From Candidatus Poribacteria bacterium (lineage in GTDB: Bacteria > Poribacteria > WGA-4E > WGA-3G), in the NCBI GenBank assembly GCA_965198235.1, contig OZ240248.1, forward strand, positions 4,998,881 through 5,062,880: a DNA stretch of 64,000 nt, given 5' to 3'. The notes under the pieces are model-generated. The model was not told where the DNA came from. It was given only the letters and a program-made list of their open reading frames with translations, and did no database searches. The position numbers and the translations under genes are program-made. Within the stretch, counting starts at the first letter, position 1; every line of letters starts with the position of its first letter. Positions 1-64,000 of this stretch are shown here, one piece after another.

Positions 1-702
1 CTCAAGCATGGCGGGATTGCTAATGAAGCCTCTGTTGAAATTGAGTGGATAGAAGCTGAAGCGCTGACAGAACATCCAAACCTTGATAGTGTTTTTCAGA
101 ACGCCGACGGGATACTGGTTCCAGGCGGGTTCGGCTATCGCGGGATTGAAGGGATGCTGGTTGCCGCACGATACGCCCGTGAAAATAAGATTCCGTATTT
201 GGGATTATGCCTTGGAATGCAGTGTCTGGTGATTGAGTTTGCTCGACACGTTGCGAAACTAAAAAAAGCAAACAGCACGGAAGTAGATAAAAAAACGCCT
301 TACCCTGTTATAGATTTGATGCTTAAACAGCACGCGATAGCTGACCTTGGAGCGACGATGCGCCTCGGAATTTATCCGTGTGTTCTCAAAGAAAACACCA
401 AAAGTTATGCCGCCTATCAACAACCAATTATTGTAGAGCGGCACCGTCATCGCTATGAATTGAATAACCAACACCGCTCACAATTAGAATCAGCGGGTCT
501 CTGTTTTAGTGGTCTGTCACCGGATGAGAGTCTTGTCGAAATTGCTGAGGTGACCGAACATCCCTGGATGGTAGGTTCACAATTTCATCCCGAATTTCAA
601 TCGAAACCACTTGCCCCGCATCCGCTTTTCCGAGATTTTATCGCGGCGGTGCTCTCCTGTCAATACAAAGTTAATCACCCAGAAGAGGAAGAGGAAGAAT
701 GA
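1..702 (+). CDS. pyrG: CTP synthase, C-terminal glutamine amidotransferase domain (5'-partial; frame open from base 1)
   Basis: Frame-1 translation from nt 1 reads LKHGGIANEASVEIEWI..GILVPGGFGYRGIEG..YLGLCLGMQ..HRHRYE..GSQFHPEF, the class-I GATase context typical of PyrG. Stop TGA 700-702 overlaps the next ATG (ATGA). Confidence 0.9.
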   Translation, partial: LKHGGIANEASVEIEWIEAEALTEHPNLDSVFQNADGILVPGGFGYRGIEGMLVAARYARENKIPYLGLCLGMQCLVIEFARHVAKLKKANSTEVDKKTPYPVIDLMLKQHAIADLGATMRLGIYPCVLKENTKSYAAYQQPIIVERHRHRYELNNQHRSQLESAGLCFSGLSPDESLVEIAEVTEHPWMVGSQFHPEFQSKPLAPHPLFRDFIAAVLSCQYKVNHPEEEEEE

Positions 703-1958
703 ACAACACTGCTACGGTGCACTCCCGTGCTTGGTACGGAGACGAGGAACTGACGCTGAATTTTCCGCCCGGTTGGAAAGTAGAGGTATTGGGTCCGAAA
801 GATGCTCCTGCGCTTTCTGATGCCCAAATTGAACGAGCATTTGCTGAACCCATCGGCACACCCCGAATTTCGGAACTGGCGAAAGGCAAGAACAGTGCCG
901 CTATTGTCGTGGATGACTTGAGCCGTCCGACGCCTGCTGCGACAGTTATTCCATTTCTCCTGCGTGAGTTAGTTTCGGCAGGTGTCCCGAAATCCGAGAT
1001 CCGATTTGTCGTCGGTGGCGGGTCACATCGTCCTCTCACTGATGAAGAGGTTGCGAAGAAGATAGGACCAGATGTTGCTGCTGAGTATGAAGCGACAAAC
1101 CACAATTTTATGGGTGGCGATTTACGTGCCTTAGGGAACCTTGATAACGGTATGCCTATCTATCTCGACCGCGTCGTTGCAGATGCGGATTTCAAGGTTT
1201 GTTTGGGTGGTATCTATCCACACGGTTCTGTCGGCTTCGGCGGTGGTGCGAAATTGGTCGTGCCGGGTATTGCGGGTTTCGCGACGATGTTCTATTTTCA
1301 TACCTTTTCACCGGGACGTGGGCACGCTGTAATTGAAAGACGGGGCAGTGAACCCGATCATCGCGATTTCTCCGAGGCGGTCGCTGCTGTTCTCGGTCTC
1401 GATGTTATCGCCAACGTTGCGCTCAATAGCCGTCGTGAAATTTGCGGGTTGTTTGTCGGTGATTTTGTGCAGGCGCACCGTAAGGGGGCACACTTCGCTT
1501 TGGACACTTACGGCACAGAGATACCGGAGGCGAGCCGAAAAGAGACGGATCTCGTTGTGCTTAACTGCTATCCGCTTGATAGCGATCCGATTCAAACGGG
1601 CAAGGCTATGTGGGCACTATCGCACTTTGAGAAGGCGTACAGGATGGCACTCAACCCCGCAAGTGATGGTATCTGCTACCATGGGTTGTTCGATCAGGTT
1701 GATTACGTCCGCTTCGTTCAGGAGAAGGCGGAAAGGACAGAATCTGAACTTCCTGCACCACAACTCGGAACTCAAGATCAACTGCACGTTTGGTCGGAAC
1801 ACTTTTTGGTAGACGATTTTTACAAGAAGCATCCCGGTGCGCTCCTCTTCCGAGATCTGGAGAAGTTGATTGCTTTGTTTGCAGAAAACCTCCCGTCACA
1901 AGCGAAGGTCGCTGTCCTACCATCTGCGGGGATTCAGGTGTTGGCACCGGAGAAATAA
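699..1958 (+). CDS. LarA-like nickel-pincer-dependent 2-hydroxyacid racemase/epimerase family protein (DUF2088)
   Basis: 419 aa. IVVDDLSRPTP, GGGSHRPL and IYPHGSVGFGGGAKLVVPGIAG resemble the LarA N-terminal domain and the His/Lys region that tethers the cofactor. Translationally coupled to pyrG. Confidence 0.7.
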   Translation: MNNTATVHSRAWYGDEELTLNFPPGWKVEVLGPKDAPALSDAQIERAFAEPIGTPRISELAKGKNSAAIVVDDLSRPTPAATVIPFLLRELVSAGVPKSEIRFVVGGGSHRPLTDEEVAKKIGPDVAAEYEATNHNFMGGDLRALGNLDNGMPIYLDRVVADADFKVCLGGIYPHGSVGFGGGAKLVVPGIAGFATMFYFHTFSPGRGHAVIERRGSEPDHRDFSEAVAAVLGLDVIANVALNSRREICGLFVGDFVQAHRKGAHFALDTYGTEIPEASRKETDLVVLNCYPLDSDPIQTGKAMWALSHFEKAYRMALNPASDGICYHGLFDQVDYVRFVQEKAERTESELPAPQLGTQDQLHVWSEHFLVDDFYKKHPGALLFRDLEKLIALFAENLPSQAKVAVLPSAGIQVLAPEK

Positions 1959-1964
1959 AGGCAG

Positions 1965-2501
1965 ATGCTTAAAGAAAGCACGACTATAAAATCCTTCCTC
2001 CAGAACATTAACGCCTTCCTGGGTAAGATTGAAACCGGTTTGCTGTGCCTTATTATCGCAATGATGTTAGGGCTCGCGATCCTCAAAGTCGTCATGCGCT
2101 ACGTATTCAGTGCAAGTCTATTGTGGAGCGACGTAATGCTTCAGCACCTAACCCTTTGGCTCTGCCTCTTGGGTGCTGCACTGGCTACTTGCGAAAAAAG
2201 GCACATCAGCATTGATGTGCTCAGCCGAGTCCTACCCGAAAATATCACGCGCTGGAGCAATCTTGTTGTTAATTGCCTCGCTTTAATTGTCGTTGGGATT
2301 TTAGCCTATTACGGCTTTATCTTTCTACAGGATGAACAATTGAGCGAGGCTGTATTAATTGGAAGTGTTCCTCTATGGTGGGCGAAGTCTATTATCCCAT
2401 ACGGTTTTGTCCTCATCGGCATCCATATGCTCCTTCAGATTGGCATCCATTTAACAGGGGGTAAACATGCTCCACGTACTGTCGAAGGAGAATCGGACTG
2501 A
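1965..2501 (+). CDS. TRAP transporter small permease (DctQ-like)
   Basis: 178 aa with four hydrophobic helices, placed immediately upstream of and overlapping (TGATG) the DctM-like gene. Confidence 0.75.
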   Translation: MLKESTTIKSFLQNINAFLGKIETGLLCLIIAMMLGLAILKVVMRYVFSASLLWSDVMLQHLTLWLCLLGAALATCEKRHISIDVLSRVLPENITRWSNLVVNCLALIVVGILAYYGFIFLQDEQLSEAVLIGSVPLWWAKSIIPYGFVLIGIHMLLQIGIHLTGGKHAPRTVEGESD

Positions 2502-3787
2502 TGGGCTTAATAATTGGCATTGGATTGGTGGGATTCGCGCTTTTCGGCGGTGCACTTTTCGCCTTACTGGGTGGGGCTTCGATTATCGGATACGCTACAG
2601 CGGGCGAACCGATTTCAACAATTCTGATCGATTTCAATCGGCTCACACGGAACTCGACTATTTTGATTATCCCGCTCTTCACTTTTGCGGGGTATATAGT
2701 CGCTGAAGGGAAGGCACCCCAACGGTTGGTTGCGTTTGCGCGCGCGAGTGTTGGTTGGCTACCGGGTGGTATTGCTGTCGTCGTGCTCTTTACGTGTGCG
2801 TTCTTTACAACTTTCACAGGTGCATCCGGCATAACGATTATCGCCCTCGGTGGATTGCTCTATCCAATTCTGCGGCAGACGTATAATGAAAGATTTTCAC
2901 TCGGCTTGGTGACGGCTTCTGGGAGTATAGGGTTGTTGTTTCCTCCGAGTGTCCCACTTATCCTTTACGCGATTATCGCCCAAGTCCGTATCGACAGGAT
3001 GTTCCTTGCAGGTATTTTCCCCGGGATTCTTATTCTCGTTATACTGAGCTTTTATAGTTGCGGGTGGAGTCTCTTCAAACGGACTGAGACAACTCCGTTT
3101 GATTGGAGAGTTTTCCTGCGAACGCTCTGGGAAGCGAAGTGGGAACTGCTGCTGCCGTTTATTGTGTTGGGTGGTATCGTATCCGGTAAAGTTACACTGG
3201 ACGAAGCGGCTGCGCTAACAGCTATCTATGCCTGTGTCGTGGAGGTTGGCATCCACCGTTCCATTTCGTTGAGAGTGTTGCCGCGTATCGTCAAAGAGAG
3301 TACGTTGCTTGTAGGCGCAATCCTCATCATTCTCGGTATCGCTTTAGGGTTGACAAACTACCTAATCACGCTTGACGTGCCTACGGCTGTCCTTGACTGG
3401 ATTCAGTCAACAACGGAAAGCCGCGTCATCACACTTATTGGGCTCAATATTTTCCTACTGATTGTTGGGTGTCTGATGGACATCTTTTCGGCGGTGATTA
3501 TTGTTGTGCCGTTGCTGCTTCCTATCGCTGAACAATTTGGTATTGACAAGGCGCATCTCGGTATTATTGTTTTAACGAACCTTGAAATCGGTTATTTGAC
3601 ACCGCCAGTCGGAATGAACCTGTTTATTTCAAGCATGAAGTTTGATCGGTCTGTCCTGTTGCTTTACCGCTCTGTGCTATTGTTCATTGCATTGCTGCTC
3701 GTAGCGCTCATATTGGTGACGTATGTCCCAGAGTTGAGTCTGTGGCTACCGGAAGCTCTTGGGAAAACATCTCAACCGCTTTTGTAA
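2501..3787 (+). CDS. TRAP transporter large permease (DctM-like)
   Basis: 428 aa polytopic membrane protein with the typical DctM length and motifs (LFTFAG.., GIIVLTNLEIGYLTPPVGMNLF). Confidence 0.85.
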   Translation: MGLIIGIGLVGFALFGGALFALLGGASIIGYATAGEPISTILIDFNRLTRNSTILIIPLFTFAGYIVAEGKAPQRLVAFARASVGWLPGGIAVVVLFTCAFFTTFTGASGITIIALGGLLYPILRQTYNERFSLGLVTASGSIGLLFPPSVPLILYAIIAQVRIDRMFLAGIFPGILILVILSFYSCGWSLFKRTETTPFDWRVFLRTLWEAKWELLLPFIVLGGIVSGKVTLDEAAALTAIYACVVEVGIHRSISLRVLPRIVKESTLLVGAILIILGIALGLTNYLITLDVPTAVLDWIQSTTESRVITLIGLNIFLLIVGCLMDIFSAVIIVVPLLLPIAEQFGIDKAHLGIIVLTNLEIGYLTPPVGMNLFISSMKFDRSVLLLYRSVLLFIALLLVALILVTYVPELSLWLPEALGKTSQPLL

Positions 3788-3803
3788 ATTCAGCAAAATA
3801 AAT

Positions 3804-3837
3804 AAGTCTGGTGATAGAATCACCAGACTTATTTTTA
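3804..3837. terminator. Intrinsic terminator between convergent genes
   Basis: Perfect 12-bp stem AAGTCTGGTGAT/ATCACCAGACTT (3804-3815 / 3819-3830) with loop AGA. It is followed by ATTTTT and preceded by an A-rich run, which fits bidirectional use. Confidence 0.65.
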
Positions 3838-3904
3838 ATATTTGTGCTGTAATAATACAGTTTGAATACCGGTATTCAGTAACAGGGCTGATTCAGCTGC
3901 AGAG

Positions 3905-4699
3905 TTATTTTCTTTCTTTCAGTTCACCCCATGTAACAGCCAGTTTTCCCGCCGCTTCGACATCCAAACTAATATCCATCATCTCGTTAATCTCATTTTC
4001 GTCAAGGGCACGTTGCCAAAATGAAATCTCGTCAATAATCCCCTCAGCACCGTTTGTCATCGCGACATATTTGATCGTTTCCCAACCGAATCTCGGTTTT
4101 TCATGCAGGGCAGGGAAGCCACCGGTAATTTTACGACTGTTCGCTGCTTCTTTACCGTCGATGTAGAGGAAGGGAACTTCACCGGCGAAATCCCATGTCA
4201 CAGCACAGTGAAACCACACATCTTTTTTGATGATGCCTGTCGGGTCGAATTCAATATCTTGCCAATCTGCGTCATCGGCGGCTTCAAAATAGAATCCGAA
4301 GTCTTCGGGGTTGATGTCAGCGTGATTCGCTCCCTTGGAGACGAAGAAGTAGATAGGTCCGAAACTGGCATCAAAGATGCGATAATCGTCGCCATCCTTG
4401 CCATCCCAATCCGGTTTGAACCAGAAGAGCAGACTGCCTGCCTCGGTGATAACGTTGGGGACTTCCATGAAAGCCTCTGCGCCTCTCAGGGAAATTCCGG
4501 CGGCATATTTGCCTTCGCCAGCCACCCATTTTGCCGCGCCGCTAAACGCTCCATCGTTTCCGTTACCTGTACCATCAATTGCTTTGTTTCCACTACCTTC
4601 GCCGATCCACAAGAGCAGATCCTTATCGCCGGGGATTCCTGCGAATGAAGAAGAGATGGCAAATACACTGATAAACAGAATCAAGTAAATCTGTCTCAT
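3905..4699 (-). CDS. Exported LamG-like (concanavalin A-like lectin) domain protein with C-terminal TTW-type tail
   Basis: Signal peptide MRQIYLILFISVFAISSSFA. LamG_3-like end IDEISFWQRALDENEINEMM. Tail ..AAGKLAVTWGELKERK. Confidence 0.7.
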   Translation of the reverse strand: MRQIYLILFISVFAISSSFAGIPGDKDLLLWIGEGSGNKAIDGTGNGNDGAFSGAAKWVAGEGKYAAGISLRGAEAFMEVPNVITEAGSLLFWFKPDWDGKDGDDYRIFDASFGPIYFFVSKGANHADINPEDFGFYFEAADDADWQDIEFDPTGIIKKDVWFHCAVTWDFAGEVPFLYIDGKEAANSRKITGGFPALHEKPRFGWETIKYVAMTNGAEGIIDEISFWQRALDENEINEMMDISLDVEAAGKLAVTWGELKERK

Positions 4700-4738
4700 G
4701 ACCTCTTATTAACCTCCCAATGTTCAAATTTTGAGAGG

Positions 4739-4767
4739 ATTGTAGCAGAAATCATAAATTAAGTCAA
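4739..4767 (-). promoter_or_regulatory. Sigma-70-like promoter for the LamG gene
   Basis: The minus strand reads TTGACT-17 nt-TACAAT (-35 at 4767-4762, -10 at 4744-4739), about 40 nt upstream of ATG 4699. Confidence 0.4.
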
Positions 4768-5021
4768 TTGCTTTTCTTTCGCTCTGTGGTTTCTTGTTCA
4801 GGAGATGTCTCTGGCGCAGCTTTCTGCGTCGCTCTCACAGCTCCTGCCCCGTGTAAGAGTCGTTTTGGAACTGGTTGTGGTTGCGATGATACTGGACTTA
4901 ATTTTGGACGGGGTCGAAACTGTGGAAGCGGTCCCGGTGGCTCGTAAGTCGTATGTATTGGGCGTTGGCCTATTGAATGCCCAATGACGTGTTCTCTGTT
5001 TTCAACGGGTTGCTCTTTCAT
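4764..5021 (-). CDS. Small Pro-rich hypothetical protein
   Basis: 85-aa ORF whose ATG overlaps the stop of the upstream gene (ATGA at 5018-5021). Low-complexity, Pro/Gln-rich, with no recognisable domain. Confidence 0.3.
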   Translation of the reverse strand: MKEQPVENREHVIGHSIGQRPIHTTYEPPGPLPQFRPRPKLSPVSSQPQPVPKRLLHGAGAVRATQKAAPETSPEQETTERKKSN

Positions 5022-5548
5022 ACAATCATATCTCCCATCTGTTGGTTCAACTTTTCTTGAACCTTCTGGCGGTGTCTACGCGTCAAAAGAAAATCGTCCT
5101 TTAGCATTTGCGAACCCACCAATAACCACTCTCGGTACTGTTCAAATGTGGTTTTGAATTGCTCTAATGGGAAGTCGGGATTGGCTTCCATTTCGTAGAT
5201 AAACCGCTCCAGATTGAGGCGTAAGCTCTTAAAATACTGCGCATTGTGACTCAAATCTGCGACACGGTCCGAAACCTTAAGAATAACATGCAGAAGTGCA
5301 AAAAAGGCAGCACATCCTGCGATGAGTAGCCACGTTACTTTTCCTGCTGGTGTGCCCCATGCCATCCATCCGACCATGACTGAGGCGATAGTGGCGACAG
5401 TCACGGTGCTTTTGATGACTCCGTCTACGGGTCTCCACATTTGAAGTGCTGAAGTCATGAGGCTTTCGGTGTAAGCAACGCGGTAGAAGGTTTCAAGTGA
5501 TGTCTGCCAGAGAAGGTCTTTCTGATAGTCTGCAGCTGTCCTGTCCAT
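5018..5548 (-). CDS. Two-TM membrane protein, possibly SLATT-like
   Basis: Start moved to the ATG at 5548, which is preceded by AAGGAG. It has an N-terminal helix, two adjacent TM helices (VTVATIASVMVGWMAWG / VTWLLIAGCAAFFALLHVIL) and a helical C-terminal part. The domain assignment rests on architecture only. Confidence 0.5.
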   Translation of the reverse strand: MDRTAADYQKDLLWQTSLETFYRVAYTESLMTSALQMWRPVDGVIKSTVTVATIASVMVGWMAWGTPAGKVTWLLIAGCAAFFALLHVILKVSDRVADLSHNAQYFKSLRLNLERFIYEMEANPDFPLEQFKTTFEQYREWLLVGSQMLKDDFLLTRRHRQKVQEKLNQQMGDMIV

Positions 5549-5798
5549 TATATGGATCTCCTTTGGGGAATGCATTCCGTTACAGTAGTAGGTACCTTGT
5601 GTGCAATCACATAGGTTTAATATGTTATTAGGTAACGAAAGAATTAGGAATTCGGTAACAGACTTTTTAATTTTCCTTGCGGTTAAATGAAGTGGGTCAG
5701 TACATTAACACCCTTCGCTTTAGAGTCGCCCTCCATTTCATTACGGGCTTGCGATCTTGGGCCAAGAAGACAGAGGAATAGTTTCGATCAATTCACGG

Positions 5799-6941
5799 TT
5801 ACACACGGTAATGCTTTAGCAGTTCCCAGTTCGGAACAAAGCCGATACCGGGGCGAGTTGGAACTGTGACATGTCCGTCGGATTCTAAAACCATCGTTGG
5901 GAGAAACATTTCGCCTCGTAATGGGTCAACGGCGGGCGGGTAATACTCTAACATCAAACCGTTATCTCGACTTGCAGCGATATGGATTTGCAATTCTTGT
6001 GCCCCGTGCGGGGCAATTGACTTTTCGGCTGTCAATGCTTCTTCTACGACCTGCAATGCCGGCTCATAGCCAGGGAGGATGGCGACATCCAGATTGAAAA
6101 CGTCCGCGCCTTCATAATCAATGAGGATTTGGAAATAGTGTAACCCGTATCCGTTTTCTCCGGTGGCAATTTGTATCCCATAATCTTGTGCTATTTCGCG
6201 CAGTGCCTTGTGTCCTCTGTAATCGTGGCTGTGGATTGGTTCTTCAAACCAGAAAATGTCGTTCGCCTGAAGCGCAGGAAGGCATTCGCACGCCTTTTCA
6301 ACCGACCATGCACAATTCGCGTCCACCATTAGGGTTGTATCGGGACCGACGGTTTCGCGGACCGCCTCAATCCGTTTGATGTCCATTTCAAGTCCTGCCT
6401 CTGGATCCCCAATCTTCATCTTGACTGCGGTAGCATTGAATTCGTTTATGTTGCGCGCCATTTCCTCGCGAAGTTCATCAAACCCCTTACCTCTACCGTA
6501 ATAGCCACCGGCAATGTATGTGCGGATACGTTCTTGCGTGCCGCCAAGTAGCGCGTGAACGGATTTTTCTTCTATTTTCCCGCGGATATCCCAACACGCT
6601 TGATTTATCGCTGCCAAAACCTGCGTATGATAGCCGCCGGGTCCGTAGATTTTGTAGTTCTCGGCTAACCGCGAGACGTAAGCCGTATCCGTTACATCGC
6701 GCCCAATCAAGGTGGGACGGAACAAATCTACAAACATTGGGAACAGATGGAGGGGACGGGTCGCAGCGGTTCCACCATTGAAGCCGTATCCGACTAAGGT
6801 GTCAATTCCATTTTGGGCGGTAACTTTTATCAGATGGAGCCTACCTTTATCGTAGACATGCATCCCGTTCCAAATCGGTGGCTTGTCCCATTCGTAAAGT
6901 TCGCTTTCAATGGCAACGATTTTGAAAGAGTGTGGAGGCAT
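5799..6941 (-). CDS. Enolase-superfamily enzyme (mandelate racemase/muconate lactonizing enzyme family, sugar-acid dehydratase-like)
   Basis: KMKIG (KxK), MVDAN, FEEP and TGEN metal-ligand motifs sit at the canonical spacing. 380 aa. Confidence 0.85.
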   Translation of the reverse strand: MPPHSFKIVAIESELYEWDKPPIWNGMHVYDKGRLHLIKVTAQNGIDTLVGYGFNGGTAATRPLHLFPMFVDLFRPTLIGRDVTDTAYVSRLAENYKIYGPGGYHTQVLAAINQACWDIRGKIEEKSVHALLGGTQERIRTYIAGGYYGRGKGFDELREEMARNINEFNATAVKMKIGDPEAGLEMDIKRIEAVRETVGPDTTLMVDANCAWSVEKACECLPALQANDIFWFEEPIHSHDYRGHKALREIAQDYGIQIATGENGYGLHYFQILIDYEGADVFNLDVAILPGYEPALQVVEEALTAEKSIAPHGAQELQIHIAASRDNGLMLEYYPPAVDPLRGEMFLPTMVLESDGHVTVPTRPGIGFVPNWELLKHYRV

Positions 6942-6947
6942 TATCTT

Positions 6948-8168
6948 TTACTGTCCCTCCGTTATTAGTGGCGGTTTTGCGGCGAAAATTGTCAAACGCA
7001 ATTCCTCGTCAAATAGTTCGTATAGAGGTGTTTTTCCGCTCAGGGTTTCGCTTTCGTTCAAGATGATGCCGACACCTTCCCCTCGGCGTTCTAAAAAATG
7101 TCGTCGAGTTACCTGTCTCCGCATGTTGTCGTCGAGTGTAATTTCCGAAAGCAGGCGTGCAAGGAGTTCGTTGCGTGTAGCTTGACTGTAGCGTAGGTTG
7201 TCTACCGTCACTGTATTTGCCAATGCTCCCGGTGAATAAAGTTCCAGTCGGTCATCAAACATAAACAGCCGTATTTTTGATCCCGTTTTTGAATAATCTC
7301 TATGCACAACGGCGTTGACGATCGCCTCAAACACGGCGCGCATGCTGTATTCGGGGTAATCTATTCTGCCGATGTCCTTTCGCGCGGCGACTGCATTGTA
7401 TCTTTCAACAAATCTCATGGTATTTATGATTTGTTGGTCCAATGGTCCCTTAAAGTCCTTAGCATCAAGTTGGTAATTCGCGTCCCTTTCCTTACTGAGA
7501 TAAAAAACGGCTTGGATGAAACTGTTGTAAAGGTAGTCATCAGGGGTATCATGACACATCAAGACACCGGCTACAGAGGCACGGATTTCCTGACCTTCCT
7601 TGACGAGCAGATGTCTTTTCAGCAGTAAGTCATCTATCTCATCTTCTGTGGCACCTTCTGTGATAAATCGTTGATAGAGGTCTTTCCTTAATGTGCCTTT
7701 ATGCGTGTTCGGCACGAACTGTTCATCGAAAGTGATAATACGCGCCTGCGATCGAGTTTGGAACAGCCGTGCTAACTGCTCGGTGGGCATTTCCCTTTTG
7801 CTACTTCCTTGGCGAACAAAGTAACCGTTAGAGGTTTTGTGGACAAACAGACTCCTCGGCACCTCTATTTTTAACAGATTTTTGTCATTAATCCGCAGTT
7901 TTTCTGTAAAGATGAGAACTATCGGATCAATGCTGTCTTGGCATATTTCGACGACTGCTTTCTCCACATCACCCAGTTCTTGCCGGTCAATCCCGATGAT
8001 TTCACCATCGTTATCAACTCCAATGAGGATCACCCCCCCTTTGGCGTTGGCAAAAGCGGCGATCTCGTCGGCCAGGCTATTTCTGTGCGGCAGCTCTCTT
8101 TTGAATTCAATCGTTGCATCTTCGCCGAGATATATTTTTTCTATGAGTTCAGTCAAACTGTCAAACAT
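6948..8168 (-). CDS. AlbA_2 (Schlafen-like) DNA-binding domain plus HATPase_c_4 (RecG-C-terminal-like) ATP-binding protein
   Basis: N-terminus GEDATIEFKRELP..IAAFANAKGGVILIGVDNDGEIIGI. C-terminus NAVVHRDYS..GSKIRLFMFDDRLELYSPGAL. Confidence 0.75.
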   Translation of the reverse strand: MFDSLTELIEKIYLGEDATIEFKRELPHRNSLADEIAAFANAKGGVILIGVDNDGEIIGIDRQELGDVEKAVVEICQDSIDPIVLIFTEKLRINDKNLLKIEVPRSLFVHKTSNGYFVRQGSSKREMPTEQLARLFQTRSQARIITFDEQFVPNTHKGTLRKDLYQRFITEGATEDEIDDLLLKRHLLVKEGQEIRASVAGVLMCHDTPDDYLYNSFIQAVFYLSKERDANYQLDAKDFKGPLDQQIINTMRFVERYNAVAARKDIGRIDYPEYSMRAVFEAIVNAVVHRDYSKTGSKIRLFMFDDRLELYSPGALANTVTVDNLRYSQATRNELLARLLSEITLDDNMRRQVTRRHFLERRGEGVGIILNESETLSGKTPLYELFDEELRLTIFAAKPPLITEGQ

Positions 8169-8230
8169 CGCTAATTATTCAGGAGTAGTGGACAATAGTG
8201 AACTATGCACCTTTAAATTGTGAGAAGAAT

Positions 8231-8292
8231 GGTTCGTAGTGAGGCGATTTATCGCCTCTATCAAGGCGCAATGAATTGCGCCACTACAAACA
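8231..8292 (+). repeat. Intergenic structured repeat, copy a (GGTTCGTAGT ... hairpin with ATGAAT centre ... ACTACAAACA)
   Basis: GGTTCGTAGTG-AGGCGATTTATCGCCT-..-GGCGCAATGAATTGCGCC-ACTACAAACA. Related to the copies at 18704-18782 and 38417-38490, with compensatory stem changes. Confidence 0.6.
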
Positions 8293-8578
8293 AATCCTAA
8301 TTTTAGACTGGACAGTCCAGTAGTGGTTCAATTCTGGAAGACAGAATAGACGCTGAATAGAACAGCATTCTTGGGCACGAGAAAGCCTTAGTCTTGCTGG
8401 TTTGCGTATGCAATTGCAATATTATAACACAAAAATCGGAAATGCGTGAATCCTAATTCGTTTTTCATTTTTTTTAAGCCTTTTTTTGTGAATTCAGTCT
8501 AAGGATTCATTATTTGTACCGAGCGCACGTTTTTTACGTTAAATTCCCGTAAATTGGAAGTGTTTAGAGGAGTTTGGA

Positions 8579-8800
8579 ATGTCGAAATTGACAAGGGAAA
8601 GTGTCGTAAAACTGGTAAATGTGAGAAAGACTGCCCTCTACAATGCGATGGGATGTCGGCACGGTAGTATTCACTATAGACGTTCAAAGTCGGAAAATAA
8701 TCGACATAGCAGCATTGCAACGCTCCTATGGTATGCTATCAGCGCGCTTCCCAGACGAAAATAATGGAAAGAAGCGAGGTTCGGAAACCCCGCTAACAAG
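8579..8800 (+). pseudogene. Frameshifted small HTH (excisionase/plasmid-type DNA-binding) gene remnant
   Basis: ORF 8579 gives MSKLTRESVVKLVNVRKTALYNAMG (HTH-like). The expected continuation ..GTVVFTIDVQSRKIIDIAALQRSYG is in another frame (ORF 8643-8900), which implies a 1-nt indel near 8645-8655. Confidence 0.35.
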
Positions 8801-8816
8801 TAGCGCAATGGGTTTG

Positions 8817-9497
8817 TCAATTCAGTGTTTCAATCCATTCACTGAGCACCCGTGCCATCTCTACGAAAACGTCTTCTTCCGTTTTGCGCGAGCGTTTTAG
8901 TACTTTGAACCCGTGATCCGCCGTATCCAGTAGATGTAAGGTCGCCTTGTCGCCAAGGTTTTCGCAGACTGGAGCTAACAGGTCGAGGACCGCCAATTTG
9001 TCGCGGGTACCGGACAGGAACAGCATCGGCACGGTAACATCGTCAAGATGCTCTGCGCGTTCCGTTCCCTCTCTTCCAGAAGGGTGTAGCGGGAAGGCGA
9101 AGAATACGAGACCTCGGACGTGTTCGATCGGGGCTTCTGCGGCTGTGAGCGAAGACATACGTCCACTATAGGAATGTCCCCCAACGAGAATTGATAAATT
9201 ATTGGCAGCCTCGTGTGCAGCTGCAACCGCAGATCGCACTGTTGCCAGAGCCACGGCTTGCGATTCCCTCCCACCGCCGCCACGTTCCATGTAAGGGAAC
9301 TGATAACGGAATGTGGCGATTCCTATATCTGCCAACCGTTCAGCGATTGTCTGGAGTGTTGAATGTCTCATAGTCGTACCTGCGCCGTGTCCGAGCACCA
9401 ACAGCCATTTCGCGTCGTCTGGAAGTATCAGTATTGAGGAGACCTCGCCTTTTTCTGGCGTTGCGATGAACTTCGATTCAATTGTTTCATAACTCAT
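8817..9497 (-). CDS. Alpha/beta hydrolase (COG3571/dienelactone-hydrolase-like)
   Basis: 226 aa. Nucleophile elbow GGHSYSG, LVLGHGAG near the N-terminus, and a C-terminal ADHGF His motif. Confidence 0.75.
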   Translation of the reverse strand: MSYETIESKFIATPEKGEVSSILILPDDAKWLLVLGHGAGTTMRHSTLQTIAERLADIGIATFRYQFPYMERGGGGRESQAVALATVRSAVAAAHEAANNLSILVGGHSYSGRMSSLTAAEAPIEHVRGLVFFAFPLHPSGREGTERAEHLDDVTVPMLFLSGTRDKLAVLDLLAPVCENLGDKATLHLLDTADHGFKVLKRSRKTEEDVFVEMARVLSEWIETLN

Positions 9498-9519
9498 TTT
9501 CTACACCTCTCAAATCAAA

Positions 9520-9792
9520 ATACTTGACATACTCCCACAACTAAAGCAGTGGGAGTCTGAGAGAATCCATCGCTTTTCTGTGTGGATTGTGGGGTTCCGA
9601 CTTCGGATGAAGCCTACGAAAGTTGCTTGCGATCACAAGTCTGACACCTTCTAACCCAAAGGTTGATGCCCCAACCTTGAGAATGTTTATCGCAGCGTTT
9701 ACGTCGCGATGATGTTTTCGTTTGCAACCGCTACACTGCCACTTGCGAACCTCTAAGTCTATCAGCATATTAACGTGGTTTTTATCCGGCAC
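9520..9792 (-). mobile_element. IS200/IS605-family TnpB C-terminal remnant with terminal hairpin
   Basis: The 83-aa ORF retains only the zinc-ribbon/RuvC-III end (RKWQCSGCKRKHHRDVNAAINILKVG). Downstream lies an 8-bp hairpin ACTCCCAC..GTGGGAGT (about 9521-9556). The N-terminal 300 aa or so are absent and the ORF abuts the phnZ-like stop. Confidence 0.7.
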
Positions 9793-10420
9793 TTAAACAC
9801 TGCTGCACAATATCTCGGTAGGTTTCTAATCCGACTGTCTTCAACCCTTTCACCTTTGCGAGATCGTCCCATCGCCGTAAGCTGAGCGCGTCTCGGAAAT
9901 GGGGGATCTGTTCAAAGGCGTTTCGCTCCTCATCCGACAGGATACCCCCTTGGAGTTTGAGACTCCTTTTTGATGCCTCGGATAACCCGTCATAGTAAGA
10001 TGCATCGGTTGTACACAAGTACCTTTTCGCCGGAACGTGCAGCCGGACCGGTGTTGTAACCGCTTCTGGAAAAAAGGGTTCCAGATACTGCGCGCCGACC
10101 TCCTCATGAGTCAGATCCGTGTCGAGAAAGGCTTTATCAGCATTATGTTCATCTAAGATGATATGCCCGATGTCGTGGAGTAATGCGCCCGTAATCAGCG
10201 TGGGACTTGCGTCGTTCCGATGTGCGAGGGCGGCGCATTGGAGCGCGTGCTCTAACTGCGTCACGACTTCATCGTAGAACGATTGCCCGCGTTTTTCCAT
10301 ATAACTGAACAGCGTGCCAATCTTTTGTTCTGCTGTCCCACTTCTCATTTTCTGCGCGAGACTTGGATCAATGTACTTTTCAATGTCGCTTGAAAGCAGA
10401 GATTTGTTATCAAAAGTCAT
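9782..10420 (-). CDS. phnZ: HD-domain phosphonate-degradation oxygenase (PhnZ-like)
   Basis: VVTQLEHALQCAALA..GALLHDIGHI HD motifs. About 210 aa. Overlaps and is co-oriented with a PhyH-family gene, the classic PhnY/PhnZ pairing. Confidence 0.6.
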   Translation of the reverse strand: MTFDNKSLLSSDIEKYIDPSLAQKMRSGTAEQKIGTLFSYMEKRGQSFYDEVVTQLEHALQCAALAHRNDASPTLITGALLHDIGHIILDEHNADKAFLDTDLTHEEVGAQYLEPFFPEAVTTPVRLHVPAKRYLCTTDASYYDGLSEASKRSLKLQGGILSDEERNAFEQIPHFRDALSLRRWDDLAKVKGLKTVGLETYRDIVQQCLSAG

Positions 10421-11195
10421 GATTCACCGATTTCCCTTGAAAATGTGCGATTTTGCTAATTTGTTTGTCCCGGTTTGAGCCATCTTTTGCGTATTGCAAG
10501 AAAGCCTGCCGTTTGTCTGCGTAATACTGCTCACGCCAGTCGCCTTGGGAACTGGCGTTGTAGGTGAGATAGATAATTCGTCTCGGTTGGTCTGAACGGT
10601 TTGTAGGACTCTTGTGCGGGATGTACGATCCGAAGAGGAGAATATCCCCCGGATCTGTCGGTACGGCGACCCACTCCATCGTCGAAGCGGTTTCAGGGGC
10701 GACACACCCCTTTTCGTCCAATGCGATGAACCCTTCTTGGTGTCTGCCTGCGGCAAAAGAGAGGCAGCCGCTTTCCGGAGTCGCTGAATCCACCGAAATT
10801 AGACAGGTGATATGGAAGTTGACGAACTCGTAAGCGGGCGCGTCCTGATGCGCCGCGTAGCCACCGCCGCCGGGATACTTGTAATTGATTTTCTCTTTGT
10901 AGAGCACCGCTGGTTCTTCCATCAACTCGGAAACGACATCTAACACTTTGCCACGCGTCACGGTGGCTTTCATACCGGTGTGGTACGGCACAAAATTTTC
11001 TGAACGAGAGAGTCGCGCACCATCCCGTGTAGATTCGTAGTGATGCATCCACTTATCGGGTGTCGGTTCCCAACCCGAAATTTCAGAGACCCACGCCTGT
11101 AGATCGTCCACCTCTTCAGTGGAGAAGAAGCCCAGAACTTTCAAGTAGCCGTTGGTTTTCCAATCTCGGTGGAGTTCGGAATTAAGGTAAGACAT
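10410..11195 (-). CDS. phnY: Phytanoyl-CoA dioxygenase-family Fe(II)/2-oxoglutarate hydroxylase (PhnY-like)
   Basis: PhyH-type sequence (GYLKVLGFFS.., YAAHQDAPAY, FGSYIPHKS). Start set to the ATG at 11195, which is preceded by GAGGA. The longer ORF to 11369 would overlap the neighbouring gene. Confidence 0.6.
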   Translation of the reverse strand: MSYLNSELHRDWKTNGYLKVLGFFSTEEVDDLQAWVSEISGWEPTPDKWMHHYESTRDGARLSRSENFVPYHTGMKATVTRGKVLDVVSELMEEPAVLYKEKINYKYPGGGGYAAHQDAPAYEFVNFHITCLISVDSATPESGCLSFAAGRHQEGFIALDEKGCVAPETASTMEWVAVPTDPGDILLFGSYIPHKSPTNRSDQPRRIIYLTYNASSQGDWREQYYADKRQAFLQYAKDGSNRDKQISKIAHFQGKSVNHDF

Positions 11196-11352
11196 AATCC
11201 TCTTCTTTGCGAATAATCCTGTTGTTCTGCAAGTATAGCGTGCAGGCACTCTTTTGTCAAATTTTAGGGGTTTTGGTGCGGATCCGTTCAAAAAGGAGTG
11301 CGCATGCGACCTCCCAAGGAGTTCGGAGGCCGCACCAATTGGATTAAGGAGT

Positions 11353-13152
11353 TTAATCTGGGTTGGCATTGAATTGGAGGACGTTCATCGTGTTGTCAAC
11401 TGCCATTTGGTAACTCCATCCACCTGTGTAGTCCCCTGAATGGACAGTTACGGTATTCCATCCTGCTTTCAGCGGTAATTCAACATAGGCTCTACCGGAA
11501 AACAGATGCTCTCCAGGTCTCGCTGCAGTACTCAACTCAACGCCGTTAATGAAGAGTCTGCCGAGGTTGCTTCCCCAACGGATTTCTGCAAAAACCTTCC
11601 GTGCGTCAGGGCTTTTGATGTGGGTTACCCCATAAGCGGATGCCCACTCAGGCTTATCAAAAACCCCATCCAAGTTAACGGATCCCGAATCAACGTGGTG
11701 TTCCTGCCACTGGATGTCTCCATGCTTCCCTTGGTAGGTTTTATCAGCAGACTTGTCGTATGTGGGTGGGATTTCAGCGACGAAATCCGACGGAACGATA
11801 TTCGATGCAGCAAGTTCCTCTGGAACATCAAGCCTGAAGGTACCAAGAAGCATCCAATCGGTGAGTTGCTGCATCACCGATGGTTCAACCGGATAAACCA
11901 TTTCGGTTCGCCGGTACAGTTGTTCACCACCGTACAGCACAGAATAGTCATAAATTGGCAAAGGCAGCAGTGCCTCCGATGCTGCAGAGAGAACAACACT
12001 TCCTGTCGCGTCCTGCCCGGGTTTGAGAACAAATGCAAGCTGATTTGGTGCTATTTGCCAGTTTTCACTTGAATGGAAAACGAGGTCGACCTCGACATCT
12101 TTTTCCAACTTATTTTTCAACGCGATTTCAAGTTTTCCATTAGAAGAGAGAAGTTCCGGTTCAATTTTAAGTTGAGACTTAAGTGTGATTAAATCTCTGA
12201 GTTTCTCTTTGAATTCAGCAGTTGAAAGGTCAGCAGAATAGATGTTTCCAGGTTCAACGATAGCGACATTAATTTCGTTTCCATCTACTGTCACGATACT
12301 GTAATGATCAAAGGCACCGTATTCCCGCACTTCTCGCTGTGTGAATCCACCACCTGTTGCGCCGAGTACGAAGTATCGCCGGTCGTTGCGCGTGTGCAAC
12401 GTCAAGTTATGATAGTGTCCAGCGAACACGGTGTATGCCCGATCGGCGAGTGCATCTTCAAATTGTGACCAGCCGGAGTCTTCATGTAGCCATGCCGGTT
12501 TGTGTAGCATGACGAAGGTATGGCGTACATCCTTGTGCTGCACTAATTTGTCCGTTATATATGCGATCTGGGCATCGCCAAACCATGTTCCTGTCCATCC
12601 CTCACTGTCTTCAGGTAGACTGTGTTTTTCTTCTGTGTTGAGTAGGAGAAATAGACAGCCTTTATAGGTAAATGCTGAATAGGTGCGTCCAAGATGTTTC
12701 TGCCAATAGTCGTACATCATCGGATTTGTAATATCGTGATTGCCCGGCAGCGGCAGAAATGGGACGATTAGATCGGATTCGTGTTGCCAGAATTCTTTCC
12801 ATTCCGTTTCGACCTGCGCCACGTCACTTGTATACCCTTGTATCAAATCCCCCACCATAATGGCGAAGTCGGGTTTCAGAACATTGATTTCATCGATTGC
12901 CCGGTCAAATATGTGCCACTTGTCGTAACCTCCTCCTGTTTTATCACCGATAATAGCGAAACTGAACTTGTCTGGATCGTCCGAGAATGGACGTTCAACG
13001 ATCGGCATTCGCTCTGGAAAATTGGGTGTTTGGGCGGTGACTATAGTGATAGTGCCAAGGATAAGGGCAAGGCATAAAACAAGGCCTGCTGCAATTTTAG
13101 CGAAACTTAACGATTTCCAAGATTGCGCCGTCTGTTTATACGTACGAAACAT
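11353..13152 (-). CDS. Membrane-anchored or exported calcineurin-like metallophosphoesterase with a large C-terminal beta-rich extension
   Basis: N-terminal hydrophobic anchor. Motifs FAIIGDKTGG, MVGDL, LPGNHD and FAGHYH. Confidence 0.8.
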   Translation of the reverse strand: MFRTYKQTAQSWKSLSFAKIAAGLVLCLALILGTITIVTAQTPNFPERMPIVERPFSDDPDKFSFAIIGDKTGGGYDKWHIFDRAIDEINVLKPDFAIMVGDLIQGYTSDVAQVETEWKEFWQHESDLIVPFLPLPGNHDITNPMMYDYWQKHLGRTYSAFTYKGCLFLLLNTEEKHSLPEDSEGWTGTWFGDAQIAYITDKLVQHKDVRHTFVMLHKPAWLHEDSGWSQFEDALADRAYTVFAGHYHNLTLHTRNDRRYFVLGATGGGFTQREVREYGAFDHYSIVTVDGNEINVAIVEPGNIYSADLSTAEFKEKLRDLITLKSQLKIEPELLSSNGKLEIALKNKLEKDVEVDLVFHSSENWQIAPNQLAFVLKPGQDATGSVVLSAASEALLPLPIYDYSVLYGGEQLYRRTEMVYPVEPSVMQQLTDWMLLGTFRLDVPEELAASNIVPSDFVAEIPPTYDKSADKTYQGKHGDIQWQEHHVDSGSVNLDGVFDKPEWASAYGVTHIKSPDARKVFAEIRWGSNLGRLFINGVELSTAARPGEHLFSGRAYVELPLKAGWNTVTVHSGDYTGGWSYQMAVDNTMNVLQFNANPD

Positions 13153-13500
13153 TTAATTTTCAGCCTCCTCTGAATGCGGGGTAAAGGTTCTCACTAATTT
13201 CCTTTGTTTCAACAGCGTCACGTGTTGAAAACTCTATCAATGCTGTGTCGGTGTCATGAAAATACGTCACTTTCACTGGGGTTCTCCCTTAAAATTCCTG
13301 TCGAAAAAGGCGTTATGAAGGATGCGGCATAAAAACCATCTCACTTTCAAAAAACGGGCATTTAGATTTTAAAGATAGGATAGAGTATCTACACAAATTG
13401 CGTGTATCTGCTGGCTGACGAGGTTTTCAACTTTGCCTTTTTCTACACAGTTCATGGAAGTGTCTGTAGCTACCACAGGCAACTACAGACATTCACTGCA

Positions 13501-14154
13501 TTAAATCGAAAAACTACCGACAAAGACGTTGTTCTCTGTGCCACTTTGCTGCCATGTCACCGGGAGGTGAGTGTCCTTATAGCGATAAACTTCGGATTTA
13601 CCGACAATGGCGTTCTGAATCGTTGTCAGCGGTTTGTACCAGATCTGATGGGGTTGTGTACATCCGGCACACGGATAGCGGTTGGCAGAAAGTTTGAGAA
13701 CTTCGCCAACGGTTACATCATATTTGGTGCCTTTTTTCGTGAATTCAATGGAAGCGGTCTGGGTCGCGACGACTCCGCCCAAAACATCAGCGTATTTCGT
13801 CGTGAGCATATCGCTGAGCGCGGCACGCTGTTCCGGCGTAGTGCTTGGATCCATGTACAGTACACTCTTACGGGTTTTGGTCTCGATTGCCAAGTTGTTT
13901 TTCGCACTAACGACGGCGACGACGGTTAGGTTCTCCAGCGAAACGTCATTCCAACTTCCATTCTGAACGTTCCAGACCAGGGTTGCCTCTCTGCCACCTT
14001 CCACATATTCGGCACCAAAGTGGCATGCCCCGACATAAACACTCGCAGAACGGGCTTCAATGTATTCGCCTTGCACAGTAGGTGATTCGGTCGCAAAAGC
14101 GAAACCTGCTATGAAGGTCAGCGCGAGTATTGTCAAAACAAAGATATTTCTCAT
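13501..14154 (-). CDS. Exported hypothetical protein (possibly DUF1326-like)
   Basis: Start at the ATG at 14154, after GGGAGA. Signal peptide MRNIFVLTILALTFIAGFAFA. The domain call is from memory of family architecture only. Confidence 0.5.
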   Translation of the reverse strand: MRNIFVLTILALTFIAGFAFATESPTVQGEYIEARSASVYVGACHFGAEYVEGGREATLVWNVQNGSWNDVSLENLTVVAVVSAKNNLAIETKTRKSVLYMDPSTTPEQRAALSDMLTTKYADVLGGVVATQTASIEFTKKGTKYDVTVGEVLKLSANRYPCAGCTQPHQIWYKPLTTIQNAIVGKSEVYRYKDTHLPVTWQQSGTENNVFVGSFSI

Positions 14155-14437
14155 CTTGATTTCTCCCTTTTTTTGGGGATTTACCTTACTAAACACAATA
14201 GTAACATTATAGCCATTTAACCTTAACCCTTATTATATCTTAAATAAATTAAAAAAGCAATCTTTTTTATAATTGTTTATTTACCCCATTTTTTATAGGA
14301 GGTTTGTGTTGAAAAGGTATTGATAGAAAATGTATAGGAAAGTCAGGACTAAATTTAAACGGATCATTACTATATTTTTCCTTACATCTGGGACGGTTAA
14401 AAGACCACACCTCCCTGGAATTAGGACTGAGGTAGCG

Positions 14438-15292
14438 TTATTTCCCGGCTTCCGCTAATAGGCGATGGAGCGTTCCGCCTAAAATCTCTGCTTTGTCTGC
14501 CTCTGGAATAAACGTACAGTGTGTTCGGAACGCCTCAAGCGCGTGTTGATAGGTCATAAAGTTCCGAACAACTGGGTAGTCGGACCCCCAACAGAGACGA
14601 CCGGGACCGAAGTGTTCATAGAGTGCGCGCACAATCCAGTGCGTATCTGATTGTGGATAATCCCACGAGACCTGTGAGACATAAGCGAAACCCGACATCT
14701 TGATATGAATGTTCGGCACGTTTCCCGATGCAAGCACCTGCTTGAGTTGTGGATACGGATACTCTTCACCGGCTCGCGCACCACCCATGTGATGGCACAG
14801 AAATGGCACAGTCGGGAACTGCGCTGCGAGTTTTCCGAGTGCCTCGTGCTGATGGCTTCCCATAGCGATGCTGGCGATTAGCCCTAATTCGGCGGTCGTT
14901 TGGAAGAAACGTTGCCCTTCCTCTGAAAAGAACCAACTCCCATCGTCATCACCTCTGAGATAGTGGGTATAGCCTTTGAGGGCGTACGCTTCCGCTGCAG
15001 TTTTCAATCGATCAGCTGCACCATCCGTATGATACGTCTCTGTCCATGAGCAGTCCACATCAGCGAATTGGATGAGCCGCTCAGGGTAGCGTTTGACGCA
15101 CGCTGCGACGTAATCGTTGTTTTCGGGGTTCCGATCGATGCGTGCGCAGATAAGCACAGCCCTGTCGATGTCGTGCAGATCCATTTCGTGGAGCAGTTGT
15201 TCAACCTTGCCACGGCTCTCATCATCAGGAACGGGCGGTTGATAGGGCCACCGGGGCCATGCGTGGGTATGTGAATCAATTATTATCGTCAT
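14438..15292 (-). CDS. Amidohydrolase-2 family metal-dependent TIM-barrel hydrolase
   Basis: IIDSHTHAWP at the N-terminus, HHMGG, and a WGSDYP C-terminal motif. Confidence 0.8.
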   Translation of the reverse strand: MTIIIDSHTHAWPRWPYQPPVPDDESRGKVEQLLHEMDLHDIDRAVLICARIDRNPENNDYVAACVKRYPERLIQFADVDCSWTETYHTDGAADRLKTAAEAYALKGYTHYLRGDDDGSWFFSEEGQRFFQTTAELGLIASIAMGSHQHEALGKLAAQFPTVPFLCHHMGGARAGEEYPYPQLKQVLASGNVPNIHIKMSGFAYVSQVSWDYPQSDTHWIVRALYEHFGPGRLCWGSDYPVVRNFMTYQHALEAFRTHCTFIPEADKAEILGGTLHRLLAEAGK

Positions 15293-15482
15293 TTCTCATC
15301 CTGTGCAGCACACTACACAAATGTCGCCCCGCTGGGGCTAAAGAGCATATATTCACAGCACATTCTATAGACGCCTTGAAAGGTATTTCCACCTGAGAAC
15401 GCGCTTCCTGTTGTGAAAAATACGTCCATTTTTCTAAAATTGACACCTATGGTGCGTTTGTCCCTCAACTCCGTTGGAATTT

Positions 15483-15902
15483 CTAAGGGCTTATAATGTA
15501 TTTTTGCTTAAGTGCTTCTATTTCTCGTGACAATTCTTCTATTTTTCTGTCTTGTGCCCGTTCGTTTTGTCCCCGCCACGCGATGATAATCTGCGGGATG
15601 CCTACAGTTACAACAATGAGAATTATGAGCGCGGATACGAATCCTATGACCAAGGTAAGCCGTTTGTCAAAACTCTCAAATTTGGTGTCAACATACCCTT
15701 TCATATTCAACTCGGATTTCGCTATTTCTTCTCTGAGCCGCGTCTCAGATGCAGCAATTTCTTTTCTGAGCTGCGTCTCAGATGCAGAAACCTCCTCTTT
15801 AACAATCAAACGAATTTTGTCAAGATCTTGAGAAGTTAAGTCCCCAACGGCGGATGGCACGATCACCAAAAATGCAGTATAGAAAAATATAGTAAATTTC
15901 AT
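15483..15902 (-). CDS. Coiled-coil protein with signal peptide and C-terminal TM helix
   Basis: Start at the ATG at 15902, after AAGGAG. Internal direct repeat ASETQLRKEI/ASETRLREEI. C-terminal TM LTLVIGFVSALIILIVVTVGI. Confidence 0.55.
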   Translation of the reverse strand: MKFTIFFYTAFLVIVPSAVGDLTSQDLDKIRLIVKEEVSASETQLRKEIAASETRLREEIAKSELNMKGYVDTKFESFDKRLTLVIGFVSALIILIVVTVGIPQIIIAWRGQNERAQDRKIEELSREIEALKQKYIISP

Positions 15903-16037
15903 CACAAACTCCTTTTTCACATATAGTACATCACATTTTTGGGACTTTGTCAACTTGAAATTTGATTTGGGGTCGGGGCTATTCGTTTTCAGCGGTCAGT
16001 AAGATCGCGAGCACAGCTCGCTCCTACAACAAACGGT

Positions 16038-17567
16038 TCACTTTAATCCCAGCATCAGGGCACCCAACTCTTGTTTGTTTGTTTCTGCAGGCTTCACAAC
16101 ACCGACAATTTTGCCATCGTACATCACTGCGATCCTGTCGCTAAGGTGAAGGAGTTCGTCTAATTCAGAGGAGACGAGTAAAACGGCTTTGGCGCGGTTA
16201 CGGGCATGAATAAGCCGTGTGTGGACGAATTCCGCTGCATGGATGTCTAAGCCTCGTGTTGGGTGCGCAGCAATGATAACTTCAGGATGTGCCTCTAACT
16301 CGCGCGCGACGACGACCTTCTGCTGATTCCCACCGGAAAGGGTCCGTATCGGATCTGTGATATCTCCAACACGAATTTGGTATTTGTCGAGGGCATTCAG
16401 TGCATACCGTTGAATTGATTTTCGCTGAAGCAGTTCATAGCGGCAGAATCGACTGTGTTTATGATGTCCGATGATGAAGTTATCGTCAATTCGGTCGTTC
16501 AAACTAATACCGTGTCGGTGTCTATCGGCGGGGACGTGCGCGATCGGTTCCCCGTTTAGCGTGAGCCTACCGCTATCAATCTGCCGTAACCCTGTCAGGA
16601 CCTGAACGAGTTCCATTTGTCCGTTCCCTTCCACGCCTGCTATGCCGACAATTTCACCGGGGAACACCTCAAGGTTAACTTCGTTGAGATGTCGTTTGTT
16701 GGACGCTCTATTTGTCAGGACCTTTTTCCATTTATGCCTTCTTATAACGTCAGAACCTCCAGTGAGTGTGACGTTTTCCAAACGGAGCAGAGGTGTTGCG
16801 CCTGTCGTCTGTTCTCGCGTCACAGAGGCAGGGATAACAGGTTCGCCGAGAATTATTTCCGCCAACGTTGCCGGATCGGTATCGTCGATCGGACAGGAGG
16901 CGACGGCTTGCCCGCGTCGCATTACCGTGACGGTGTCGGCGATTGCCATCACTTCATCGAGTTTGTGTGTGATGATAATGAGGCTTTTCCCTTCACTTTT
17001 GAGGTTGCGCATACAATTAAAAAGTCCTTCGACCTCTTGTGGTGCGAGCACGGCTGTCGGTTCATCCATGATGAGGATGTCTGCACCGTGGTAGAGGACT
17101 TTCAGGATTTCGGTGTGTTGTTGTGCACCAATCGGCAGAGATTCAACAGAGGTGTTCAGTGGTACATCGAAACCGAGCTGCGCTGCAAGCACTGCAATCT
17201 GTTCTCCTGCCTGTTGATAATCAAGGAGCGCACCAAATTTGCGAGGCTCTTTGGCAAGGACGATGTTTTGAAGAGCCGTGAAGACGGGAATGAGCGTGAA
17301 GTGCTGCTGGACCATTCCCAAACCGAGGTGCATCGCGCGCCGTGGCGAGGAGATAATTACGGCACGTCCATCGACGAAAATCTCGCCTGCATCGGGTTGA
17401 TACAGACCGTAGAGGATTTTCATCAGGGTAGACTTGCCTGCTCCGTTTTCGCCAACAATCGCGTGGATCTCACCCCGATGGAGCGTGAAATCTACAGCGT
17501 CGTTTGCCTGCACTTGTCCAAAATGCTTGCTGATGCCACGCATCTTGATGATTGGTGGATGTGTCAT
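16038..17567 (-). CDS. ABC transporter ATP-binding protein, duplicated ATPase (BMP/nucleoside-sugar type)
   Basis: Two ABC cassettes: GENGAGKST, LSGGNQQK and Walker B DEPT. Confidence 0.9.
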   Translation of the reverse strand: MTHPPIIKMRGISKHFGQVQANDAVDFTLHRGEIHAIVGENGAGKSTLMKILYGLYQPDAGEIFVDGRAVIISSPRRAMHLGLGMVQQHFTLIPVFTALQNIVLAKEPRKFGALLDYQQAGEQIAVLAAQLGFDVPLNTSVESLPIGAQQHTEILKVLYHGADILIMDEPTAVLAPQEVEGLFNCMRNLKSEGKSLIIITHKLDEVMAIADTVTVMRRGQAVASCPIDDTDPATLAEIILGEPVIPASVTREQTTGATPLLRLENVTLTGGSDVIRRHKWKKVLTNRASNKRHLNEVNLEVFPGEIVGIAGVEGNGQMELVQVLTGLRQIDSGRLTLNGEPIAHVPADRHRHGISLNDRIDDNFIIGHHKHSRFCRYELLQRKSIQRYALNALDKYQIRVGDITDPIRTLSGGNQQKVVVARELEAHPEVIIAAHPTRGLDIHAAEFVHTRLIHARNRAKAVLLVSSELDELLHLSDRIAVMYDGKIVGVVKPAETNKQELGALMLGLK

Positions 17568-17569
17568 CT

Positions 17570-18547
17570 CTACTGCCGTTCGTATGGGACAATAATGTCG
17601 CCCGAGATAATTTTCGCTTTAAATGCTTCGACCTGTTCCAAAATCTCGTCCGGGAGAAGGGCACGGTTGACATCATCAACGATGTACTCAACACCCCCCT
17701 CTTTAAGCCCGTAATTTTTCAAACCGCCAGAGAAATTCCCTTCTTGGACGCTCTTTATCGTCTCATAAACCGATATTTCCACGCCTTTGATAACACTCGT
17801 GAGGACTAAACCGGGGGCGAGGTTGTTACCGTTAGAATCGACCCAGATAATAGATTTTTGTGTCGCTTTTGCTGCCTCAAGAACACCCAGACCACTCGCA
17901 CCTGCAGCCGCAAGGATAATGTCAATTCCACGGTTGTATTGCGTGAGAGCGAGTTCTTTCGCTTTCGCTGGATCGTTGAATGCTTGCGGTGTAACACCTA
18001 CGTAATCCGCTACCAGTTCAAGATCGGGATTTGTTGCCTTAATACCGGCGCGATAGCCGATTTCAAAAGCCTCAACCAGCGGCACCTTCATCCCTCCGAT
18101 GAAACCTATCTGCTTTGTCTCTGTTTTCAACGCTGAAATGACCCCTGCGAGAAATGTGCCTTCGTGTGCTCGGTAGGTCAGCGAGGCGACGTTGGGTTGT
18201 TCTATGACTGCGTCGATAAGCGCGAACTTAACATCCGGGAAATCGCTTGAGACACGATTCATCGGTTCTTGAAAAAGGAAACCGACCCCGATGATAAGAT
18301 CGTATTTCAGTTTCGCGAGCCTGCGGAGCGTCAACTCGGTATCTGTGCTGAGGCTTGGGGTAACCTCTGTGAGTTTAAATCCCCATTCGTCTTCTGCTTT
18401 TTTCGCGCCTGCGTAGGCGGCATCACAGAATGAGAGATCGCCGCGCCCGGTGACATCGTAGATGAGACCGACTTTCAGTGCCGCGGATGCCGTTTCTATC
18501 ATAGCAAAGCATACGATAAAAAGTGTGATTAAAATCCTTATACGCAA
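17570..18547 (-). CDS. BMP-family (Med/PnrA-like) ABC transporter substrate-binding protein
   Basis: Signal peptide, then KVGLIYDVTGRGDLSFCDAAYAGAKKA, typical of the BMP family. 3 nt upstream of the ATPase gene. Confidence 0.85.
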   Translation of the reverse strand: MRIRILITLFIVCFAMIETASAALKVGLIYDVTGRGDLSFCDAAYAGAKKAEDEWGFKLTEVTPSLSTDTELTLRRLAKLKYDLIIGVGFLFQEPMNRVSSDFPDVKFALIDAVIEQPNVASLTYRAHEGTFLAGVISALKTETKQIGFIGGMKVPLVEAFEIGYRAGIKATNPDLELVADYVGVTPQAFNDPAKAKELALTQYNRGIDIILAAAGASGLGVLEAAKATQKSIIWVDSNGNNLAPGLVLTSVIKGVEISVYETIKSVQEGNFSGGLKNYGLKEGGVEYIVDDVNRALLPDEILEQVEAFKAKIISGDIIVPYERQ

Positions 18548-18703
18548 AATGTTTTCCTTTCTAATTCCGTAGTTCTATGATGGAGAGAGCCTAAGACTAT
18601 CTCAATACTATTTAACATACACGATAATTGGGTCAAATGCAAGTGTTATTGTGGTTCTAATGCCCTTGTGAAGCTATTTGGTTTTTCATACTTCAAGTTA
18701 GTC

Positions 18704-18782
18704 GGTTCGTAGTAGGGAAACCATTCATTGCCCGTTATACACAGTTTTAGAACGTGCGATGAATCGCACGACTACAAACACA
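18704..18782 (+). repeat. Intergenic structured repeat, copy b
   Basis: GGTTCGTAGTAGGGAAACCATTCATTGCCC..GAACGTGCGATGAATCGCACGACTACAAACACA. 33 nt are identical to copy c. Confidence 0.6.
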
Positions 18783-19051
18783 TTCCCTCGTAGTCTGAAA
18801 ACTATTTATTATCTGTTAATTCCGAGCAATCCGATACGCGGAAGAGTCGGGGTTAGAAACCCCTCCCACAAGGTATTAAAATGTCCAAGTAATTCTATAT
18901 TTTACTATAAATACCCTAACATTCTTGAAGTTAATGTTGACTTTTTTGATTTTTAACGTTATTCTATTTGTAGGATTTCTGCTATCACTACGATGACAGA
19001 AATGTATCGACAAGTTCTAAATTGTATTGACGGAAAACAGGAGGAGAAGAT

Positions 19052-19735
19052 ATGAGAATGGCTATTAGATTCTCAAAGTTAATCGTCTTGAATCTCATCG
19101 TGCTTTTGGGGGTCGCGTTTTCGCTACCAACTTTCGCAGGCACCCAATTGTGGGACTTTGAGGAAAAGCACGATGACTGGAAAGTCGCGAACGGAAATTG
19201 GGAAATCAAGGGCGGTATCTACCAACTCGAAAGAGGCGGTAGAGCCGAACATTCTCTCGTCGGCGAAGAGGACTGGGACGACTACACCGTCGAAGCCAAG
19301 ATCCGGATGGACGAAGGCAATTGGGCAGGCTTAATCTTTCGAGCACAAAGTGAGCATGAGTATTACATCTACTACCTGAACGTTCCGAACAACAAGTCTG
19401 AGCTTTGGCGGCATAACAAAGGGGCGTGGGATTCGCGTGTCGCGATTACCAGTAATATTCCCGCCACTAAAAAAGTGAAGATAGAGAACGAAGAGTGGTA
19501 TGATGTTAAAGTAATCGTTGAAGACGGTATCTTCCAACTGCATATCAACGGTGAACTTCAGAGTGAACAGAAAGACGATGCCTACAAAACCGGCAAGATC
19601 GGTGTGTGGGGATGGGAAACCGCCGCGAGTTTTGATGATGTCACTATTACCGGCGATAATGTCATAGATACCCTTGCCGTTGATGCGAATCACAAGCTCG
19701 CAACAACATGGGGTCGCCTCAAACGGGTCTATTAA
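19052..19735 (+). CDS. Exported DUF1080/LamG-like jelly-roll protein with TTW-type tail
   Basis: Signal peptide. W..W.V..G.W...GIY, FRAQSE..YY.YYLN and FDDVTITG. Tail NHKLATTWGRLKRVY. Confidence 0.75.
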   Translation: MRMAIRFSKLIVLNLIVLLGVAFSLPTFAGTQLWDFEEKHDDWKVANGNWEIKGGIYQLERGGRAEHSLVGEEDWDDYTVEAKIRMDEGNWAGLIFRAQSEHEYYIYYLNVPNNKSELWRHNKGAWDSRVAITSNIPATKKVKIENEEWYDVKVIVEDGIFQLHINGELQSEQKDDAYKTGKIGVWGWETAASFDDVTITGDNVIDTLAVDANHKLATTWGRLKRVY

Positions 19736-19886
19736 TTTTCGGTAAAGTTCAGCCTCAGAAGTTTTCTACACGAAAACCTTGTTGAAGACTTTTGAGGCAA
19801 CCTTAATTTGGGCTTGTAGCCACGCTTAAGCATTTTCAAAGCGGTCTTCGGACAGGTTATCAAATATGGTTAGAAGGAGTGGTTTG

Positions 19887-20555
19887 ATGAAATATCTTTT
19901 TTCAATCGTTGTAAGTTGGTGTTTTCTCGTACTCGTAGCCTCCTTCGCTTTTGCGGGAGAGCAAGTATGGTCATTTGAAGCGGATGCAGACGACTGGGAA
20001 CCTGCTAACGGTTCTTGGAGTATTGAAGATGGCATTTATAAACTCGCCAAAGGCGGTAGAGCCGAGCACTCTCTCGTCGGTGACGCTGAGTGGGAGGACT
20101 ACACTGTTGAGGCGAAGGTTCGGCTTGATGAGGGAAATTGGGCAGGTGTTGTGTTTCGCGCCCAAAGCGAGATGGAATACTATGTTTACTATCTCAATGT
20201 CCCGAATAACAAAACTGAGCTATGGCGACATAAGACAGGGGCATGGGACGCTCGTGACAAGATCGGCGAACTCGCCGGAGCTAACATAACTGTCGCGAAC
20301 GGCGAATGGTTTGACATGCGAATCGTCTTAGAAGGCACTTCGATGAAACTCTGGATTAACGGTGAAGACCAGGGTGAACTTAAGGATGAAACCGGTGCTG
20401 GATACCCCGCCGGGCAAGCCGGTGTCTGGGCGTGGGAAACTGCCGCGAGTTTTGATGATGTCACGGTCTCTGGAGACGCTATCGTCGGTCTTACTCCGGT
20501 GGAGCCGCAGGATAAATTGGCGACGACATGGGGACGTATTAAACAACGTTTTTAG
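19887..20555 (+). CDS. Exported DUF1080/LamG-like jelly-roll protein with TTW-type tail (tandem paralog)
   Basis: Start at the ATG at 19887, after AAGGAG. About 60% identical by eye to the previous gene. Tail QDKLATTWGRIKQRF. Confidence 0.75.
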   Translation: MKYLFSIVVSWCFLVLVASFAFAGEQVWSFEADADDWEPANGSWSIEDGIYKLAKGGRAEHSLVGDAEWEDYTVEAKVRLDEGNWAGVVFRAQSEMEYYVYYLNVPNNKTELWRHKTGAWDARDKIGELAGANITVANGEWFDMRIVLEGTSMKLWINGEDQGELKDETGAGYPAGQAGVWAWETAASFDDVTVSGDAIVGLTPVEPQDKLATTWGRIKQRF

Positions 20556-22442
20556 GTGGTGTTTCCATTTCACCGCTGGGACGGTAGCAAGTGGTACGGA
20601 AACTTTCCTATTACACAGTCGTGTTGGTGGTGCTTGTCATGTGCTACCTTACCTTCTGGCAAGTTCCGAGCGCGTTCTGCCAAGAAAGTAGGTCCTGACG
20701 ACATCACAGCACAGATTCGTGCTTATAAGGCGGAGCTGGCTGTTGATAGTGCTCAGGTTAAAACTCGACTGCAGCTCGCGAAAGTGTATCTCCAAATTGA
20801 GGCTTACACGGGAGCAGTTGACGAGTATCATCGAGTCATAGCATTGATGGAAGCGAAGGCAGTTCCGGGAAGCGAAGAGATTGGGCACAACTCAGATATT
20901 TCCGCCGCCTACTACGGTTTGGGGTTGGCATATACCGGACTCGAAAAATTTGAAGACGCCGTAACTGCATATCAGCGTGCCATTGGGTTCGTTCCCGATT
21001 GGGCATATACACATGCAGCTTTGGCGAGTGCTTACGCGAACATGCACCGTTACGCCGAAGCACTCGACGCTTACAAAGTGGCGAACGCTTTGGACCCGAA
21101 CGATGAGATGATTCATCATCAACTCGGGAATGTCTATAGCAAACGTGGCGAACGTTCAGCAGCGATGCAGCATCAGCAACGTGCGATTGCCATTTCACCG
21201 GAATTCGCGGCTGCGCACTATCAGTTAGGGCTCCTCTACGCACAAGAAAAACGGTGGACTGACGCGATCGCGTCGTATCGGACCGCGTATGCACACGATG
21301 AGACGTTAGTTGAGGCACTCTATAATCTTGCACAGGCATCCCTTCGCGCTGGGAATGCATCGGCAGCGCGTGAGCAGATGGCACTCTTTGAGGAACGAAA
21401 AGCCGCCCTGATACCTCTGCACCAGTTGCGAGGCGCGTTGCAGCGGACGCAAGATACAAGTGAACGCGCCCAGATTCTCACCAACATTGCGAGGCTTTAT
21501 CTCAAAAACGGGTTTTACGAGAAAGCAGTCTGGGAGTACCAAAAAGCACTTGGGATGAACGCACAACTTGCACCTGCTCACAACGGCTTGGGTATCGCTT
21601 ATACGATGCTTGAGAAATACTCGGAAGCCGTTACTGCACAGCAGAAAGCGTTGGCACTCCAACCGAATTTCGCGAAGGCATACGCTGGACTCGGTTTAGT
21701 ATATTTCAGGCAGAATAAGGCAGAATCCGCACTGGAACATTACCGACACGCAGTCGCTTTGGAGCCCCAATTTTTGGAGGCGAATCTGAAGATTGGAATA
21801 ATTCTGCTGAATCAGAAGCGTTATGCGGAGGCAATTGATACGTATCTGGCAATCCTTGAAATTAAGCCCGACGATCCTGAGATATACCACAACTTGGGAT
21901 TATGCTATGCGCATCAGGCGAAAGCTGCACGTGACACGCGCCGATCTCCTGAAGATTTGACGGTTTCTGCATTGGAGGCACTTGAAAAGGCGGTTGCGCT
22001 TTCGTTATCTGACACCGATAATTCAAACGAGGCGGAGCAATTACCTATTCAGCCCCCGTTTTTGACGGAGACCTACTATCTCATCGGTGAACTTCAAGCG
22101 AGTCAAGGGGATTTTGATGCGGCGGAGACAGCTTACCTAACGTCCGGCTTGCCGAAGGCGTATCATGCCCTTGCACAGTTAAGGGCAAAGTTTGCAAAGA
22201 AAAATAAAGAAAACGGCAAACGTGGTGTGGATTTAGAAACCGCTCGGCGTTATGTTCAGGAAGCTATCCGCTTGGATCCGAACGTCGCGAGTTATTACAA
22301 TACGCTCGCCCTCATTGATTTTCGGCGCGGCGATCATTCACAGGCAGAGAAAGCGATCCGAAAAGCGTTGGAACTTGAACCGGAAAATCGAAACTATCAA
22401 CAGGGGTTAAAACAGATTTCTGGTAAATTAATGGCTGATTAA
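20556..22442 (+). CDS. Tetratricopeptide-repeat protein (true start uncertain)
   Basis: Repeated A..Y..LG..Y...g....A...Y..Al.l.P 34-aa units run throughout. The GTG at 20556 directly abuts the previous stop, and the first 40 codons or so look non-coding. Confidence 0.7.
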   Translation: MVFPFHRWDGSKWYGNFPITQSCWWCLSCATLPSGKFRARSAKKVGPDDITAQIRAYKAELAVDSAQVKTRLQLAKVYLQIEAYTGAVDEYHRVIALMEAKAVPGSEEIGHNSDISAAYYGLGLAYTGLEKFEDAVTAYQRAIGFVPDWAYTHAALASAYANMHRYAEALDAYKVANALDPNDEMIHHQLGNVYSKRGERSAAMQHQQRAIAISPEFAAAHYQLGLLYAQEKRWTDAIASYRTAYAHDETLVEALYNLAQASLRAGNASAAREQMALFEERKAALIPLHQLRGALQRTQDTSERAQILTNIARLYLKNGFYEKAVWEYQKALGMNAQLAPAHNGLGIAYTMLEKYSEAVTAQQKALALQPNFAKAYAGLGLVYFRQNKAESALEHYRHAVALEPQFLEANLKIGIILLNQKRYAEAIDTYLAILEIKPDDPEIYHNLGLCYAHQAKAARDTRRSPEDLTVSALEALEKAVALSLSDTDNSNEAEQLPIQPPFLTETYYLIGELQASQGDFDAAETAYLTSGLPKAYHALAQLRAKFAKKNKENGKRGVDLETARRYVQEAIRLDPNVASYYNTLALIDFRRGDHSQAEKAIRKALELEPENRNYQQGLKQISGKLMAD

Positions 22443-22527
22443 ACACACGACGTAGAGTGAAATTGACAGATTTTCTTGGTTACGAAAAAGCGCACTTATC
22501 TGAAAGTAGAAGATAGAAAGGATTCGC

Positions 22528-23973
22528 ATGGCATACGACAGTCTCGCAGAGTTTGTCAAAACCTTGGATCGAGCAGGCGAACTCAAACGGATTAAAACAA
22601 TTGTATCACCGGACTTGGAAATCGCTGAAATCACCGACCGGGTGAGTAAAGCAGAGGGTCCCGCGCTTCTCTTTGAAAAGGTTGAAGGCAGTCGAATGCC
22701 GCTCCTGATTAATACTTACGGCTCTTATCAGCGAATGGCGATGGCACTCGGTGTCGATGATCTCGGGCAGATTGCGGCGGAAATTGAGGGTATGATTAAA
22801 TTGGGACCGCCGGATTCCCTTCTCGATAAAATAAAAATTCTCCGACTGCTATCGCAATTGACGAACTTCCCTCCCAAGACGGTGAAAAAAGGCGCGTGTC
22901 AAGAGGTCGTCCTTACCGGTGAGGAGGCATCCTTAGATATATTGCCGCTCATTAAATGCTGGCCCCTTGACGCAGATAAATACATCACCTTACCCCAGGT
23001 TTTCACGCATAGCCTTAAAACGGGTCAACGTAACGTTGGTACATATCGTTTACAGAAAATAACGCCGCACGCTTTAGCGATGCATTGGCAAATTCACCAC
23101 GATGGTGCCGCACATCATCGTGAATATCGGCAAGCGGTGCAACAGATGCCCGTCGCAATCGCACTCGGCGGAGATCCAGTGATGTCTTATATCGGCACAG
23201 CACCTCTTCCATCTGGGATTGATGAACTCCTATTCGCGGGGTTTCTCCGAAAATCGAATGTGCAGATGGTGCCTGCCAAGACGATTGATATGCTCGTGCC
23301 TGCAGATGCGGACATCGTGATTGAAGGGTACATTGAGCCAAATGAAACCTGTATAGAAGGACCCTTCGGCGACCATACGGGATTTTATTCCTTGGCAGAT
23401 GAGTACCCGCTCCTTCACATCACGGCGATTACGCACCGTAAAAATCCCATCTATCAGACGATCATCGTCGGTAAACCGCCGATGGAGGATTGCTACATGG
23501 GTAAGGCGACTGAGCGGATCTTCATGCCGTTGATTAAAACGCAGCTGCCAGAACTCGTCGATATGAATCTACCTTTGTTTGGTGTATTTCACAATTTTGC
23601 CCTGATTTCTATTGACAAACGCTACCCGTACCAGGCAAAGAAGATTATGCACAGCTTGTGGGGGCTTGGGCAGTTAATGTTTAGCAAAATTATCATCGTT
23701 GTTGATAAAGAGGTTAACGTTCAGAATGTCGAAGAGGTGCTTTTTTATGTCGGCAGCAATGTCGATCCAAAAAGGGATGTGACGATTGTCGAGGGACCTG
23801 TCGATGTGCTGGATCACGCCGCACCACTTATGGGTGCGGGATCGAAGATGGGCATTGATGCAACAACGAAATGGGCGGAGGAAGGGTATCAACGCGAGTG
23901 GCCTCAGGAGATACTAATGTCTGACGAGGTGATTGCGTTGGTCGATGAAAAGTGGAAAAAATACGGTTTTTAA
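22528..23973 (+). CDS. UbiD-family (prenyl-FMN-dependent) decarboxylase, menaquinone/futalosine-associated type
   Basis: 481 aa. LRDFI-type N-terminus (LAEFVKTLDRAGELKRI), GTYR.Q and GDHTGFY motifs. Confidence 0.85.
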   Translation: MAYDSLAEFVKTLDRAGELKRIKTIVSPDLEIAEITDRVSKAEGPALLFEKVEGSRMPLLINTYGSYQRMAMALGVDDLGQIAAEIEGMIKLGPPDSLLDKIKILRLLSQLTNFPPKTVKKGACQEVVLTGEEASLDILPLIKCWPLDADKYITLPQVFTHSLKTGQRNVGTYRLQKITPHALAMHWQIHHDGAAHHREYRQAVQQMPVAIALGGDPVMSYIGTAPLPSGIDELLFAGFLRKSNVQMVPAKTIDMLVPADADIVIEGYIEPNETCIEGPFGDHTGFYSLADEYPLLHITAITHRKNPIYQTIIVGKPPMEDCYMGKATERIFMPLIKTQLPELVDMNLPLFGVFHNFALISIDKRYPYQAKKIMHSLWGLGQLMFSKIIIVVDKEVNVQNVEEVLFYVGSNVDPKRDVTIVEGPVDVLDHAAPLMGAGSKMGIDATTKWAEEGYQREWPQEILMSDEVIALVDEKWKKYGF

Positions 23974-23993
23974 TTTATTGCTTCTGGGCCGCT

Positions 23994-24024
23994 CTCCATT
24001 ACATTACGAGCGGGTTTCTGGTTA
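23994..24024 (+). repeat. MITE-like family, left-end fragment
   Basis: CTCCATTACATTACGAGCGGGTTTCTGGTTA matches the left end of the element at 57890. Confidence 0.45.
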
Positions 24025-24177
24025 AATCTATACTGGATTTGGGAATTTTGACGTTCCTTCGAGAAAACATGAAACCCTTAGCCTGCAACAACGGCGCGGG
24101 CGGATTTGAGAAACATGCGCAATGGACATAACGATCATTGTTTAACCGCAAGGAAAATTAAAAAAAGGAGTAAAGCC

Positions 24178-25248
24178 ATGGGAGAAACGATTTACGATGT
24201 TGCGGTGATTGGCGCGGGACCCGCTGGCGCGCAAGCGGCGGTTTCAGCGAGCCATCAAATGCGGCATGTTTTGGTGCTGCACTCAGGAAAGGTAAGTTTT
24301 AGTCGGGGTCGCGCTTACTGGTCAAAGTCCGTAGAGATTGAAGATGCTCCGGTCTTTCCCGGTATTATTGGACCTCACTTTGCGAAGGAACTCATGAAAT
24401 GGATGGAGAGCCGACCTGTCCTCGATTTCATGCTGGGTTCGGAGAAACGCAAGACTGGTATTGATATACGCGATGGAATGGTCACGAAACTCACACGGAA
24501 CGGCGACCTATTTGAAGTCGAAGCATCCGCAAAAACGCTGAAACAAAATACACCTCCGGAGATGGCATCTTTTAAATCTCGCACCGTCGTTGTTGCCGCT
24601 GGATTTGATGATAAGTGGCCCGATATTGAGTTTGAACCGGATGCTGAGCGTTTATATAAACAGTATGTTACGGTATTTCGCTATGCAGGCAACCGAAAAG
24701 GGTGGCACGTCTGTATCCGTTGTGATGGACATCTGCATGTCAACGAGCATCTTGCGCTCCTCGGTGTTGGGGACTACATCTACGAGGCAGCGATTGGGGC
24801 ACAGGATTTTACAGATAAAATTACAATTCTAACAAACGGCAGACCGCATGGTATGTCACCACCTGTGTTGGAGCAGGTAAAGGCACGTAAAATTAATATC
24901 ATTGAAACAAAGATTAAACGGCATATTGGTGAAAAAACGAATCTCTTGGGATTTGAGATGGTTGATGGGAGCGAATTGTTTTTCCACGGTTTCCTCGTTG
25001 ATGAAGGACTCATCCCGAACACAAAGTTTCTCGAGGGGTGGGATTATCAGAGAGATGAGGAAGGCTTAATTGTCGCAAACGAGGATATGCAGATGTTGGA
25101 TAGCAATGGGGAGCCGATTCCTGGACTCTTTGCCGCAGGCGACATCATATCTGGCGAGCGAAACTTGATCGCGACTGCGTTCGCACTCGGACAGGAGGCG
25201 GGCTTGTCAGCATCAGACTCCTTGCGTCAATGGAATTTCCCAGATTAG
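24178..25248 (+). CDS. FAD-dependent pyridine-nucleotide-disulfide oxidoreductase (thioredoxin-reductase-like, CxxC = CIRC)
   Basis: Start at the ATG at 24178, after AAAGGAG. DVAVIGAGPAGAQAA dinucleotide-binding motif, CIRCDGH, and GLFAAGD at the C-terminus. Confidence 0.75.
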   Translation: MGETIYDVAVIGAGPAGAQAAVSASHQMRHVLVLHSGKVSFSRGRAYWSKSVEIEDAPVFPGIIGPHFAKELMKWMESRPVLDFMLGSEKRKTGIDIRDGMVTKLTRNGDLFEVEASAKTLKQNTPPEMASFKSRTVVVAAGFDDKWPDIEFEPDAERLYKQYVTVFRYAGNRKGWHVCIRCDGHLHVNEHLALLGVGDYIYEAAIGAQDFTDKITILTNGRPHGMSPPVLEQVKARKINIIETKIKRHIGEKTNLLGFEMVDGSELFFHGFLVDEGLIPNTKFLEGWDYQRDEEGLIVANEDMQMLDSNGEPIPGLFAAGDIISGERNLIATAFALGQEAGLSASDSLRQWNFPD

Positions 25249-25266
25249 GAGGCAGGCACAGGAATA

Positions 25267-28146
25267 ATGCAAAACGAGCAAAAAGATACTGTCTATATTA
25301 TTGATACGCACGCCGAAATATTTCGGGCGTATTACGCGATTCGTAGCGGATTGACGAGCAGCATCACCGGCGAGGCGACACATGCTGTGTTCGGGTTCGC
25401 TGGCACGCTTATTAGGATCTTGACGCAACTTCAGGCAAAATATATTGTCGCTGCGATTGATACACCGGGTAACACGTTTCGCAATGAACTTTATTCGGAA
25501 TACAAGGCGAATCGCTCTCCAGCACCTGATGATCTGGTGACACAGATTCATCGCATTCTGGAGCTGCTTGAGGCATTTGGTATCTTGACGCTCGGTAGAC
25601 CTGAATTGGAAGCGGATGACATCATCGCCTCTGTCACTCAGGCAATACTTGACGATCCGCAGGCATCTGATGTTGATGTCTCTATTATTTCTAAAGACAA
25701 AGACCTTGAACAGTTGCTCGGCGATCGGGTCACAATGCTTGATCTCCATAATGATAAGATTATCGATGTTCGGTCGCTGTGGGAAACGAAAGGCATAAAA
25801 CCTTCCCAGGTTGTTGATACCCTCGCCTTGATGGGAGATACTTCGGACAATGTACCGGGTGTTGAGAAAATCGGCTTGAAAACAGCGGCACAATTGATTC
25901 AGCAGTACGGTTCCGTTGAGGGTATTTTTCAGAACATCAATGAAATTAAAGGGAAGCGTCGCGAAAATTTGGAGAAGGCGCGTTCACAACTCGACCTTTC
26001 ACGAGAACTTGTAACCTTGAAGCGATATGCGGCTTTGGACTTCTCCATAGAGCAAGCACGGGTCAAACCACTTGATCTCCAGAAGATCCTCCCACTGTTC
26101 CAACAGTTAGAACTCAAGCGTTATGAGCAAGTTGTGACGGAGCTTGCGGGTGGAAAGTCTGCGTCCGCTGCTGCGCCTACGCCTGCAACGCGCAAGGAAC
26201 GGGTTGCGGAGTTAGCACAGAAAACGGATGCCATTTTGGACAAAGGCGACTACGGGACCGCTGAAACAGGGGACTATTCGGCGATCGTTACCCTCGACCA
26301 ACTGAAAGATCTCGTTGACACCCTATCCGCACAGGAGATTATTAGTTTTGATACTGAAACGGATGGCTTGGAACGTGAGGCGATGCTGTGTGGGTTAAGT
26401 TTCTCATGGAAACCGAAGCACGGCGTTTACGTGCCGGTTCGCTCGCCTCAACCTGAAGATCATTTAGATACCGATACCGTGCTTTCGGCACTTAAGCCGA
26501 TTTTGGAGAACCCCGCGCTATCAAAATGTGGGCATAATCTGAAGTTTGATGCCGGCATTCTTATCAGGAACGGTGTTAAACTCCAAGGGGCTGTTTTCGA
26601 TACGCTGCTCGCAAGTCAGTTAGTTGACGCGCGGACACCCTCCCACAACCTTGATACGTTGGCGTTGCTCCATTTAGAGCACAAGATGATCTCTTTTGAG
26701 GAACTAACAGCAGATCCGGGCGATGCGACGTCTGCTGACGAAGTGACGAATTTAGGTGGACTGTTTGAGGTGGAGGCAGGACAGCAGAAAACAATTGATG
26801 AAGTGCCATTGGAACAAGCCGCAATTTACGCCGCAGAGGATGCTGACATTACCCTCCGACTCTATTATTTCCTTACGCCAAAACTTGATGGGATGGGCAT
26901 CACGGCATTAGCGCGTGATATAGAGTCACCGCTCGCACCTATTCTCGCTGAAATGGAATATAACGGTATCGTTTGCGATAAGGAGGAACTCAGACGCCAA
27001 AGCAGTGTGATTAGCGAACTCGTTGATGCCCGGCAAAAGGAGATTCACGGAATCGTCGGATATCCGTGTAATATTGATTCACCGAGACAACTCGCGCAAG
27101 TGCTGTTTGATGAACTCGGTTTCAAACCCGTGAAACGGACGCGAGGCGGCAAGATTTCCACAGATGTGACTGTGTTAGAGGCACTCTCTCTGAGAGAGGA
27201 TATCAACGATCCGAAGACCAGCGTTCCACGTTTAATAATTGAGTACCGCCAATTCCGTAAGTTACAGAGTACTTATCTCGCTCAACTCCAGAATGCTGTT
27301 GACCCAAAAACAGAGCGTATCCACACACATCTTTATCAGTTAACAACAGCCACAGGGCGTTTGAAGTCCGACCACCCCAATCTACAGAACATTCCTGTCC
27401 GAACCGAGATTGGAAGGCAATTGCGACGTGCGTTCAAAGCACCCGATGGGCATCAGTTAATCTGTGCAGATTATTCACAGATTGAGCTTCGCATTCTCGC
27501 ACACTTTAGCGAAGATGAAAGTTTAATCGAGACATTCACCCAAGATTTGGATATCCATACAGCAGTTGCTTCGCAAGTGTTTGAGGTCCCGGCTGCCTCG
27601 GTTACGCGTGAACTTCGTGATAAGGCGAAAACTATCAATTTTGGTATCATTTACGGGGTTTCGCCAACAGGTCTCTCACGTCGGATTAAAGGGATGCGTG
27701 TAAAGGAAGCGGCTGCGCTTATTGATGATTATAAAACGCGTTTTCCGGGGATAGATCGGTTTCTGCAGCAGTGTGTCCAGCAGGCATCGGATCACGGGTA
27801 TGTTAGCACGCTCACCGGCAGGCGACGAGCAATTCCTGAAATCTATGCCACTAACCGTAGTCGGCGAAGCCTTGGCGAACGGTTGGCAATCAATACGGTA
27901 GTGCAAGGTTCTGCTGCAGATTTAATGAAGGCGGCGATGGTCCAGGTGCAGCGTCGTATTGATAAGGATAGACTTCCCTTGAAAATGCTTCTACAGATTC
28001 ATGATGAGTTAGTGCTTGAAACGCCAGAGGCACTCGCGGCGGCGCATGCCGCAATCGTCTGTGAAGAGATGGAGAATGCGATGTCGCTTCGGGTACCGCT
28101 TCGGACAGCAGCAGGAATCGGAGATAATTGGATGATCGCGAAGTGA
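25267..28146 (+). CDS. polA: DNA polymerase I
   Basis: 959 aa. 5'-nuclease domain, 3'-5' exonuclease region (FDTETDGL) and polymerase motifs (DYSQIELR, QGSAADL, QIHDELV). Confidence 0.95.
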   Translation: MQNEQKDTVYIIDTHAEIFRAYYAIRSGLTSSITGEATHAVFGFAGTLIRILTQLQAKYIVAAIDTPGNTFRNELYSEYKANRSPAPDDLVTQIHRILELLEAFGILTLGRPELEADDIIASVTQAILDDPQASDVDVSIISKDKDLEQLLGDRVTMLDLHNDKIIDVRSLWETKGIKPSQVVDTLALMGDTSDNVPGVEKIGLKTAAQLIQQYGSVEGIFQNINEIKGKRRENLEKARSQLDLSRELVTLKRYAALDFSIEQARVKPLDLQKILPLFQQLELKRYEQVVTELAGGKSASAAAPTPATRKERVAELAQKTDAILDKGDYGTAETGDYSAIVTLDQLKDLVDTLSAQEIISFDTETDGLEREAMLCGLSFSWKPKHGVYVPVRSPQPEDHLDTDTVLSALKPILENPALSKCGHNLKFDAGILIRNGVKLQGAVFDTLLASQLVDARTPSHNLDTLALLHLEHKMISFEELTADPGDATSADEVTNLGGLFEVEAGQQKTIDEVPLEQAAIYAAEDADITLRLYYFLTPKLDGMGITALARDIESPLAPILAEMEYNGIVCDKEELRRQSSVISELVDARQKEIHGIVGYPCNIDSPRQLAQVLFDELGFKPVKRTRGGKISTDVTVLEALSLREDINDPKTSVPRLIIEYRQFRKLQSTYLAQLQNAVDPKTERIHTHLYQLTTATGRLKSDHPNLQNIPVRTEIGRQLRRAFKAPDGHQLICADYSQIELRILAHFSEDESLIETFTQDLDIHTAVASQVFEVPAASVTRELRDKAKTINFGIIYGVSPTGLSRRIKGMRVKEAAALIDDYKTRFPGIDRFLQQCVQQASDHGYVSTLTGRRRAIPEIYATNRSRRSLGERLAINTVVQGSAADLMKAAMVQVQRRIDKDRLPLKMLLQIHDELVLETPEALAAAHAAIVCEEMENAMSLRVPLRTAAGIGDNWMIAK

Positions 28147-28150
28147 TAGT

Positions 28151-28176
28151 CCCCCGAATGAATTCAGGGGTTTTGT
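28151..28176 (+). terminator. Intrinsic terminator after polA
   Basis: CCCCGAAT-GA-ATTC(A)GGGG stem-loop followed by TTTTG, 5 nt after the polA stop. Confidence 0.55.
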
Positions 28177-28217
28177 ATCAGAAAAGCAATAAAATTATTC
28201 AACAGATAAAATTAATA

Positions 28218-28246
28218 TTGACAAGTGATATAAAATGTGATATAAT
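28218..28246 (+). promoter_or_regulatory. Perfect-consensus sigma-70 promoter (TTGACA-17-TATAAT)
   Basis: -35 at 28218-28223, a 17-nt spacer, and -10 at 28241-28246. About 365 nt upstream of the RRM-protein ATG. Confidence 0.5.
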
Positions 28247-28610
28247 TTAGTGTAAATTTGTTTAAGGGAAATGTGGATAGTGTCCGCTGGCAAAGTTACG
28301 AGTAGTGTTTTGACAGTGTTACGGTTTGGAACCGAAACATGCTCATTGTAAGTGTGACAAGGCTTCCAACAAGAGATTGATGAGAGTTAATTTTTGCCAA
28401 TCTTTGCATTATGGGCATTGCGTGCAATGTCCGGCTACGCTTGCTGCCAAATTTCTGCCTTTGAAAATGCTGACAGTGCTCAGTTTTCTCATTTTCCCGT
28501 ATTTCTATTCCCTATTCTGGTTTTTTGAGAGAGATCGGTTCGCGTGAATGTATCGGTTGTCTTCGTGATGCTGGGTTAGGGTACATATAATTTCTAAAAG
28601 GAGAAACGAG

Positions 28611-28901
28611 ATGAATATCTACGTTGGCAACGTGCCTTATGCGGCCACGGAAACCGACCTCGAAGAGCTCTTCGGTGAGTATGGTCCGGTTGCTACTGCT
28701 ACGATTATCCGTGACCGGTACGATGGTCGCTCCAAAGGGTTTGGCTTCGTTGAGATGGAAAACCAAGAGGATGGCGAGCGAGCGATAGAAGCGTTGGATG
28801 GCCAAGAGATGATGGGACGTCCGTTGAAAGTCAACCCCGCACGCCCTCGCGAGCAACGCCGCGAGCCCCGTCGGTATGACGACGCGGACAGGAATATGTA
28901 G
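28611..28901 (+). CDS. RRM-type RNA-binding protein
   Basis: MNIYVGNVPY (RNP2), KGFGFVEM (RNP1) and an Arg-rich tail. Preceded by AAGGAG. Confidence 0.9.
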   Translation: MNIYVGNVPYAATETDLEELFGEYGPVATATIIRDRYDGRSKGFGFVEMENQEDGERAIEALDGQEMMGRPLKVNPARPREQRREPRRYDDADRNM

Positions 28902-29148
28902 TCTGTTTCGTAACAATTTCAATGCAGCTCCGATTGTATAAACAGTTGGAGTTGGATTGGGAAAGTGTCGCGATGGGATGGAAACTATTATTTTGCGTCC
29001 TGCCGCGCTGATAAATTTTGCCCCGGTTTTGGATTTGTTTTCTCTAAACGAGTCTTGAACCGGGGTTTATCCGTTTAATATTGACATAGGACGGGTTGGG
29101 ATACAGCGATGAGTGCCGCTCCGTCAGCCCGTCCTGCGCTAAAATTGC

Positions 29149-29919
29149 TTAGTATTCTTTCCGCTTGAGGATGCCCCAAGTTACTGCGATTTTCCCTGCG
29201 GGTTCTACCGCAACCCCTAAGGCAGTCAAACCGTTATTCATAATATCAGCAATATCGGCATCAGTCAAAGGCGAGTGGAAGAGACCGACTTCGTCCATTG
29301 CCCCTACGAACCAATTGCCATTCGGATCCCAAACGCCACACCCGCCGATATTCACGTTGAAATCGGATCTGCCGTGATTGGACCACTTCCCGTTTTTTGT
29401 GGTAGGATTGCCATCGATGTAAACCTTCGTGAATTCTTGGGAAGCCACAGCGGCAACATGGTGCCACTCACCCGGTGGATGCTCGTATGGATTATTATTA
29501 ATACCGGCTGAGGGGGTCCATAGCGAAACGGTACCAGGGTCAATAAAACCGAATTCCGGTGAATCGTTCTGCCCAATTAATCCGATGCGATTCTCGGTGA
29601 TAGTTCCCGGTTTTATCCACGCAACAACCGTGAATTCCTTCTTGCCGTTAAGAAGTTTTTTGTTTGTGTTGACACAGCTGCCATCAAATGCTAAAGCACT
29701 ACCGAATCGTCCATCCACCCAAATGGGTGCGTTAACAATCGTTCCATGGTTATTGTTTCCTGAGGAGTCCATCGCTGTGCTTCCGCCCGCTTCGTCGAAC
29801 AGCCAAAGACCGACAACACTGCTCGGGTCAATTTCGGCACTACTACTGTTCACGGTAACGAGACTGATCGCCATCAGCCCTAAACTAAACAGGATAAATG
29901 TTAAAGCGTTAAATTTCAT
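29149..29919 (-). CDS. Exported LamG-like domain protein with TTW-type tail
   Basis: Signal peptide. LWLFDE..A.DSSGN.NHG, typical of LamG_3, and MDEVGLFHSPLTDADI. Tail PAGKIAVTWGILKRKEY. Confidence 0.7.
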   Translation of the reverse strand: MKFNALTFILFSLGLMAISLVTVNSSSAEIDPSSVVGLWLFDEAGGSTAMDSSGNNNHGTIVNAPIWVDGRFGSALAFDGSCVNTNKKLLNGKKEFTVVAWIKPGTITENRIGLIGQNDSPEFGFIDPGTVSLWTPSAGINNNPYEHPPGEWHHVAAVASQEFTKVYIDGNPTTKNGKWSNHGRSDFNVNIGGCGVWDPNGNWFVGAMDEVGLFHSPLTDADIADIMNNGLTALGVAVEPAGKIAVTWGILKRKEY

Positions 29920-30239
29920 TTGAATCCTCTCACTTTCTTTAGAGATTTGCCGCGCTGCAACGCGGACTGTTTCGTGGCACTACTCCACTGTCTGTCAAAC
30001 TATCGGCGCATGTTGATCGCCTGATGTTCCGCGCAAGGTTAGAAATAGGCATTAAATATATTTTGACATATTTTGCATTAAAATGCAAGTTTTTTTTCTG
30101 AACACGCTATTTTACCATTGTAGCAGACATGCACAATAATTATCAAACGAAATTAATTCAATTGTTTTCAGTTCGCTATGGGATACTTTAGTAAACGAGC
30201 GAATCGAGATTATAGACTTTACCTATAAGCAGTTTTGTT

Positions 30240-31244
30240 TCACTGAATTTCCACGCTCACGCCAACGGCTTTGCGAACCTTCGCCAGAATTGGTATCGCG
30301 ATATCTCGTGCTTTTTCCGCCCCCTTTTCGAGTATTTTATCCAACTCATCAGGACTGTCCATTAACGCATTATACCGATCGCGTTGCTCGGAAAAGGTAG
30401 CCTCCAGCAACTCAAACAGTTCCTGTTTCATTGCACCGTAGGCGAGTCCGCCCTCAAGATAGAGTTGTCGCTTCTCAGCGACGGCATCCACATCCGCGAG
30501 ATGACGATAGATCGCAAAGATGCTACATTCGTCTGGGTCTTTGGGATCTTCTGGACGCTTGGAATCGGTTACAATGCGCCTGACAGGTTTGCGCACTTGG
30601 TTAGAAGGTGCGAAGATCGGGATGACGTTGTTATAACTTTTACTCATCTTTCTGCCGTCGATTCCGGGGATAGTCATCACCTCTTCCCGAATTACGGCTT
30701 CCGGAATCGTCAAAACGTCGCCATAATTTTTGTTGAAAGTCAAGGCAACATCGCGTGTAATTTCGAGGTGTTGCTGCTGGTCAAGCCCGACTGGCACAAT
30801 GTGTGTCCCGAAAAGGAGAATGTCCGCTGCCATCAAAACCGGATAGGTGAAGAGTCCTGCATTAATGTTCTTATCCTCTTCACGTCCGGCTGCAATGTTG
30901 TCGTCAACGATCGCTTTGTAGGCGTGTGCGCGGTTGAGCAAGCCCTTCGTTGTGAAACACGCCAACACCCACGCCAACTCGAATACCTCCGGAACATCCG
31001 ATTGACGGTAGAAAATCACCTCATCTGGGTTTAACCCCAATGCCAACCACGTCGCAGTTGCTTGGTGGGTTAAATGCACTAACTGTTTCTTGTCCTTTAC
31101 GGTGGTGAGCGCGTGGTAATCTGCGATAAAGTAAAGTGCTTGATATCTTTCCGCGAGTTCCAGTGCTGGTTTGATCATACCGAGGTAGTTCCCAATGTGC
31201 GGCTGTCCTGTTGGTTTGATTCCAGTTAATGTAATCTGTTTCAA
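30240..31244 (-). CDS. trpS: Tryptophan--tRNA ligase
   Basis: TGIKPTGQPHIGNYLG (HIGH-type) and KMSKS. 334 aa. Confidence 0.95.
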   Translation of the reverse strand: MKQITLTGIKPTGQPHIGNYLGMIKPALELAERYQALYFIADYHALTTVKDKKQLVHLTHQATATWLALGLNPDEVIFYRQSDVPEVFELAWVLACFTTKGLLNRAHAYKAIVDDNIAAGREEDKNINAGLFTYPVLMAADILLFGTHIVPVGLDQQQHLEITRDVALTFNKNYGDVLTIPEAVIREEVMTIPGIDGRKMSKSYNNVIPIFAPSNQVRKPVRRIVTDSKRPEDPKDPDECSIFAIYRHLADVDAVAEKRQLYLEGGLAYGAMKQELFELLEATFSEQRDRYNALMDSPDELDKILEKGAEKARDIAIPILAKVRKAVGVSVEIQ

Positions 31245-31308
31245 TTCTCTGCCATCCTCCTTTATGGATATAATTTTATTTTATTATAACCCGCTTGGGC
31301 TTATATAT

Positions 31309-32139
31309 TTAATCAAACCTCTGAATTACGACGGGATCGCCCCACTTTAAGCCCAAACCTTCTTTAGCGTTCCCACCATTTATAGCAATTTCTAACAACC
31401 CACAGCTTCCGATGATTGCCAGAGGTTTGCCGACTCCAGATTCAGCGTAAGCACGGTTCAGCCGATTAAGTCTCGCACTTCCAACTCTGATTTCATATAT
31501 AGGCATCTTTCCCGTAGACGCGCTTTCTAAGCGAGCAATTGCGGTTTCCGATATATTTGTTATTGCATTCCCAAATCTGTCAATTTTAACAATCTGCCCT
31601 GTCAGTGTATGACCGGAGAGTTCTGGCACTTGAATCGGTAGTTGAACGAGGGTTTGCACCGGCGGACCGATGTCATTAAGCAATACACCGAGCGATAAGT
31701 GTGCTGCAACGGGCGCGAAGATATCCCTACCGTGGAATGTGTTGCTTACTTCTGACAAATAGTACGTACTGTTTTGAATCGCCACGGAATCTATGGGTTG
31801 TTCCCCTTCGTTCTCAACACTATGCAATAGATAACTCAGCACGCCATTGTCGGGACAGACGAAAAATGCGCTGTCTGTTTGGCAAACTATTGCCTGTCGA
31901 TCACTCCCTACACCCGGATCAACTACGATGATATGAATCGTTCCTTTTGGGAAGTAGTTGTAGGCAGCATAAATTGAGAAAGCCGCTTCGTAGATATCTT
32001 GTGGTGGAATGGCGTGTGTGAGGTCAACTATCTGTGCATTCGGATTAATACTGAGGATGACCCCCTTCATGATTCCGACATAAGTATCGATTGTGCCGAA
32101 GTCGGTTGTTAGCGTGATGATACGAGGTGATTCGTTCAT
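31309..32139 (-). CDS. S-adenosyl-L-methionine hydroxide adenosyltransferase family protein (DUF62)
   Basis: IITLTTDFGTIDTYVGIMKGVI, VVDPGVGS and HGRDIFAP motifs. Confidence 0.85.
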   Translation of the reverse strand: MNESPRIITLTTDFGTIDTYVGIMKGVILSINPNAQIVDLTHAIPPQDIYEAAFSIYAAYNYFPKGTIHIIVVDPGVGSDRQAIVCQTDSAFFVCPDNGVLSYLLHSVENEGEQPIDSVAIQNSTYYLSEVSNTFHGRDIFAPVAAHLSLGVLLNDIGPPVQTLVQLPIQVPELSGHTLTGQIVKIDRFGNAITNISETAIARLESASTGKMPIYEIRVGSARLNRLNRAYAESGVGKPLAIIGSCGLLEIAINGGNAKEGLGLKWGDPVVIQRFD

Positions 32140-32142
32140 TGG

Positions 32143-32943
32143 TTACAGGTTTGCTTGCATCCAAGCGAAACTTTTTCGTTGACCTGTGCCGTCGTTTTCT
32201 CTGCCTTCATACTCACAGCACCAGACGCCGTCATAGCCTGCTTCTCTCAGACAGCGGATTGCTTTTGCCAGGTCTATTTCACCTTCACCGAGTGCCTCGC
32301 CGCGGTAATTGCCACGTGAACCCGTCCCGTCTTTCAGATGCGTGTGCAATGTATAAGGGGCGACGATCTCGTAATATCTGCCCACGGTTTCTAAATCATG
32401 ACCCGCCCAACGGTAATTCATCGTGTCCATATTCGCACCGACATATTTGGAACCGACCCGTTCAAAGAGCTCTACCTGCAAGTCACCGTCATTTGTAACG
32501 ATACCGTGGTTGTCCACTGCCAGGTAGACCTCATCACGTTCAGCGAATTCAAGGCATCGTGTCAGGCATCCAGCCATTGCTTCAACCCACCGACTTTCTG
32601 GGACAGCATCTTTTGCGGAGCCACCTTCAGTGCGGAGAACTGAGGTGCCGAGGCGTGTCGCAAGTCCCGATATGCGTTCCATCCGGGCAACTTGGGAGCG
32701 AATGGTTTCCTCTTCCAACACAACGAAATCGTTCCCCGCAGCAAGTGCGGAGACTTGTAAACCGTAACCTTCAACCTGTGCTCTCACGGCTTCCGCATTT
32801 TGTTCAGGATTCGCGACATCCGAGTTCCATACGTCGCCAATCTGGAGCTCGACGTAGCCGAACCCTGTTTCACTGGTAAATTTCAGAAAATCGTCAAGTG
32901 ATTTACTTGCGTAGTTGTAATGGATAAGTCCTAATTTTGGCAT
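32143..32943 (-). CDS. Sugar phosphate isomerase/epimerase (xylose-isomerase-like TIM barrel)
   Basis: 266 aa. AP-endonuclease-2/XylI-like pattern (GFGYVEL.., LAVDNHG, HLKD, CCEYEG). Confidence 0.8.
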   Translation of the reverse strand: MPKLGLIHYNYASKSLDDFLKFTSETGFGYVELQIGDVWNSDVANPEQNAEAVRAQVEGYGLQVSALAAGNDFVVLEEETIRSQVARMERISGLATRLGTSVLRTEGGSAKDAVPESRWVEAMAGCLTRCLEFAERDEVYLAVDNHGIVTNDGDLQVELFERVGSKYVGANMDTMNYRWAGHDLETVGRYYEIVAPYTLHTHLKDGTGSRGNYRGEALGEGEIDLAKAIRCLREAGYDGVWCCEYEGRENDGTGQRKSFAWMQANL

Positions 32944-33070
32944 AAATTTATCTGCTCCCCTTTGAGTAACCGGATCCCATAAGATCAGTTAAAAACCGCT
33001 CTTATCGTGTGTGGCTAACCGCTGACTGCTGATAGTTCTCACTGCGAAGCATGCTGACAGCTAAAAAGAC

Positions 33071-33099
33071 TTGCATCAATTTAGTTGTTATGCTATAAT
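33071..33099 (+). promoter_or_regulatory. Near-consensus sigma-70 promoter (TTGCAT-17-TATAAT)
   Basis: -35 at 33071-33076 and -10 at 33094-33099. About 100 nt upstream of the mqn radical-SAM gene. Confidence 0.45.
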
Positions 33100-33202
33100 A
33101 CCTTTACTGAGGAATAAGTGTCAAGCAATTTTTCACTTTCTATAGCAAGTTTTGGCTTGCAAACTTCGTGGGAAAATGGAGAACCGATTAGGATAAAAAA
33201 TA

Positions 33203-34339
33203 ATGGAGAACTATAGTCGTTTTACGGACCCCAAGTTGCCTGAAATCTATGAGAAGGTCAAGGCAGAACAACGACTCTCCTTTGAGGAGGGGGTCGCGCT
33301 TTATGAAAGCCCGGATATTACAGGGGTTGGATTTATAGCGAATCATGCCCGTGAACGTCTAAATGGAAACGTCGCTTACTATAACATCAACCAGCATATT
33401 GATTATTCAAATGTCTGTATTCTACACGCCCGGTGCCATTTTTGTGCTTTTGCCCGAAAAAATATGCAAACGGAAGGGGCGTGGGAAATGAGTGTTGATG
33501 AATTTTTAGACAAGGCGATGTATTCTATAGGGCACGGATGCACTGAGATTCACAGTGTTGGTGGGTTACATCCTAAATTACCTTTCGATTACTATTTAGA
33601 CATCATCCGCGGACTCAAGGAACGGATGCCACAGGTACACCTCAAATTCTTCACAGCTGTTGAAATCCATCACTTTTCGCGTATCTTTAAAATGTCGATA
33701 GAAAAAGTTTTAGCCGAATTACGGGATATAGGTTTGGATTCATTGCCCGGCGGTGGTGCTGAAATATTTGCGGAAGAAACGCGCGAGAAGATTTGCCCAG
33801 GAAAACTGAGTGCAGAAGGATGGCTGGAGGTTCACGACATCGCACACCGTCTCGGTATTCCCACAAATGCAACGATGCTTTACGGGCACCTTGAGACAAA
33901 CGAGGATAGAGTAGATCATTTCATTCGGTTGCGGGAGCAACAGGATAAGTCCGGTGGTTTCGTGACGTTCATTCCACTTGCGTTTCATCCTGCCAACACT
34001 CGCATGGCGTATCTACCCTCGACGACGGGTCTGACCGATCTTCGGAACATCGCCGTTGCACGTTTGATGCTCGATAACCTGCCGCACATTAAAGTTTACT
34101 GGATTATGACCGGCTTGAAAACGGCACAGGTCGCACTCCGTTTCGGGGCTGACGATATTGATGGCACTGTAACCGAGGAAAAAATTACACACATGGCGGG
34201 AGCGGACACGCCAGAGGCTGTTTCCGTTTCAGCACTAACACACCTCATTGAGGAGGCTGGCTTCGTCCCTGTTGAGCGTGATACACTTTACAATGAGATC
34301 ATTCGAGAGGGGAATCAGTGGTACAGAAAAGCCGCTTAA
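33203..34339 (+). CDS. Futalosine-pathway radical SAM enzyme (MqnE aminofutalosine synthase / MqnC-type; not resolved)
   Basis: CILHARCHFCAF cluster motif, GGLHP, and about 378 aa. Adjacent to mqnA. Confidence 0.8.
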   Translation: MENYSRFTDPKLPEIYEKVKAEQRLSFEEGVALYESPDITGVGFIANHARERLNGNVAYYNINQHIDYSNVCILHARCHFCAFARKNMQTEGAWEMSVDEFLDKAMYSIGHGCTEIHSVGGLHPKLPFDYYLDIIRGLKERMPQVHLKFFTAVEIHHFSRIFKMSIEKVLAELRDIGLDSLPGGGAEIFAEETREKICPGKLSAEGWLEVHDIAHRLGIPTNATMLYGHLETNEDRVDHFIRLREQQDKSGGFVTFIPLAFHPANTRMAYLPSTTGLTDLRNIAVARLMLDNLPHIKVYWIMTGLKTAQVALRFGADDIDGTVTEEKITHMAGADTPEAVSVSALTHLIEEAGFVPVERDTLYNEIIREGNQWYRKAA

Positions 34340-35157
34340 GGGTTGGCGCAGTCTCGTTTCTGAACACCAAACCGCTCATTTATTCCCTTTTGAACGAAGA
34401 AGTCCAAACGGATATTGCGCTGAGTGTTGATGTGCCAAGCCGCGTTGCGGCACTTTTAAGCAAAGGTGAGCTGGATGTTGGGTTAATTCCGATTGTTGAA
34501 TATTTTCGTGCGAATCCTTCGCATACGTCTTACTGCATTTTACCAGATATATCAATTGCGTCTCACGGAAGGGTGAAAAGTATCCAACTATTCAGTCGCG
34601 TTCCGATTCCAGAGATTCGACGTATTGGACTCGATACGAATTCCCGGACATCTATTGCGCTGCTTAAGATCCTACTCGCTGAGAAGTATCAAATCTCTCC
34701 AGCGTTCACAACTTGTAGACCAACAGTAAATCCAAAGACTGCCCTTCAAAATCGCCAAGATCCGCCTTTTGATGCAATCCTTCTCATCGGAGACGCAGCA
34801 CTCAGACACTTCGGTTCAACTGAATACAGTATGGACCCCGGTGAGGTGTGGTATAAGTTCACGGGTTTACCGTTCGTTTATGCCTGTTGGGTTGCCAGGA
34901 CGGAAGCGCATCTCGGTGATTTACCGGAGTTACTCCTTAAATCAAAGGCACATGGTATCGCACGAATCCCAGAAATCGCACGGATTGAGGCGCAAAAGCT
35001 TGGTTTGCCCGAGAAACTCTGCAGCCATTATTTGCAACATCATATCAAATATGACTTGGACGAATCTGCGATTAAAGGTCTTGAACTTTTTTATAAGTAT
35101 GCTGTGAAGAACGATCTTGCGCCGCCGTGTCGTCGTCTGTCTTTTGCGTCTAGTTGA
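34318..35157 (+). CDS. mqnA: Chorismate dehydratase (menaquinone via futalosine, step 1)
   Basis: LRVGAVSFLNTKPLIYSL, and a periplasmic-binding-protein-like length of 279 aa. GTG start overlaps the upstream gene. Confidence 0.8.
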   Translation: MVQKSRLRVGAVSFLNTKPLIYSLLNEEVQTDIALSVDVPSRVAALLSKGELDVGLIPIVEYFRANPSHTSYCILPDISIASHGRVKSIQLFSRVPIPEIRRIGLDTNSRTSIALLKILLAEKYQISPAFTTCRPTVNPKTALQNRQDPPFDAILLIGDAALRHFGSTEYSMDPGEVWYKFTGLPFVYACWVARTEAHLGDLPELLLKSKAHGIARIPEIARIEAQKLGLPEKLCSHYLQHHIKYDLDESAIKGLELFYKYAVKNDLAPPCRRLSFASS

Positions 35158-35170
35158 AAGGGGGCGGAAA

Positions 35171-35671
35171 ATGGAAGCCGTTGAAGAAGCCACTCGCGAT
35201 ACAGAGTTCGCAAAGCAGTTTGAAGATTATCTCAAAAGTTGTGGACTCCGTTTGACCCAAAAGCGATTGGACATTTTAAACCAGGTCTTTGACTATCCCG
35301 GACATTTTCAGACAGAGGACCTTCTGGTGCAGATGCGTCGAAACGGCTATCTGGTGTCGCGTCCGACGATCTATCGGACGTTGCCGCTGCTGGTAAGAAG
35401 TGGACTGCTGACAGAATTTATCGATGCACAGAAGAACACTCGTTATGAGAGTATTCATTCACTTCGGGAGCATGCGCATCTTATCTGTCTTCGGTGTAGT
35501 CAGATTGTTGAGTTTAAAGAACCGCAAATTGATGCGTTGCAGAAAGCGGTGTGTGAAGCGCACGACTTTAAAGCCGTGCGCTTCCGTAATGAAATAATTG
35601 GTTATTGTGCTGAATGCCAAGCAGAATTAGAGCCAAGGACACCTGATAAAGACGACGAAACTACTGCTTGA
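35171..35671 (+). CDS. Fur-family metalloregulator
   Basis: Start at the ATG at 35171. LRLTQKRLDILNQVF winged helix, HAHLICLRCSQIVEF, and a CAEC second CxxC. Confidence 0.85.
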   Translation: MEAVEEATRDTEFAKQFEDYLKSCGLRLTQKRLDILNQVFDYPGHFQTEDLLVQMRRNGYLVSRPTIYRTLPLLVRSGLLTEFIDAQKNTRYESIHSLREHAHLICLRCSQIVEFKEPQIDALQKAVCEAHDFKAVRFRNEIIGYCAECQAELEPRTPDKDDETTA

Positions 35672-35916
35672 GCCGACTCCACGTTGTGGTTAGCAATCCA
35701 TCCGGATGCACCGGCAAAGTCTTTTCGTCGGCTTTCTCGTAGTCTTCATCCGTAGGTTGATATTCCAGGTCACTGGACCAGCAGAAAACATCGTACTGGA
35801 CCTGGAGCGAACTCTGCCGTGTCCATATCATCATGACGTTCTCACCGTCTTGTAAATGGCTGGACCAGCAGAAGACAGAGGGTTAAACCGAGCGTTAATT
35901 GGAATCTCTGAAGCAT
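35661..35916 (-). pseudogene. Decayed small secreted-protein gene carrying the TTW-type tail
   Basis: The ATG at 35916 (after AAGGAG) gives MLQRFQLTLGLTLCLLLVQPFTRR-stop. A +1 frame continues ..VFCWSS..MMIWTRQ..DVFCWSSDLEYQ..HPDGLLTTTWSRLKQ-stop at 35661. Its 3' end overlaps the fur-family stop by 11 nt. Confidence 0.3.
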
Positions 35917-35984
35917 TATGCATTCTCCTTCATTTGTTTTGAGTCAGTTTAAACGAATTAAGGGAGATTGTAAACTTTAAAAAT

Positions 35985-36013
35985 TTGACAATCGTCTGGA
36001 AATATCGTATAAT
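35985..36013 (+). promoter_or_regulatory. Perfect-consensus sigma-70 promoter (TTGACA-17-TATAAT) upstream of the Fe-S genes
   Basis: -35 at 35985-35990 and -10 at 36008-36013, about 68 nt upstream of ATG 36081. Confidence 0.5.
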
Positions 36014-36080
36014 TGCAAAAACAGGTTTCTTTCTAATAAAATTATAGACGTGCCTTCTTCTGCGATGCGGGAAATGTCCC

Positions 36081-36461
36081 ATGTATACGCCACAGGTGAC
36101 CGAACATTACGAAAACCCGCGCAATATCGGAACTATCGTCGATGCTGATGGCACTGCCAGTGTCGGTTCTCCGGCTGACGGTGAGATGATAAAACTGACA
36201 CTCAAAATATCGAATGACGTGATCGTTGCAGCGAAATTTCGAGCCTTCGGTTGCCCTACCGCTATCGCGAGTGCTTCGATCCTCACTGAACTGATTATAG
36301 GCACTCAGGTCCCGGAGGCATTGGAAATTACTGCTGTGCAGCTTTCTGATGCGTTGGGAAGACTGCCGCTGGATAAACAACGTTACGCGAACACTGCTGA
36401 AAAAGTCCTAAAAATGGCAATTGCTGATTTTCTGTCCAAGAAGGAGGGGCAGTCATCATGA
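36081..36461 (+). CDS. IscU/NifU-N-like protein lacking two of the three cluster-ligand cysteines
   Basis: HYENPRNIG and FGCPTAIASAS are conserved. GAPACGD has become GSPADGE, and LPPVKIHC has become LPLDKQRY. Confidence 0.8.
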   Translation: MYTPQVTEHYENPRNIGTIVDADGTASVGSPADGEMIKLTLKISNDVIVAAKFRAFGCPTAIASASILTELIIGTQVPEALEITAVQLSDALGRLPLDKQRYANTAEKVLKMAIADFLSKKEGQSS

Positions 36462-36787
36462 TTACTGTCACAGAATCTGCCGCGCAAAAAGCGGTCGCTC
36501 TCATTAGCCACAGTGAAGCTCCAGCTGAATCCGAACTCGGCTTGCGGATGCAGGTTATCGGCGGTGGATGCTCCGGTTTCCAATATAATCTTGAGCTTGG
36601 TGCCGCGAAAGGGACCGACAAAGTTTTTGAATTTCACGGCTTGAAAGTTTTCATCGATCCTCGTAGTACGCTCTATCTCGCAGGCTCGGTACTCGACTAT
36701 AACGATGGGTTGATGGATTCAGGCTTTAAAATAACAAATCCGAACGCTAAAAATACATGCGGTTGTGGTGAGTCGTTTAGCGTTTAA
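36458..36787 (+). CDS. IscA/HesB-family iron-sulfur cluster insertion protein
   Basis: 109 aa. GGGCSGF..NPNAKNTCGCGESF C-terminal signature. ATGA overlap with the upstream gene. Confidence 0.9.
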   Translation: MITVTESAAQKAVALISHSEAPAESELGLRMQVIGGGCSGFQYNLELGAAKGTDKVFEFHGLKVFIDPRSTLYLAGSVLDYNDGLMDSGFKITNPNAKNTCGCGESFSV

Positions 36788-36923
36788 CTGGTTTGGTCTG
36801 TTCTGCAGCAGATAACCGGTTTTTAAAATATCGATCTCCGTTCAAGCGCGCCTGAAAGTTTCTATGGCTTTACAAGCGCGCTTTTCGGTAATTGGGTATC
36901 CCAATAGATTTCATTCGTTGGTG

Positions 36924-38270
36924 TTACACCCACGAAGATCCTAACTCGTGCACCTTCAATGATACTATAGTTACTGGATTTCCCTCCGTGTAGATTCCGA
37001 TATCTGCGTTCTCCTGATCTGGGAGGAAATAGGATGTCATTGAGAGCTTACCATCGTCTCCGAATGCTTCGATAGAAATACGGTCGACTAAAATTTGCAA
37101 GCGGATTTTCCCATTTTGTGGCGCGAGGGGTCCGCTCTTTTCTAAGAATGTTAGTTGCTGCGATTCAACATCGTAACGGACATCCTGCCCGCGAATTTTG
37201 AAACCAACGGCGGTAGCATCGTTCAGGGCTATTTCAGCACGGATGTCGAACAACTCACCCGTCAGTCCAGAAAGCGGATCTTCATCCGGCTTGAGCGGGA
37301 GATCGCTCCACGCGTGCGTATACATGTGGATATTTTCGATCTCTGAGACCGGTTCTCGATGTAGACGTATACCTTCTGGAGTCGTCCGAAGGGTCAACTT
37401 GCACGGAAAGCTCATCTGTTGATTAAAAGGCATATCCGGTGGGTTACTGCCACTCATCCAAGCGATTTGAATACGTCTGCCATCGGATTCTGGGACATCG
37501 CTCCATGTTTGCGCTGCATAGAAGTTGGCACCGTAGTCAGAGCGTTGTGCGTCCCTTTCCGGAGTAAAGGTCGTTCCATCGAAATTACCGACGTAATATT
37601 TCCCTGCCGCACCCCAGAAAACCCATTTGGTATTATCGGGATCACCGTCAACGGGAAGCTCAAAGATGTCGGGGCATTCTGTGTCGGGAATCTGTAAGTC
37701 GGATAACCGTGTCCACTCCTTAAGGTTTGTCGAACCGAATAAGGTGTAGTCATTTTGGTCAAGATAGAGAGCCATCACCCACTTTTGCGTCGGTTCGTGC
37801 CAGATCACCTTGGGGTCGCGGTTACTCCCGACAAGATGTTCAATCACGGGATTCCCTTCATATTTTGTCCAACTTCGTCCGCGATCGTTGCTGTAGGCGA
37901 TACTTTGTGTAAATGGAACCTCTTTCGGAGCGTGGCTGCCTGCCGACGTGTAAAAATTGACGAGTACCGCCTCGTCGCCGGTCTGAAAACCACCGGTATT
38001 CTTCCAGTCCACGACACCAGAGCCGGAGAAGATTGTACCGAGTTCATCTGGATGGAGGGCATGCGGAAGTTGCTTCCAGTGGACGAGGTCTGTGCTGACA
38101 GCGTGTCCCCAGGTCATATTGCCCCAATCGATACCGGATGGGTTGTGTTGGAAGAAGAGGTGAAATTCGCCTTTGTAGTGGATTAAACCGTTCGGGTCGT
38201 TAGTCCAATTGGTTTTCGGTGTAAAGTGGAACTGTGGACGATACGCTTCCTTGTAAGCCGTTTGAATCAT
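36924..38270 (-). CDS. Glycoside hydrolase family 32 (fructan/sucrose beta-fructosidase)
   Basis: WTNDPNGL (nucleophile Asp), RDP, and an EC(P)D-type motif (TECPDIFEL). Confidence 0.9.
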   Translation of the reverse strand: MIQTAYKEAYRPQFHFTPKTNWTNDPNGLIHYKGEFHLFFQHNPSGIDWGNMTWGHAVSTDLVHWKQLPHALHPDELGTIFSGSGVVDWKNTGGFQTGDEAVLVNFYTSAGSHAPKEVPFTQSIAYSNDRGRSWTKYEGNPVIEHLVGSNRDPKVIWHEPTQKWVMALYLDQNDYTLFGSTNLKEWTRLSDLQIPDTECPDIFELPVDGDPDNTKWVFWGAAGKYYVGNFDGTTFTPERDAQRSDYGANFYAAQTWSDVPESDGRRIQIAWMSGSNPPDMPFNQQMSFPCKLTLRTTPEGIRLHREPVSEIENIHMYTHAWSDLPLKPDEDPLSGLTGELFDIRAEIALNDATAVGFKIRGQDVRYDVESQQLTFLEKSGPLAPQNGKIRLQILVDRISIEAFGDDGKLSMTSYFLPDQENADIGIYTEGNPVTIVSLKVHELGSSWV

Positions 38271-38416
38271 TAACTATTTCCTTTCCGTTTTGAAAATGTA
38301 AAGAGATACGCGCCTTTTTCGCTGTTTTGCACACTATTCTATGCATGTTTTTTATTTTGTCAAGTGTGCCTTCTTGTTCTTTGAGACCATTTAGTCTTCC
38401 CTATTATAAGCCCAAC

Positions 38417-38490
38417 GGTTCAGGGAAACTATTTATTGCCAATCAACACGCATTAAGGAACGTGCGATGAATCGCACGACTACAAACACA
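38417..38490 (+). repeat. Intergenic structured repeat, copy c
   Basis: GGTTC-AGGGAAACTATTTATTGCC..GAACGTGCGATGAATCGCACGACTACAAACACA. Lacks the GTAGT of copies a and b. Confidence 0.6.
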
Positions 38491-38645
38491 CTCGACGGAT
38501 AGCCTCTAATCCGCTGACCTTTGTGAAGGTGCATCCGAAAATGTGTATGAGTGGTAAAATTGAATCACTTTACTTACCCGACACTTTTCGCGGTAAAATT
38601 TCCGTGGAACCTGAAGCGGAATAGCTGCAGTAACGGAGGCAGATA

Positions 38646-40187
38646 GTGATAAACCTTTGTAATGTCCTAAATAGTTCGATACGTCTACAGGTGCAGGCAC
38701 ATTGGGAACCGATTGCGGATTCTACGTTTCGTATGCACAAGACATCGCCAGAACACGTTGAACTCTTCGATCTGTCACCAAACCATCCTGTCAAAGAATA
38801 CAGGACAGACGCTTTCAAGGCATTTCTTCCGTCATCAACTGTAGGGGTGGGTGATGTTTGGGAACTTGATCCGAACAGTGTTGTCTCTTTCCTGCGCCAG
38901 TTTCATTCCGGTGTGACCACACCCGTATATCACGGTGCGGAGGGTGCGTTCGCCTGCTTACGTGCTTTTTCGTCAGTTTACGCTGAGATTGTTTTCCGAA
39001 TTCATGCGGACTTCACGTTGGAAAGCGTCGCTTATGAGAAGTGGCGTGCCGCCAACGCCTCGGAGGACGACGATAATAAATCCCGTTTTGTCCCCTCCCA
39101 TTTCGTCGGACGATTGTTAATCAATTTGAAAGAAGGAACGGTTCGGGTGTTTTCGCTCTATCTGCCGGCACGCAATAGTAACGTTGTCATCAGTGCTTTT
39201 GGCGGTATTGATATGGTTTATGTGCCGCGTATGGAACTCCTCGCTACGGACGAGACCGACAAAGACGAGATCGCGTGGGATGCTGCTATTACAACGGAAG
39301 AGGCACACCGGATGTTGGAATTGAAGTTCTATAAATTCGCTGAGATTGATTGGCTACCGATTGATGAGGCAGTTGCACAGGCGAAAGCGACCAATCGTCC
39401 GATCCATGCAATCCTCGTCTGGGGGTGTTTAGACGATGAATCCTGCTGAGCGAACGGCAAATATTTGAGGGCGGGTCCGCTCTCCGATTCAGAAGTGATA
39501 ACAACGCTCAACGAGAAGTTTGTCAATACATGGGTGCTCCTCCGGGAATTGCCAGAACTAATAGGTGGTGCGAAAGGCGAGGCGGTCAGCCTCGTCGCAA
39601 AAGAGATAAAACGCCACTACACTGACTCTGTAGATATTCTGGCACTCACCCCCGATGCGGAAGTTATCATGCATCAGCCGGAGATGGCTCTACCGTACAG
39701 GAACCAGGCGCAAGCGTATCTAAAAGTGTTACAGCATGCTGTGGACGCATTTGAAGGGAGACGCACCCGTGTAGGCAACGCGTCAAAATTAGATCGGAAC
39801 CCGATCAGCTTGGGGACGGAGTTGATGGAGGTTTTACACGTTTTTAGCACATCCGACACCAATACCCCGACTTACACAGTTATTGAAATTGATACGACAC
39901 CGTTTGAACGCGGTGGGATCCTCCACATTGAAATACATGTGGGTGAGAACAGGTTGGCAGGAACGTTTGAATTGTTTGATGCAGATACCGAAATTTCTAC
40001 AAAAAATGATGAAGATGAAACTCTGGATGGTGCATGGAACGTTTCATCCGGTGGTGTAGGGCACATCTTTCACGATTTTAGTCGGGGTCGGCGTTTCAAG
40101 TTAGTCGCTACAGGGGCAAACAACCAAAAGAGTGTTTCCAATGCTTTTCTGGCACGTGTCTCTATCGTCCCACCGTTTGAAAAATAG
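38646..40187 (+). CDS. Candidate selenoprotein A: unknown N-domain, thioredoxin-like fold with C-U motif (TGA 39447-39449 read as Sec), beta-rich C-domain
   Basis: ORFs 38646-39449 and 39465-40187 share a frame and are separated only by one TGA. The junction reads ..PIHAILVWGCLDDESC-U-ANGKYLRAGPLSDSEVITTLNEKFVNTWV. The second half has no SD or ATG. GTG start after GGAGG, and no signal peptide. Confidence 0.6.
39467..39484 (+). promoter_or_regulatory. SECIS-like hairpin 17 nt downstream of TGA (locus A)
   Basis: GAGGGCG-GGTC-CGCTCTC: 7 bp including one G-U pair, with apical loop GGUC. Confidence 0.45.
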
Positions 40188-40314
40188 CCCATATTATTCC
40201 AACCTACCTGTCAACGCGTGCCTGCCTATCTACGTTTCTATGAAATACATGCCGAATCGGTGGTGTTGTGTCTGTTCTATTAGGTTTGTGTCCGATTTTC
40301 CCTGATTTTTTGAA

Positions 40315-40357
40315 GAATTAGGCAACTTTCTTGTCCGTTACCCGCGTCACTATATAT
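40315..40357 (+). promoter_or_regulatory. ECF-type promoter motif P1 (GAATTAGGCAAC-N18-CGTCACTATATAT)
   Basis: AAC ends at 40326 and CGTC is at 40345-40348. About 120 nt upstream of the PD40 gene. Confidence 0.5.
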
Positions 40358-40477
40358 TGATATGGGAATCTACGCGAACAGAAACTTTCCGCGGGGAGGG
40401 TGTTTACATAGATATTTCCCGTAATTTAGTGTCGGGTAAAATCAAACATCAAGACTCATTTTAGTAGGAGGCACCCT

Positions 40478-41518
40478 ATGAAACATAAGTCGGTTTCTCC
40501 TTTTTTAGGAGTTGGAGGCTGCACCAAATTTCTAATATTCAGTTATGCTATCAGTGCCCTACTCATGTTCAGCGGCAGCACTGCTGTATGGGCAAAAGCC
40601 CCGGAGACAGCGAAAATTACATTTATGTCAAAGCGGGACGGTAACGCTGAGATCTATATCATGAACCCCGACGGGAGTGAGCAAGTCAATCTCACCCAAC
40701 ATCGTGCAGCCGATTATACACCAGCCTGGTCGCCAAACGGGAAACAGATATTGTTCAGCTCAGATCGAGATGGAATTTTTGATTTGTATCTTATGGACGC
40801 AGATGGCACAAATGTCCGGAAGGTGTTCGCAAGCAGCAAATACAGATGGGAGCCTGCCTGGTCGCCCGATGGTAAACGAATTGCCTATGCACAAGGAGAT
40901 CCAGGAAAGGCAAAACTACAGTTTGGGTTACGATTTGTCCCTTACGCCGATCTCACACTTTACATCGCAACACTAAATGGAGACTCCGTTGAGAAATTGA
41001 CGGATGGATTTGGTCCGAGTTGGTCTCCTGATGGACACGAGATAGCCTTTGTGGTGGGTGGTCGCAAAAGTACACTACTGGGTATTTACGACTTGAGGAA
41101 ACGTTCCCAAAAAACGCTCATCTCAAAGAAGATGCCGTGGATATTTGATCCCAGCTGGTCTGCACAGGGTGACAGAATAGCTTTCGCGAAACTCGAGGGT
41201 GCTGCGTTTGATGCACAAGGTTTTCTTAGGTTTAAGAAGGGTACGATTTACACCATAGATAGTGCTGGGGGTGGACTTCATCAGATTACCGACGAGAACT
41301 CTTCTGACCCAACCTGGTCCCCAGATGGCAGCGAACTCATTTACAACTCTCGGGTGGGTTTTTCGCAACTCTTCAGAACGGGCTTGAACGGCGACAATCC
41401 AACACAACTGACGCATGACGGAAGTAATTTGAGTCCAGATTGGTTTGACCCCTTTTATAGCGTTTCGCCGTCGGCGCAATTGTTAACGACGATGTGGGGA
41501 AAAATCAAAGTGGATTAA
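40478..41518 (+). CDS. Exported PD40/TolB-like beta-propeller protein with TTW-type tail
   Basis: Signal peptide. Repeated (P)xWSPDG/NG blades. Tail [15 protein letters not shown]. Confidence 0.8.
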
Positions 41519-41607
41519 GTTAACTATAAATCGTTCCAGATTCAGGGCAGTGAATGCCTTTTGCTTCCAATTGTCAAAATTTATTCCCAGATTTTCATTT
41601 TTTTTCA

Positions 41608-41650
41608 GAATTAGGCAACCGTTTTTCCGATCCTCCGCGTCACTATATAT
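41608..41650 (+). promoter_or_regulatory. ECF-type promoter motif P2
   Basis: GAATTAGGCAACC..CCGCGTCACTATATAT. AAC ends at 41619 and CGTC is at 41638-41641 (18-nt spacer). Confidence 0.5.
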
Positions 41651-41714
41651 CAACACGATATTTGTGTGACAAATTTTGGAAGATTCAAATGACTCCATAG
41701 GAGGAAGCGAAAAC

Positions 41715-42536
41715 ATGTTACGGACATTTACTGCTGCTTTTTCGAGTGTCATTATGCTATTGCTGGCAGCTTCTGCCAACGCGGGTTTGGATGAAGATCT
41801 CGTTTTTTATCTGACCTTTGATAACGTTAAAAATCAGACGATTATTGATGAATCTGGCAATGGTCTTGATGCAGAAATACTTGAGCATGTCGAGATTGTC
41901 AAGGGTAAATATGGAGATGCAATCCGTCTTAAAGGTCAAAGCGGGGATTGCGTTAATATCCCTGCTCAAGAGAAATTGAAAGTTATAGGCGAGATAACAA
42001 TGATGGCATGGATTTATTCTCCAGAAACATGGAACAACGAGAAGATGCATTGGCTGGAAAAAGATTGTCATTTCGTTGTTCCGATTGGTTGGGCGCACTG
42101 TTACGGTATCGCTGGTGTTGATGTCGGTAACGGACCAGAAATCTTTTTGTTTTTGGGATCACAGGTAGAGGGGAAATGGGACCGGCAGGAGTTCAGAACT
42201 CCACATAAAATGGGCGAAAAAAAATGGCATCACGTTGTCGGAAGTTACGATGGCGAAACCATGAAAATCTATGTGGATGGTACAGTCATAGGGGAAGAAA
42301 AGAAAAAATTCAATTTCTTTGGAGACAATGACGCGGACGTTCGGATCGGATGTGCAAAAGATGTCCCCCACCTTACATTCACAAACGGCTCTATTGATGA
42401 AGCTGCGGTCTGGCAACGAGCACTGAGTGATGATGAAATTAAACAAGCCATGACAGGGAACTTTCTCGCTGTTTCGCCGAGCGATAAAGTGGCGACGACT
42501 TGGGCGGATATGAAAAGAAGAGCAGTCGTTCCTTAA
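41715..42536 (+). CDS. Exported LamG-like domain protein with TTW-type tail
   Basis: Start set to the ATG at 41715 by comparison with the paralog at 43790 (RBS AGGAGGA). LVFYLTFDNVKNQT..DESGNG and IDEAAVWQRALSDDEIKQAM. Tail SDKVATTWADMKRRAVVP. Confidence 0.75.
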   Translation: MLRTFTAAFSSVIMLLLAASANAGLDEDLVFYLTFDNVKNQTIIDESGNGLDAEILEHVEIVKGKYGDAIRLKGQSGDCVNIPAQEKLKVIGEITMMAWIYSPETWNNEKMHWLEKDCHFVVPIGWAHCYGIAGVDVGNGPEIFLFLGSQVEGKWDRQEFRTPHKMGEKKWHHVVGSYDGETMKIYVDGTVIGEEKKKFNFFGDNDADVRIGCAKDVPHLTFTNGSIDEAAVWQRALSDDEIKQAMTGNFLAVSPSDKVATTWADMKRRAVVP

Positions 42537-42579
42537 CGGCTACCTGCAAAGTCAGAATTTCCCCATAAAGGAATGTAGG

Positions 42580-43602
42580 ATGAAAACAATACGGTTGTTA
42601 GTTTTTGCCATATTGAACATATTGATGCTGAACGTAAGCGTTTGCCTCGCTTTCGCAACAGCACCCACAACCGCCAAAATTCTGTTCACCTCTTCACGGG
42701 ACGGCAATTATGAGGTCTACATCATGAATCCGGACGGTAGTGAACAGGTGAATTTAACACAACATCGCGCAAATGATTTTCAAGCCGTATGGTCCCCCAC
42801 TGGGGAGCAGATTCTTTTTGTCTCCGATCGCGATGGCGGCATCCGAGACTTGTATCTGATGGACCCCAGTGGATCCAATGTCCGACGCGTTTTCACGAGG
42901 AAACGAAAGTCTTATAGGGATTCTCCGACGTGGGCACCCGATGGCAACCAGATTGCTTACGTACACCTGAATTGGAACGGTGTCAGGTTCCATATCTACG
43001 TTGCAATCTTGGGTAAACAAAAAGAGGAACACCTCGTTGAGGGTAGACGTCCGACGTGGTCACCCGATGGAACGAAAATAGCATATATGTCTTATATTGT
43101 AGATACCTGCCGAATTGCTCTTATTGACCCCCACACACGAAGGCAAAAACACCTCCTATCGAGGAAAGCAACGCCTTGGCAAAATCATCCATTTTGGTCG
43201 GCTACGGGGAGCAAACTCGCTTTTTCTTGGAATAAGAATCCGTTACCGCGCCTTTTGCCGGGTGATCGTTTCCCATCCGTATGGCTGGATAAGGAGACAA
43301 TCTATATTGTGAACAGCGACGGGACCGATCTCCGAGAACTTCTGGATGAAGCTGGGCCCAGAGCACAGTATCCAGTGTTGTCGCCAGACGGGAAAGAGGT
43401 ACTTTATACACAAGAAATTAAGGGTCGCCTACAAATTTTCAAACTTGATGTACACAGTGCCACTCGGGCACAGTTGACAAATATCGGGCGAGTCTTTGAG
43501 GCGAATTTCGGAGGGGATTGGTTCGATCCTGTGTATTCGTTGCCTGTTTCGCCACAATCGCGACTGCTAAGCACAGTATGGGGAAAAGTAAAAAAGAAAT
43601 AG
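42580..43602 (+). CDS. Exported PD40/TolB-like beta-propeller protein with TTW-type tail (paralog)
   Basis: Signal peptide and WSP(T/D)G repeats. Tail QSRLLSTVWGKVKKK. Confidence 0.8.
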   Translation: MKTIRLLVFAILNILMLNVSVCLAFATAPTTAKILFTSSRDGNYEVYIMNPDGSEQVNLTQHRANDFQAVWSPTGEQILFVSDRDGGIRDLYLMDPSGSNVRRVFTRKRKSYRDSPTWAPDGNQIAYVHLNWNGVRFHIYVAILGKQKEEHLVEGRRPTWSPDGTKIAYMSYIVDTCRIALIDPHTRRQKHLLSRKATPWQNHPFWSATGSKLAFSWNKNPLPRLLPGDRFPSVWLDKETIYIVNSDGTDLRELLDEAGPRAQYPVLSPDGKEVLYTQEIKGRLQIFKLDVHSATRAQLTNIGRVFEANFGGDWFDPVYSLPVSPQSRLLSTVWGKVKKK

Positions 43603-43682
43603 TGTCATAGGTAGAATCACCATGAAACTGCTGTGTTATGCACGTTTTCCGCTTTGTGTATCATATTTTCTTTATGTTTGCA

Positions 43683-43725
43683 GAATTAGGCAACCGTTTT
43701 GTCTGTCTCCCGCGTCATTATATAT
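43683..43725 (+). promoter_or_regulatory. ECF-type promoter motif P3
   Basis: GAATTAGGCAACC..CCGCGTCATTATATAT. CGTC is at 43713-43716 with an 18-nt spacer. The downstream leader is nearly identical to that after P2. Confidence 0.5.
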
Positions 43726-43789
43726 CGATACGATAGCTGTGTGACAAATTTTAGAAAGTTCAAATGACTCTATAGGAGGAACAGAAAAC

Positions 43790-44611
43790 ATGTTACGGAC
43801 ATTTATTGCTGCTTTTTCGAGTGTCGTTATACTGTTGTTGGCAGCTCCTGCCAACGCAGGTTTGAATGAGAAACTCGTTTTTTATCTGACGTTTGATAAT
43901 GTTAAAGATCAGACAGTTGTTGACGAATCTGGGAATGGTCAGGACGCAGAGATACTTGAGAACACCGAGATTGTCAGGGGCAAATATGGGAATGCCATTC
44001 ATATTACAGATGATGGTCAGGATTGCGTCAGTATTCCTTCTCAGGAAAAACTGAAAATTACAAGCGAAATAACAATGATGACCTGGATTTATTATCAAGA
44101 AACATGGAAAGGCAAAAGGATGTTGCATTGGCTTGATAAAGGCTGCCATTCGGGAGACGGTTGGGCTGGAACTTACGGTATCGGCAGTTCCGATATCGGT
44201 AACGGACCAGAGATTGTGTTGTTTTTCGGGTCGCGGGAGAAACAGGGGATTACGGACCGGCATGAATTCGCAGTTCTACACAAAATGGGTGTTCAAAAAT
44301 GGCATCATGTTGCTGGGAGCTACGATGGGAAAACCATGAAAATTTATTTAGATGGTAAAGTCATAGGTGCGGAAAAGAAGAATTTCAATCTCTTTGGTGG
44401 TAATAACGTGAACCTCAGGATCGGATGCGCAAAAAACAGCCCGCAGTATGCATTTGCCAACGGTTCTATTGACGAAGCCGCAGTCTGGCAACGAGCATTG
44501 AGTGATGATGAAATCAAGCAGGCGATGGTAGGGGACTTCCTCGCTGTTTCACCGAGTGATAAAGTTGCAACGACTTGGGCGGATGTGAAAAAGAGGATGA
44601 TAGCCCGTTAG
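43790..44611 (+). CDS. Exported LamG-like domain protein with TTW-type tail (paralog of 41715-42536)
   Basis: About 70% identical by eye to 41715-42536. Tail SDKVATTWADVKKRMIAR. Confidence 0.75.
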   Translation: MLRTFIAAFSSVVILLLAAPANAGLNEKLVFYLTFDNVKDQTVVDESGNGQDAEILENTEIVRGKYGNAIHITDDGQDCVSIPSQEKLKITSEITMMTWIYYQETWKGKRMLHWLDKGCHSGDGWAGTYGIGSSDIGNGPEIVLFFGSREKQGITDRHEFAVLHKMGVQKWHHVAGSYDGKTMKIYLDGKVIGAEKKNFNLFGGNNVNLRIGCAKNSPQYAFANGSIDEAAVWQRALSDDEIKQAMVGDFLAVSPSDKVATTWADVKKRMIAR

Positions 44612-44724
44612 CGGGTTTCTGGAAAGTGAGAATGCTATCACCCTTATTGATGCTTCAAAATCCTGTAAGTGATAATGAAGCGGAATATTTAAGCATTGTT
44701 ATTTAAGGTATGTGCACCTTTGCA

Positions 44725-44767
44725 GAATTAGGCAACCGTTTTGTTTGTTCCCCGCGTCACTATATAT
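44725..44767 (+). promoter_or_regulatory. ECF-type promoter motif P4 (upstream of the selenoprotein B / ECF sigma unit)
   Basis: GAATTAGGCAACC..CCCGCGTCACTATATAT. CGTC is at 44755-44758 with an 18-nt spacer. The following GAATCTACGCGAA is shared with P1. Confidence 0.45.
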
Positions 44768-44908
44768 CGAGATTAGAATCTACGCGAAGAACAACTTTTT
44801 GTATAAGTGTTGTTTGCGTAGAATGTTCTTGTTAATTGCTATAACGTGAGTTCAATATGAGAAATTGGTTCACTATATAGGTCGTGTTGAACAAAAAGGG
44901 ACATAACA

Positions 44909-45037
44909 CCCAAGATGCATATTTTGCTCCGTAGGAGCAACATGTCTATAGCAGTCGTCCGACACGACGTTTCCGCGCCGTAGGTGCGGTATGTAGTATC
45001 ACCAGAGATAGCTCCGCTGGGAGTGCGAGTACTTGGG
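44909..45037 (+). repeat. Cluster of four short GC-rich hairpins enclosed by CCCAAG/CTTGGG
   Basis: GCTCC-GTA-GGAGC (44926-38), GTCGT-ccgac-ACGAC (44954-68), CCGCGCC-GTA-GGTGCGG (44973-89), GCTCC-gctg-GGAGT (45011-24). The outer pairing is 44909-14 with 45032-37. Confidence 0.4.
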
Positions 45038-45186
45038 CATCGGGTTTTCTATTCTCACTGCGAAGCAATAGTACTGCTCTGGAGCGATGGAATTTGTCCG
45101 TCACCTGCTTGGAATAGGCGTGATATATCCTGTCGAATCTTTCTAATCTTTATGTCAACTCCACGTTACTATAAGGAGATTTGAAG

Positions 45187-46866
45187 ATGAAAATCTTAAC
45201 CGTTGGGTTTCTTATTCTGGTAATGATGAGTGGAGTGCTGAATGCCGATAACCACTCAACAACTCACAACAAAATTACACTGAACCTTGACGGGACCCCA
45301 GAAGTATCTGTCAAAGGCTTCATTGCTCCGATTGAATATACACAATACAATTTCCATGTGGAGTGGGATGAACTGGCAAATCTGCGGGTTGCTGAGCCGG
45401 AGAAGCGGTATTCTGCATCGGTTTTCCATGCCTTTCTGCCCTCCGAAGCGGTTTCTGTAGGCGATCTCTGGCAGATTGAGGAAGAGGGGGTGCTAGAATT
45501 ACTAAGGCAACTGAACCCCAATCCGAGGCTGGACCTGGACATCAATATGGGAGATTCCCGTGGACTGTGGGCATGTCTGCGCGCCTACAATGATGAATTT
45601 GCTAAGATTGTGTTCCGCATCCATGCAGAATTCGTCTTAAACGATGGTCGGTTCACTCCATCTCAGTTTACAGGACATCTTGTTATTGATCGAATTAGAG
45701 AGAGGATTGCCTCCTTCAAGATGTATGTTCCTGAAGGTGTACTGAATTTTGATGTCGGGCGAAACAGTATCGGAGCTATAGATGTCGGTTTTTGCCCGCA
45801 AATGGAACTCCGTGCTAAGGCACCAGAAGTGGTATCGGACATCAAGTTTGCGGAGTCCATCACCCAAGAAGCGGCTGAGCGGGTGCTGATACTGCGTTTC
45901 TACAGATCGCAACAAATCAACTGGGTGTCTCTGGAAGAAGCGTTAGAGACGGCACCGGCGCAACGAAAACCTGTTCATGTTGTTTCGATAGATGGACCGC
46001 TTGCGGATGAGTCGTGCTGAGGGAGTGGCAAAACTCTGAGGGCAGTTGTCCTCTCTGACGATAAAATTATAGAGTTCTTGAACGAAAACTTTGTTAACAC
46101 ATGGGTGCCGAATTCTGAATTAGGGCGCGTCTCCAGTTTGCGGGAGCCGATTGACAAGAGACGCGAGCGCGAAGGTAAAACGTTTGACACAAGCCACGCC
46201 TTGGCACAAGCAATTATAAAGGGTTGGAAAGAGGGGTCGCCTGTGGATTGTCTGGTTATCTCGCCGGAGTTTGAAGTGATGGGTAGGCAACCTGTCAACG
46301 AAATCGGGTGGTCCAACGGAGTAGCATTTTACATGAATTTCCTCCAAGAGTCCTTAGAGGGGAAACTACCAGGGTTCGGTGAGGCCGCCTCGAAACCTTT
46401 ACCGAAACCTAGTTCAGAGTCTTACTCTGGATTAGGTGCTGTTGTGCCAGAGGATTTAAAAGTTATACTCACCCGTGAAAAGCCCCAGCAGGAAGTTCTC
46501 AGCATTTTCCGGACACCAGAATCCGGCTATCAAGATTATACTGTCGTTGAAATTGATACGACAGCGTTTAAAGGCGGCGGTATGCTTACTATTGATATCT
46601 TAGTAGGAAGTGCTGAATCCAAAGGCTCGTTCGATCTTTATGATGGTGACACTGAACTTCCAACACAAGGTATGCCTCGCGGCGCGCTTACCTCTGCGTG
46701 GGATGTTCCTCCCGGTAAAAGAGGAACAATCAAGTATCGTTTTGACCGGGGTAAAGTTTTTAAGTTAGGAGCTACAGGCAGTTGGTTCAGTAAGGAAGGG
46801 AACATCAACGCTTTTCTCGCTACAATTTCTGTAGCCCCTATGGCGAAAGAAAGTAACGAACATTAA
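45187..46866 (+). CDS. Candidate selenoprotein B (exported): unknown N-domain, thioredoxin-like fold with C-U motif (TGA 46018-46020 read as Sec), beta-rich C-domain
   Basis: ORFs 45181-46020 and 46078-46866 share a frame with only one TGA and no other stop between them. The junction reads ..PVHVVSIDGPLADESC-U-GSGKTLRAVVLSDDKIIEFLNENFVNTWV. ATG at 45187 after AAGGAG. Signal peptide MKILTVGFLILVMMSGVLNA. Confidence 0.6.
46038..46053 (+). promoter_or_regulatory. SECIS-like hairpin 17 nt downstream of TGA (locus B)
   Basis: GAGGGC-AGTT-GTCCTC: 6 bp including one G-U pair, with G and U in the apical loop. Same offset from the TGA as in locus A. Confidence 0.4.
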
Positions 46867-46962
46867 CGCCACTTCCATGCTAATGTGTCTCCCAAAAAAG
46901 TCTGCCCAGCATGGAATATTATTATAGCGTCTAATGAAGTTATCCCGTTCTGGAGGTAACGA

Positions 46963-48291
46963 ATGAAAAACGACGATGTCGAATTAATTCAAGGCAGTCT
47001 TATAGGCGATGAAAAAGCCTTTGCGAAGTTGGTGAGAAAATACCAGAAGCAGGTTCACGCACTCGCGTGGCGGAAAGTAGGCGATTTCCACATCGCTGAA
47101 GAGATTACGCAGGATACCTTTTTAAGGGTTTATAAGAAACTGGCAACGCTGAAGGATCCGCATCGTTTTGCAGGATGGCTTTATAGAATCGCTGCACGCC
47201 AATGCCATGCCTGGCTCAGAAAGAAACGGATGCAAACGCAATCGCTTGAAGACACAGACATCGAACTGATAGAGGGAGGGACGTATTCTCAATACATTGC
47301 CGAGGAGCAGGAGAAAGCTGCGGTAGATGCGCAACGCGATATTGTCCAAAGGTTACTCGCTCGGCTGCAGGAAAGTGAACGCACTGTCGTCACACTCCAC
47401 TACTTCGGGGAGATGACCTGTGAAGAGATTAGCCGATTTTTGGGTGTATCAGAGAGTACCGTTAAGAGTCGGCTCCGCCGTGCGCGGCACCGCTTAAAGA
47501 AGGCGGAACCCATGATCCGAGAGGCACTGGAAGGCTTCCAAGTTAGGGCGAATCTCACCGAGAATATCATGCAAGAAATTGCCCGTATCAAACCTACTCC
47601 ACCGCCCAGTGGTAAACCGTTTGTGCCGTGGACAATTGCCGCCTCAACCCTTGTTCTCGTTGTGATGGCACTTGGAGCAAGTAGTCAGTACTTAACACGT
47701 TTCCAACAACCTTACAATTTTGATGCCACATCCGAAATGACAGTAGAACTCATTGACACGCCTATGGTTCTGAATCTCGCATCGAAACCGGATGTGCGGA
47801 CCCAAGCCGGTAAATCTGTGACACCGAGTAAAGGCGACGGACATACCCCGAGCACAAATCAATCAGAATATGTGCCGAGATTTCTTTCTGCCCAAGCAAA
47901 GAACGTCGTGCTTGATAATAAACAGCCTTCGCAGGATGTTTTGAGCATTTTCCAAACACCGGCGGCGGGCTATCAAGACTACACTGTCATTGAGATTGAT
48001 ACGACGGCATTTAAAGATGGCGGCACGGTCACTATCGACCTTTGGATTGGGAGCGCAGAGGCTGCTGGTGCTTTCATTCTGTTTACAAGCGACAGCGAAA
48101 TCCCCACAGACAGTATGCCTAAGGTTATACTCACCTCAGCATCAGGAATCATACCCGGTAAATCAGGGCGGATCACGCACCGTTTTGACGAAGGCACACG
48201 CTTTAAGTTAGGAGCTACCGGTAATTCGTTCAGTGGGGAAGGGAAGGTCAATTCCTTTCTCGCAAAAATCTCTATAGACGCTACGTTGTGA
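46963..48291 (+). CDS. ECF sigma factor fused via one TM helix to an extracytoplasmic domain homologous to the selenoprotein C-domain
   Basis: Region 2 (ITQDTFLRVYKKL..FAGWLYRIAARQCHAWLRKK) and region 4 (ERTVVTLHYFGEMTCEEISRFLGVSESTVKSRLRRARHRLKK). TM helix WTIAASTLVLVVMALGASS. C-terminal ..DVLSIFQTPAAGYQDYTVIEIDTTAFKDGG..FKLGATG..NSFLAKISI parallels 46490-46850. Confidence 0.8.
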   Translation: MKNDDVELIQGSLIGDEKAFAKLVRKYQKQVHALAWRKVGDFHIAEEITQDTFLRVYKKLATLKDPHRFAGWLYRIAARQCHAWLRKKRMQTQSLEDTDIELIEGGTYSQYIAEEQEKAAVDAQRDIVQRLLARLQESERTVVTLHYFGEMTCEEISRFLGVSESTVKSRLRRARHRLKKAEPMIREALEGFQVRANLTENIMQEIARIKPTPPPSGKPFVPWTIAASTLVLVVMALGASSQYLTRFQQPYNFDATSEMTVELIDTPMVLNLASKPDVRTQAGKSVTPSKGDGHTPSTNQSEYVPRFLSAQAKNVVLDNKQPSQDVLSIFQTPAAGYQDYTVIEIDTTAFKDGGTVTIDLWIGSAEAAGAFILFTSDSEIPTDSMPKVILTSASGIIPGKSGRITHRFDEGTRFKLGATGNSFSGEGKVNSFLAKISIDATL

Positions 48292-48630
48292 TAATCTTAA
48301 TCCGCGAACTTGTATTGAAACTTTCGCAACTCCTGCCTAATCGCTGTATTTCTCGTTCTGCCGTTTTCTCTCCACTTATTTGACAAAAGGTAAACCCTCC
48401 AGCTCGTCCTACGTTTTAACTTTCCAATATACCGCCAGTAGAATCATTTGTACACTTTGAATCGCAGGAAATCTATGAGGAAATCCCACGAACCTGTATG
48501 TATGAGTTGATTCATGGTATAATTCTACCAATAAATTCGTTTGTCCAAATTTAATCTACATAGGACTTACACAAACACGGATGTCTGGGACTACAAGTGA
48601 GCCTGATTTTTACGTTTTTTCTGAACTTAT

Positions 48631-48658
48631 GCAACCCTTTCACCAGCAAATTGCGTCA
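48631..48658 (+). promoter_or_regulatory. Diverged ECF-type promoter motif P5
   Basis: GCAAC-N18-CGTCA with the same AAC-to-CGTC spacing (48636-48653), about 105 nt upstream of ATG 48768. The flanks are not conserved. Confidence 0.3.
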
Positions 48659-48767
48659 TTTAACAATGACTAACAATGACAAACGGTAGAATTTATCGGA
48701 CAAACAGTGCAATAAACCGAAGAATGGGGACATAGTGCCAAAGTCCTACTCTCCTAAGGAGAAAGCA

Positions 48768-50612
48768 ATGTTAAAGAAATGTTTACCCTTATGCTTCACC
48801 GTGTCGATATTTCTGATAATCCTTCTATTCGCCACTTTCAATGTGGTAGAAGCCCTACCAGATTCATCTAAGGTATCCGAATCGGCACCCGTAGATACAC
48901 CTTCTCAAAAATCTGAAAGCGCACCAGTTCCTGTTCCAGACAACAGTGTTCTGAACCTAATTCCTGAAAAAGCATTAGGCGTTATCTACTGTCCGAGTCT
49001 GCTGGAATTGGATAACAGAATTAACAAGATAGTAACTGAGCTCTCCCCTCAAATCGAGGTCCCCGATGTATCTATGCAGATTTTGAAGAGTATTTTCGGA
49101 GATGCGTTTGAAAGTTTAGCCGATTTTGAAGAAATTGGGTTGGATTTGAACCAAGATTTCGCGGTCTTCATTACCAGTTTGCAGCCACTGCATCTCTCGG
49201 CACTGGGGCATCTAACGGGTCCTAAGGCAATGAAACAGATAATTGAAGCCGAAGGCGGCACACCCTCGCAATATAAAGGCGTAACCTATTGGAGTGCCAG
49301 CGAAGGTAATAAGAGTTTTGCTATTTTGGAGAATATCCTCGTTTTTTCAACGCCTCGCGGGATTTGTGAGAACGTTATTGATACCTATAACGGAGCGGGG
49401 TATGCTATCACACAGAACCCAAATTACACCACTTTTCTTATAGATATTTTGGAGGGTGACGATCAAGTGGGGGTGTGCGTTGATGTTGAAGCCATTATTG
49501 CCACCTTCGATAGTCTGCCTGAAGAGGAATTGGAGTCAATAGTAAACGCTCTCCAAGATGGGGATCCGATATCCAAGTCAATTGCATCCTTCCTTGAAGA
49601 TATACCTGGAGAGGAAATAGGAAGCATTGAGCAGTTCCGATCAATAAACGTCCGGCTGGAGGTAGAGGGAACCGGTGTGCAAATTAAGCCGTCCGTGAAA
49701 TTCAGAAGCGATAGTGAATTTCTGAAAGTCTTGGAAGAAAGGTCTGGTGAATTAACTTTCCTCGACGAACTCCCAAATCGTGCAGCTATGAATGGTGCCG
49801 TTCAAGGTTGCCCACAGTTGCTGGTTGAGCTGAGTAGGTTCTGGTTAGATACTCTTCCCACGGTAACTCCAGAACAACAGGCGCAGCGGGATTTGCTCCT
49901 CAAACAGGTGAAAGATTTTCATGAATCTCTTGCAGATCGATGGAGGGTTTCTTTCGGTTTTGAGGATACGCTTTTACCGACTTATCTGTTTATCTATGAA
50001 CTGAAAGATGAACAGGCTGCCAGGGTCTATATGGATGAGGTGTTTCTGGAACATCTCAGCGATCAAGACGCTTATGCAGGTAAGTCGATCATGCACAACC
50101 GCGTTGAAATTAAAAGTTACATCTTTCCTGATCTCACAGAGGGGCTTCCAGAGGAATTGCCCGAAGAAATCTCTGGTTTGTTGCCCACCAAATGGCACTG
50201 GTATTATGCATTTACCGAAGGGCAGCTCCTTTTCGCAACGGGTACAGGTCCAGAATCAATTCAAATGGCACTTGATAGGAAAGCAGGAAACGAGGCGAAA
50301 TTTTCTGAGCATCCGAGTTATCAAAAACTCGTCGACATATTAGGGACTGACTCCAACATCTTCTGTGCGATATCTCCAGCCATCGCGGCTAAAAACTCTT
50401 TGCCGATGTTTGGGAAGATGGATCCGGACAATGCCGCGGTAATGCAAATACTGGCAGGGATATTCATGAGTCTCCCTGAGAACTATAGTATCGGTTTTTC
50501 CGCCAAAAGAACGGACAATAGCATTGATGCGAAACTGCTCATTGACCTTGGTGACTTCAAGCAGCTTATACAAATGATGGAAATGATGGCTCAAATGAGG
50601 CAGAGGCAATAG
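48768..50612 (+). CDS. Membrane-anchored or exported hypothetical protein (about 614 aa)
   Basis: Start at the ATG at 48768, after AAGGAG. N-terminal hydrophobic helix, then a Ser/Pro-rich linker with the repeat SESAPV. No domain I can name confidently. Confidence 0.6.
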   Translation: MLKKCLPLCFTVSIFLIILLFATFNVVEALPDSSKVSESAPVDTPSQKSESAPVPVPDNSVLNLIPEKALGVIYCPSLLELDNRINKIVTELSPQIEVPDVSMQILKSIFGDAFESLADFEEIGLDLNQDFAVFITSLQPLHLSALGHLTGPKAMKQIIEAEGGTPSQYKGVTYWSASEGNKSFAILENILVFSTPRGICENVIDTYNGAGYAITQNPNYTTFLIDILEGDDQVGVCVDVEAIIATFDSLPEEELESIVNALQDGDPISKSIASFLEDIPGEEIGSIEQFRSINVRLEVEGTGVQIKPSVKFRSDSEFLKVLEERSGELTFLDELPNRAAMNGAVQGCPQLLVELSRFWLDTLPTVTPEQQAQRDLLLKQVKDFHESLADRWRVSFGFEDTLLPTYLFIYELKDEQAARVYMDEVFLEHLSDQDAYAGKSIMHNRVEIKSYIFPDLTEGLPEELPEEISGLLPTKWHWYYAFTEGQLLFATGTGPESIQMALDRKAGNEAKFSEHPSYQKLVDILGTDSNIFCAISPAIAAKNSLPMFGKMDPDNAAVMQILAGIFMSLPENYSIGFSAKRTDNSIDAKLLIDLGDFKQLIQMMEMMAQMRQRQ

Positions 50613-50747
50613 GTTCGTTCTGATTCGGCTGACGATGTTACCCTGGGATTTACGCAGATTAGTGTTATACACTTTACTCTCGCTGGCGAGGTGTTTTTGC
50701 TGGGGTGTTTCTCTCGCCTACCAGTAGAAGGAAATTTCGATTCCCGA

Positions 50748-53700
50748 TTAGAGTTCTGCACTGACCGTCATTTCCAAGCGGTGTTCGGGTTTCCGCTGTT
50801 TTGTGGAGAGTAAGCGGTAATTGAGCCGAAGCAGAAGGTCGGTAAATTTTCGCAGTCTGTAATCTGCGGTTGTGCGGACTTCGTGGCTGATGCCTTCGTA
50901 GAAAGTGTACTGTGCAAAGGGTATGCCACCCTTACTCTCGCCATAGCCGAGTTTATAGTTGACATCAATGCGTCCTTTACCAATAAGACTATACGTGAGG
51001 CGATTTTCAAATGAGAAGGTCCGCGTTCTGGCTTCTGGCTCCTCGTCAAGCTGCTCCTTGTCAATTGTACGATTATATCCTCCGATACCGCTCCATCGCA
51101 CGGAATTGCTGAGTTCATATCGGAGGCTCAATTCAGTCGTCTGCTCAAATTGGCGTAGGTCTGAGATAGGCGTTGATGGAAGGTCTCCCCTGTTCGTTAT
51201 AGTCTCGGTTTCCTGAGTGAGTTCTTCCACTTGGAGTTGACTGTATTTCTCAGTTTCCCGGCGTTGTTCCCAGTTTACACCGAGGGACATACGTTGCGTT
51301 GGGTTCACGGAGAGACCGACATCCCATGTCCTGTGCCGCCTGTGGCGTTCTTGATTATTAATCCGACGATTGAGGGTCTCGCCAACACGAAGGTTGAACT
51401 CGAAACTGAATGCTGGTGATGGCGAGAATTCGAGGCGATGGTGTTGATTCAACCGACCAAAAAGCGTTTCTGAGCCTTGTAGACTTTGGAGCAGATAGAG
51501 GGACACCGCCTCCTCTACCTCCTGTTCCTCGGTCAGCCACAGGCGCGTTTGACCTCTGAGGGCATTTAGAAACCATTCTAAGCGAGACAGGCGTGGGCTT
51601 CGTGCCGCGATTGTGTTGGATAAAGATGGTGTTTGTTGATTCCCTTCTTGGGTAGATGATGACCGAGTCGGGCGCAAGCTATCACGTTTCAACATTGATT
51701 CACGATGCTGTTGTTGTCTTGCTCTGGCACGCCGTGTGAAAAACTGGCGGGGTTGAAAACGCACTCGGAATTCTGCATCTACCGCTGTTGTCGGTTTATC
51801 ACCCACATTTTGATAAATCTTGACATAAGTGCCCTCCTCGGGATCCTCTACGTAGTGCAGGTCATCCAACTTTACGTAGTATCCTTCACCGGGTTGAAGC
51901 AGAACACCAGTGTGTGGATGGATGTCGGTATAGACTTCGCGGCGTTGGCTTGTTAGTTTTTTGTCTAATTCATAGGCGATTTCTATATCAATTGCCCGAC
52001 TGAGTGGTGTGAGCTGGAGATTGACATCCGCGAGTTGCGTCGTTGTATTCGCACCGAGATCGGTGTGTGCTTTCAACATCCGGCGCGCAATGTTTGCTGT
52101 CAGATTCACCCCTCCGTTGAGAAAGGATTGTTGTTGTGAAAGGACGCCTACCTTCCAAGTCCGTGCTGTGGTATTTCGCTGCCAATCCGACAAACCGATA
52201 GGCTCATCATCAACAGTAAGCAACGGTTCTTTAGCAAAAGCCTCCTCAAGTTCATAACTGGTGTTCAAAGATACCCAGTTGAAATCAGCGAGGTCAATAC
52301 GTCCAGTTGCGCGGTTCCGCTTTCGGTTGAGCGTAGCATTACGCGCCTCGCTCGACTCCACTCTTCCCAGTGTTCCTATAATTCTGAATGGACCGAGAGG
52401 ATACGACAGATTACCTTCTTGACGTGACTTCTGTAGCGATTGTGTCCTTGTTGAATCTGCCCCCTCCATCCGGGAACTGCTACGATAGTCGTCCCAACGG
52501 AGATTCGGCAACCTCTTCAGTAATTGCGTTCCTGCAGACGTGCTCTGTTCCGACTCTACTGAATTCTTCTCTTGTCCAATTATAGGCAGCGTGCTTTCCC
52601 GCGTGAGGGTAGGGCTAACTCGTCCACTACCTAAACGCCGGTTGAAGTTGACCCCCCAGTTGAAATTGTTGCGGATCGTTGCGTTTGCAGTAGGTAAAAC
52701 TTCTGTTTCATCTGTGGTCGCGGTGGCCTCCTGAACGGTTCCCTCGCGTTCTGGGTCTTTCTCTTCGCTCCTACCGACTCCCGCGTCAACCTCCAGCCAA
52801 CCTGTGGGAATCATTCGGATGTCGAAGTTCATGGTTCTCTCATCTTGGGAAGTTCGCGGGCTGCCCGCTGTGTCGAGCAGGAACGCATCATCAAATCCCT
52901 CTGTGGCGTATTGTGTTTCGTAACGGGAGCGGGAACGGTTGCTGCTTGCGGCACCCACAGGCACGAAGTTAGCATCCATCGACCGTATGTCGAGGTTTGT
53001 GGTCAGTTTAGGACGCAGCTGATCCGTCCATGTTGCAAAGTCCCAATCGGCATAGCCGATCAGTTTCCACGCCCGACTTACCTCTTTCCGATCGACAGCA
53101 GAGTAGGTATTTTTATCAAGATTACTATAGGCGAATTCGCCTTGAATCCACGCCTGTTCTGTAACGTTCAGACGACTCTCCAGTCCCCATACAGTATGCT
53201 TTTGTGGTGGTATGAGGGGCGATTCGTCTTCCTTAGGATTAAGGATGTTTTGGCGAAGTGCCTCCAGTTCTACATCTTCAAACGTGATTAGAGACTGTTC
53301 TGGTTGATTCAGATCTGCTTCAACAGCGTAGGACGCTCCAAAAGTTAAACGTTCACCCGGCAGTGTGAAGACGCTGCTAAGTCCGTAAAGATTCTGTTGA
53401 TACGCCCGATCTTCCGGGATGTATTCAAAGTCGATCCGAATCACATCGTTGCTCGTTATGAGATGCTTACTGTTAAACTCGACAATTGGGTCTCCATATT
53501 CGCGGATGATGTAATCATTGTTTTCGCCGCGCCGCATCCTTTCACCGTTCAGCCAAACGATTTCACTGCCTGCTTTTACAAGGACGTATTGTCCATCAAC
53601 TGTGAGTCGATATTCACTGCGTCCTTCCTCACCGCGCAGGACTAAACTTGTAGACTGGCCCTTCGGAATGGCAGTCGGAATGAAGTGAAAGTCCACCCAT

Positions 53701-54545
53701 TTGAAATCGCCTTCAACCTGTACCCCCTCTAATGCGCGTGGAAAAAAAATAAACTCTGATGCCCCGAGCGAACCTTCAAAGTCTCCTAAAGTCCCCCTCA
53801 TGTTCGGATGCGTAATACGAATCAATTTCTGATCGATGTCCTGAATATTTTCGGTTGTGCCTTCGGGTTGGATAGGCAAATCTTGGTCGGATAGCAGTGC
53901 CAAGACGGTGATATTTTCAGAGGCTTTACCTTCTACATTGACGCGGAGTTCTTGATTCGGCGACACGCCACGCCCACTTCCAACTGAAATACCGAATGTT
54001 TGACTTCCAGACACCTCTAATTGAGATGCGCCATCGCTCGTAGAGGGGATACCCCCGAGTTCGCCGAAAGGTTGTCCGGGCTGTCTTTCGGATTCGTCCA
54101 TTGTGGAAGGCTCGCGAGTCATTTCTATCTGTGGATTCTGCTCACCGTAAAGGTCGCGTTTATAGACCTGTTTAATCGCGAACGGCAATGTCCGGTAGGT
54201 TATCTTAAGTTTAGACGGTTTGTCTGTAGGTGGCTCGGTAGTTGTGCGCTTACCTAAAGTGATTTTACCCAAATAGAAATCGATCTGATAGTCAACACCT
54301 CGCACGAGTACTTTTCCATCTGCTTCTGTTATCCGCTCGCTGTTTGGAAGGATCGGCGGGTACTTCACCGTAAAGTCTTGCTCTCCTGCTTCCAGTGCAA
54401 CGGACTCCGTCTTCTGGAGGACGGAAAAGGTGGGAAGTTCAAGGACTTTGGTTTCATCGTTAGGGGATTTTTGAACTGTACTACCGAGACGTGGTAGCAG
54501 CACACACAAACAGAAGGAAACAAGGAAAAGGAGTGGGATACGCAT
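50748..54545 (-). CDS. Very large exported protein, probable outer-membrane beta-barrel (function unknown)
   Basis: 1265 aa. Signal peptide MRIPLLFLVSFCLCVLL. Long stretches of alternating-polarity beta-strand-like sequence rich in Y/R/N/T/L. Confidence 0.6.
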   Translation of the reverse strand: MRIPLLFLVSFCLCVLLPRLGSTVQKSPNDETKVLELPTFSVLQKTESVALEAGEQDFTVKYPPILPNSERITEADGKVLVRGVDYQIDFYLGKITLGKRTTTEPPTDKPSKLKITYRTLPFAIKQVYKRDLYGEQNPQIEMTREPSTMDESERQPGQPFGELGGIPSTSDGASQLEVSGSQTFGISVGSGRGVSPNQELRVNVEGKASENITVLALLSDQDLPIQPEGTTENIQDIDQKLIRITHPNMRGTLGDFEGSLGASEFIFFPRALEGVQVEGDFKWVDFHFIPTAIPKGQSTSLVLRGEEGRSEYRLTVDGQYVLVKAGSEIVWLNGERMRRGENNDYIIREYGDPIVEFNSKHLITSNDVIRIDFEYIPEDRAYQQNLYGLSSVFTLPGERLTFGASYAVEADLNQPEQSLITFEDVELEALRQNILNPKEDESPLIPPQKHTVWGLESRLNVTEQAWIQGEFAYSNLDKNTYSAVDRKEVSRAWKLIGYADWDFATWTDQLRPKLTTNLDIRSMDANFVPVGAASSNRSRSRYETQYATEGFDDAFLLDTAGSPRTSQDERTMNFDIRMIPTGWLEVDAGVGRSEEKDPEREGTVQEATATTDETEVLPTANATIRNNFNWGVNFNRRLGSGRVSPTLTRESTLPIIGQEKNSVESEQSTSAGTQLLKRLPNLRWDDYRSSSRMEGADSTRTQSLQKSRQEGNLSYPLGPFRIIGTLGRVESSEARNATLNRKRNRATGRIDLADFNWVSLNTSYELEEAFAKEPLLTVDDEPIGLSDWQRNTTARTWKVGVLSQQQSFLNGGVNLTANIARRMLKAHTDLGANTTTQLADVNLQLTPLSRAIDIEIAYELDKKLTSQRREVYTDIHPHTGVLLQPGEGYYVKLDDLHYVEDPEEGTYVKIYQNVGDKPTTAVDAEFRVRFQPRQFFTRRARARQQQHRESMLKRDSLRPTRSSSTQEGNQQTPSLSNTIAARSPRLSRLEWFLNALRGQTRLWLTEEQEVEEAVSLYLLQSLQGSETLFGRLNQHHRLEFSPSPAFSFEFNLRVGETLNRRINNQERHRRHRTWDVGLSVNPTQRMSLGVNWEQRRETEKYSQLQVEELTQETETITNRGDLPSTPISDLRQFEQTTELSLRYELSNSVRWSGIGGYNRTIDKEQLDEEPEARTRTFSFENRLTYSLIGKGRIDVNYKLGYGESKGGIPFAQYTFYEGISHEVRTTADYRLRKFTDLLLRLNYRLLSTKQRKPEHRLEMTVSAEL

Positions 54546-54692
54546 TATAAGTTATCGGCGTGTTAGCCGTCGGCTGTCAGGTCGAGTTGCTGTGCAACCC
54601 TTTCCGCTGTCAGCAAGAGATTCTTGTGGTCGTTGCGAAAGTTGGGCATGCAACACGCTGATCGCCGATAGCCGACTGCTGAAAGCCAAAAA

Positions 54693-55745
54693 CTATTTTT
54701 TACGAAAAACTTGGAATACCTTTATGTTATTCGCTTCGGCATCACTCACAAAGACACGTCCGGTCTTTGAGACTGCGATGCCAGCTGGCTCTAAAAGCGC
54801 GGCGGCACTGAATTCTGTGATGCTTCTACCACCAGGTGCAAAAACTTGAATACGCCGGTTGCCGCTGTCCGTTACATAGAGATAATTCCATTCGTCTAAG
54901 GCGATACACTTCGGTTCCCGCAGTTGTCCAAGTGCGTCGCCTTCGCCACCCCACATGTCAATAGGGTTACCACTGAAGTCGTATTTTTTTATGAGATGAT
55001 TGCCAGTATCAATGACGTAAACATTACCGTGAGCATCAACATCCAGATCTGTCGGGTTCCAGAGTTGTTCACTGCCATTCCCGAAGCTTCCTCGTGCGAC
55101 AACGGGAACGCCTGCGACATTGAATTCAATCCAGCGGTGATTGCCAGTATCAACGACATAAACCTCACCATTCCGTCCGATACCGATACCTTCGGGGCGG
55201 TCAAGCAGAACATCATCTACACTCTCACTGAGTGGATAAAAAATCCGGTCGACGAAATTACAGTATTGCACCCGATTGTTACCCGTGTCTGCTACATAGA
55301 GGCGGTAACTTCTTTGAAAACTCAAGGCTATATCTGTAGGGTGATCGAACTCCCCTGTCTGCCATCCACGACTTCCGAATTCTATGATGAAATGCCCGGC
55401 ATCGTCAATCACTTGCACCCGATTGTTACCCGCATCGGCGATGTAGATTCTGTCTTCTTCATCTATGGCAAGCCCTAACGGTGTCCGAAATTCGCCCGCT
55501 CCTTGCCCGGTCCTACCGAGCGTTTCGATGTAACGAATACCCAATATAGGGGGTGCCTGCCGTTCACGGTTCGAGGGGAGGATTTCAACCGGGGTTTTTG
55601 ATAGGGGTTTTTGATAGAGGTTTTTGATAGGGTGTTTCCTCTGCGGATTTCCCCGTGCAACTTCGCCTTCGGGTAGGGTGCAACTCAAACAGAGCACAAG
55701 GAGGAGGGAACCGAGACCTCTAAGGATTTTTAATTTATTGCTCAT
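54693..55745 (-). CDS. NHL-repeat beta-propeller lipoprotein
   Basis: Lipobox-like LVLCLSC. Six repeats of the type IY(V)ADTGNNR(I)QV(F). ATG at 55745 after GGAG. Confidence 0.8.
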   Translation of the reverse strand: MSNKLKILRGLGSLLLVLCLSCTLPEGEVARGNPQRKHPIKNLYQKPLSKTPVEILPSNRERQAPPILGIRYIETLGRTGQGAGEFRTPLGLAIDEEDRIYIADAGNNRVQVIDDAGHFIIEFGSRGWQTGEFDHPTDIALSFQRSYRLYVADTGNNRVQYCNFVDRIFYPLSESVDDVLLDRPEGIGIGRNGEVYVVDTGNHRWIEFNVAGVPVVARGSFGNGSEQLWNPTDLDVDAHGNVYVIDTGNHLIKKYDFSGNPIDMWGGEGDALGQLREPKCIALDEWNYLYVTDSGNRRIQVFAPGGRSITEFSAAALLEPAGIAVSKTGRVFVSDAEANNIKVFQVFRKK

Positions 55746-55810
55746 GGTCACTGCTCCAAATGTAAAGCATTCTCACTGCGAAGCAAAATTATGCCATTTA
55801 AGGCATAATT

Positions 55811-55915
55811 TCATTCCGCAACGGTTTTTGGGGCACTCCAACCTGCTCCAGGTGCTCAAAGGGTTCTGACTTCACCAAACACCATCGTGAAACGAAGTGG
55901 AACGATGCTCAGAGG
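55811..55915 (+). repeat. MITE-like intergenic repeat family member
   Basis: TCATTCCGCAACGGTTTTTGG ... CACCATCGT-GAAACGAAGTGGA-ACGATGCTCAGAGG. The whole spacer 55751-55934 is homologous to 60296-60475. Confidence 0.5.
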
Positions 55916-55934
55916 CACATAATTAAAAATATGT

Positions 55935-56651
55935 TTAGCCTCGTTGCACTTTAAACTTGAAAACGAAAGTTGTTTGTTGTTCATTGAAATCACTTGTGAC
56001 TCTCGGTACAATGATTCGCAAGCTGCTATATTTAATGCTTCGCTTACGGAAATAGAGGAAGAATCTCGCGTGTTGTCCGGGCATCACGGTTGTTTTCTCA
56101 AGGTCTGCTCTGGGGAGTACTGCTGGATCGCCTTGTATTCTAATCGCCTTATCCCATCGGAACACTTCCGCACCGAATTCGGGTGGCAACTTCGGTCTGA
56201 AGTTCTTTTTTAGGTAAAAGGATTCCTGTGATTTATCAATTGGCTTCGTAACGCTTCCCGTGCCATCAAGCATCTGGCAATCCTTCTTTTTGAAGGATAT
56301 CCAGTGGTCGGTTCCATTGAAGATAAAGATGCCGAACGCATCAACCACCTTCACATCGTTTAGTGGCACTGCCATTGCTTTCACGCCGTTTTTGACATAA
56401 CCAACAGTACCCGTCTGCGGCATGATATGAGCATCCGGGTCGAACACAGGGACAATCATCTCTGGCTGGAAGGTATCTTTGAGGAAATCTGGGACCTCTG
56501 GGACCTTCAAGCAGTTCAGCGGGATTAGTGCTAAACAGAGCACCGCTAAAATCTCTAAGACATGCACTCGAAGCAGGTCTACGATCTTCGCGTTCCTTCG
56601 GTTTTCGGATTGAGTGTTTAAAGTTCGCAACAGACCTATCTTATTTTTCAT
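55935..56651 (-). CDS. Hypothetical membrane-anchored or exported protein
   Basis: 238 aa with an SD (GGAG) and the N-terminal hydrophobic segment ILAVLCLALIPLNC. No recognisable domain. Confidence 0.55.
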   Translation of the reverse strand: MKNKIGLLRTLNTQSENRRNAKIVDLLRVHVLEILAVLCLALIPLNCLKVPEVPDFLKDTFQPEMIVPVFDPDAHIMPQTGTVGYVKNGVKAMAVPLNDVKVVDAFGIFIFNGTDHWISFKKKDCQMLDGTGSVTKPIDKSQESFYLKKNFRPKLPPEFGAEVFRWDKAIRIQGDPAVLPRADLEKTTVMPGQHARFFLYFRKRSIKYSSLRIIVPRVTSDFNEQQTTFVFKFKVQRG

Positions 56652-56721
56652 TTGTGATCTCCATAGTTACAAATTTTTCCGTGGCATGTTGTAGGAGGGG
56701 TTTATAACCCCGAATTCCTTG

Positions 56722-57867
56722 CTACAATGCCGGTTTTTTACCTTTAAGGGCGAGCATCGCAGCACCCACAATGCCTGCATCGTTTCCGAGGTGTGCCTTT
56801 ATGATCTTCATCCGCGCTGGAATATCCATAGCACGTTTGGAAAGTTCAGCCCGGATGGGCTCAAAGAGAAGTTTTTCACCAGCTTCCGCTATACCACCCC
56901 CGATGATTGCAATTTGTGGGTTGAGAATATGCGCTATTGAGGTGAGGGCAACGCCTATATATCGTCCTGTTTCAGCAAAAACCTCCATTGCGACTCTGTC
57001 ACCCGCCTGTGCCGCCTCCGCTATTTGCCGTGGTGTTAGTGCTATTCCATTCTTCATTGCTTTCGCTAAAATCGTAGACCGTCCTGTTTCTATTTTCTCC
57101 TGCGTCCGTTCAACGATGTTTTTCGCGCCAGCATAAGCCTCAAGACAACCTTGATTACCGCACCCACAGTAACGCCCGTTGGGTTCAACGACAGTATGCC
57201 CAAGTTCGCCTGCAGTATTTTGACTTCCATGGTAAACTTGCCCGTCGATCACGACTCCTCCACCTACGCCTGTGCCGAGCGTTAATGCGACGATGTTTTT
57301 GTATCCAACACCGGCACCGTGACGAAGTTCACCCAGTGTCATCGCATTCACATCGTTGTCCATGCCCCTTAATATAAGTTTGTACTTCCTGCGCAAGCCT
57401 ATAGAGGCTTGCGGGACAATACTATGAGTTTGTGAGTTATCATTTGCGGCTGTCTTCGGAAGGTGTAACTTCGCCAATTCAGCATTCACATAACCGACAA
57501 GTGGGATGTCACTCCAACCGGGGAAATTAGGTGAGAAGTGGACAACTCCTGTTTCAGCAATGATAAGTCCAGGTGCCCCCAGTCCAATCCAAATCTCGCT
57601 TGTATCATCGTGATTTTCAGATTCTTTCGCGCTGCTTAAAGGACGTTGTGGTGCTTTGCCTAATTTTGATATGACTTGTGCATCCGCAGTTTCTGCTTTC
57701 ACAAGAACTTGATGAACGGCTTCCGCAATTCGAGCTGCTACTACTTTGGGACCTCCTACTTCAACATCTGTAGGGAGCACGACACGGCAAGAAACATCGC
57801 CTACTGATGAAACTAACCCAGCCTTGATATCCGTTCCGCCAAGATCGACGCCAATACTATATTCCAT
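56722..57867 (-). CDS. ROK-family glucokinase with two insertions
   Basis: IGVDLGGTDIK, NDVNAMTLGE, GTGVGGG, GELGH and the CGCGNQGCLE zinc motif. Extra segments fall at about residues 55-90 and 140-172. Confidence 0.85.
   Translation of the reverse strand: MEYSIGVDLGGTDIKAGLVSSVGDVSCRVVLPTDVEVGGPKVVAARIAEAVHQVLVKAETADAQVISKLGKAPQRPLSSAKESENHDDTSEIWIGLGAPGLIIAETGVVHFSPNFPGWSDIPLVGYVNAELAKLHLPKTAANDNSQTHSIVPQASIGLRRKYKLILRGMDNDVNAMTLGELRHGAGVGYKNIVALTLGTGVGGGVVIDGQVYHGSQNTAGELGHTVVEPNGRYCGCGNQGCLEAYAGAKNIVERTQEKIETGRSTILAKAMKNGIALTPRQIAEAAQAGDRVAMEVFAETGRYIGVALTSIAHILNPQIAIIGGGIAEAGEKLLFEPIRAELSKRAMDIPARMKIIKAHLGNDAGIVGAAMLALKGKKPAL
57391..57420. repeat. 30-nt palindromic element inside the ROK CDS (identical copy at 62376-62405)
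   Basis: GCGCAAGCCTATAGAGGCTTGCGGGACAAT with the 8-bp stem GCAAGCCT/AGGCTTGC. Translated on the minus strand as IVPQASIGLR. Confidence 0.8.
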
Positions 57868-57889
57868 TTTTTTATTTTAATTTATCATG

Positions 57890-58055
57890 CTCCATTACAT
57901 TCCGCAGTGGTTTCTGGTTAATTCCAACGCAATTAAGGATATGTACGTTTGTAGGAGCGAACTCCAACTCGCGAGTTCCTTAAAAGCGTACGCAGCACCC
58001 GTCGCGTCGGTATTGACCAAACACCATCGTGGAATGTAATGGAACGATGCCCAGG
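57890..58055 (+). mobile_element. MITE-like element with 13/14-nt terminal inverted repeats
   Basis: Left end CTCCATTACATTCC (57890-57903) against right end GGAATGTAATGGAA (58031-58044). The right TIR forms the loop of a CATCGT/ACGATG hairpin. Confidence 0.5.
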
Positions 58056-58065
58056 AACTTAATAA

Positions 58066-59352
58066 TTAAAAAAAGAAAACTTGTGCGCCGTCACTGACAT
58101 TACAGAGATAAATTTCAGGTTCAATACCGGTGTGTTTGTGGTACTCCGTCGTCACGAGCGTTTGGAACGTTTCTAAAACGTTTCTATGAACGATGTTAAC
58201 TGTGCATCCACCAAAACCCGCACCCGTCATTCGGCTCCCAATTACGCCTGTGATGCTACGGGCAATGTCGGTAAGCCAATCTAACTCACTACAACTGACT
58301 TCGTAATCATCTCGAAGCCCGTCGTGCGACGCGTTCATGAGTCTACCGAATTGTATCAGCGATTCGTTTGTCTCTTCTACCGTTTGTAGGTGTCGCGTCT
58401 TAAGCACAGCAACCGCATCTAATACACGGGTATTTTCCTCAATCACATATCGACACCTTTTTTGTGTTAACGCAGGAAGTTCTTCTTCATATTTTTTGAA
58501 ATCTGTTAGCGTAATGTCCCGAAGTGAAGAGATGTCGGGGAACCATTGTTTAAGGATAGCAACCCCTCTTTCACATTCCGCGCGGCGTTTATTGTATTCA
58601 GAAGCGGCAAGTTCGCGTTTTACCTTCGTATTACAAATAGCAATACAATGCGTTGCCAAGTTGAGTGGGACATGTTCGTGTTCAAGCGAGCGGCAGTCCA
58701 GAAACAGTGCTTGATTTTCCTGTCCCATCAACGAGATCGTCTGGTCCATGATACCACACTTAACACCAACAAATTTGTGTTCTACCTGTTGGCACAACGC
58801 CGCGATTTCTTTGTTGTTAATTTCTAATTGTGGCGCGCTTTCGGGTGTTCCGGACACAGAACTGGCGGTTAAAAAAGTAAGCGCGGTCGAGACTGAAAGT
58901 GCCGCTGAAGAACTCAGACCGGCACCAATCGGCACATCACCTGTGATGACAGCATCTATTCCTGATACTTTTTTGCCTGATGTTTGTAGGAGGGACGCAA
59001 CCCCGATGAGATAATGGCTCCATGCTGGAGCGTGATGTTGAATAGAAGGAAGCGTATCCAGACGGAATTCGTAAGAGTCGTTAACATCTAAAGCATGTAA
59101 CCTGACACGTCCATCAGGTCTCTTCCGAGCAGCGATGTTGAGATATTTATCAATCGCCACTGGAAACACATAACCGTCGTTGTAATCTGTATGTTCGCCG
59201 ATGAGGTTCACTCTGCCGGGGGCGGATACAACAAATGCGGATGTGCTACCGAAGATTTCTTTAAATTTCTGGTTGGTGAAGGAAACGCGCTTAGATCTGC
59301 TTTCAGAGACACCTATATTGTTCGGATCGTCGCGCAAAATGTTTTTTTTCAT
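58066..59352 (-). CDS. galK: Galactokinase
   Basis: GRVNLIGEHTDYNDGYVFPVAI, GAGLSSSAA and TGAGFGGC. Start at either the ATG at 59352 or the TTG at 59370. Confidence 0.9.
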   Translation of the reverse strand: MKKNILRDDPNNIGVSESRSKRVSFTNQKFKEIFGSTSAFVVSAPGRVNLIGEHTDYNDGYVFPVAIDKYLNIAARKRPDGRVRLHALDVNDSYEFRLDTLPSIQHHAPAWSHYLIGVASLLQTSGKKVSGIDAVITGDVPIGAGLSSSAALSVSTALTFLTASSVSGTPESAPQLEINNKEIAALCQQVEHKFVGVKCGIMDQTISLMGQENQALFLDCRSLEHEHVPLNLATHCIAICNTKVKRELAASEYNKRRAECERGVAILKQWFPDISSLRDITLTDFKKYEEELPALTQKRCRYVIEENTRVLDAVAVLKTRHLQTVEETNESLIQFGRLMNASHDGLRDDYEVSCSELDWLTDIARSITGVIGSRMTGAGFGGCTVNIVHRNVLETFQTLVTTEYHKHTGIEPEIYLCNVSDGAQVFFF

Positions 59353-59372
59353 ATTTCTAACTATGGCCAAAT

Positions 59373-59477
59373 GCCCATCGTTCCTCTACAGAGATTTCAC
59401 CCCTACCGGGTTAGAACCCTTCTTACAGTTCAGTCCCGTTTGAAATTGACCAGAAACCTGCCCGAAATGTAATGGAG
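59373..59477 (-). repeat. MITE-like family member, inverted orientation
   Basis: The minus strand reads CTCCATTACATTTCGGGCAGGTTTCTGGT ... GGAACGATGGGC, with ends matching the element at 57890. Confidence 0.45.
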
Positions 59478-59539
59478 GGCAGCGCGAAGGCCAATTATTT
59501 AAAAACCTGAAACGTAGTGGTAGACAGCGCGAAGGCTCA

Positions 59540-60259
59540 TCATTTAAAGAATTTCAGAAATAATCCCAACGTACTTGGCAGTTCCTCACGAGGGATATAA
59601 CAATCAACACTTAGGTCAGGTTCAACGTCTTTTTCCGATAGTGATGGCTGTGTCAGAAGTTGTTCTTCTGGGGCATGCAGCGCGGGTTGTAAATTCGGTG
59701 ATGCTGGTTTTTTAGCAGGGGCTGTACCTTCCGCGATAACCAGTTCGCCGACAGGGAGATACGTCGCCAGTGGATATACTTCCGTTTCAGTTAAAACAGT
59801 GATATGAGGAAGTGGTGTATCTGCTAATCGCTCCATCTGCATCGTTAAGTAGGTGGTTTCTGCCAAAGCTGCTCGCGGTCCGTCCGGTTGGCACGCGACG
59901 ATCGTAATCAATGGAATCTGTTTTTGTAAGGCACTTTCAATCGCTGTGAGAAAAAAGGATGCATTGAGCTCTGCAGGGATTACATCTATATCTGCGATGA
60001 ACAGACAGGCTGGGTGCCCTGAAAGCATTCCTTCAGCAATAAGTCCGGATTCCTTAGTGGATCTGGTTTCTGTTGTTGGCAAGTCATCGAGTAAATATTC
60101 AAGCCGTTTTTCAGCGAGGAGCGGGAACAGCGCACCGCAATATGAGCAGATATAAAGGTTCCGTTCAAGTTCGTTTTTGAAAGCGAACTCTTGGCACCCG
60201 GTGCATTTGTGCCATAGACTGGTGTTTTCTTCAAGGTCTTTGGAGATATGCGTTTCCAT
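59540..60259 (-). CDS. Truncated, catalytically degenerate AccD-like (carboxyltransferase beta) protein
   Basis: N-terminal zinc ribbon W.KC.GC..(x)..ELERNL..C..C as in AccD. The crotonase-like core is recognisable (PLITIV.., LPHITVLTE), but the GGSMG and SGGARMQE glycine motifs are absent. 239 aa. Confidence 0.6.
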   Translation of the reverse strand: METHISKDLEENTSLWHKCTGCQEFAFKNELERNLYICSYCGALFPLLAEKRLEYLLDDLPTTETRSTKESGLIAEGMLSGHPACLFIADIDVIPAELNASFFLTAIESALQKQIPLITIVACQPDGPRAALAETTYLTMQMERLADTPLPHITVLTETEVYPLATYLPVGELVIAEGTAPAKKPASPNLQPALHAPEEQLLTQPSLSEKDVEPDLSVDCYIPREELPSTLGLFLKFFK

Positions 60260-60347
60260 TTTTTTAACGTTTTTCTAACTATGGGAATCTGGGCGTTGCT
60301 CCAAATGTAAAGCAAAGACAAATTATGCCATTTAAGGAAACCTAATT

Positions 60348-60454
60348 TCATTCCGCAACGGTTTTCATCTAAGTTATAAGCCTGTCTTAGGTTTCAAAAG
60401 GTTTTTAACTTAACCAGACACCATCGTGAAACGAAGTGGAACGATGCTCAGAGG
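60348..60454 (+). repeat. MITE-like intergenic repeat family member
   Basis: TCATTCCGCAACGGTTTTC ... CACCATCGTGAAACGAAGTGGAACGATGCTCAGAGG. The last 36 nt are identical to 55880-55915. Confidence 0.5.
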
Positions 60455-60475
60455 TCCAATAAATTAAAAAACAGT

Positions 60476-60841
60476 TCAAGTCCGTATGATTCCAGCTATC
60501 GCTTCTGCTTCCGTATCATAGCAGTCAAAAATTGTCATCAATTTTGCCATGACGATAAGACTTCTGACGTTGCCACCGAGGTTCAAGAGGACTATGTTCC
60601 CTTCGTTGCGTCGGATGGTGGTATGAGAGGCGACAAGCACTCCTAAGCCGGAACTATCCATCATCTGGACCCGTTCCATGTTTAAAATTATGTTGAATTT
60701 TTCCCCAGGCTCCCCTTCGCTATCAGCTACTTGAATCTGTTGATGAATGATGTCTTTGAGAGCTAAGACATCTACTCCAATAACTTTCCCCTCAATATCT
60801 AAAATTGTAATGCTACCTTTGTGTCGAAGGTTGACTTGCAT
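60476..60841 (-). CDS. STAS-domain anti-sigma-factor antagonist (RsbV/SpoIIAA-like)
   Basis: 121 aa with the MDSSGLGVLV phosphorylatable-Ser motif. Confidence 0.85.
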   Translation of the reverse strand: MQVNLRHKGSITILDIEGKVIGVDVLALKDIIHQQIQVADSEGEPGEKFNIILNMERVQMMDSSGLGVLVASHTTIRRNEGNIVLLNLGGNVRSLIVMAKLMTIFDCYDTEAEAIAGIIRT

Positions 60842-61092
60842 AGAAATACCTTAAAAGTTTAAATTACTCCCAACCCTGAGAGGACAATTCCGGTTCTCGG
60901 TTCCCTGGATATTCCTCTATAAAGAGGGTTCAATGCTTTCCCACATTGTGCTACTGAAGGACAATTTATAGATTCTTAACGCTTGAGCCCTATGTGGGAA
61001 AAGGCTTAGATATAGTGATAAGAGGCATCTTACGCCTCTTTACTCGTTTGGTTAGAGTCGCGAAATCCACGTAAATCCGAGCGTAGATGTGA

Positions 61093-61836
61093 CTATGGTT
61101 CTGGAATCCCCTTATATTTGACCATTTTGATGATAGTCCCGTTATTTTCGTAAGTTACAGAGTCCATGCAGGCTTCCATCAAAAATAGTCCTCTACCACT
61201 GCTTTTGAGCAAGTTTTCCGGGTCGAGGGGATCGGCGACTTCCTTGCGTGTGAATCCATCGCCTTCGTCCTCGATGACGATCTCAAGTTTACCCTCGGCA
61301 AGAGTGAATTCGATGGTCGCTTTTTTAATTGGATTTTCTTTATTGCCGTGTTTGATCGCGTTTGTACCCGCTTCAATGACAGCAAGGTTAATCTGTTCTT
61401 GGATGTCCTCTGTGAAATCTGTCTCTTTCAGAATCTCGGTGACAACAACGTCGAGTAGGTAAACATGTTGCATTGAACTTGGGAGAGAAAGTCTAATAAT
61501 TCGTTCAGTTCCAGTTTCTTTGCGCGTAGACTCCTCACCCTCGTCCTCAGTGGCAATGGTTAATCGGTTTTCAGCAAAAATCAGCTGAAAAGTCGTTTGT
61601 TCTTCCGGATCCTCTTTATTGCTGTGCTTGGTCGCGTTTGTACCCGCTTCAATGACAGCAAGGTTAATCTGCTCTTGGATGTCCTCTGTGAAATCTGCCT
61701 CTTTCAGAATCTCGGTGACAATGACTTTGAGTAGATCAACATGTTGCATTGAACTTGGGAGAGAAATCGTAATAACCTGTTCAGTTCTCTCGCCCACGTT
61801 TGAAGCTCCTTCTCTGCACACTTGGGTGTTTTCCAA
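61093..61836 (-). CDS. RsbW/SpoIIAB-like anti-sigma serine kinase with tandem duplication of its N-terminal half
   Basis: LSLPSSMQHV..VTEILKE.DFTEDIQEQINLAVIEAGTNA.KH.NKE occurs twice. Only the second copy continues into DEGDGF and GRGLFLM (G-boxes). Confidence 0.8.
   Translation of the reverse strand: MENTQVCREGASNVGERTEQVITISLPSSMQHVDLLKVIVTEILKEADFTEDIQEQINLAVIEAGTNATKHSNKEDPEEQTTFQLIFAENRLTIATEDEGEESTRKETGTERIIRLSLPSSMQHVYLLDVVVTEILKETDFTEDIQEQINLAVIEAGTNAIKHGNKENPIKKATIEFTLAEGKLEIVIEDEGDGFTRKEVADPLDPENLLKSSGRGLFLMEACMDSVTYENNGTIIKMVKYKGIPEP
61338..61789. repeat. 276-nt-period tandem duplication inside the RsbW-like gene
   Basis: 61338-61513 and 61614-61789 are nearly identical, for example GCGTTTGTACCCGCTTCAATGACAGCAAGGTTAATCTG(T/C)TCTTGGATGTCCTCTGTGAAATCTG. 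Confidence 0.85.
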
Positions 61837-62132
61837 GGGCAGCTACAAGGCAGGGCTTGAAAATAGTCCTACCTTAGTGGCTATCGGCTTTCAGCCTTCG
61901 GCTATCAGCGGGTCCGCTGACGGCTGATTGCTGGCGGCTGACTGTACTTTTTAGCATGTTTTGGTATCATTAAGATTTATTATACCATAGTTTTTCCTGA
62001 AAAAACTTGCCAAAAATGTTAAGATATTCTACAGTAAGTGTAACAAACTTGTGATGGGATGCGTGCATGGTTTCCGCATCCAAGTAACTCTGAAACGGGT
62101 TCGGCTATGGCTATAGCCGAACCCCTCCTAAT

Positions 62133-63407
62133 TTAAATATTTCGCTTGACAATAATTAATGCTCTGTCGTCATGGGGATTTGTGCTTCCACTAAACAGTG
62201 TTAGATCGTTAACAACCACCTCACATAACGCTGATGCTGACAATCCCGTGTTTTTGGAAATACAGGCGGCAAGCCTATCTCCACCGTAGAAGCTATCCAT
62301 TGGTATTGTATTTCGGAGCACGTCCGCATCCACTGCACTCGTAGAGGCTTTCTGGTTTTTACTGAAAACTGACTGGCGCAAGCCTATAGAGGCTTGCGGG
62401 ACAATGTTTCCAGTTTCCGTTTCGGTAATACCATCCGTATAGAAAACAAGAATATCGCCGGGAGACAAAGAACAGATGGCACTTGAAAACGTCGCTTCCT
62501 CAAATGCGCCTATCAACATGCCTTCTGTTTTTAAGACCCCCATCTCGCTGGTATTCTTCCAGTGGAATGGATAACAGTGCCCTCCATTTGAATACGTGAA
62601 GGTCGAATTCGCTATGTCCAATATACCGTAAACCATTGTTGCGAACAAATCTGCTTCGGTGTCACGGACCACTAAATCATTAATCCGTTTGAGGATTGAC
62701 GCAGGGGTGTCTTCCTCATGGCAGAGTAAGCGGAGTGCAGTTCGAACCATCACCATCAACAGTGCCGCAGGAATACCGTTGCCCTTTACATCACCGAGAA
62801 CGAGTCCGACCTGTGTTTCATTCAACGGGATGAAATCATAGAAATCACCAGAGACGGACGTTGAACTTTGGAGCAGAGTTGCGATGTCAAAACCTTCAAG
62901 ATTTGGTGCTTGTTCAGGTAATAATTTTTTTTGAATAGCGGCGGCGGCTTGAAGATGTCCAGCGAGTTGTTGCAACCCTTCTTCGCTGAACTTGTCTCCC
63001 ATCGCATGCATTAACGGGTTGATATATTTGATGGGACGAGTTCTACCTAAAACAGCTTCAACCCGCGCGGTTAACTCGCGTAGGTCAAACGGTTTCGTGA
63101 TATAATCGTCTGCGCCGGTATCCAAACCGAGGACTTTATCTTCTGTCTGTCCACGGGCAGTCACTAAAATGACCGGAACGTTTTTTGTATCTTCTATATT
63201 TTTTAGTTCTTCAATGACCTCGAAGCCGTTTTTATGTGGCATCATCACATCGAGAAGAATAAGATCCGGGGGGTTCGCACATGCGCTCTGCACTGCACTC
63301 TCACCATCGTTTGCTGTTCGTACGTTGTAGCCCTCCGGTTCAAGGCTCATTTTTAGCAATTCAAGGATGTCAAGATCGTCATCAACAATTAAAATCGTTT
63401 CAGCCAT
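62133..63407 (-). CDS. Response-regulator receiver fused to a PP2C/SpoIIE phosphatase (RsbU-like)
   Basis: Start at the ATG at 63407. ILIVDDD..DLILLDVMMP..PVILVTA receiver, and GDFYDF..GDVKGNG..FYTDGITE PP2C motifs. Confidence 0.85.
   Translation of the reverse strand: MAETILIVDDDLDILELLKMSLEPEGYNVRTANDGESAVQSACANPPDLILLDVMMPHKNGFEVIEELKNIEDTKNVPVILVTARGQTEDKVLGLDTGADDYITKPFDLRELTARVEAVLGRTRPIKYINPLMHAMGDKFSEEGLQQLAGHLQAAAAIQKKLLPEQAPNLEGFDIATLLQSSTSVSGDFYDFIPLNETQVGLVLGDVKGNGIPAALLMVMVRTALRLLCHEEDTPASILKRINDLVVRDTEADLFATMVYGILDIANSTFTYSNGGHCYPFHWKNTSEMGVLKTEGMLIGAFEEATFSSAICSLSPGDILVFYTDGITETETGNIVPQASIGLRQSVFSKNQKASTSAVDADVLRNTIPMDSFYGGDRLAACISKNTGLSASALCEVVVNDLTLFSGSTNPHDDRALIIVKRNI
62376..62405. 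repeat. Second copy of the 30-nt palindromic element, inside the PP2C domain CDS
   Basis: Identical to 57391-57420 and again read as IVPQASIGLR within an extra segment after FYTDGITETETGN. Confidence 0.8.
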
Positions 63408-64000
63408 TTTTCCTCTTTTCCAACGGAACAAAAAACTGGAAGTTGCTCCCTCGTCCATTCTCTCCCGTGTCCACCCATAATCGCCCACCGTGTGCTTCGA
63501 CTATCCCTGCGGCAATTGAGAGTCCTAAGCCCGTGCCGCTTTGTGGTTTTCGTGCTTGGACACTTCCGAGTTGTCGGAACTTATCAAAGACCTTTTCTCT
63601 ATCTTCAGGGGGAATTCCTGGACCCGTATCAATGACTTCAACATGGAATCCATCGGTTGCGCTCCCATTTTGCAGAGATTTTGATATTCTTATTGTTACC
63701 TTCCCGTCATCTGGTGTGAATTTAATTGCGTTTCCAATGAGGTTAATAAAAATTTGCCCAATCCGGTCTGCATCCCCAATCATTGGAGGTAGATTAGATT
63801 GTGCCTCAAAAAACAGAGAAACAGCTTTCTCGTCTGCTTGTGGACGAAGTTCCTCGATTCGCCGTTTGGCTATCCTGCCTATTTGTACCTGCTCTTGCTT
63901 CATCTCAACACGTCCTGCTTCAATTCGAGAGATGTCGAGTAGGTCGTTAATAAGAGCGGCGAGCCGTTTCGACTGGCGATGGGCACGGCTTAAGCTTTCG
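63400..64000 (-). CDS. Sensor histidine kinase, C-terminal part (5' end beyond the window)
   Basis: The frame is open to nt 64000 (..LINDLLDISRIEAGRVEM..). HATPase_c N/G boxes NLIGNAIKFT, DTGPGI and GTGLGLSI. Overlaps the RR gene by 8 nt. Confidence 0.85.
   Translation of the reverse strand, partial: ESLSRAHRQSKRLAALINDLLDISRIEAGRVEMKQEQVQIGRIAKRRIEELRPQADEKAVSLFFEAQSNLPPMIGDADRIGQIFINLIGNAIKFTPDDGKVTIRISKSLQNGSATDGFHVEVIDTGPGIPPEDREKVFDKFRQLGSVQARKPQSGTGLGLSIAAGIVEAHGGRLWVDTGENGRGSNFQFFVPLEKRKNG

Follow-up and report, generated by a model that had tools for sequence, protein, structure and literature searches.

Four near-identical sites (P1 to P4) in a 64-kb stretch of Candidatus Poribacteria DNA, the whole of which is called the window here, are probably promoters of a Poribacteria-specific family of ECF (group 4) sigma factors, most probably read by the family member encoded at 46963-48291. 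Because the same motif recurs across the phylum before the same exported-protein genes and before the sigma operon, these sigmas very likely use the sites as promoters of their own. The transcription start, the binding sigma factor, and the activation mechanism described below are predictions made from sequence comparison.

Putative ECF-type promoters in the window and the genes behind them

The pattern GGCAAC-N18-CGTCAYTATATAT has four exact copies in the window, all on the + strand, against 0.03 matches expected in shuffled sequence (0 of 100 shuffles reached four), which bears out an earlier sequence-only reading that had described four near-identical + strand copies upstream of + strand genes. 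The shorter core GCAAC-N18-CGTCA occurs five times versus 0.14 expected, and these five occurrences are P1 to P5, all with the constant 18-nt spacer between AAC and CGTC that the same reading had reported. P1 (40305-40357, + strand, as are all sites and genes described here) matches exactly at 40321-40357, with the -35 element GGCAAC at 40321-40326 and the -10 element CGTCAC at 40345-40350, followed by TATATAT; its upstream part is a T-tract/GAAGAATTA, and its transcription start is predicted near 40354-40359. P2 (41598-41650; exact match 41614-41650) and P4 (44715-44767; exact match 44731-44767) carry GGCAAC at 41614-41619 and 44731-44736 and CGTCAC at 41638-41643 and 44755-44760, respectively, and P3 (43673-43725; exact match 43689-43725) carries GGCAAC at 43689-43694 and CGTCAT at 43713-43718. 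With the flanking GAATTA included, the four sites begin at 40315, 41608, 43683, and 44725. P5 (48618-48664) is a diverged copy that reads TTATGCAAC-N18-CGTCATTTAACA at 48627-48664 (also written CTGAACTTATGCAAC-N18-CGTCATTTAACA) and has 4 mismatches to the P1-P4 pattern among 20 scored positions; chance alone would give about 0.2 such matches in the window. The weaker fifth copy claimed at 48631-48658 (GCAAC-N18-CGTCA) is real. A search of both strands of the 64 kb revealed no motif copy 5' of 38646, where none had been seen before, or elsewhere.

The layout agrees with the ECF-type arrangement first proposed, AAC in the -35 element and CGT(C) in the -10 element (GGCAAC-N18-CGTCAC for P1 to P4; GCAAC-N18-CGTCA for P5), and the spacing falls within the 16 to 19 nt expected of ECF-type promoters. 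The accompanying doubt about an 18-nt spacer, slightly longer than in classic ECF promoters, can be set aside, since the sigH/sigE promoters of C. glutamicum, mapped by transcription start site and in vitro transcription, read GGAAC-N17-18-cGTT (PMC10012870). Inspected by eye, the motif has no visible inverted-repeat structure. The similarity shared by P1 to P4 has a sharp upstream edge near -50 (T-tract, CAGAATTA) and stops some 5 nt past TATATAT. Farther upstream, the sequences are unrelated among the copies, and downstream of the shared block the likeness is only pairwise, P2 with P3 and P1 with P4.

Each of the five sites is followed, 66 to 415 nt downstream, by the start of a + strand gene that has a good RBS. 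Behind P1 is PD40-1, encoding an exported beta-propeller protein (40478-41518; PF07676, E 2.7e-27). P2 precedes LamG-1, an exported Laminin_G_3 protein (41715-42536; PF13385, E 2.2e-20), whose gene is separated by a motif-free gap of 43 nt from PD40-2, the second gene of the unit (42580-43602; PF07676, E 5.7e-29), and P3 precedes LamG-2 (43790-44611; PF13385, E 1.6e-21). PD40-1, LamG-1, and LamG-2 are putative regulon members. The first gene of the P4 operon encodes an exported selenoprotein (45187-46866). Its reading frame is interrupted by a TGA at 46018-46020, in the context DESC-U-GSGK, with a SECIS-like hairpin following at approximately 46038-46053; 125 of the 128 distinct homologues retain this TGA. 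P5 lies 105 nt 5' of a gene for an exported DUF3352 protein (48768-50612, ATG at 48768; PF11832, E 8.2e-9).

Recurrence of the motif across Candidatus Poribacteria

Among 185,579 species genomes searched, the exact pattern TTAGGCAAC-N18-CGTCAYTATAT was found at 99 sites in 88 stretches. All named records are Candidatus Poribacteria, a few others being labelled just "uncultured bacterium", and the exact motif was absent from these species genomes outside Candidatus Poribacteria stretches. A genome-wide scan had been put forward as the check that would reveal a randomly placed repeat; the exact-pattern search gave about 1 to 5 exact copies per complete genome, always upstream and co-oriented, at 30 to 450 nt 5' of the gene start in every case with a readable downstream gene. 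The genes behind the exact sites belong to the selenoprotein, LamG, PD40, ABC-2 permease, Reg_prop, and TPR families, with no housekeeping genes among them. The earlier idea of a local regulon stands insofar as the motif serves the genes of the cluster, but the same motif is found phylum-wide and also before dispersed genes (for an ABC-2 permease, a Reg_prop protein, and a TPR lipoprotein), and the predicted regulon is phylum-wide and partly dispersed, not local alone.

Furthermore, 59 loci collected via the sigma protein alone offer a test independent of motif ascertainment. The motif is present on the sigma strand in 47 of them (at most 2 mismatches), at a median of 2.2 kb before the sigma start, and in 31 of these 47 loci the selenoprotein gene alone separates the two, which upholds the claim that the motif heads the sigma factor's own operon. 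In eight of the 12 site-less loci, the sequence 5' of the gene is shorter than 4.5 kb, and two orthologue loci with 10 kb upstream each contained no site at up to 4 mismatches. Immediately 5' of the sigma gene itself, the orthologues of the window sigma lack a motif, and they would therefore rely on the promoter of the operon. When sites were anchored on the -10 half only, they were on the sigma strand in 85/85 cases (54 with TTAGGCAAC), and those anchored on the -35 half only had CGTC at N18 in 60/65 (58 as CGTCA). Motif positions carry 1.2 to 2 bits of information and the flanks approximately 0 to 0.4 bit.

The gene order behind the sites is conserved as well. The motif precedes PD40 in other species (six loci, for example), and the motif-LamG-PD40 unit was found again in three loci. 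The units assigned to P2 (LamG, PD40) and P4 (selenoprotein, sigma) both reappear in other species. Twelve loci share a conserved LamG leader class, ACACGA...TATAGGAGG. The DUF3352 gene follows the sigma gene in eight loci; in four of these a P5-type site is conserved 5' of DUF3352 as CTTATGCAAC-N17/18-GCGTCATTTAACAAT, and in two more the -10 half alone lies inside the stretch read. By this comparison, P5 is assigned to a conserved but distinct subclass (TGCAAC; CGTCATTTAACA) resembling the promoters of paralogous sigmas. Its description as a weaker copy thus holds for a site conserved before DUF3352, but it belongs to a variant class.

The sigma factor, its paralogues, and the choice of reader

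Profile and structure matches identify the 442-aa protein at 46963-48291 as an ECF (group 4) sigma-70-family sigma factor with regions 2 and 4 only, as the sequence-only reading had supposed. It matches PF04542 (Sigma70_r2, 1.1e-15), PF08281 (r4, 7e-16), and PF07638 (Sigma70_ECF, 1e-7), scores 98.8 bits against TIGR02937 (cut-off 42.9), and has B. subtilis SigW (5wuq, E 1.5e-23) as its nearest solved relative, the SigW, sigE, and sigH structures matching at E 1e-23 to 1e-18. NCBIfam places it at the superfamily only, with SigW-like scores under the equivalog cut-offs. Sigma-2 and sigma-4 occupy aa 1-190. Next come a predicted hydrophobic helix (approximately aa 220-244) and a linker of low complexity, and the protein ends in an all-beta domain (aa 312-442). 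The hydrophobic stretch after sigma-4 (FVPWTIAASTLVLVVMALGASSQYL), read directly from the sequence, is a candidate membrane helix; it is largely kept in orthologues, with a similar one in the paralogues examined, and the AF2 model places helices at 224-238 and 241-247 with low confidence (pLDDT <50). For the C-terminal domain, pLDDT is mostly 75 to 90, with two 10-residue blocks in the 60s. No ZAS zinc finger (HxxxCxxC) was found between sigma-4 and the helix, residues 181-220 (AEPMIREALEGFQVRANLTENIMQEIARIKPTPPPSGKPF) being free of Cys and His.

About eight sigma paralogue classes with near-identical promoter architecture coexist in one genome. Of 111 distinct paralogous sigma genes, approximately 98 are preceded, 24 to 107 nt before the start, by a variant of their own, of the form CAGAATTA-[TGCACC / TGCAAC / AGCAAC / TGAAAC / TGAGAC]-N17/18-CGTCAC(T/A)A. 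The sigma-4.2 helix varies with the -35 class (ASTVKSRLRRAR with GGCAAC, ASTIKSRLRRAR with AGCAAC, ANTIRSRLRRAQ with TGCACC, and V[GA]AIK[SN]RL[HY]RAR with TGA[AG]AC), a link confounded by phylogeny. Paralogues in related genomes have extracytoplasmic extensions of about 700 aa, some with repeated WD40-like motifs. A 271-aa paralogue, 57 to 60% identical, has the membrane helix, no sensor domain, and the sigma-4.2 helix SVDTIKTRLRRGR, and is found in an operon headed by the TTAGGCAAC motif in two loci (L002 and L043).

These paralogues raise the question of which sigma reads P1 to P4. It is rather unlikely, but worth weighing, that the reader is another family member (the 271-aa sensor-less sigma or a TGCAAC- or AGCAAC-class paralogue) and that the sigma at 46963 is a cascade target. 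The order in L002 is TTAGGCAAC motif, LamG, 271-aa sigma, Reg_prop, and in L043 the motif is followed by the sigma; thus, the autoregulation argument does not single out one sigma. Moreover, the paralogue promoters are only 1 to 2 bases apart from P1 to P4 in the -35 element, making cross-recognition likely, P5 has the paralogue-type TGCAAC, and overlapping regulons are documented for two ECF sigmas differing at one -35 base (PMC10012870). However, the 271-aa sigma lies downstream of the motif in just 2 of the 88 motif-bearing stretches and upstream of it in two other loci; the motif is followed by the window-type sigma in more than 20 loci collected via the motif and in 47 of the 59 collected via the protein. 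Nearly all other paralogues have their own distinct variant directly upstream, and the AGCAAC class, nearest in -35 sequence, is also nearest to the window sigma in its sigma-4.2 helix. The proposal that the sites are the cognate promoters of the sigma at 46963-48291 is supported by comparative genomics as to their being ECF promoters; as to the cognate factor, we infer it, given the sporadic 271-aa paralogue behind the same motif.

A housekeeping sigma-70-type promoter (-35 TTGTCY, -10 TATATT) overlapping a conserved operator of an unknown transcription factor is improbable. P1 does match as TTGTCC-16-TATATT (9/12), conservation of TATATAT is strong, and the block exceeds typical ECF promoters in length, but sigma-70-like matches in the region are about as frequent as chance predicts (21 versus 18.9 expected) and LamG-class sites read TTTTTCCG at the would-be TTG, whose G carries only about 0.4 bit against 1.4 to 2 bits for GGCAAC and CGTCAC. 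As for the operator, the motif is neither palindromic nor repeated, as operators usually are, and variants before nearly all of about 100 paralogous sigma genes are a signature of ECF autoregulation. The conserved positions do not line up with the TTGACA-N17-TATAAT of housekeeping promoters. The TATATAT tract could double as a sigma-70 -10 element.

It is very improbable that the sites are a dispersed repeat or a hitch-hiking remnant of recent gene duplications with no promoter function. LamG-1/LamG-2 and PD40-1/PD40-2 are indeed paralogue pairs, P2 and P3 are similar in leader and coding sequence, and short-read contigs end near motif sites, as at repeats. On the contrary, the similarity is sharply bounded at the motif even for nonparalogous genes (P1 before PD40, P4 before the selenoprotein), and the motif is near base-perfect between species whose proteins are just 60 to 80% identical and whose flanks have diverged. 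The few exact copies per complete genome always point to a gene start, none lies inside a convincing coding region, and no terminal inverted repeats are visible by eye. A sigma-54 (-24/-12) promoter, with GGCAAC-CGTT-TTGY resembling TGGCAC-N5-TTGC, can be practically discounted: such promoters have GG-N10-GC with a near-invariant -12 GC, and although GG-N10-GC is present in 21/96 sites (GGCAACCGTTTTGCC), the -12 GC is replaced by GT, AC, TC, or other dinucleotides in 75/96, including all four window copies, and the invariant CGTCAC is left unexplained.

A predicted circuit and its known relatives

If P1 to P4 are ECF promoters read by the sigma at 46963-48291, sigma-4 would contact the -35 element (TTA)GGCAAC and then the CGTTTT tract, sigma-2 would contact (G)CGTCAC, the -10 element, beyond the 18-nt spacer, and transcription would start within the TATATAT tract. 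P1 would drive PD40-1, P2 LamG-1 and PD40-2, and P3 LamG-2, co-inducing the exported PD40 and LamG proteins. P4 would be an autoregulatory promoter driving the selenoprotein gene and, by read-through, the sigma gene, with positive feedback on sigma synthesis as the consequence. P5 would be a sister-class promoter (TGCAAC / CGTCATTTAACA) read by the same sigma or a paralogue. The sigma would be held at the membrane by one helix, exposing an extracytoplasmic beta-sandwich homologous to the C-terminal domain of the main target proteins. With such a tether and shared domain, its activity is presumably gated from outside the cytoplasm, which could occur via proteolytic release or ligand/partner binding, without a separate anti-sigma factor. 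Since this beta-sandwich is the same module as the C-terminal domain of the Cys-Sec protein (the last 125 aa of the selenoprotein are 59% identical to the C-domain of the sigma), a product- or substrate-sensing loop is possible. Tentatively, the tethered sigma might sense the ligand of the selenoproteins or the selenoproteins themselves, tuning an extracytoplasmic selenium-based redox system without an anti-sigma factor, and the roughly eight paralogous sensors with near-orthogonal promoters might form a parallel sensory array.

The B. subtilis sigW promoter consensus is TGAAAC-N16-CGTA. As in autoregulated ECF promoters (C. glutamicum/mycobacterial sigH/sigE, GGAAC-N17-18-cGTT, PMC10012870; B. 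subtilis sigW), the -35 element described here ends in AAC plus a T-rich tract, the -10 element is CGT(C), AAC and CGT are 17 to 18 nt apart, the promoter heads the sigma factor's operon, and the predicted targets encode exported or envelope proteins; SigW is also the closest match to the sigma domain. In contrast, the spacer exceeds that of the sigW type by 2 nt, and, unlike in the sigH/sigE/sigW units, the sigma gene is last and not first, there is no separate anti-sigma gene, and about eight paralogue classes per genome share near-identical promoter architecture. In the Clostridium thermocellum sigI-RsgI system, a distinct anti-sigma factor carries the sensor, the sigma belongs to the SigI type and not to the ECF group, and the ligand is polysaccharide. 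In both cases, an extracytoplasmic sensor module is homologous to modules of sigma-controlled proteins, an analogy pointing to a common ligand for sensor and targets; here, however, the putative sensor is fused to an ECF sigma and the predicted targets are Cys-Sec proteins.

ECF sigmas with fused regulatory C-terminal extensions have been described, including IutY of P. putida (ECF243), ECF48/52/53 (e.g., SCO4117), and ECF57 with WD40 repeats (PMC8999054; PMC7826278). The window sigma resembles these in joining a sigma-2/sigma-4 core, one predicted membrane helix, and an extracytoplasmic domain in one polypeptide and in the absence of an adjacent anti-sigma factor, and the long WD40-like extensions of some related-genome paralogues recall ECF57. 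It differs from ECF48/52/53 by lacking a zinc-finger/ZAS motif in the linker from sigma-4 to the helix, and from these fused ECF sigmas as a set by an extracytoplasmic domain that is a small PPC/CBM-like beta-sandwich, common to the selenoproteins of the regulon, and by its host lineage, Poribacteria, a name absent from the main text of an ECF classification (PMC7826278).

We found no paper on transcriptional regulation in uncultivated Poribacteria and, in the literature collection searched, none pairing "Poribacteria" with "ECF sigma". The circuit proposed here is a familiar one in a lineage where it had not yet been described, an extension of a well-understood mechanism and not a new one. 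Its regulon would be small and would consist of exported proteins that may act at the cell surface, namely Sec-containing redox proteins, lectin-like LamG proteins, and PD40 propellers. The predicted promoter/sigma pair, consisting of a soluble sigma domain and a 50-bp promoter, would be suited to a heterologous host, and the closely related sigma/promoter variants may help to explain how the specificities of ECF sigmas diverge. Unlike in the autoregulated ECF promoters named above, about 50 bp are conserved at these sites, including the spacer (CGTTTTGYC..GTTACCCG) and the upstream CAGAATTA; contacts with a sigma usually require less, and the extra length may reflect a further factor.

Promoter-like sites and the genes behind them

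In the 64-kb window, the pattern GGCAAC-N18-CGTCAYTATATAT has exactly four matches, P1 to P4 (40321, 41614, 43689 and 44731), all on the + strand, against 0.03 expected from dinucleotide-preserving shuffles. A relaxed scan that tolerated mismatches and spacers of 16 to 20 nt added one + strand site, P5, at 48627 (TTATGCAAC-N18-CGTCATTTAACA; 4 mismatches in 20 positions), with about 0.2 sites of at most four mismatches expected in the window, and on the minus strand two five-mismatch matches, which is chance level. The core alone, GCAAC-N18-CGTCA, matches at P1 to P5 and nowhere else in the window (five matches; 0.14 expected). When the five regions are aligned, their likeness sets in abruptly about 15 to 20 nt 5' of GGCAAC, with a T-tract and CAGAATTA, and stops a few bases 3' of TATATAT; the sequence farther upstream is unrelated. 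The sequence-only reading was thus right about the coordinates, strand and spacer length of the copies, the lack of one before the gene at 38646, and a weaker fifth copy.

Every gene from 38646 to 50612 lies on the + strand. The first encodes a diverged selenoprotein paralogue (38646-40187) and has no upstream motif. P1 is followed by PD40-1 (40478-41518), P2 by LamG-1 (41715-42536) and, after a motif-free gap of 43 nt, PD40-2 (42580-43602), P3 by LamG-2 (43790-44611), and P4 by a selenoprotein gene with an in-frame TGA (45187-46866) and then the gene for the 442-aa sigma factor (46963-48291), which has no motif of its own; P5 precedes a DUF3352 protein gene (48768-50612). Judged by eye, the cluster products except the sigma have signal-peptide-like N-termini. 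The upstream selenoprotein paralogue, called from a GTG, has none (38271-38700), unlike its relatives (MKRNWL...), and may be N-terminally truncated or have another start. Near the cluster, the + strand has terminator-like hairpins only at 40250-40262, just 5' of P1, and at 50678-50703, just 3' of the DUF3352 gene; because none lies between the P1 to P4 units, transcription across them is possible.

The sigW consensus, TGAAAC-N16-CGTA, has a spacer 2 nt shorter than the 18 nt of the window motif. The earlier doubt over this length can be set aside, since N17-18 was defined for the sigH/sigE promoters of C. glutamicum (GGAAC-N17-18-cGTT) by transcription start site mapping and in vitro transcription (PMC10012870). 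A 17-nt spacer in place of 18 nt is seen in the orthologous sites of P5 and in several classes of paralogues, so both lengths are tolerated. P5 is kept upstream of the DUF3352 gene in four related loci (L089, L094, L099 and L102), as CTTATGCAAC-N17/18-GCGTCATTTAACAAT, and this conservation marks it as real; in two more (L097 and L142), only its -10 half falls inside the stretch read. Its -35 element (TGCAAC) and the sequence after its -10 are unlike those of P1 to P4 and nearer to paralogue promoters, and P5 is, judged by sequence, a distinct subclass.

The motif across Candidatus Poribacteria and its link to the sigma factor

Scanning one genome per species (185,579 species) with TTAGGCAAC-N18-CGTCAYTATAT returned 99 sites in 88 stretches. 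All come from MAGs or genomes of Candidatus Poribacteria, if a few records whose only label is "uncultured bacterium" are counted in; one of these few also contains an orthologue of the sigma. Complete genomes hold about 1 to 5 exact copies. Wherever a downstream gene is readable, the motif aims at a gene start 30 to 450 nt off. The selenoprotein family accounts for about 40 sites, and the others precede LamG, PD40, a 500-aa ABC-2-type permease, Reg_prop (a two-component-regulator propeller protein), a TPR lipoprotein and a few further families, with no housekeeping gene at any readable site. Conservation takes in not only the -35 and -10 elements but also the spacer (consensus CGTTTTGYC.GTTACCCG) and the CAGAATTA upstream of them, with 1.2 to 2 bits per position in the motif versus about 0 to 0.4 bit in the flanks; the conserved element exceeds a typical ECF promoter in length. 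Because the proteins of the compared species are only 60 to 90% identical, this conservation points to selection and not recency. The regulon, first proposed as local, is phylum-wide and partly dispersed.

To avoid motif ascertainment, we gathered sigma-linked loci through the sigma protein alone and then mapped motif sites and neighbours. An upstream motif (at most two mismatches, sigma strand) was present in 47 of 59 orthologue loci, at a median distance of 2.2 kb from the sigma start; the selenoprotein gene alone lies between the two in 31 of the 47, and PD40 plus selenoprotein in 7. Of the 12 motif-less loci, eight extend less than 4.5 kb upstream of the sigma, and L101 and L114 are true exceptions, with no motif within 10 kb of the sigma. 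In the clade of these two loci, selenoprotein genes stand in tandem in long operons, and the head of such an operon can be over 8 kb away, as in the related locus L106. A motif directly 5' of the sigma's own start is absent in the window-sigma orthologues, which fits transcription from the selenoprotein promoter (P4 in the window). This linkage supports the suggested autoregulation through P4, and the window sigma is most likely the cognate factor of P1 to P4.

The serious rival is that another sigma reads these sites, through cross-talk or a cascade. An operon in locus L002 (2527-6101, minus strand) combines the TTAGGCAAC motif with LamG, a 271-aa sigma paralogue and Reg_prop, and the motif also precedes the 271-aa sigma in locus L043. 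This paralogue (57% identical, with a membrane helix and without the sensor domain) is of another type than the window sigma and follows a promoter of the same class. It turns up only sporadically, however, while linkage to the motif is almost constant for the window-type sigma, and for this reason we keep the latter as the likeliest cognate factor. Against a repeat or duplication relic speak the motif edges, sharp even between non-paralogous genes, as well as strict orientation, low copy number and cross-species conservation. A sigma-70 promoter overlapping an operator finds some footing in P1, which scores 9/12, but consensus matches across the region are at chance (21 versus 18.9 expected) and the information peaks coincide with GGCAAC and CGTCAC instead of a TTG. 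A sigma-54 (-24/-12) promoter was rejected, as the likeness to TGGCAC-N5-TTGC is superficial and only 21 of 96 sites have the near-invariant -12 GC, which all four window copies lack.

Poribacteria genomes also carry arrays of paralogous sigmas, 60 to 73% identical in the sigma core, which share core, helix and linker with the window sigma and differ by large extracytoplasmic extensions; those read have about 940 to 1,080 aa in total, several with repeated WD40-like motifs. A site of the same architecture stands 24 to 107 nt 5' of the start codon in about 98 of the 111 distinct paralogues; it has the form CAGAATTA-(TGCACC, TGCAAC, AGCAAC, TGAAAC or TGAGAC)-N17 or N18-CGTCAC(T/A)A, with a constant -10 element and a class-specific -35 hexamer. 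The sigma-4.2 recognition helix varies in parallel: ASTVKSRLRRAR goes with GGCAAC, ASTIKSRLRRAR with AGCAAC, ANTIRSRLRRAQ with TGCACC, and V[GA]AIK[SN]RL[HY]RAR with TGA[AG]AC. Such variation has the look expected of a radiating family of autoregulated ECF sigmas, in a correlation confounded by shared descent. Tandem arrays of 4 to 5 paralogous sigma genes were seen in L159 (6431-19806) and in L154-L163. Each gene has its own promoter variant and encodes about 940 to 1,080 aa, in which an ECF core is followed by a single membrane helix and a large extension outside the cytoplasm.

ECF promoters and autoregulation are textbook knowledge. The ECF-promoter interpretation is upheld here with refinements, namely the dispersion of the sites, the P5 subclass, the length of the element and a putative cognate sigma for P1 to P4, which are predicted to be active promoters. 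Sigma factors with fused membrane-spanning extensions are a known class (PMC7826278, PMC8999054). No paper on this Poribacteria sigma family, its 50-bp promoter or its selenoprotein-centred regulon came up in literature searches that paired Poribacteria with ECF, sigma factor or selenocysteine.

Putative sensor module, proposed mechanism and selenoproteins

The window sigma matches the Sigma70_r2, r4 and ECF models, with 98.8 bits against the ECF superfamily model TIGR02937 (cut-off 42.9), and its closest solved structure is B. subtilis SigW (5wuq, E 1.5e-23), which bears out the original ECF call. A short linker without Cys or His joins sigma-4 to a single hydrophobic helix (about aa 220-244); a stretch of low complexity then leads to an all-beta domain of 130 aa. 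Over its last 125 aa, the sigma shares 59% identity with the C-terminal domain of the neighbouring selenoprotein and 42% with the corresponding domain of the upstream paralogue; the homologous domains span sigma aa 312-442 (47896-48288), 46444-46863 and 39800-40184, respectively. The core of the full AlphaFold model is poor (pLDDT about 35-60, shallow alignment) and only the C-domain is usable (AF2 pLDDT mostly 75-90). As modelled, this domain resembles beta-sandwich binding modules of the PPC, collagen-binding, C-CPE, CBM6 and PliG types (TM-scores 0.5-0.68, normalised to target). Sequence searches of solved structures with the selenoprotein N-domain and the sigma C-domain gave nothing significant, and no anti-sigma gene was found at the locus.

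Alongside the observed promoter architecture, its linkage to the sigma and the domain relationships, we propose that the sigma is oriented N-in/C-out, held at the membrane and gated through its external C-terminal module. Its release would most likely occur by regulated proteolysis, by analogy with IutY and ECF52-type fusions (PMC8999054). The active sigma would then transcribe P1 to P4, yielding more exported proteins and, via P4, more sigma. Since the sensor module is also found in the main targets, as in RsgI-SigI systems, the analogy suggests that sensor and targets bind a common ligand or each other.

An in-frame TGA is apparently read through in two paralogous exported proteins, at 46018-46020 (in 45187-46866) and 39447-39449 (in 38646-40187). 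Its context, DESC-U-(G/A)(S/N)GK, is a vicinal Cys-Sec pair; of 128 distinct homologues, 125 retain the TGA. A putative SECIS-like hairpin, GAGGGCAGKTGTCCTC, begins about 20 nt past the TGA and has a compensatory variant, GAGAGC...GCTCTC. Pfam and NCBIfam returned no family for either half of these selenoproteins.

Leader sequences

Rfam searches of the whole window at gathering thresholds, and of 38000-49000 at E<=1, found no known RNA family in the leaders. Selenoprotein and PD40 genes, in the window (box at 40368-40413 and 44778-44823) and in many related loci (e.g., L091, L095, L100 and L115), have a conserved leader box, ATCTACGCGAACA, about 20 nt past the predicted start. Downstream, a TGTT..CGTAGA arm pairs with the box in most members; the apical part varies among species. 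When members of the leader class shared by P1 and P4 were folded singly, most formed a hairpin, but the mean z was only -1.4; from a MAFFT alignment, RNAalifold predicted no consensus structure.

Whereas the P4 leader of relatives measures about 100 to 125 nt, the one in the window is longer by about 310 nt, strongly structured, which separate the conserved leader from the RBS (about 44868-45165); the whole window leader folds at -135 kcal/mol (z = -3.9). The insert has no Rfam match, shows no trace of a pseudogene in blastx against all regulon proteins, and has no copy in the window or in 167 related loci (blastn for the loci). A degenerate RBS-ATG (ATGAGAAATTGGTTCAC..., 44858) lies just 5' of it.

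LamG homologues are present on many public short-read contigs of at most about 1 kb, in several clusters (including P0158, P0171 and P0227), and the two fetched (L168 and L169) end 19 and 37 nt 5' of the ATG. These ends were dropped as candidate transcript 5' ends, as one contig is explicitly from a metagenome and assemblies probably break at the repeated promoter and leader. A second leader class, TTGAACGGTCAAATTGTTCTCACCGTTCATTTTCAGCAGTTAGTGAGGAC, follows the motif in L106, L039, L048, L063, L088 and other loci; its two overlapping alternative hairpins, GAACGGT/ACCGTTC and CTCAC/GTGAG, look attenuator-like.

What the first reader, a model, noticed from the sequence alone, without database searches (positions are those of the whole stretch)
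46018..46053. Locus B: paralogous gene with a TGA at the same codon position and a hairpin at the same offset (independent support for Sec)
Seen in sequence: ORFs 45181-46020 and 46078-46866 share a frame. The 57 nt between them contain no stop. Read-through gives ..WVSLEEALETAPAQRKPVHVVSIDGPLADESC-[TGA]-GSGKTLRAVVLSDDKIIEFLNENFVNTWVPN.. The motif DESC-U-xxGKxLRA is conserved with locus A, although the surrounding residues differ. Seventeen nt after the TGA is the hairpin GAGGGC-AGUU-GUCCUC (46038-46053). The codons forming its 3' arm encode V-V-L-S here and G-P-L-S in locus A, yet pairing is kept. Inference: two diverged paralogs keeping the same TGA and a downstream hairpin argues against sequencing error or a pseudogene. 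Locus B has a clear signal peptide (MKILTVGFLILVMMSGVLNA), so this would be an exported selenoprotein. Locus A lacks a signal peptide.
Basis: partly seen in the sequence, partly recalled or inferred. Interest (0 to 1): 0.8.

Follow-up and report, generated by a model that had tools for sequence, protein, structure and literature searches.

The report
Bacterial selenoprotein N homolog, exported
The in-frame TGA at 46018 almost certainly encodes selenocysteine in one 559-residue exported protein, and this protein is a bacterial (Poribacteria) relative of animal selenoprotein N, the muscle-disease protein whose biochemistry is still unclear.

Summary
ORFs 45181-46020 and 46078-46866 are one reading frame interrupted only by TGA 46018-46020, and a 6-bp hairpin lies at 46038-46053.

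Evidence that the TGA is read as selenocysteine (Sec):
- In 77 Candidatus Poribacteria loci I found 134 copies of this gene family. All 134 have TGA at this codon, never TAA, TAG or a sense codon, whereas their true terminal stops are mixed.
- The peptide just after the TGA (GSGKxLRAxxLS) is conserved with coding periodicity, and there is no start codon before it.
- The hairpin is kept by compensatory changes and by forced codon choice (Arg is always AGR). It meets the published bacterial SECIS (Sec insertion sequence) constraints.
- Cys-containing bacterial homologs exist (DESC-C-GSGK), and they lack the hairpin.
- Poribacteria carry SelA, SelB and SelD according to the literature.

New finding: the family is homologous to animal selenoprotein N (SELENON/SEPN1). 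hhalign gives probability 100% and E 6e-52, and the TGA column falls on the position in the animal DDQSC-x-GSGRTLRE motif where, as I recall it, human SELENON has its Sec. The predicted structure is an N-terminal beta domain, a thioredoxin-like domain with Cys-Sec at the start of helix 1, and a C-terminal beta-sandwich. A membrane-anchored ECF sigma factor encoded next door shares that sandwich.

No curated NCBIfam or Pfam model and no searched paper describes a bacterial SelenoN. The Sec machinery of this particular genome was not seen.

The parts
45173..45178 (+). Shine-Dalgarno sequence AAGGAG, 8 nt before the start codon of locus B
   Evidence: Read directly from the sequence.
45187..46866 (+). 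Full read-through coding sequence of locus B: 559 codons with Sec at codon 278, then stop TAA at 46864-46866. It is a bacterial SelenoN homolog.
   Evidence: Translation. Full-length homologs span the TGA. BLASTP against Nematostella SelN gives E 1e-33. hhalign against animal SelN gives E 6e-52.
45187..45246 (+). Putative Sec-type signal peptide MKILTVGFLILVMMSGVLNA
   Evidence: It is the only hydrophobic window in the protein. The same leader is conserved in many homologs, while a sister subgroup starts directly at MKTLxNKITLNLD without it. SignalP was not run.
45289..45888 (+). N-terminal beta-rich domain (about aa 35-234), shared with animal SelenoN. It includes the FRIHAEF and TPSQFTG motifs.
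   Evidence: AlphaFold2 model of homolog P0001. hhalign aligned columns.
45889..46371 (+). Thioredoxin-like domain (about aa 235-395), with Cys277-Sec278 at the N-terminus of helix 1
   Evidence: The AlphaFold2 model shows beta-alpha-beta-alpha-beta-beta-alpha topology, with C308-G309 of P0001 just before helix 311-317. Foldseek matches 7tkv, a Thioredox_DsbH domain protein, at E 3.6e-4. Pfam Thioredox_DsbH and Thioredoxin_7 hits are sub-threshold.
46018..46020 (+). In-frame UGA, read as selenocysteine (codon 278)
   Evidence: TGA is present in 134 of 134 family copies. Cys sits at this column in P0132, P0134, P0148, P0153 and P0178. The column aligns with the variable residue x of the animal DDQSC-x-GSGRTLRE motif.
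46038..46053 (+). Bacterial SECIS-type hairpin: stem 46038-46043 pairs with 46048-46053, loop AGUU at 46044-46047
   Evidence: Folding. Covariation. Synonymous-site constraint. Published bSECIS constraints from PMC13188914. The hairpin is absent in Cys-forms and weakened in Trp and Thr forms.
46462..46833 (+). C-terminal beta-sandwich domain (about aa 426-549). It is bacteria-specific and shared with the neighbouring ECF sigma factor.
   Evidence: tblastn shows 60% identity to 47905-48276. AlphaFold2 strands 431-556. Foldseek matches the collagen-binding domain 3jqw, PliG and GOLD-type sandwiches.
38646..40187 (+). Locus A: a deep paralog (35% identity) without a signal peptide. TGA is at 39447-39449 and the SECIS hairpin at 39467-39484 (7 bp, loop GGUC).
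   Evidence: A-type copies occur in L003, L007 and L011, with a compensatory C-G to U-A change.
46963..48291 (+). Membrane-anchored ECF sigma factor. Sigma regions 2 and 4 lie in aa 1-185, a TM helix at about aa 219-241, and an extracytoplasmic beta-sandwich homologous to the C-terminus of B follows. It is the likely functional partner.
   Evidence: Pfam. Hydropathy. Synteny is conserved in at least 33 loci.

Best explanation
Locus B is one gene (45187-46866). It encodes a 559-residue selenoprotein, the bacterial homolog of animal selenoprotein N.

Recoding step:
- UGA 46018-46020 is recoded to selenocysteine.
- The mRNA hairpin 17 nt downstream (46038-46053; 6 bp, loop AGUU) acts as a bacterial SECIS.
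- The hairpin recruits SelB-GTP-Sec-tRNA(Sec) to the ribosome while the UGA is in the A site.
- Ribosomes that fail to insert Sec terminate and release a 277-residue N-terminal fragment.

Protein:
- The product is exported through its N-terminal signal peptide.
- Sec278 follows Cys277 at the start of helix 1 of a thioredoxin-like domain. This is the position of the attacking Cys of a CxxC motif.
- The Cys-Sec pair most likely cycles between selenolate/thiol and a selenenylsulfide, acting as a thiol/peroxide oxidoreductase centre. This is what is proposed for the corresponding Cys-Sec motif of SELENON.

Proposed cellular role:
- The C-terminal beta-sandwich is shared with the extracytoplasmic domain of the membrane-anchored ECF sigma factor encoded immediately downstream.
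- I therefore infer that the selenoprotein is the redox-reactive partner or input module of that envelope-stress sigma factor.

Shown here: the gene continuity, the conserved TGA, the selected hairpin, the Sec/Cys pairs, the SelenoN homology, the domain layout and the synteny.

Inferred: actual Se insertion, export, the chemistry, and the link to the sigma factor.
For: **The TGA is conserved and the frame is continuous**
- TGA is invariant in 134 of 134 copies. Terminal stops of the same genes are TAA 54, TGA 44 and TAG 25.
- In an exhaustive HMM search, nearly all of the 150 listed 50%-identity representatives (934 in all with E<1e-3) end at the residue before this column or start just after it.
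- The segment after the TGA shows codon periodicity; for example all four bases occur at the Gly wobble position. No ATG, GTG or TTG lies before codon 7, and codon 7 is CTG in 67 of 116 sequences.

**The hairpin is selected**
- 96.7% of cells are paired, with 12 compensatory cells against a shuffle mean of 2.1; 0 of 500 shuffles reach that.
- 115 of 116 unique sequences form a perfect 6-bp helix.
- Arg is AGR in all 118 unique sequences, against 21% AGR in window genes. Leu is CTC or CTT in all 118, and Ser is TCN in all 118.
- Wobble entropy is 0-0.6 at five of the six wobble columns within 21-36 (1.11 at column 33, the covarying 3' partner of column 24), against 0.75-1.5 in columns 39-54.

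**The hairpin fits the published bSECIS model**
- The model asks for a 3-9 nt loop with G in its first two positions, a 4-16 bp stem, 16-37 nt between UGA and loop, and MFE of -7.5 or lower (PMC13188914).
- B has 23 nt spacing, 6 bp, loop AGUU and -8.9 kcal/mol. A has 24 nt, 7 bp, loop GGUC and -11.0 kcal/mol.

**Forms without Sec**
- Cys-forms read DESC-C-GSGK. They use CGT for the Arg and lack the hairpin.
- Trp and Thr forms have weak hairpins, -3.7 to -4.9 kcal/mol.

**Sec is used in the phylum**
- Ca. Poribacteria WGA-3G has SelA, SelB and SelD in Slaby 2017 Table S4. The same genome carries a TGA copy of the family, at L059:3769.
- Sec-containing hydrogenases are reported in Poribacteria.

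**SelenoN homology**
- The Nematostella protein P0220 is 45% identical to proteins named Selenoprotein N.
- B against P0220 gives E 1e-33.
- The profile-profile comparison gives probability 100%, E 6.2e-52 and 345 aligned columns, with the U column on the animal C/U column.

**Structure**.

**Sigma link**.
Against: - No selA, selB, selD or tRNA-Sec was found in the 64-kb window or in 724 kb of related loci. The Sec machinery of this particular genome is therefore unseen.
- No Rfam SECIS family matches the hairpin.
- Single-sequence folding energy is not exceptional. Against synonymous recodings the mean z is only -1.24.
- Gly-forms, which have no UGA, still keep a fairly good hairpin, -6.3 to -11.6 kcal/mol. 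Part of the hairpin conservation could therefore be inherited or serve another purpose.
- Non-Sec paralogs within Poribacteria carry Gly, Trp or Thr rather than Cys, which is unusual for a catalytic Sec.
- Thioredoxin-family Pfam hits are below threshold.
- Export, redox chemistry and the sigma-factor connection are all inference.
Confidence: 0.88

Rival explanations
1. There are two separate genes. Translation truly stops at 46020. The downstream protein is started independently, by coupling or re-initiation, at the Leu/Met codon 18 nt later (TTG, CTG or ATG). The GGGAG right after the TGA serves as its Shine-Dalgarno sequence.
For: - GGGAG sits 10 nt upstream of that codon.
- The codon is TTG or ATG in 49 of 116 sequences.
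- Gene callers in public data do split the gene this way.
Against: - In B itself, and in 67 of 116 sequences, the codon is CTG, which is a poor start.
- The 'spacer' GSGK shows codon-periodic conservation and is homologous to translated sequence in Cys, Gly and animal forms.
- A plain stop would drift among TAA, TAG and TGA, as the real terminal stops do. Here it is TGA in 134 of 134 copies.
- A split would cut the thioredoxin-like fold between strand 1 and helix 1.
Confidence: 0.03
2. The UGA is read through, but not as Sec. It is read by near-cognate or suppressor decoding as Trp, Cys or Gly, and the hairpin merely stimulates read-through.
For: - Paralogs carry Gly (GGA, GGC, GGT) or Trp (TGG) at the column.
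- The Sec machinery of this genome was not seen.
- TGA is otherwise an ordinary stop here, ending 14 other window genes.
Against: - The hairpin matches the SelB-type bSECIS geometry and loop rule.
- Poribacteria encode SelA, SelB and SelD.
- The homologous animal protein is an established selenoprotein. As I recall it, its Sec is at the aligned position.
- Cys-forms elsewhere are the classic Sec/Cys pair.
Confidence: 0.06
3. The gene is a pseudogene, or the TGA is a sequencing or assembly error.
For: None beyond the presence of a stop codon inside a reading frame.
Against: - The same TGA occurs in 134 independent copies from different assemblies, including long-read complete chromosomes.
- Both halves are under purifying selection.
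Confidence: 0.005

Closest known systems
Selenoprotein N (SELENON / SEPN1 / SelN) of animals
   Same: - Homology covers about 345 aligned columns, spanning the N-terminal beta domain and the thioredoxin-like domain (hhalign probability 100%, E 6e-52; BLASTP E 1e-33).
- The motif is the same: bacterial DESC-U-GSGKxLR and WGCLDDESC-U-ANGKYLR against animal WGALDDQSC-x-GSGRTLRE. The x column holds Cys in sea urchin P0291. From memory, the Sec of human SELENON sits at x, in the 'SCUG' motif.
- Both are extracytoplasmic or luminal. SELENON faces the ER lumen (PMC9344019) and B has a signal peptide.
   Different: - The bacterial proteins have no N-terminal transmembrane anchor and no EF-hand (Pfam).
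- They carry an extra C-terminal beta-sandwich that is absent from animals.
- They are present in many copies per genome, including tandem arrays.
- Sec insertion is signalled by a hairpin inside the coding sequence right after the UGA, not by a eukaryotic 3'-UTR SECIS.
- Their genomic partners are an ECF sigma factor and ABC transporters, not SERCA2 and ERO1.
Bacterial selenoprotein genes with an in-frame UGA and a downstream bSECIS (for example E. coli fdhF, or thioredoxin-fold selenoproteins from marine metagenomes)
   Same: - The UGA is followed within 16-37 nt by the apical loop of a short hairpin with G at loop position 1 or 2.
- Cys homologs exist.
- Sec sits at the redox position of a thioredoxin-like fold.
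- The loop of locus A, GGUC, is the same tetranucleotide I recall for the E. coli fdhF SECIS loop.
   Different: - The family is not in NCBIfam's curated selenoprotein models.
- It is not in the family table of the 2026 review of prokaryotic selenoproteomes.
- Its vicinal Cys-Sec motif is followed by GSGK rather than being UxxC or CxxU.
Thioredox_DsbH / DUF255 (PF03190) and Thioredoxin_7 (PF13899) thioredoxin-like domains
   Same: - The predicted beta-alpha-beta-alpha-beta-beta-alpha fold is the same.
- The redox residue sits at the helix-1 N-terminus.
- A conserved Pro (in S-P-V-D) precedes strand 3.
- Foldseek matches 7tkv at E 3.6e-4.
   Different: - Sequence matches are below Pfam thresholds (12-17 bits against a cutoff of 27).
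- There is no CxxC. The second Cys position is Gly, and the partner Cys precedes the Sec.
C-terminal GCUG redox centre of mammalian thioredoxin reductase
   Same: It has an adjacent Cys-Sec pair flanked by small residues, which would form an eight-membered selenenylsulfide ring (from established knowledge, not tested here).
   Different: In thioredoxin reductase the pair is on a flexible C-terminal tail of a flavoenzyme. Here it is internal, at the active-site position of a thioredoxin-like domain, and there is no flavin domain.

Membership tests
Bacterial Sec-UGA selenoprotein gene | The in-frame UGA is conserved across orthologs and paralogs and is not interchangeable with other stop codons. 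| tested here: met
   TGA is present in 134 of 134 copies. Terminal stops of the same genes are TAA 54, TGA 44 and TAG 25.
Bacterial Sec-UGA selenoprotein gene | One protein is encoded on both sides of the UGA, meaning homology to uninterrupted proteins. | tested here: met
   Full-length Gly, Trp, Thr and Cys forms and animal SelN all span the column.
Bacterial Sec-UGA selenoprotein gene | Cys-containing homologs are aligned at the UGA (a Sec/Cys pair). | tested here: met
   P0132, P0134, P0148, P0153 and P0178 read DE[SA]C-C-[GA][ST]GK, with codons TGT or TGC.
Bacterial Sec-UGA selenoprotein gene | [quoted passage not shown] | tested here: met
   B has 6 bp, loop AGUU, 23 nt spacing and -8.9 kcal/mol. 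A has 7 bp, loop GGUC, 24 nt and -11.0 kcal/mol. The criteria come from PMC13188914.
Bacterial Sec-UGA selenoprotein gene | The hairpin is maintained by selection, shown by covariation or synonymous constraint. | tested here: met
   There are 12 compensatory cells, reached by 0 of 500 shuffles. Arg is AGR in all 118 unique sequences. Wobble positions are frozen in the stem. Caveat: Gly-forms keep much of the hairpin.
Bacterial Sec-UGA selenoprotein gene | selA, selB, selC (tRNA-Sec) and selD are present in the same genome. | not testable with these tools
At phylum level, Ca. Poribacteria WGA-3G has SelA, SelB and SelD and carries a TGA copy of the family (L059).
Bacterial Sec-UGA selenoprotein gene | Selenium is demonstrated in the protein. 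| not testable with these tools
   This needs 75Se labelling or mass spectrometry.
Selenoprotein N (SELENON) | Sequence homology is significant over the conserved luminal region. | tested here: met
   hhalign gives probability 100%, E 6.2e-52, 345 columns and 30% identity. BLASTP gives E 1e-33 to 1e-43 for A and B against animal SelN. The animal sequences are named Selenoprotein N by NCBI and UniProt.
Selenoprotein N (SELENON) | Sec lies in the S-C-U-G motif at the homologous position. | tested here: met
   The UGA column aligns with the variable residue of DDQSC-x-GSGRTLRE. That the human residue is Sec is from memory; database gene models mis-splice around it.
Selenoprotein N (SELENON) | The protein has an N-terminal transmembrane anchor and an EF-hand calcium sensor. 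| tested here: not met
   A and B have no EF-hand hit, whereas animal SelN sequences do. B has a cleavable-type leader instead, and A has none.
Selenoprotein N (SELENON) | A eukaryotic SECIS lies in the 3' UTR. | tested here: not met
   No Rfam SECIS hit was found in the window. The signal is an in-CDS bacterial hairpin.
Thioredoxin-fold oxidoreductase (Thioredox_DsbH / Thioredoxin_7) | The Pfam model is matched above the gathering score. | tested here: not met
   The best scores are 17.1 bits (A) and 11.8-14.3 bits (B), against a cutoff of 27.
Thioredoxin-fold oxidoreductase (Thioredox_DsbH / Thioredoxin_7) | The protein has a thioredoxin fold with the redox residue at the N-terminus of helix 1. 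| tested here: met
   In the AlphaFold2 model of P0001 (pLDDT 76.6) the elements are b1 294-299, C308-G309, a1 311-332, b2 334-339, b3 372-377, b4 383-388 and a3 397-412. Foldseek matches 7tkv at E 3.6e-4. This was tested on a 55%-identical Gly-form, not on B itself.
Thioredoxin-fold oxidoreductase (Thioredox_DsbH / Thioredoxin_7) | A CxxC (or UxxC / CxxU) motif is present. | tested here: not met
   The motif is C-U-G-S-G. The position of the second Cys is Gly in all copies.

The most novel reading that the evidence does not exclude
SelenoN is not an animal invention. It is an ancient bacterial extracytoplasmic redox module, and selenocysteine has been kept at the same Cys-Sec site in two domains of life that use incompatible SECIS systems.

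In bacteria it works as the sensor or input of membrane-anchored ECF sigma factors:
- It is fused to the sigma factor in some bacteria (P0134).
- It is encoded next to a sigma gene in others (L086).
- In Poribacteria it shares a beta-sandwich with the sigma factor's extracytoplasmic domain.

The family is massively expanded in sponge symbionts, possibly in connection with the host, which has its own SelN.

This would provide a tractable prokaryotic model, with operon context, Cys variants and natural Gly/Trp loss-of-Sec variants, for the unknown biochemistry of the human myopathy protein SELENON.
Probability: 0.3. Interest if true: 0.85.

Novelty: new member of a known kind. Interest (0 to 1): 0.66.

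Why it matters
SELENON mutations cause SEPN1-related myopathy. One searched paper (2009) calls its function elusive, and a 2022 review describes only a redox activity toward SERCA (PMC2739516, PMC9344019). As I understand it, its catalytic reaction and direct substrates are still unknown, and Pfam has no model for its conserved region.

What the bacterial branch offers:
- It is large and diverse: 934 representatives at 50% identity and 337 related stretches in the GTDB species genomes.
- It comes in natural Sec, Cys, Gly, Trp and Thr variants.
- It has exported and cytoplasmic forms.
- It has conserved operon partners: a membrane ECF sigma factor and ABC2-type transporters.

These give testable hypotheses and easy expression targets for structure and enzymology.

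For genome annotation, essentially every copy in public data is split into two 'hypothetical proteins' at the TGA. This also hides what is probably one of the largest selenoprotein gene families in any bacterial phylum.

For evolution, Sec is conserved at one site under two different SECIS systems. That raises the question of transfer between sponges and their symbionts versus ancient origin.

Tried and rejected
- **Rfam.** At gathering threshold on the whole window, and at E up to 10 on both loci, there was no SECIS or tRNA-Sec match. Only chance snoRNA and hammerhead hits appeared.
- **ARAGORN.** No tRNA was found in the window or in 60 loci.
- **Single-sequence folding.** z-scores against shuffles are unremarkable, so the hairpin cannot be judged on one sequence.
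- **NCBIfam.** There is no family hit for A or B.
- **Pfam.** Only sub-threshold thioredoxin-like hits were found.
- **PDB sequence profile of the central domain.** Only noise was returned, so no family member has a solved structure there.
- **AlphaFold2 on B.** A 55%-identical Gly-form was modelled instead.
- **Probes for selD and selB.** E. coli sequences recalled from memory gave no hit in 724 kb of window plus loci.
- **My recollection about Chernorudskiy et al. 2020.** I recalled that this paper described a bacterial SEPN1 homolog. The paper contains no mention of bacteria or homologs, so I dropped the idea.
- **Genetic-code reassignment (UGA=Gly or UGA=Trp).** I considered this because paralogs have Gly or Trp at the column. 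I rejected it because 14 other window genes end in TGA.
- **A recent animal-to-Poribacteria transfer.** I considered this. No bacterial subgroup is closer than about 25-31% identity to animals, and animals are monophyletic in a rough NJ tree. The direction of transfer remains open.
Full report
**1. Observation**

- ATG 45187 is preceded by AAGGAG at 45173-45178. It opens a frame that runs to TAA 46864-46866 with a single interruption, TGA 46018-46020.
- The read-through peptide is ...IDGPLADESC-[TGA]-GSGKTLRAVVLSDDKIIEFLNENFVNTWVPN...
- The hairpin GAGGGC-AGUU-GUCCUC occupies 46038-46053.
- A tblastn of the read-through product against the window finds locus A (38646-40187, 35% identity over about 540 aa). 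Its TGA, at 39447-39449, is at the same alignment column.
- The same search unexpectedly finds the C-terminal 125 aa of the next gene, 46963-48291, at 60% identity.
- The locus A hairpin starts at the same offset but pairs in a register shifted by two: 7 bp with loop GGUC.
- On a single sequence none of this is statistically striking. Folding z-scores are -0.2 to -0.95.

**2. The TGA is a conserved, translated codon**

A protein search returned three classes of Candidatus Poribacteria homologs:
- full-length proteins of about 557 aa;
- N-terminal halves that end exactly at ...DE[AV]C;
- C-terminal halves that start a few residues after the TGA.

A scan of one genome per GTDB species found 337 related stretches. 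The 77 best loci are all Poribacteria. In these loci plus the window, a motif search that allowed any residue at the column found 134 gene copies (118 unique 66-nt contexts). Every one has TGA there. The genuine terminal stops of the same genes are TAA 54, TGA 44 and TAG 25.

An exhaustive profile search of 1.84 billion representatives found 934 family members. Nearly all of the 150 listed matches stop at profile position 308, the Cys before the column, or begin at 315.

TGA is an ordinary stop for 14 other genes of the window, so the code is standard.

The 15 nt after the TGA encode G-S-G-K-x with variation concentrated at wobble positions. They hold no ATG, GTG or TTG. The next candidate start, codon 7, is CTG in 67 of 116 unique sequences, including B. 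Independent initiation of the downstream half is therefore very unlikely.

**3. The hairpin is selected and looks like a bacterial SECIS**

Measured on 116 unique sequences:
- The 6-bp helix (columns 21-26 with 31-36) is paired in 96.7% of cells.
- There are 12 compensatory double-change cells, against a shuffle mean of 2.1; 0 of 500 shuffles reach 12. The slid-partner controls are all much worse.
- The unpaired cells belong to sequences that use the register of locus A instead.
- Taking either register, 115 of 116 sequences form a perfect 6-bp helix.
- Examples of compensation are GAGGGC/GUCCUC, GAGAGC/GCUCUC, GAGAAC/GUUCUC and, in the A type, GAGGGCG/CGCUCUC against GAGAGUG/CACUCUC.

Codon choice is forced:
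- Arg is AGG or AGA in all 118 unique sequences, although 79% of Arg codons in window genes are CGN.
- Leu is CTC or CTT in all 118, and Ser is TCN in all 118.
- Wobble entropy is 0-0.6 bits at five of the six wobble columns within 21-36 (1.11 at column 33, the covarying partner of column 24), against 0.75-1.5 just downstream.

Loops are AGGU (69 sequences), AGUU (33) and GGUC (4), plus a few longer variants.

The published consensus for bacterial SECIS elements has four constraints (PMC13188914): a 3-9 nt loop with G in its first two positions, usually followed by G or U; a 4-16 bp stem; 16-37 nt from UGA to loop; and MFE of -7.5 kcal/mol or lower. Both loci meet all four. B has 23 nt and -8.9 kcal/mol; A has 24 nt and -11.0 kcal/mol.

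**4. Forms without Sec**

Poribacterial full-length paralogs carry other residues at the column:
- Gly (GGA, GGC, GGT), Trp (TGG) or Thr (ACT). GGA and TGG are each one mutation from TGA.
- In a rough NJ tree these forms branch beside the B-type Sec clade, so they look like losses of Sec.
- Their hairpins range from well kept in some Gly forms (-11.6 kcal/mol, loop AACU without the G) to decayed in the Trp and Thr forms (-3.7 to -4.9 kcal/mol).

The exhaustive search also found true Cys-forms in other, unnamed bacteria. P0132, P0134, P0148, P0153 and P0178 read DE[SA]C-C-[GA][ST]GK. In the three whose DNA I fetched, the codon is TGT or TGC, the Arg codon is CGT, and the family hairpin is absent. 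This is the classical Sec/Cys pair.

**5. Sec machinery**

None is in the window or in 724 kb of related loci, and I could not reach the rest of this genome. The evidence is at phylum level:
- Slaby et al. 2017 report SelA and SelB enriched in sponge-symbiont bins.
- Their Table S4 lists SelA=2, SelB=1 and SelD=1 for Ca. Poribacteria WGA-3G. That same genome carries a TGA copy of this family (L059).
- A 2026 study lists Poribacteria among phyla with Sec-containing group 4 hydrogenases.

**6. Identity: a bacterial selenoprotein N**

One representative that crosses the column, P0220, is from the sea anemone Nematostella (A7S7Z1, 'EF-hand domain-containing protein'). Its homologs are the proteins named Selenoprotein N or SELN in vertebrates, at about 45% identity and E of about 1e-115.
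- B aligns to P0220 over residues 35-373 with E 1e-33.
- A and B reach E 1e-33 to 1e-43 against several animal SelN sequences.
- A profile-profile comparison of the Poribacteria alignment with an animal SelN alignment gives probability 100%, E 6.2e-52 and 345 columns.
- That comparison places the UGA column exactly on the variable residue of the animal motif WGALDDQSC-x-GSGRTLRE.
- From memory, that residue is the Sec of the human 'SCUG' motif. Database gene models visibly mis-splice around it, and sea urchin has Cys there.
- Locus A (VWGCLDDESC-U-ANGKYLRAGPLS) is particularly close to the animal motif.

The bacterial proteins lack the animal transmembrane anchor and EF-hand. They add a C-terminal domain.

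**7. Architecture**

AlphaFold2 on the Gly-form P0001 (55% identical to B; mean pLDDT 76.6) gives three parts:
- a beta-rich N-terminal domain;
- a beta-alpha-beta-alpha-beta-beta-alpha thioredoxin-like domain, in which Cys308-Gly309 (equivalent to Cys277-Sec278 of B) sit immediately before helix 1;
- a C-terminal beta-sandwich.

Foldseek against the PDB matches the sandwich to collagen-binding, PliG and GOLD-type domains. It matches the central domain to a Thioredox_DsbH protein, 7tkv, at E 3.6e-4. Pfam thioredoxin models are hit only below threshold. By eye, Sec lines up with the first Cys of the CxxC motif in Thioredoxin_7. The second Cys position is Gly, so the preceding Cys is the likely resolving partner.

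**8. Context**

The next gene (46963-48291) is an ECF sigma factor (Pfam). It has one transmembrane helix at about aa 219-241 and an extracytoplasmic tail ending in the same beta-sandwich as B.
- This gene follows the signal-peptide Sec-forms in at least 33 loci.
- Gly-forms always lie in the order ECF sigma, Gly-form, two ABC2 permeases, ABC ATPase.
- Outside Poribacteria, P0134 fuses sigma regions 2 and 4 to a SelN-like domain in one polypeptide.
- The Cys-form P0132 lies directly downstream of a sigma-70 family gene.

The family has members with the MKxLTxGxLILxxMSGQLNAD leader and members that start right after it. It therefore works on both sides of the membrane. B is of the exported type and A of the leaderless type.

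**9. Mechanism and confidence**

- Sec insertion at 46018 through a SelB-bound hairpin: about 0.88.
- Homology to SelenoN: effectively certain.
- Export: likely.
- A Cys-Sec selenenylsulfide redox centre: an inference from position and from SELENON and thioredoxin-reductase chemistry.
- A functional link to the ECF sigma factor: a hypothesis resting on the shared domain, synteny and fusions.

**10. Novelty**

I found no prior description of a bacterial SelenoN:
- No NCBIfam model, including the curated selenoprotein families, hits A or B.
- Pfam has no SelN model.
- The 2026 review of prokaryotic selenoproteomes does not mention SelN.
- No paper in the searchable library links SelN with Poribacteria or with bacterial homologs.
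- The key SELENON paper I half-remembered says nothing about bacteria.
- Subscription literature and InterPro could not be checked, so prior knowledge cannot be excluded.

I file it as a new member of known kinds: a bacterial bSECIS selenoprotein, and the SelenoN family.

Noticed in passing
window 46963-48291 (+): This is an ECF sigma factor with a single transmembrane helix (about aa 219-241). Its extracytoplasmic C-terminal beta-sandwich is 60% identical to the C-terminus of locus B. The gene follows signal-peptide Sec-forms in at least 33 of 77 Poribacteria loci.
   Followed up: partly
P0134 (Logan contig); L086:3796-6254: Outside Poribacteria the SelN-like domain is fused to an ECF sigma factor in one polypeptide (P0134). 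Alternatively it lies directly downstream of a sigma-70 family gene (Cys-form P0132). This suggests a general sigma-factor link.
   Followed up: partly
L078:4630-13338, L082, L083, L084: Paralogs that have lost Sec (Gly at the column; codons GGA, GGC, GGT) sit in a conserved block: ECF sigma, Gly-form, two ABC2-type permeases, ABC ATPase. Some still keep a good hairpin, but with a loop lacking G (AACU).
   Followed up: partly
window 40478-44611 (+): Between loci A and B lie two tandem pairs of a PD40/TolB-like beta-propeller gene followed by a LamG (Laminin_G_3) gene.
   Followed up: no
L086:5922-5981: The Cys-form P0132 lacks the family hairpin. It has a different, strong GC-rich stem (GCGGC..GGCAC-UCC-GUGCC..GCCGC) right after the Cys codon. 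I cannot tell whether this is chance or a relic.
   Followed up: no
L002:3001-5004, L004, L020, L021, L034 and others: Some family copies are 650-680 aa long and have the C-terminal beta-sandwich duplicated in tandem. Many loci hold two or three family genes in tandem arrays.
   Followed up: no
window +35105, +36459, +58712, -10426, -42161: These are the other TGAs with long open stretches on both sides in the same frame. They appear to be overlaps of spurious ORFs with real genes (the FUR, NifU/IscA, galactokinase, PhyH and LamG regions), not further selenoprotein candidates.
   Followed up: no
window 33203-36787 (+): Upstream neighbourhood: menaquinone (futalosine pathway) genes (radical-SAM CofH/MqnC-like, VitK2_biosynth), a FUR regulator, and NifU/IscA Fe-S assembly genes. 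No link to the finding is apparent.
   Followed up: no
PMC4807772 (literature): A Sec/Gly homolog pairing like the one seen here has been reported before, for the fmdB selenoprotein in Planctomycetes.
   Followed up: no

Follow-up and report, generated by a model that had tools for sequence, protein, structure and literature searches.

An ECF sigma factor from Candidatus Poribacteria, fused through a membrane helix to a periplasmic domain paralogous to that of a neighboring candidate selenoprotein

Membrane-bound ECF sigma factors that are fused to a sensor have been predicted in many ECF groups, yet experimental study has covered only IutY and SCO4117 (PMC8999054). IutY of Pseudomonas putida is an ECF243 sigma/anti-sigma hybrid in which proteolysis by Prc and RseP frees the sigma factor; SCO4117, from the actinobacterial ECF48/52/53 groups, has a carbohydrate-binding sensor (PMC8999054). 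In the RsgI/SigI systems of Clostridium thermocellum, the sensor modules match the binding modules of the regulated enzymes, and signal transmission involves a juxtamembrane domain and cleavage by RseP, the juxtamembrane SEAL domain being autoproteolytic (PMC6852018, PMC10328401, PMC12203970). This work describes a sigma fusion from Candidatus Poribacteria, a sponge symbiont, encoded in a 64-kb stretch of DNA that was analyzed as a whole (here called the window). The fusion belongs to the known, little-studied class of one-protein signaling sigma factors, of which it is a real, conserved variant. Coordinates of all features are collected in Table 1.

The ORF of the fusion begins with ATG, with GGAGG 8 nt 5' of the start. 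The initial annotation had placed an ECF sigma with regions 2 and 4 at the N terminus, and Pfam bears this out (E values of 1e-15 and 7e-16): Sigma70_r4_2 matches residues 126 to 178 (E 7e-16), Sigma70_ECF matches residues 7 to 181, and no region 3 or region 1 model was matched in the protein, leaving the sigma2 and sigma4 composition, free of sigma1 and sigma3, that defines ECF (group 4) sigma-70 factors. The generic sigma70-ECF model TIGR02937 (98.8 bits against a cutoff of 42.9) is the sole NCBIfam model above its cutoff; the specific sigma models all fall below theirs, the best being SigW (109.6 against 209), and the closest solved structure to the sigma part is likewise SigW (5wuq, E 1.5e-23). 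Residues 190 to 442 are without any Pfam match. The proposed single transmembrane (TM) helix coincides with the sole hydrophobic segment, WTIAASTLVLVVMALGA (residues 223 to 239; Kyte-Doolittle 19-window maximum of 1.98), the second-best window (1.47) lying within the beta domain. Three K/R residues flank the helix on its N side and one on its C side, a positive-inside distribution. The full-length AF2 model, built on an alignment of 39 orthologues that is too shallow for more than secondary structure to be usable, has a helix at residues 224 to 248 (low confidence, pLDDT 48).

One element of the initial annotation had to be dropped. The linker LTENIMQEIARIK had been called anti-sigma-like, and no Pfam model matches residues 181 to 325 even at E ≤ 10, so that no anti-sigma domain is detected; the stretch of ∼37 residues from sigma4 to the TM helix contains no Cys or His motif, and neither a FecR_N domain nor a ZAS zinc finger is found there. 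Beyond the membrane, the juxtamembrane segment is a candidate signal-transmission or site-1 cleavage module. The C-terminal extension thus has the form known from membrane-bound ECF hybrids, a TM helix (residues 223 to 240) and then a confidently modeled extracytoplasmic beta domain, and the protein is confirmed as a covalent fusion of an ECF sigma, a TM helix, and an extracytoplasmic domain.

Table 1. Features of the sigma-fusion locus, in window positions
Feature	Positions	Strand	Details
More distant selenoprotein paralogue	38646..40187	+	TGA 39447-39449; no signal peptide seen; no promoter motif
Promoter motif before PD40 gene 40478-41518	40321..40349	+	1 mismatch in 12 core bases
Promoter motif before LamG gene 41676-42536, then PD40 gene 42580-43602	41614..41642	+	
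Promoter motif before LamG gene 43790-44611	43689..43717	+	
ECF-type promoter of the selenoprotein-sigma operon	44731..44759	+	GGCAACCGTTTTG-N11-CGTCA
Exported Trx-like candidate selenoprotein, operon partner with paralogous C-domain	45181..46866	+	In-frame TGA 46018-46020
ECF sigma-TM-beta-sandwich fusion gene	46963..48291	+	ORF of 442 aa
Sigma region 2	47029..47229	+	Residues 23-89; Pfam PF04542 Sigma70_r2, E 1.1e-15
Sigma region 4	47338..47502	+	Residues 126-180; Pfam PF08281 and PF04545
Conserved cytoplasmic tail	47518..47628	+	Residues 186-222, EPMIREALEGFQVRANLTENIMQEIARIKP...KPFVP; 37 aa
Single TM helix	47629..47682	+	Residues 223-240; hydropathy 1.98, positive-inside charges
Conserved periplasmic juxtamembrane segment	47683..47817	+	Residues 241-285, QYLTRFQQPYNFDATSEM...SKPDVRTQ.G
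Variable spacer	47818..47928	+	Residues 286-322; predicted coil (AF2 secondary structure)
Periplasmic nine-strand beta-sandwich C-domain	47929..48279	+	Residues 323-439; AF2 pLDDT 91.4
Weaker motif before DUF3352 gene 48735-50612	48630..48658	+	TGCAACC-N17-CGTCA

The covalent sigma-TM-extracytoplasmic arrangement described in the initial annotation recurs in at least 120 clusters of full-length proteins (441 to 448 aa, 79 to 95% identical), and the intact ORF is present also in complete 5- to 6-Mb chromosomes. Every name-bearing cluster and every related genome locus fetched comes from Candidatus Poribacteria. Among orthologues, mean pairwise identity is 85% in the tail, 86% in the juxtamembrane segment (as conserved as sigma2), and 80% in the C-domain, and it is lowest, at 63%, in the spacer (residues 286 to 322). 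The same genomes encode paralogous sigmas, namely, a sigma-TM-WD40 protein (979 aa) and a sigma-TM-BNR propeller protein (1,009 aa), whose sigma parts are 62 to 67% identical to that of the fusion and which have the tail, TM helix, and juxtamembrane module in common with it. Sensor domains are swapped within the paralogous family on a common tail-TM-juxtamembrane chassis. The initial annotation had overlooked this family with its swapped sensors, as well as the promoter and the regulon.

A selenoprotein-family gene lies directly upstream of the sigma fusion in 41 of 41 loci, which means that the association with the Trx-like gene extends to other genomes. Both neighboring genes in the window have an in-frame TGA inside DESC-U-G/A-x-GK; across the paralogues, the TGA falls within DE[SA]C-U-GSGK in 161 of 161 copies, and translated conservation continues past the stop. 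The operon partner accordingly displays what marks a selenoprotein, a conserved in-frame UGA in a redox motif with conservation downstream of it. The only stop-free homologue seen (P0180) has Trp (TGG) at the TGA position. A possible SECIS element, a 6-bp stem at +20 to +35 of the UGA with an AGGU or AGUU loop, keeps its pairing in 91 to 100% of 137 distinct sequences and shows double changes at 2 of its 6 pairs, in a region that is also coding. Rfam gave no matches on the window, the stem region included, or on the selenoprotein leader, and the 64-kb window contains no detected tRNA and no Sec machinery (selA, selB, selC, or selD). Sequence searches with the selenoprotein (Pfam, NCBIfam, and PDB) returned weak DUF255/Thioredoxin_7 matches only. 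The selenoprotein and sigma genes, taken to be co-transcribed in the initial annotation, very likely are: they are separated by 96 nt in the window (mostly 23 to 136 nt across the 41 loci), no terminator is predicted between them, and an ECF-type promoter precedes the pair.

The C-domain of the fusion shares 59% identity over 125 aa with the C-domain of the upstream neighbor (E 4e-55) and 42% identity with the one encoded by the gene at 39465 to 40187 (E 1e-25). Both figures agree with the earlier estimates of roughly half identity to the adjacent selenoprotein and of more distant homology to selenoprotein A, and the supposed duplicate of the partner's domain is indeed a paralogue of the C-domain encoded directly upstream. 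The C-domains of the sigmas group together as a clade that is nested within the selenoprotein C-domains; on this sequence evidence, the domain is taken to be a duplicate of the C-terminal module of the expanded, exported Trx-like selenoprotein family. A second fusion lineage (L076), also placed amid selenoprotein genes, carries a selenoprotein-type C-domain that is 70% identical to that type versus 54% to the main sigma clade, which points to repeated domain exchange. By NJ the C-domain of the L076 sigma paired with that of the neighboring gene, a pairing that was rejected, as pairwise identities do not bear it out.

No Pfam or PDB sequence match was obtained for the C-domain. Structural comparison, by which the initial annotation hoped to identify it, succeeded to the extent that the model is a confident beta-sandwich (pLDDT 91.4), but the Foldseek matches are generic (E 2.6e-6 to 1e-4; TM-scores of 0.4 to 0.6) and span many unrelated beta-sandwich/jelly-roll families. 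Folds compared with it include the PPC/collagen-binding domain, CBM6/35, C-CPE, PliG, and CorA-like folds, at TM-scores of only 0.4 to 0.6; CorA-like and Ca-binding folds are both among the Foldseek matches. The initial annotation had named a promiscuous fold, borne by unrelated proteins with no link to ECF sigmas, as what would tell against its reading, and in part this is what was found: among 145 representatives, the C-domain is attached to unrelated proteins without any sigma, comprising 8 M56/BlaR1, 5 caspase, and 2 TonB_C proteins and 1 each of the S9, TIR, and CsgG types.

ECF promoters have an AAC-containing −35 element and a CGT-containing −10 element, and they are usually autoregulatory. 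A motif with both elements, GGCAACC-N17-CGTCA, precedes the fusion's own operon and 4 neighboring transcription units. When the window was scanned with an extended 18-base pattern at ≤3 mismatches, 4 matches were found versus 0.09 expected; when the 12-base core was used at ≤1 mismatch, a weaker fifth site appeared in front of the DUF3352 gene. All sites are on the plus strand, 5' of plus-strand genes, within a cluster at 40.3 to 48.7 kb. Across 77 Poribacteria loci there are 56 motif matches, all on the gene strand and 0 on the opposite strand (shuffled sequences gave 0 to 2), and 49 of the 56 precede the start of a selenoprotein, PD40, or LamG gene by no more than 600 nt. The motif stands ahead of the (PD40-)selenoprotein-sigma unit in 30 of 37 sigma loci and is missing at the same stringency in the other 7. 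A scan of the cluster for sigma-70-type promoters and terminators gave counts at or below background. The products of the regulon, the PD40-propeller, LamG, and DUF3352 proteins included, all have signal-peptide-like N termini, and in one strain (L080) the whole cluster is lost along with the sigma. The sigma fusion may read the GGCAACC-N17-CGTCA promoters itself. Because several paralogous sigma-fusion genes share near-identical promoters (TGCAAC-N18-CGTCA), however, the regulon is not assignable to the sigma fusion alone.

The explanation we favor, at a probability of roughly one-half, is that of an autoregulated, tethered one-component sigma: once its periplasmic module bound the target of the enzyme's module, regulated proteolysis would set the sigma free; the same figure includes the proposal that the cluster is an autoregulated envelope regulon of ∼12 kb. 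It starts from the observed architecture, conservation, synteny, domain paralogy, and promoter motif with its distribution. The sigma2-sigma4 core would sit in the cytoplasm, joined through the tail (37 aa), the TM helix, the juxtamembrane segment (45 aa), and the spacer to the periplasmic beta-sandwich. We infer that this module and that of the enzyme bind the same target, whose occupancy would control cleavage within the juxtamembrane segment; intramembrane (site-2) proteolysis would follow, freeing the sigma for RNA polymerase. Shared-target sensing is modeled here on RsgI and proteolytic release on IutY. A sensor or binding role is supported by the sensor position that the C-domain takes on the 8 BlaR1-type M56 proteins. 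Hints of proteolysis are the conserved juxtamembrane segment and a natural amber truncation just after the TM helix in one relative (L001); no protease gene was seen in the cluster. We counted against this explanation the generic Foldseek matches, the 7 of 37 loci without the motif, the paralogue promoters, and the uninformative full-length AF2 model. Pfam also detects no anti-sigma domain between sigma4 and the TM helix that could hold the tethered form inactive.

Could the fusion be spurious, with misassembly, a frameshift error, or pseudogene formation having run a sigma gene together with an independent gene downstream of it? In the relative L001/L002 the ORF is split by a stop codon straight after the TM helix, and many short linker-module fragments are on record. 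These fragments start from the internal Met184, however, and run out into frameshifted sequence, and a database search with the tail-TM-juxtamembrane module returned only such short frameshifted pieces and no free-standing anti-sigma versions. The L001 stop is a single substitution, CAG to TAG, in an otherwise intact frame; with at least 120 independent intact clusters, complete chromosomes among them, the artifact is refuted. ToxR/CadC-like action in the tethered state, with the sigma recruiting RNA polymerase to membrane-proximal DNA and the C-domain modulating oligomerization, would suit a protein in which no anti-sigma domain is detected and a regulon physically clustered around the sigma gene, all of whose products are exported, so that the genes could become membrane proximal via co-translational export. 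We consider it quite improbable, as only ∼37 aa lie between sigma4 and the membrane and the literature consulted here describes no sigma factor acting while tethered, the membrane-bound fused ECFs covered there having a shown or predicted activation by proteolysis. It is also unlikely that the protein is a generic envelope-stress sensor that receives its signal through the juxtamembrane module, perhaps in the role of a protease substrate, with the C-domain doing no more than localizing the protein or anchoring it to an envelope component. Conservation of the juxtamembrane segment at the level of sigma2, its presence in paralogues with unrelated distal domains, and the occurrence of the C-domain, in fold a generic binding module, on TonB_C and CsgG-type envelope proteins all speak for such a sensor, but the C-domain is itself strongly constrained (80% identity) and takes the sensor position of BlaR1-type proteins, and the sensor swaps among paralogues argue that specificity comes from the distal domain.

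A direct pairing, along the lines of the homotypic interaction or competition suggested in the initial annotation, is doubtful in our estimation and less parsimonious than a shared target. The periplasmic domain of the sigma would here attach to its paralogue on the secreted, co-transcribed selenoprotein, and the enzyme would gate release as a co-sensor or by product feedback. Adjacency and co-transcription are strictly conserved, the two C-domains are paralogues, the second fusion lineage again lies among selenoprotein genes, and the tandem C-domains of two family members (P0014 and P0017) are compatible with domain-domain packing. Against this, identities between sigma and neighbor C-domains are 51.9% within a genome and 52.3% between genomes, giving no signal of partner-specific co-evolution or concerted evolution in the same-locus versus cross-locus comparison. 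The adjacent paralogue also differs across genomes (60 to 86% identity to the window's partner, not always the same orthologue), genomes hold arrays of 5 to 7 or more selenoprotein-family paralogues that would cross-talk, and the C-domain is found on unrelated proteins without a sigma. If pairing did occur, unlikely as we hold it to be, the co-sensor controlling intramembrane release would be a periplasmic redox enzyme dependent on selenium, and the sigma so released would be one tethered directly, without an anti-sigma domain. Sensing of a paralogous domain on an enzyme would then be a new signaling principle, by which transcription in the sponge symbionts would follow the redox or selenium status of the selenoprotein family in the envelope.

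The family is compact (442 aa), shows no detectable anti-sigma domain, offers natural sensor swaps (beta-sandwich, WD40, and BNR), and has a well-defined candidate promoter with a small regulon nearby, which makes it tractable for studying how a tethered sigma is held off and released. It may also offer an orthogonal one-protein transmembrane switch for synthetic biology. In addition, it opens a first way into the regulation of a very large, uncharacterized family of exported C-U candidate selenoproteins in uncultivated sponge symbionts.

Compared with described systems, the sigma fusion resembles IutY and the ECF48/52/53 proteins in that an ECF sigma is joined via one or more TM helices to an extracytoplasmic sensor in a one-protein unit. 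Those proteins have a recognizable anti-sigma domain (FecR-type or ZAS), whereas the fusion has ∼37 residues that match no model; phylum, sensor fold, and regulon also differ. With RsgI it shares a sensor homologous to a module of the co-transcribed enzyme (59% identity). RsgI, however, is an anti-sigma protein in its own right, and its partner SigI lies outside the ECF class; in the Poribacteria protein it is the ECF sigma that is tethered, and Pfam gave no match to an RsgI domain. Jogler et al. in 2012 reportedly described ECF sigmas of planctomycetes, ECF01-Gob, that extend at the C terminus into a large WD40 region; the WD40 and BNR paralogues of Poribacteria can be likened to these, and the fusion has a small beta-sandwich instead. 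Lastly, the BlaR1/MecR1-type M56 transducers carry relatives of the C-domain at the extracellular sensor position (8 proteins, at least 1 of them from Planctomycetota), but their output is a zinc protease acting on a repressor, whereas that of the fusion is a sigma factor.

The sigma gene (positions 46963-48291, +) is a real open reading frame whose 442-aa product begins with an ECF sigma core (see table). Generic sigma70-ECF was the only NCBIfam model above its cut-off, and the closest solved structure by sequence was B. subtilis SigW (E 1.5e-23). Residues 190-442 returned 0 Pfam matches. The protein has one hydrophobic segment, at residues 223-240 (19-residue hydropathy of 1.98; the second-best window, 1.47, lies within the beta domain), with three K/R residues before it and one after. 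Because the sigma core is necessarily cytoplasmic, the C-terminal 200 residues are therefore extracytoplasmic. The last ~125 residues are 59% identical to the C terminus of the Trx-like gene directly upstream (45181-46866, +; E 4e-55) and 42% identical to that of the related gene at 38646-40187 (+; E 1e-25). Pfam, hydropathy, and identity thus agree with the initial annotation, made from sequence alone, which described an ECF sigma, a single TM helix, and a C-domain related to that of its neighbor and more distantly to that of the second selenoprotein. Its "anti-sigma-like" label for the linker is not supported: this region gave 0 Pfam matches at E<=10.

A database search retrieved at least 120 clusters of full-length relatives (441-448 aa, 79-95% identical), the named ones belonging to the sponge-symbiotic Candidatus Poribacteria. 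Scanning species-representative genomes yielded 222 C-domain-encoding stretches; all 75 C-domain loci that were kept are from Poribacteria, many on complete 5-6 Mb chromosomes. An artefactual fusion is ruled out by these full-length clusters and complete chromosomes. Every region of the fusion is conserved among orthologues.

Coordinates and conservation of features of the sigma fusion, its paralogues, and the surrounding locus (window positions unless a related locus, L, or residues are named)
Feature	Location	Strand	Description
Sigma70_r2	residues 23-89		Pfam
Sigma70_r4_2	residues 126-178		Pfam
Sigma70_ECF	residues 7-181		Pfam
sigma2			mean pairwise identity 87%, orthologues
sigma4			mean pairwise identity 92%, orthologues
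Cytoplasmic tail			mean pairwise identity 85%, orthologues
TM helix			mean pairwise identity 80%, orthologues
Juxtamembrane segment			mean pairwise identity 86%, orthologues
Spacer			mean pairwise identity 63%, orthologues
C-domain			mean pairwise identity 80%, orthologues
WD40-propeller paralogue	L003 13008-15947		979 aa
BNR/sortilin-type-propeller paralogue	L017 8854-11883		1009 aa
Motif site	40321	+	5' of PD40
Motif site	41614	+	5' of LamG, then PD40
Motif site	43689	+	5' of LamG
Motif site	44731	+	5' of selenoprotein-sigma
Motif site, weaker copy	48630	+	5' of DUF3352
Shared C-terminal tail	41460-41518, 42474-42536, 43549-43602, 44549-44611		LamG/PD40 proteins
Shared C-terminal tail	20493-20555		unrelated ORF 19866-20555

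The C-domain has no Pfam model and no PDB relative by sequence. AlphaFold2, supplied with a 43-sequence alignment, confidently modelled it as an all-beta fold of nine strands (pLDDT 91.4, pTM 0.86); Foldseek matched this model in the PDB only to generic beta-sandwich/jelly-roll binding modules (E 1e-6 to 1e-4, TM-scores 0.4-0.6): the CorA copper-binding protein, PliG, the C-terminal domains of C. perfringens enterotoxin and Tk-SP, PPC, collagen-binding domains, CBM6/35, and GOLD. In the sigma protein, a single helix tethers the ECF core to a periplasmic module of binding type, which is paralogous to the module of the operon partner. When 1.84 billion representatives were searched exhaustively with a profile, 363 proteins proved to carry the C-domain. 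Among the best 150 of these, one (P0185, 446 aa) carries a sigma domain; most other representatives are the post-TGA halves of the Trx-like family. Across 145 representatives scanned, the domain also occurs on 8 BlaR1-type M56 proteins (at least one from Planctomycetota), 5 caspase-domain proteins, 2 TonB_C and 2 Lcl_C proteins, and single S9-peptidase, TIR, CsgG, and TPR proteins. The C-domain thus turns up promiscuously as an extracytoplasmic module, often where a membrane signal transducer has its sensor. This promiscuity counts in part against the initial annotation, although within Poribacteria the linkage of the domain to this sigma is tight. Two proteins (P0014 and P0017) carry two copies in tandem.

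Both Trx-like neighbors contain an in-frame TGA within DESC-U-(G/A)xGK. The survey proposed initially, of whether the fusion co-occurs with the Trx-like gene, found a family member directly upstream of the sigma gene in 41/41 loci with upstream sequence, typically across a gap of 23-136 nt; in the window, this gap holds no predicted terminator. Sigma-locus synteny is conserved. The family is much expanded in Poribacteria, forming tandem arrays with 5 to 7 paralogues per 16-kb locus. In Poribacteria loci, all 161 copies examined keep the TGA at the same position, giving a predicted adjacent Cys-Sec pair (DE[SA]C-U-GSGK), and 20 nt 3' of it lies a conserved hairpin of 6 bp, whose loop reads AGGU or AGUU and whose pairs show compensatory changes in 2/6 cases. 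This conservation, together with the hairpin, supports reading the family as putative selenoproteins. The ~280-aa N-terminal domain has no Pfam, NCBIfam, or PDB match. Exported members were also seen at loci L051-L079, and one paralogue (P0180) has Trp (TGG) in the Sec position.

The same genomes encode paralogues of the fusion with a WD40 or BNR/sortilin-type propeller as periplasmic domain, whose sigma part is 62-67% identical and whose next ~115 residues are 44-66% identical. Alignment revealed a common chassis comprising a tail (EPMIREALENFQITPNLTENIMREISRIKP..KP.VPW), the TM helix, and QYLARFQ.PY.FDA.SE...SKPDVR.Q.G, beyond which the sequences diverge. As the juxtamembrane segment is conserved whatever the sensor, a common transmission step is suggested. 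Paralogous tethered sigmas (WD40, BNR/sortilin, and the L076 lineage) often stand in tandem near the primary locus.

An alignment of the sequences 5' of sigma-adjacent selenoprotein genes uncovered a conserved block. Its extended pattern, GGCAACCGTTTTG-N11-CGTCA, scanned with up to 3 mismatches, has 4 matches in the window against 0.09 expected by chance; the 12-base core GGCAACC-N17-CGTCA, with up to 1 mismatch, added a fifth, weaker site, and all five are intergenic. ECF promoters have AAC/CGT character (e.g., SigW, TGAAAC-N16-CGTA), which this motif appears to share. In 77 related loci, the pattern matched 56 times on the gene strand and not once on the opposite strand (shuffled sequences, 0-2); 49 of these matches are followed within 600 nt by a selenoprotein, PD40, or LamG start. 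Of 37 sigma loci, 30 have the motif ahead of the (PD40-)selenoprotein-sigma unit, and the other 7 lack it at scan stringency. A candidate ECF-type promoter stands ahead of the sigma's own operon and neighboring exported-protein genes, and all regulon products have signal-peptide-like N termini. A closely similar motif, TGCAAC-N18-CGTCA, lies 53-79 nt 5' of some of the paralogous sigma-fusion genes, which makes cross-recognition possible.

The LamG/PD40 proteins end in a common tail, SP..K[VL][AS]TTW[GA].[IVM]K(K/R), which is kept in other Poribacteria loci and could be a sorting or recognition tag. A ~325 bp insertion (44848-45170) sits in the leader that separates the ECF-type promoter from the start codon of the selenoprotein gene, and a degenerate RBS/start region copy flanks it. 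The closest relatives (L043 and L005) lack this insertion, which has no second copy in the window and no Rfam match. An exported 625-aa DUF3352 protein (48735-50612) and a 1265-aa protein without family match (50748-54545, -) are conserved neighbors of the sigma locus in most genomes. A related strain (L080 4175-6414) has lost the entire cluster that GH32 and the gene for the 1265-aa protein flank elsewhere; an IS605 OrfB/TnpB element stands in its place, together with a chimeric LamG::C-domain remnant (P0050). In L003/L004 (L003 8770-10408), only a 135-aa C-domain remnant, with an N-terminal part resembling the selenoprotein linker, persists beside a DDE_3 transposase. These strain-level losses show the sigma and its regulon behaving as one dispensable unit.

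In the mechanism we favor, the sigma would read the GGCAACC-N17-CGTCA promoter, giving positive autoregulation, and its periplasmic module would share a target with the module of the enzyme, following the logic of RsgI anti-sigma factors, polysaccharide sensors for genes under their control (PMC6852018, PMC4711584). Upon a signal, a first cut within the conserved juxtamembrane segment would be followed by site-2 proteolysis, as demonstrated for IutY, a sigma/anti-sigma hybrid, and as proposed for SCO4117 and ECF48/52/53 (PMC8999054). In L001/L002, two assemblies of one sample, a CAG-to-TAG change directly after the TM helix (L001 3656-3658, window codon 242; frame otherwise intact) parts sigma and TM from an otherwise intact periplasmic part. 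This natural truncation, which removes the periplasmic part, resembles a site-1-cleaved form.

The initial annotation instead suggested homotypic interaction or competition between the sigma C-domain and the selenoprotein's domain. Direct pairing of the two we regard as unlikely; interest in the system would rise sharply if it were true. In a neighbor-joining tree of 240 C-domains, the 49 from sigmas form one clade that includes three remnants. Sigma and neighbor C-domains are 51.9% identical within a locus and 52.3% between loci, with no sign of concerted evolution, which points to a single old duplication and vertical descent. The adjacent paralogue differs in orthology among loci (60% to 86% identical to the partner in the window). 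Another fusion, L076 9168-10490 (440 aa, sigma part 56% identical), is divergent and is located among selenoprotein genes and has a selenoprotein-type C-domain (70% identity to that type versus 54% to the main sigma clade); hence, the association arose or was renewed more than once. A generic stress sensor with the C-domain as a mere anchor is about as improbable as direct pairing, and activity of the sigma while tethered is less probable still.

C-terminal-extension ECF sigmas are the second most common regulatory type, with 19 groups, and TM-containing extensions are known in ECF263, ECF48/52/53, and IutY (PMC7826278, PMC8999054). Poribacteria do not appear in the main text of the paper that classifies ECF sigmas, and nothing specific turned up in literature searches on Poribacteria with sigma factors or selenocysteine. 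Like ECF263, ECF48/52/53, and IutY, the Poribacteria fusion has a C-terminal extension with a TM helix, and by analogy it would work as they do; unlike sigma/anti-sigma hybrids, it has no detectable anti-sigma domain (Pfam, E<=10), one of their defining features. The fusions make up a modular family of ECF sigmas that are directly tethered and specific to Poribacteria. It is a variant of an already known type, in which the window member's sensor is borrowed from an expanded family of exported selenoproteins.
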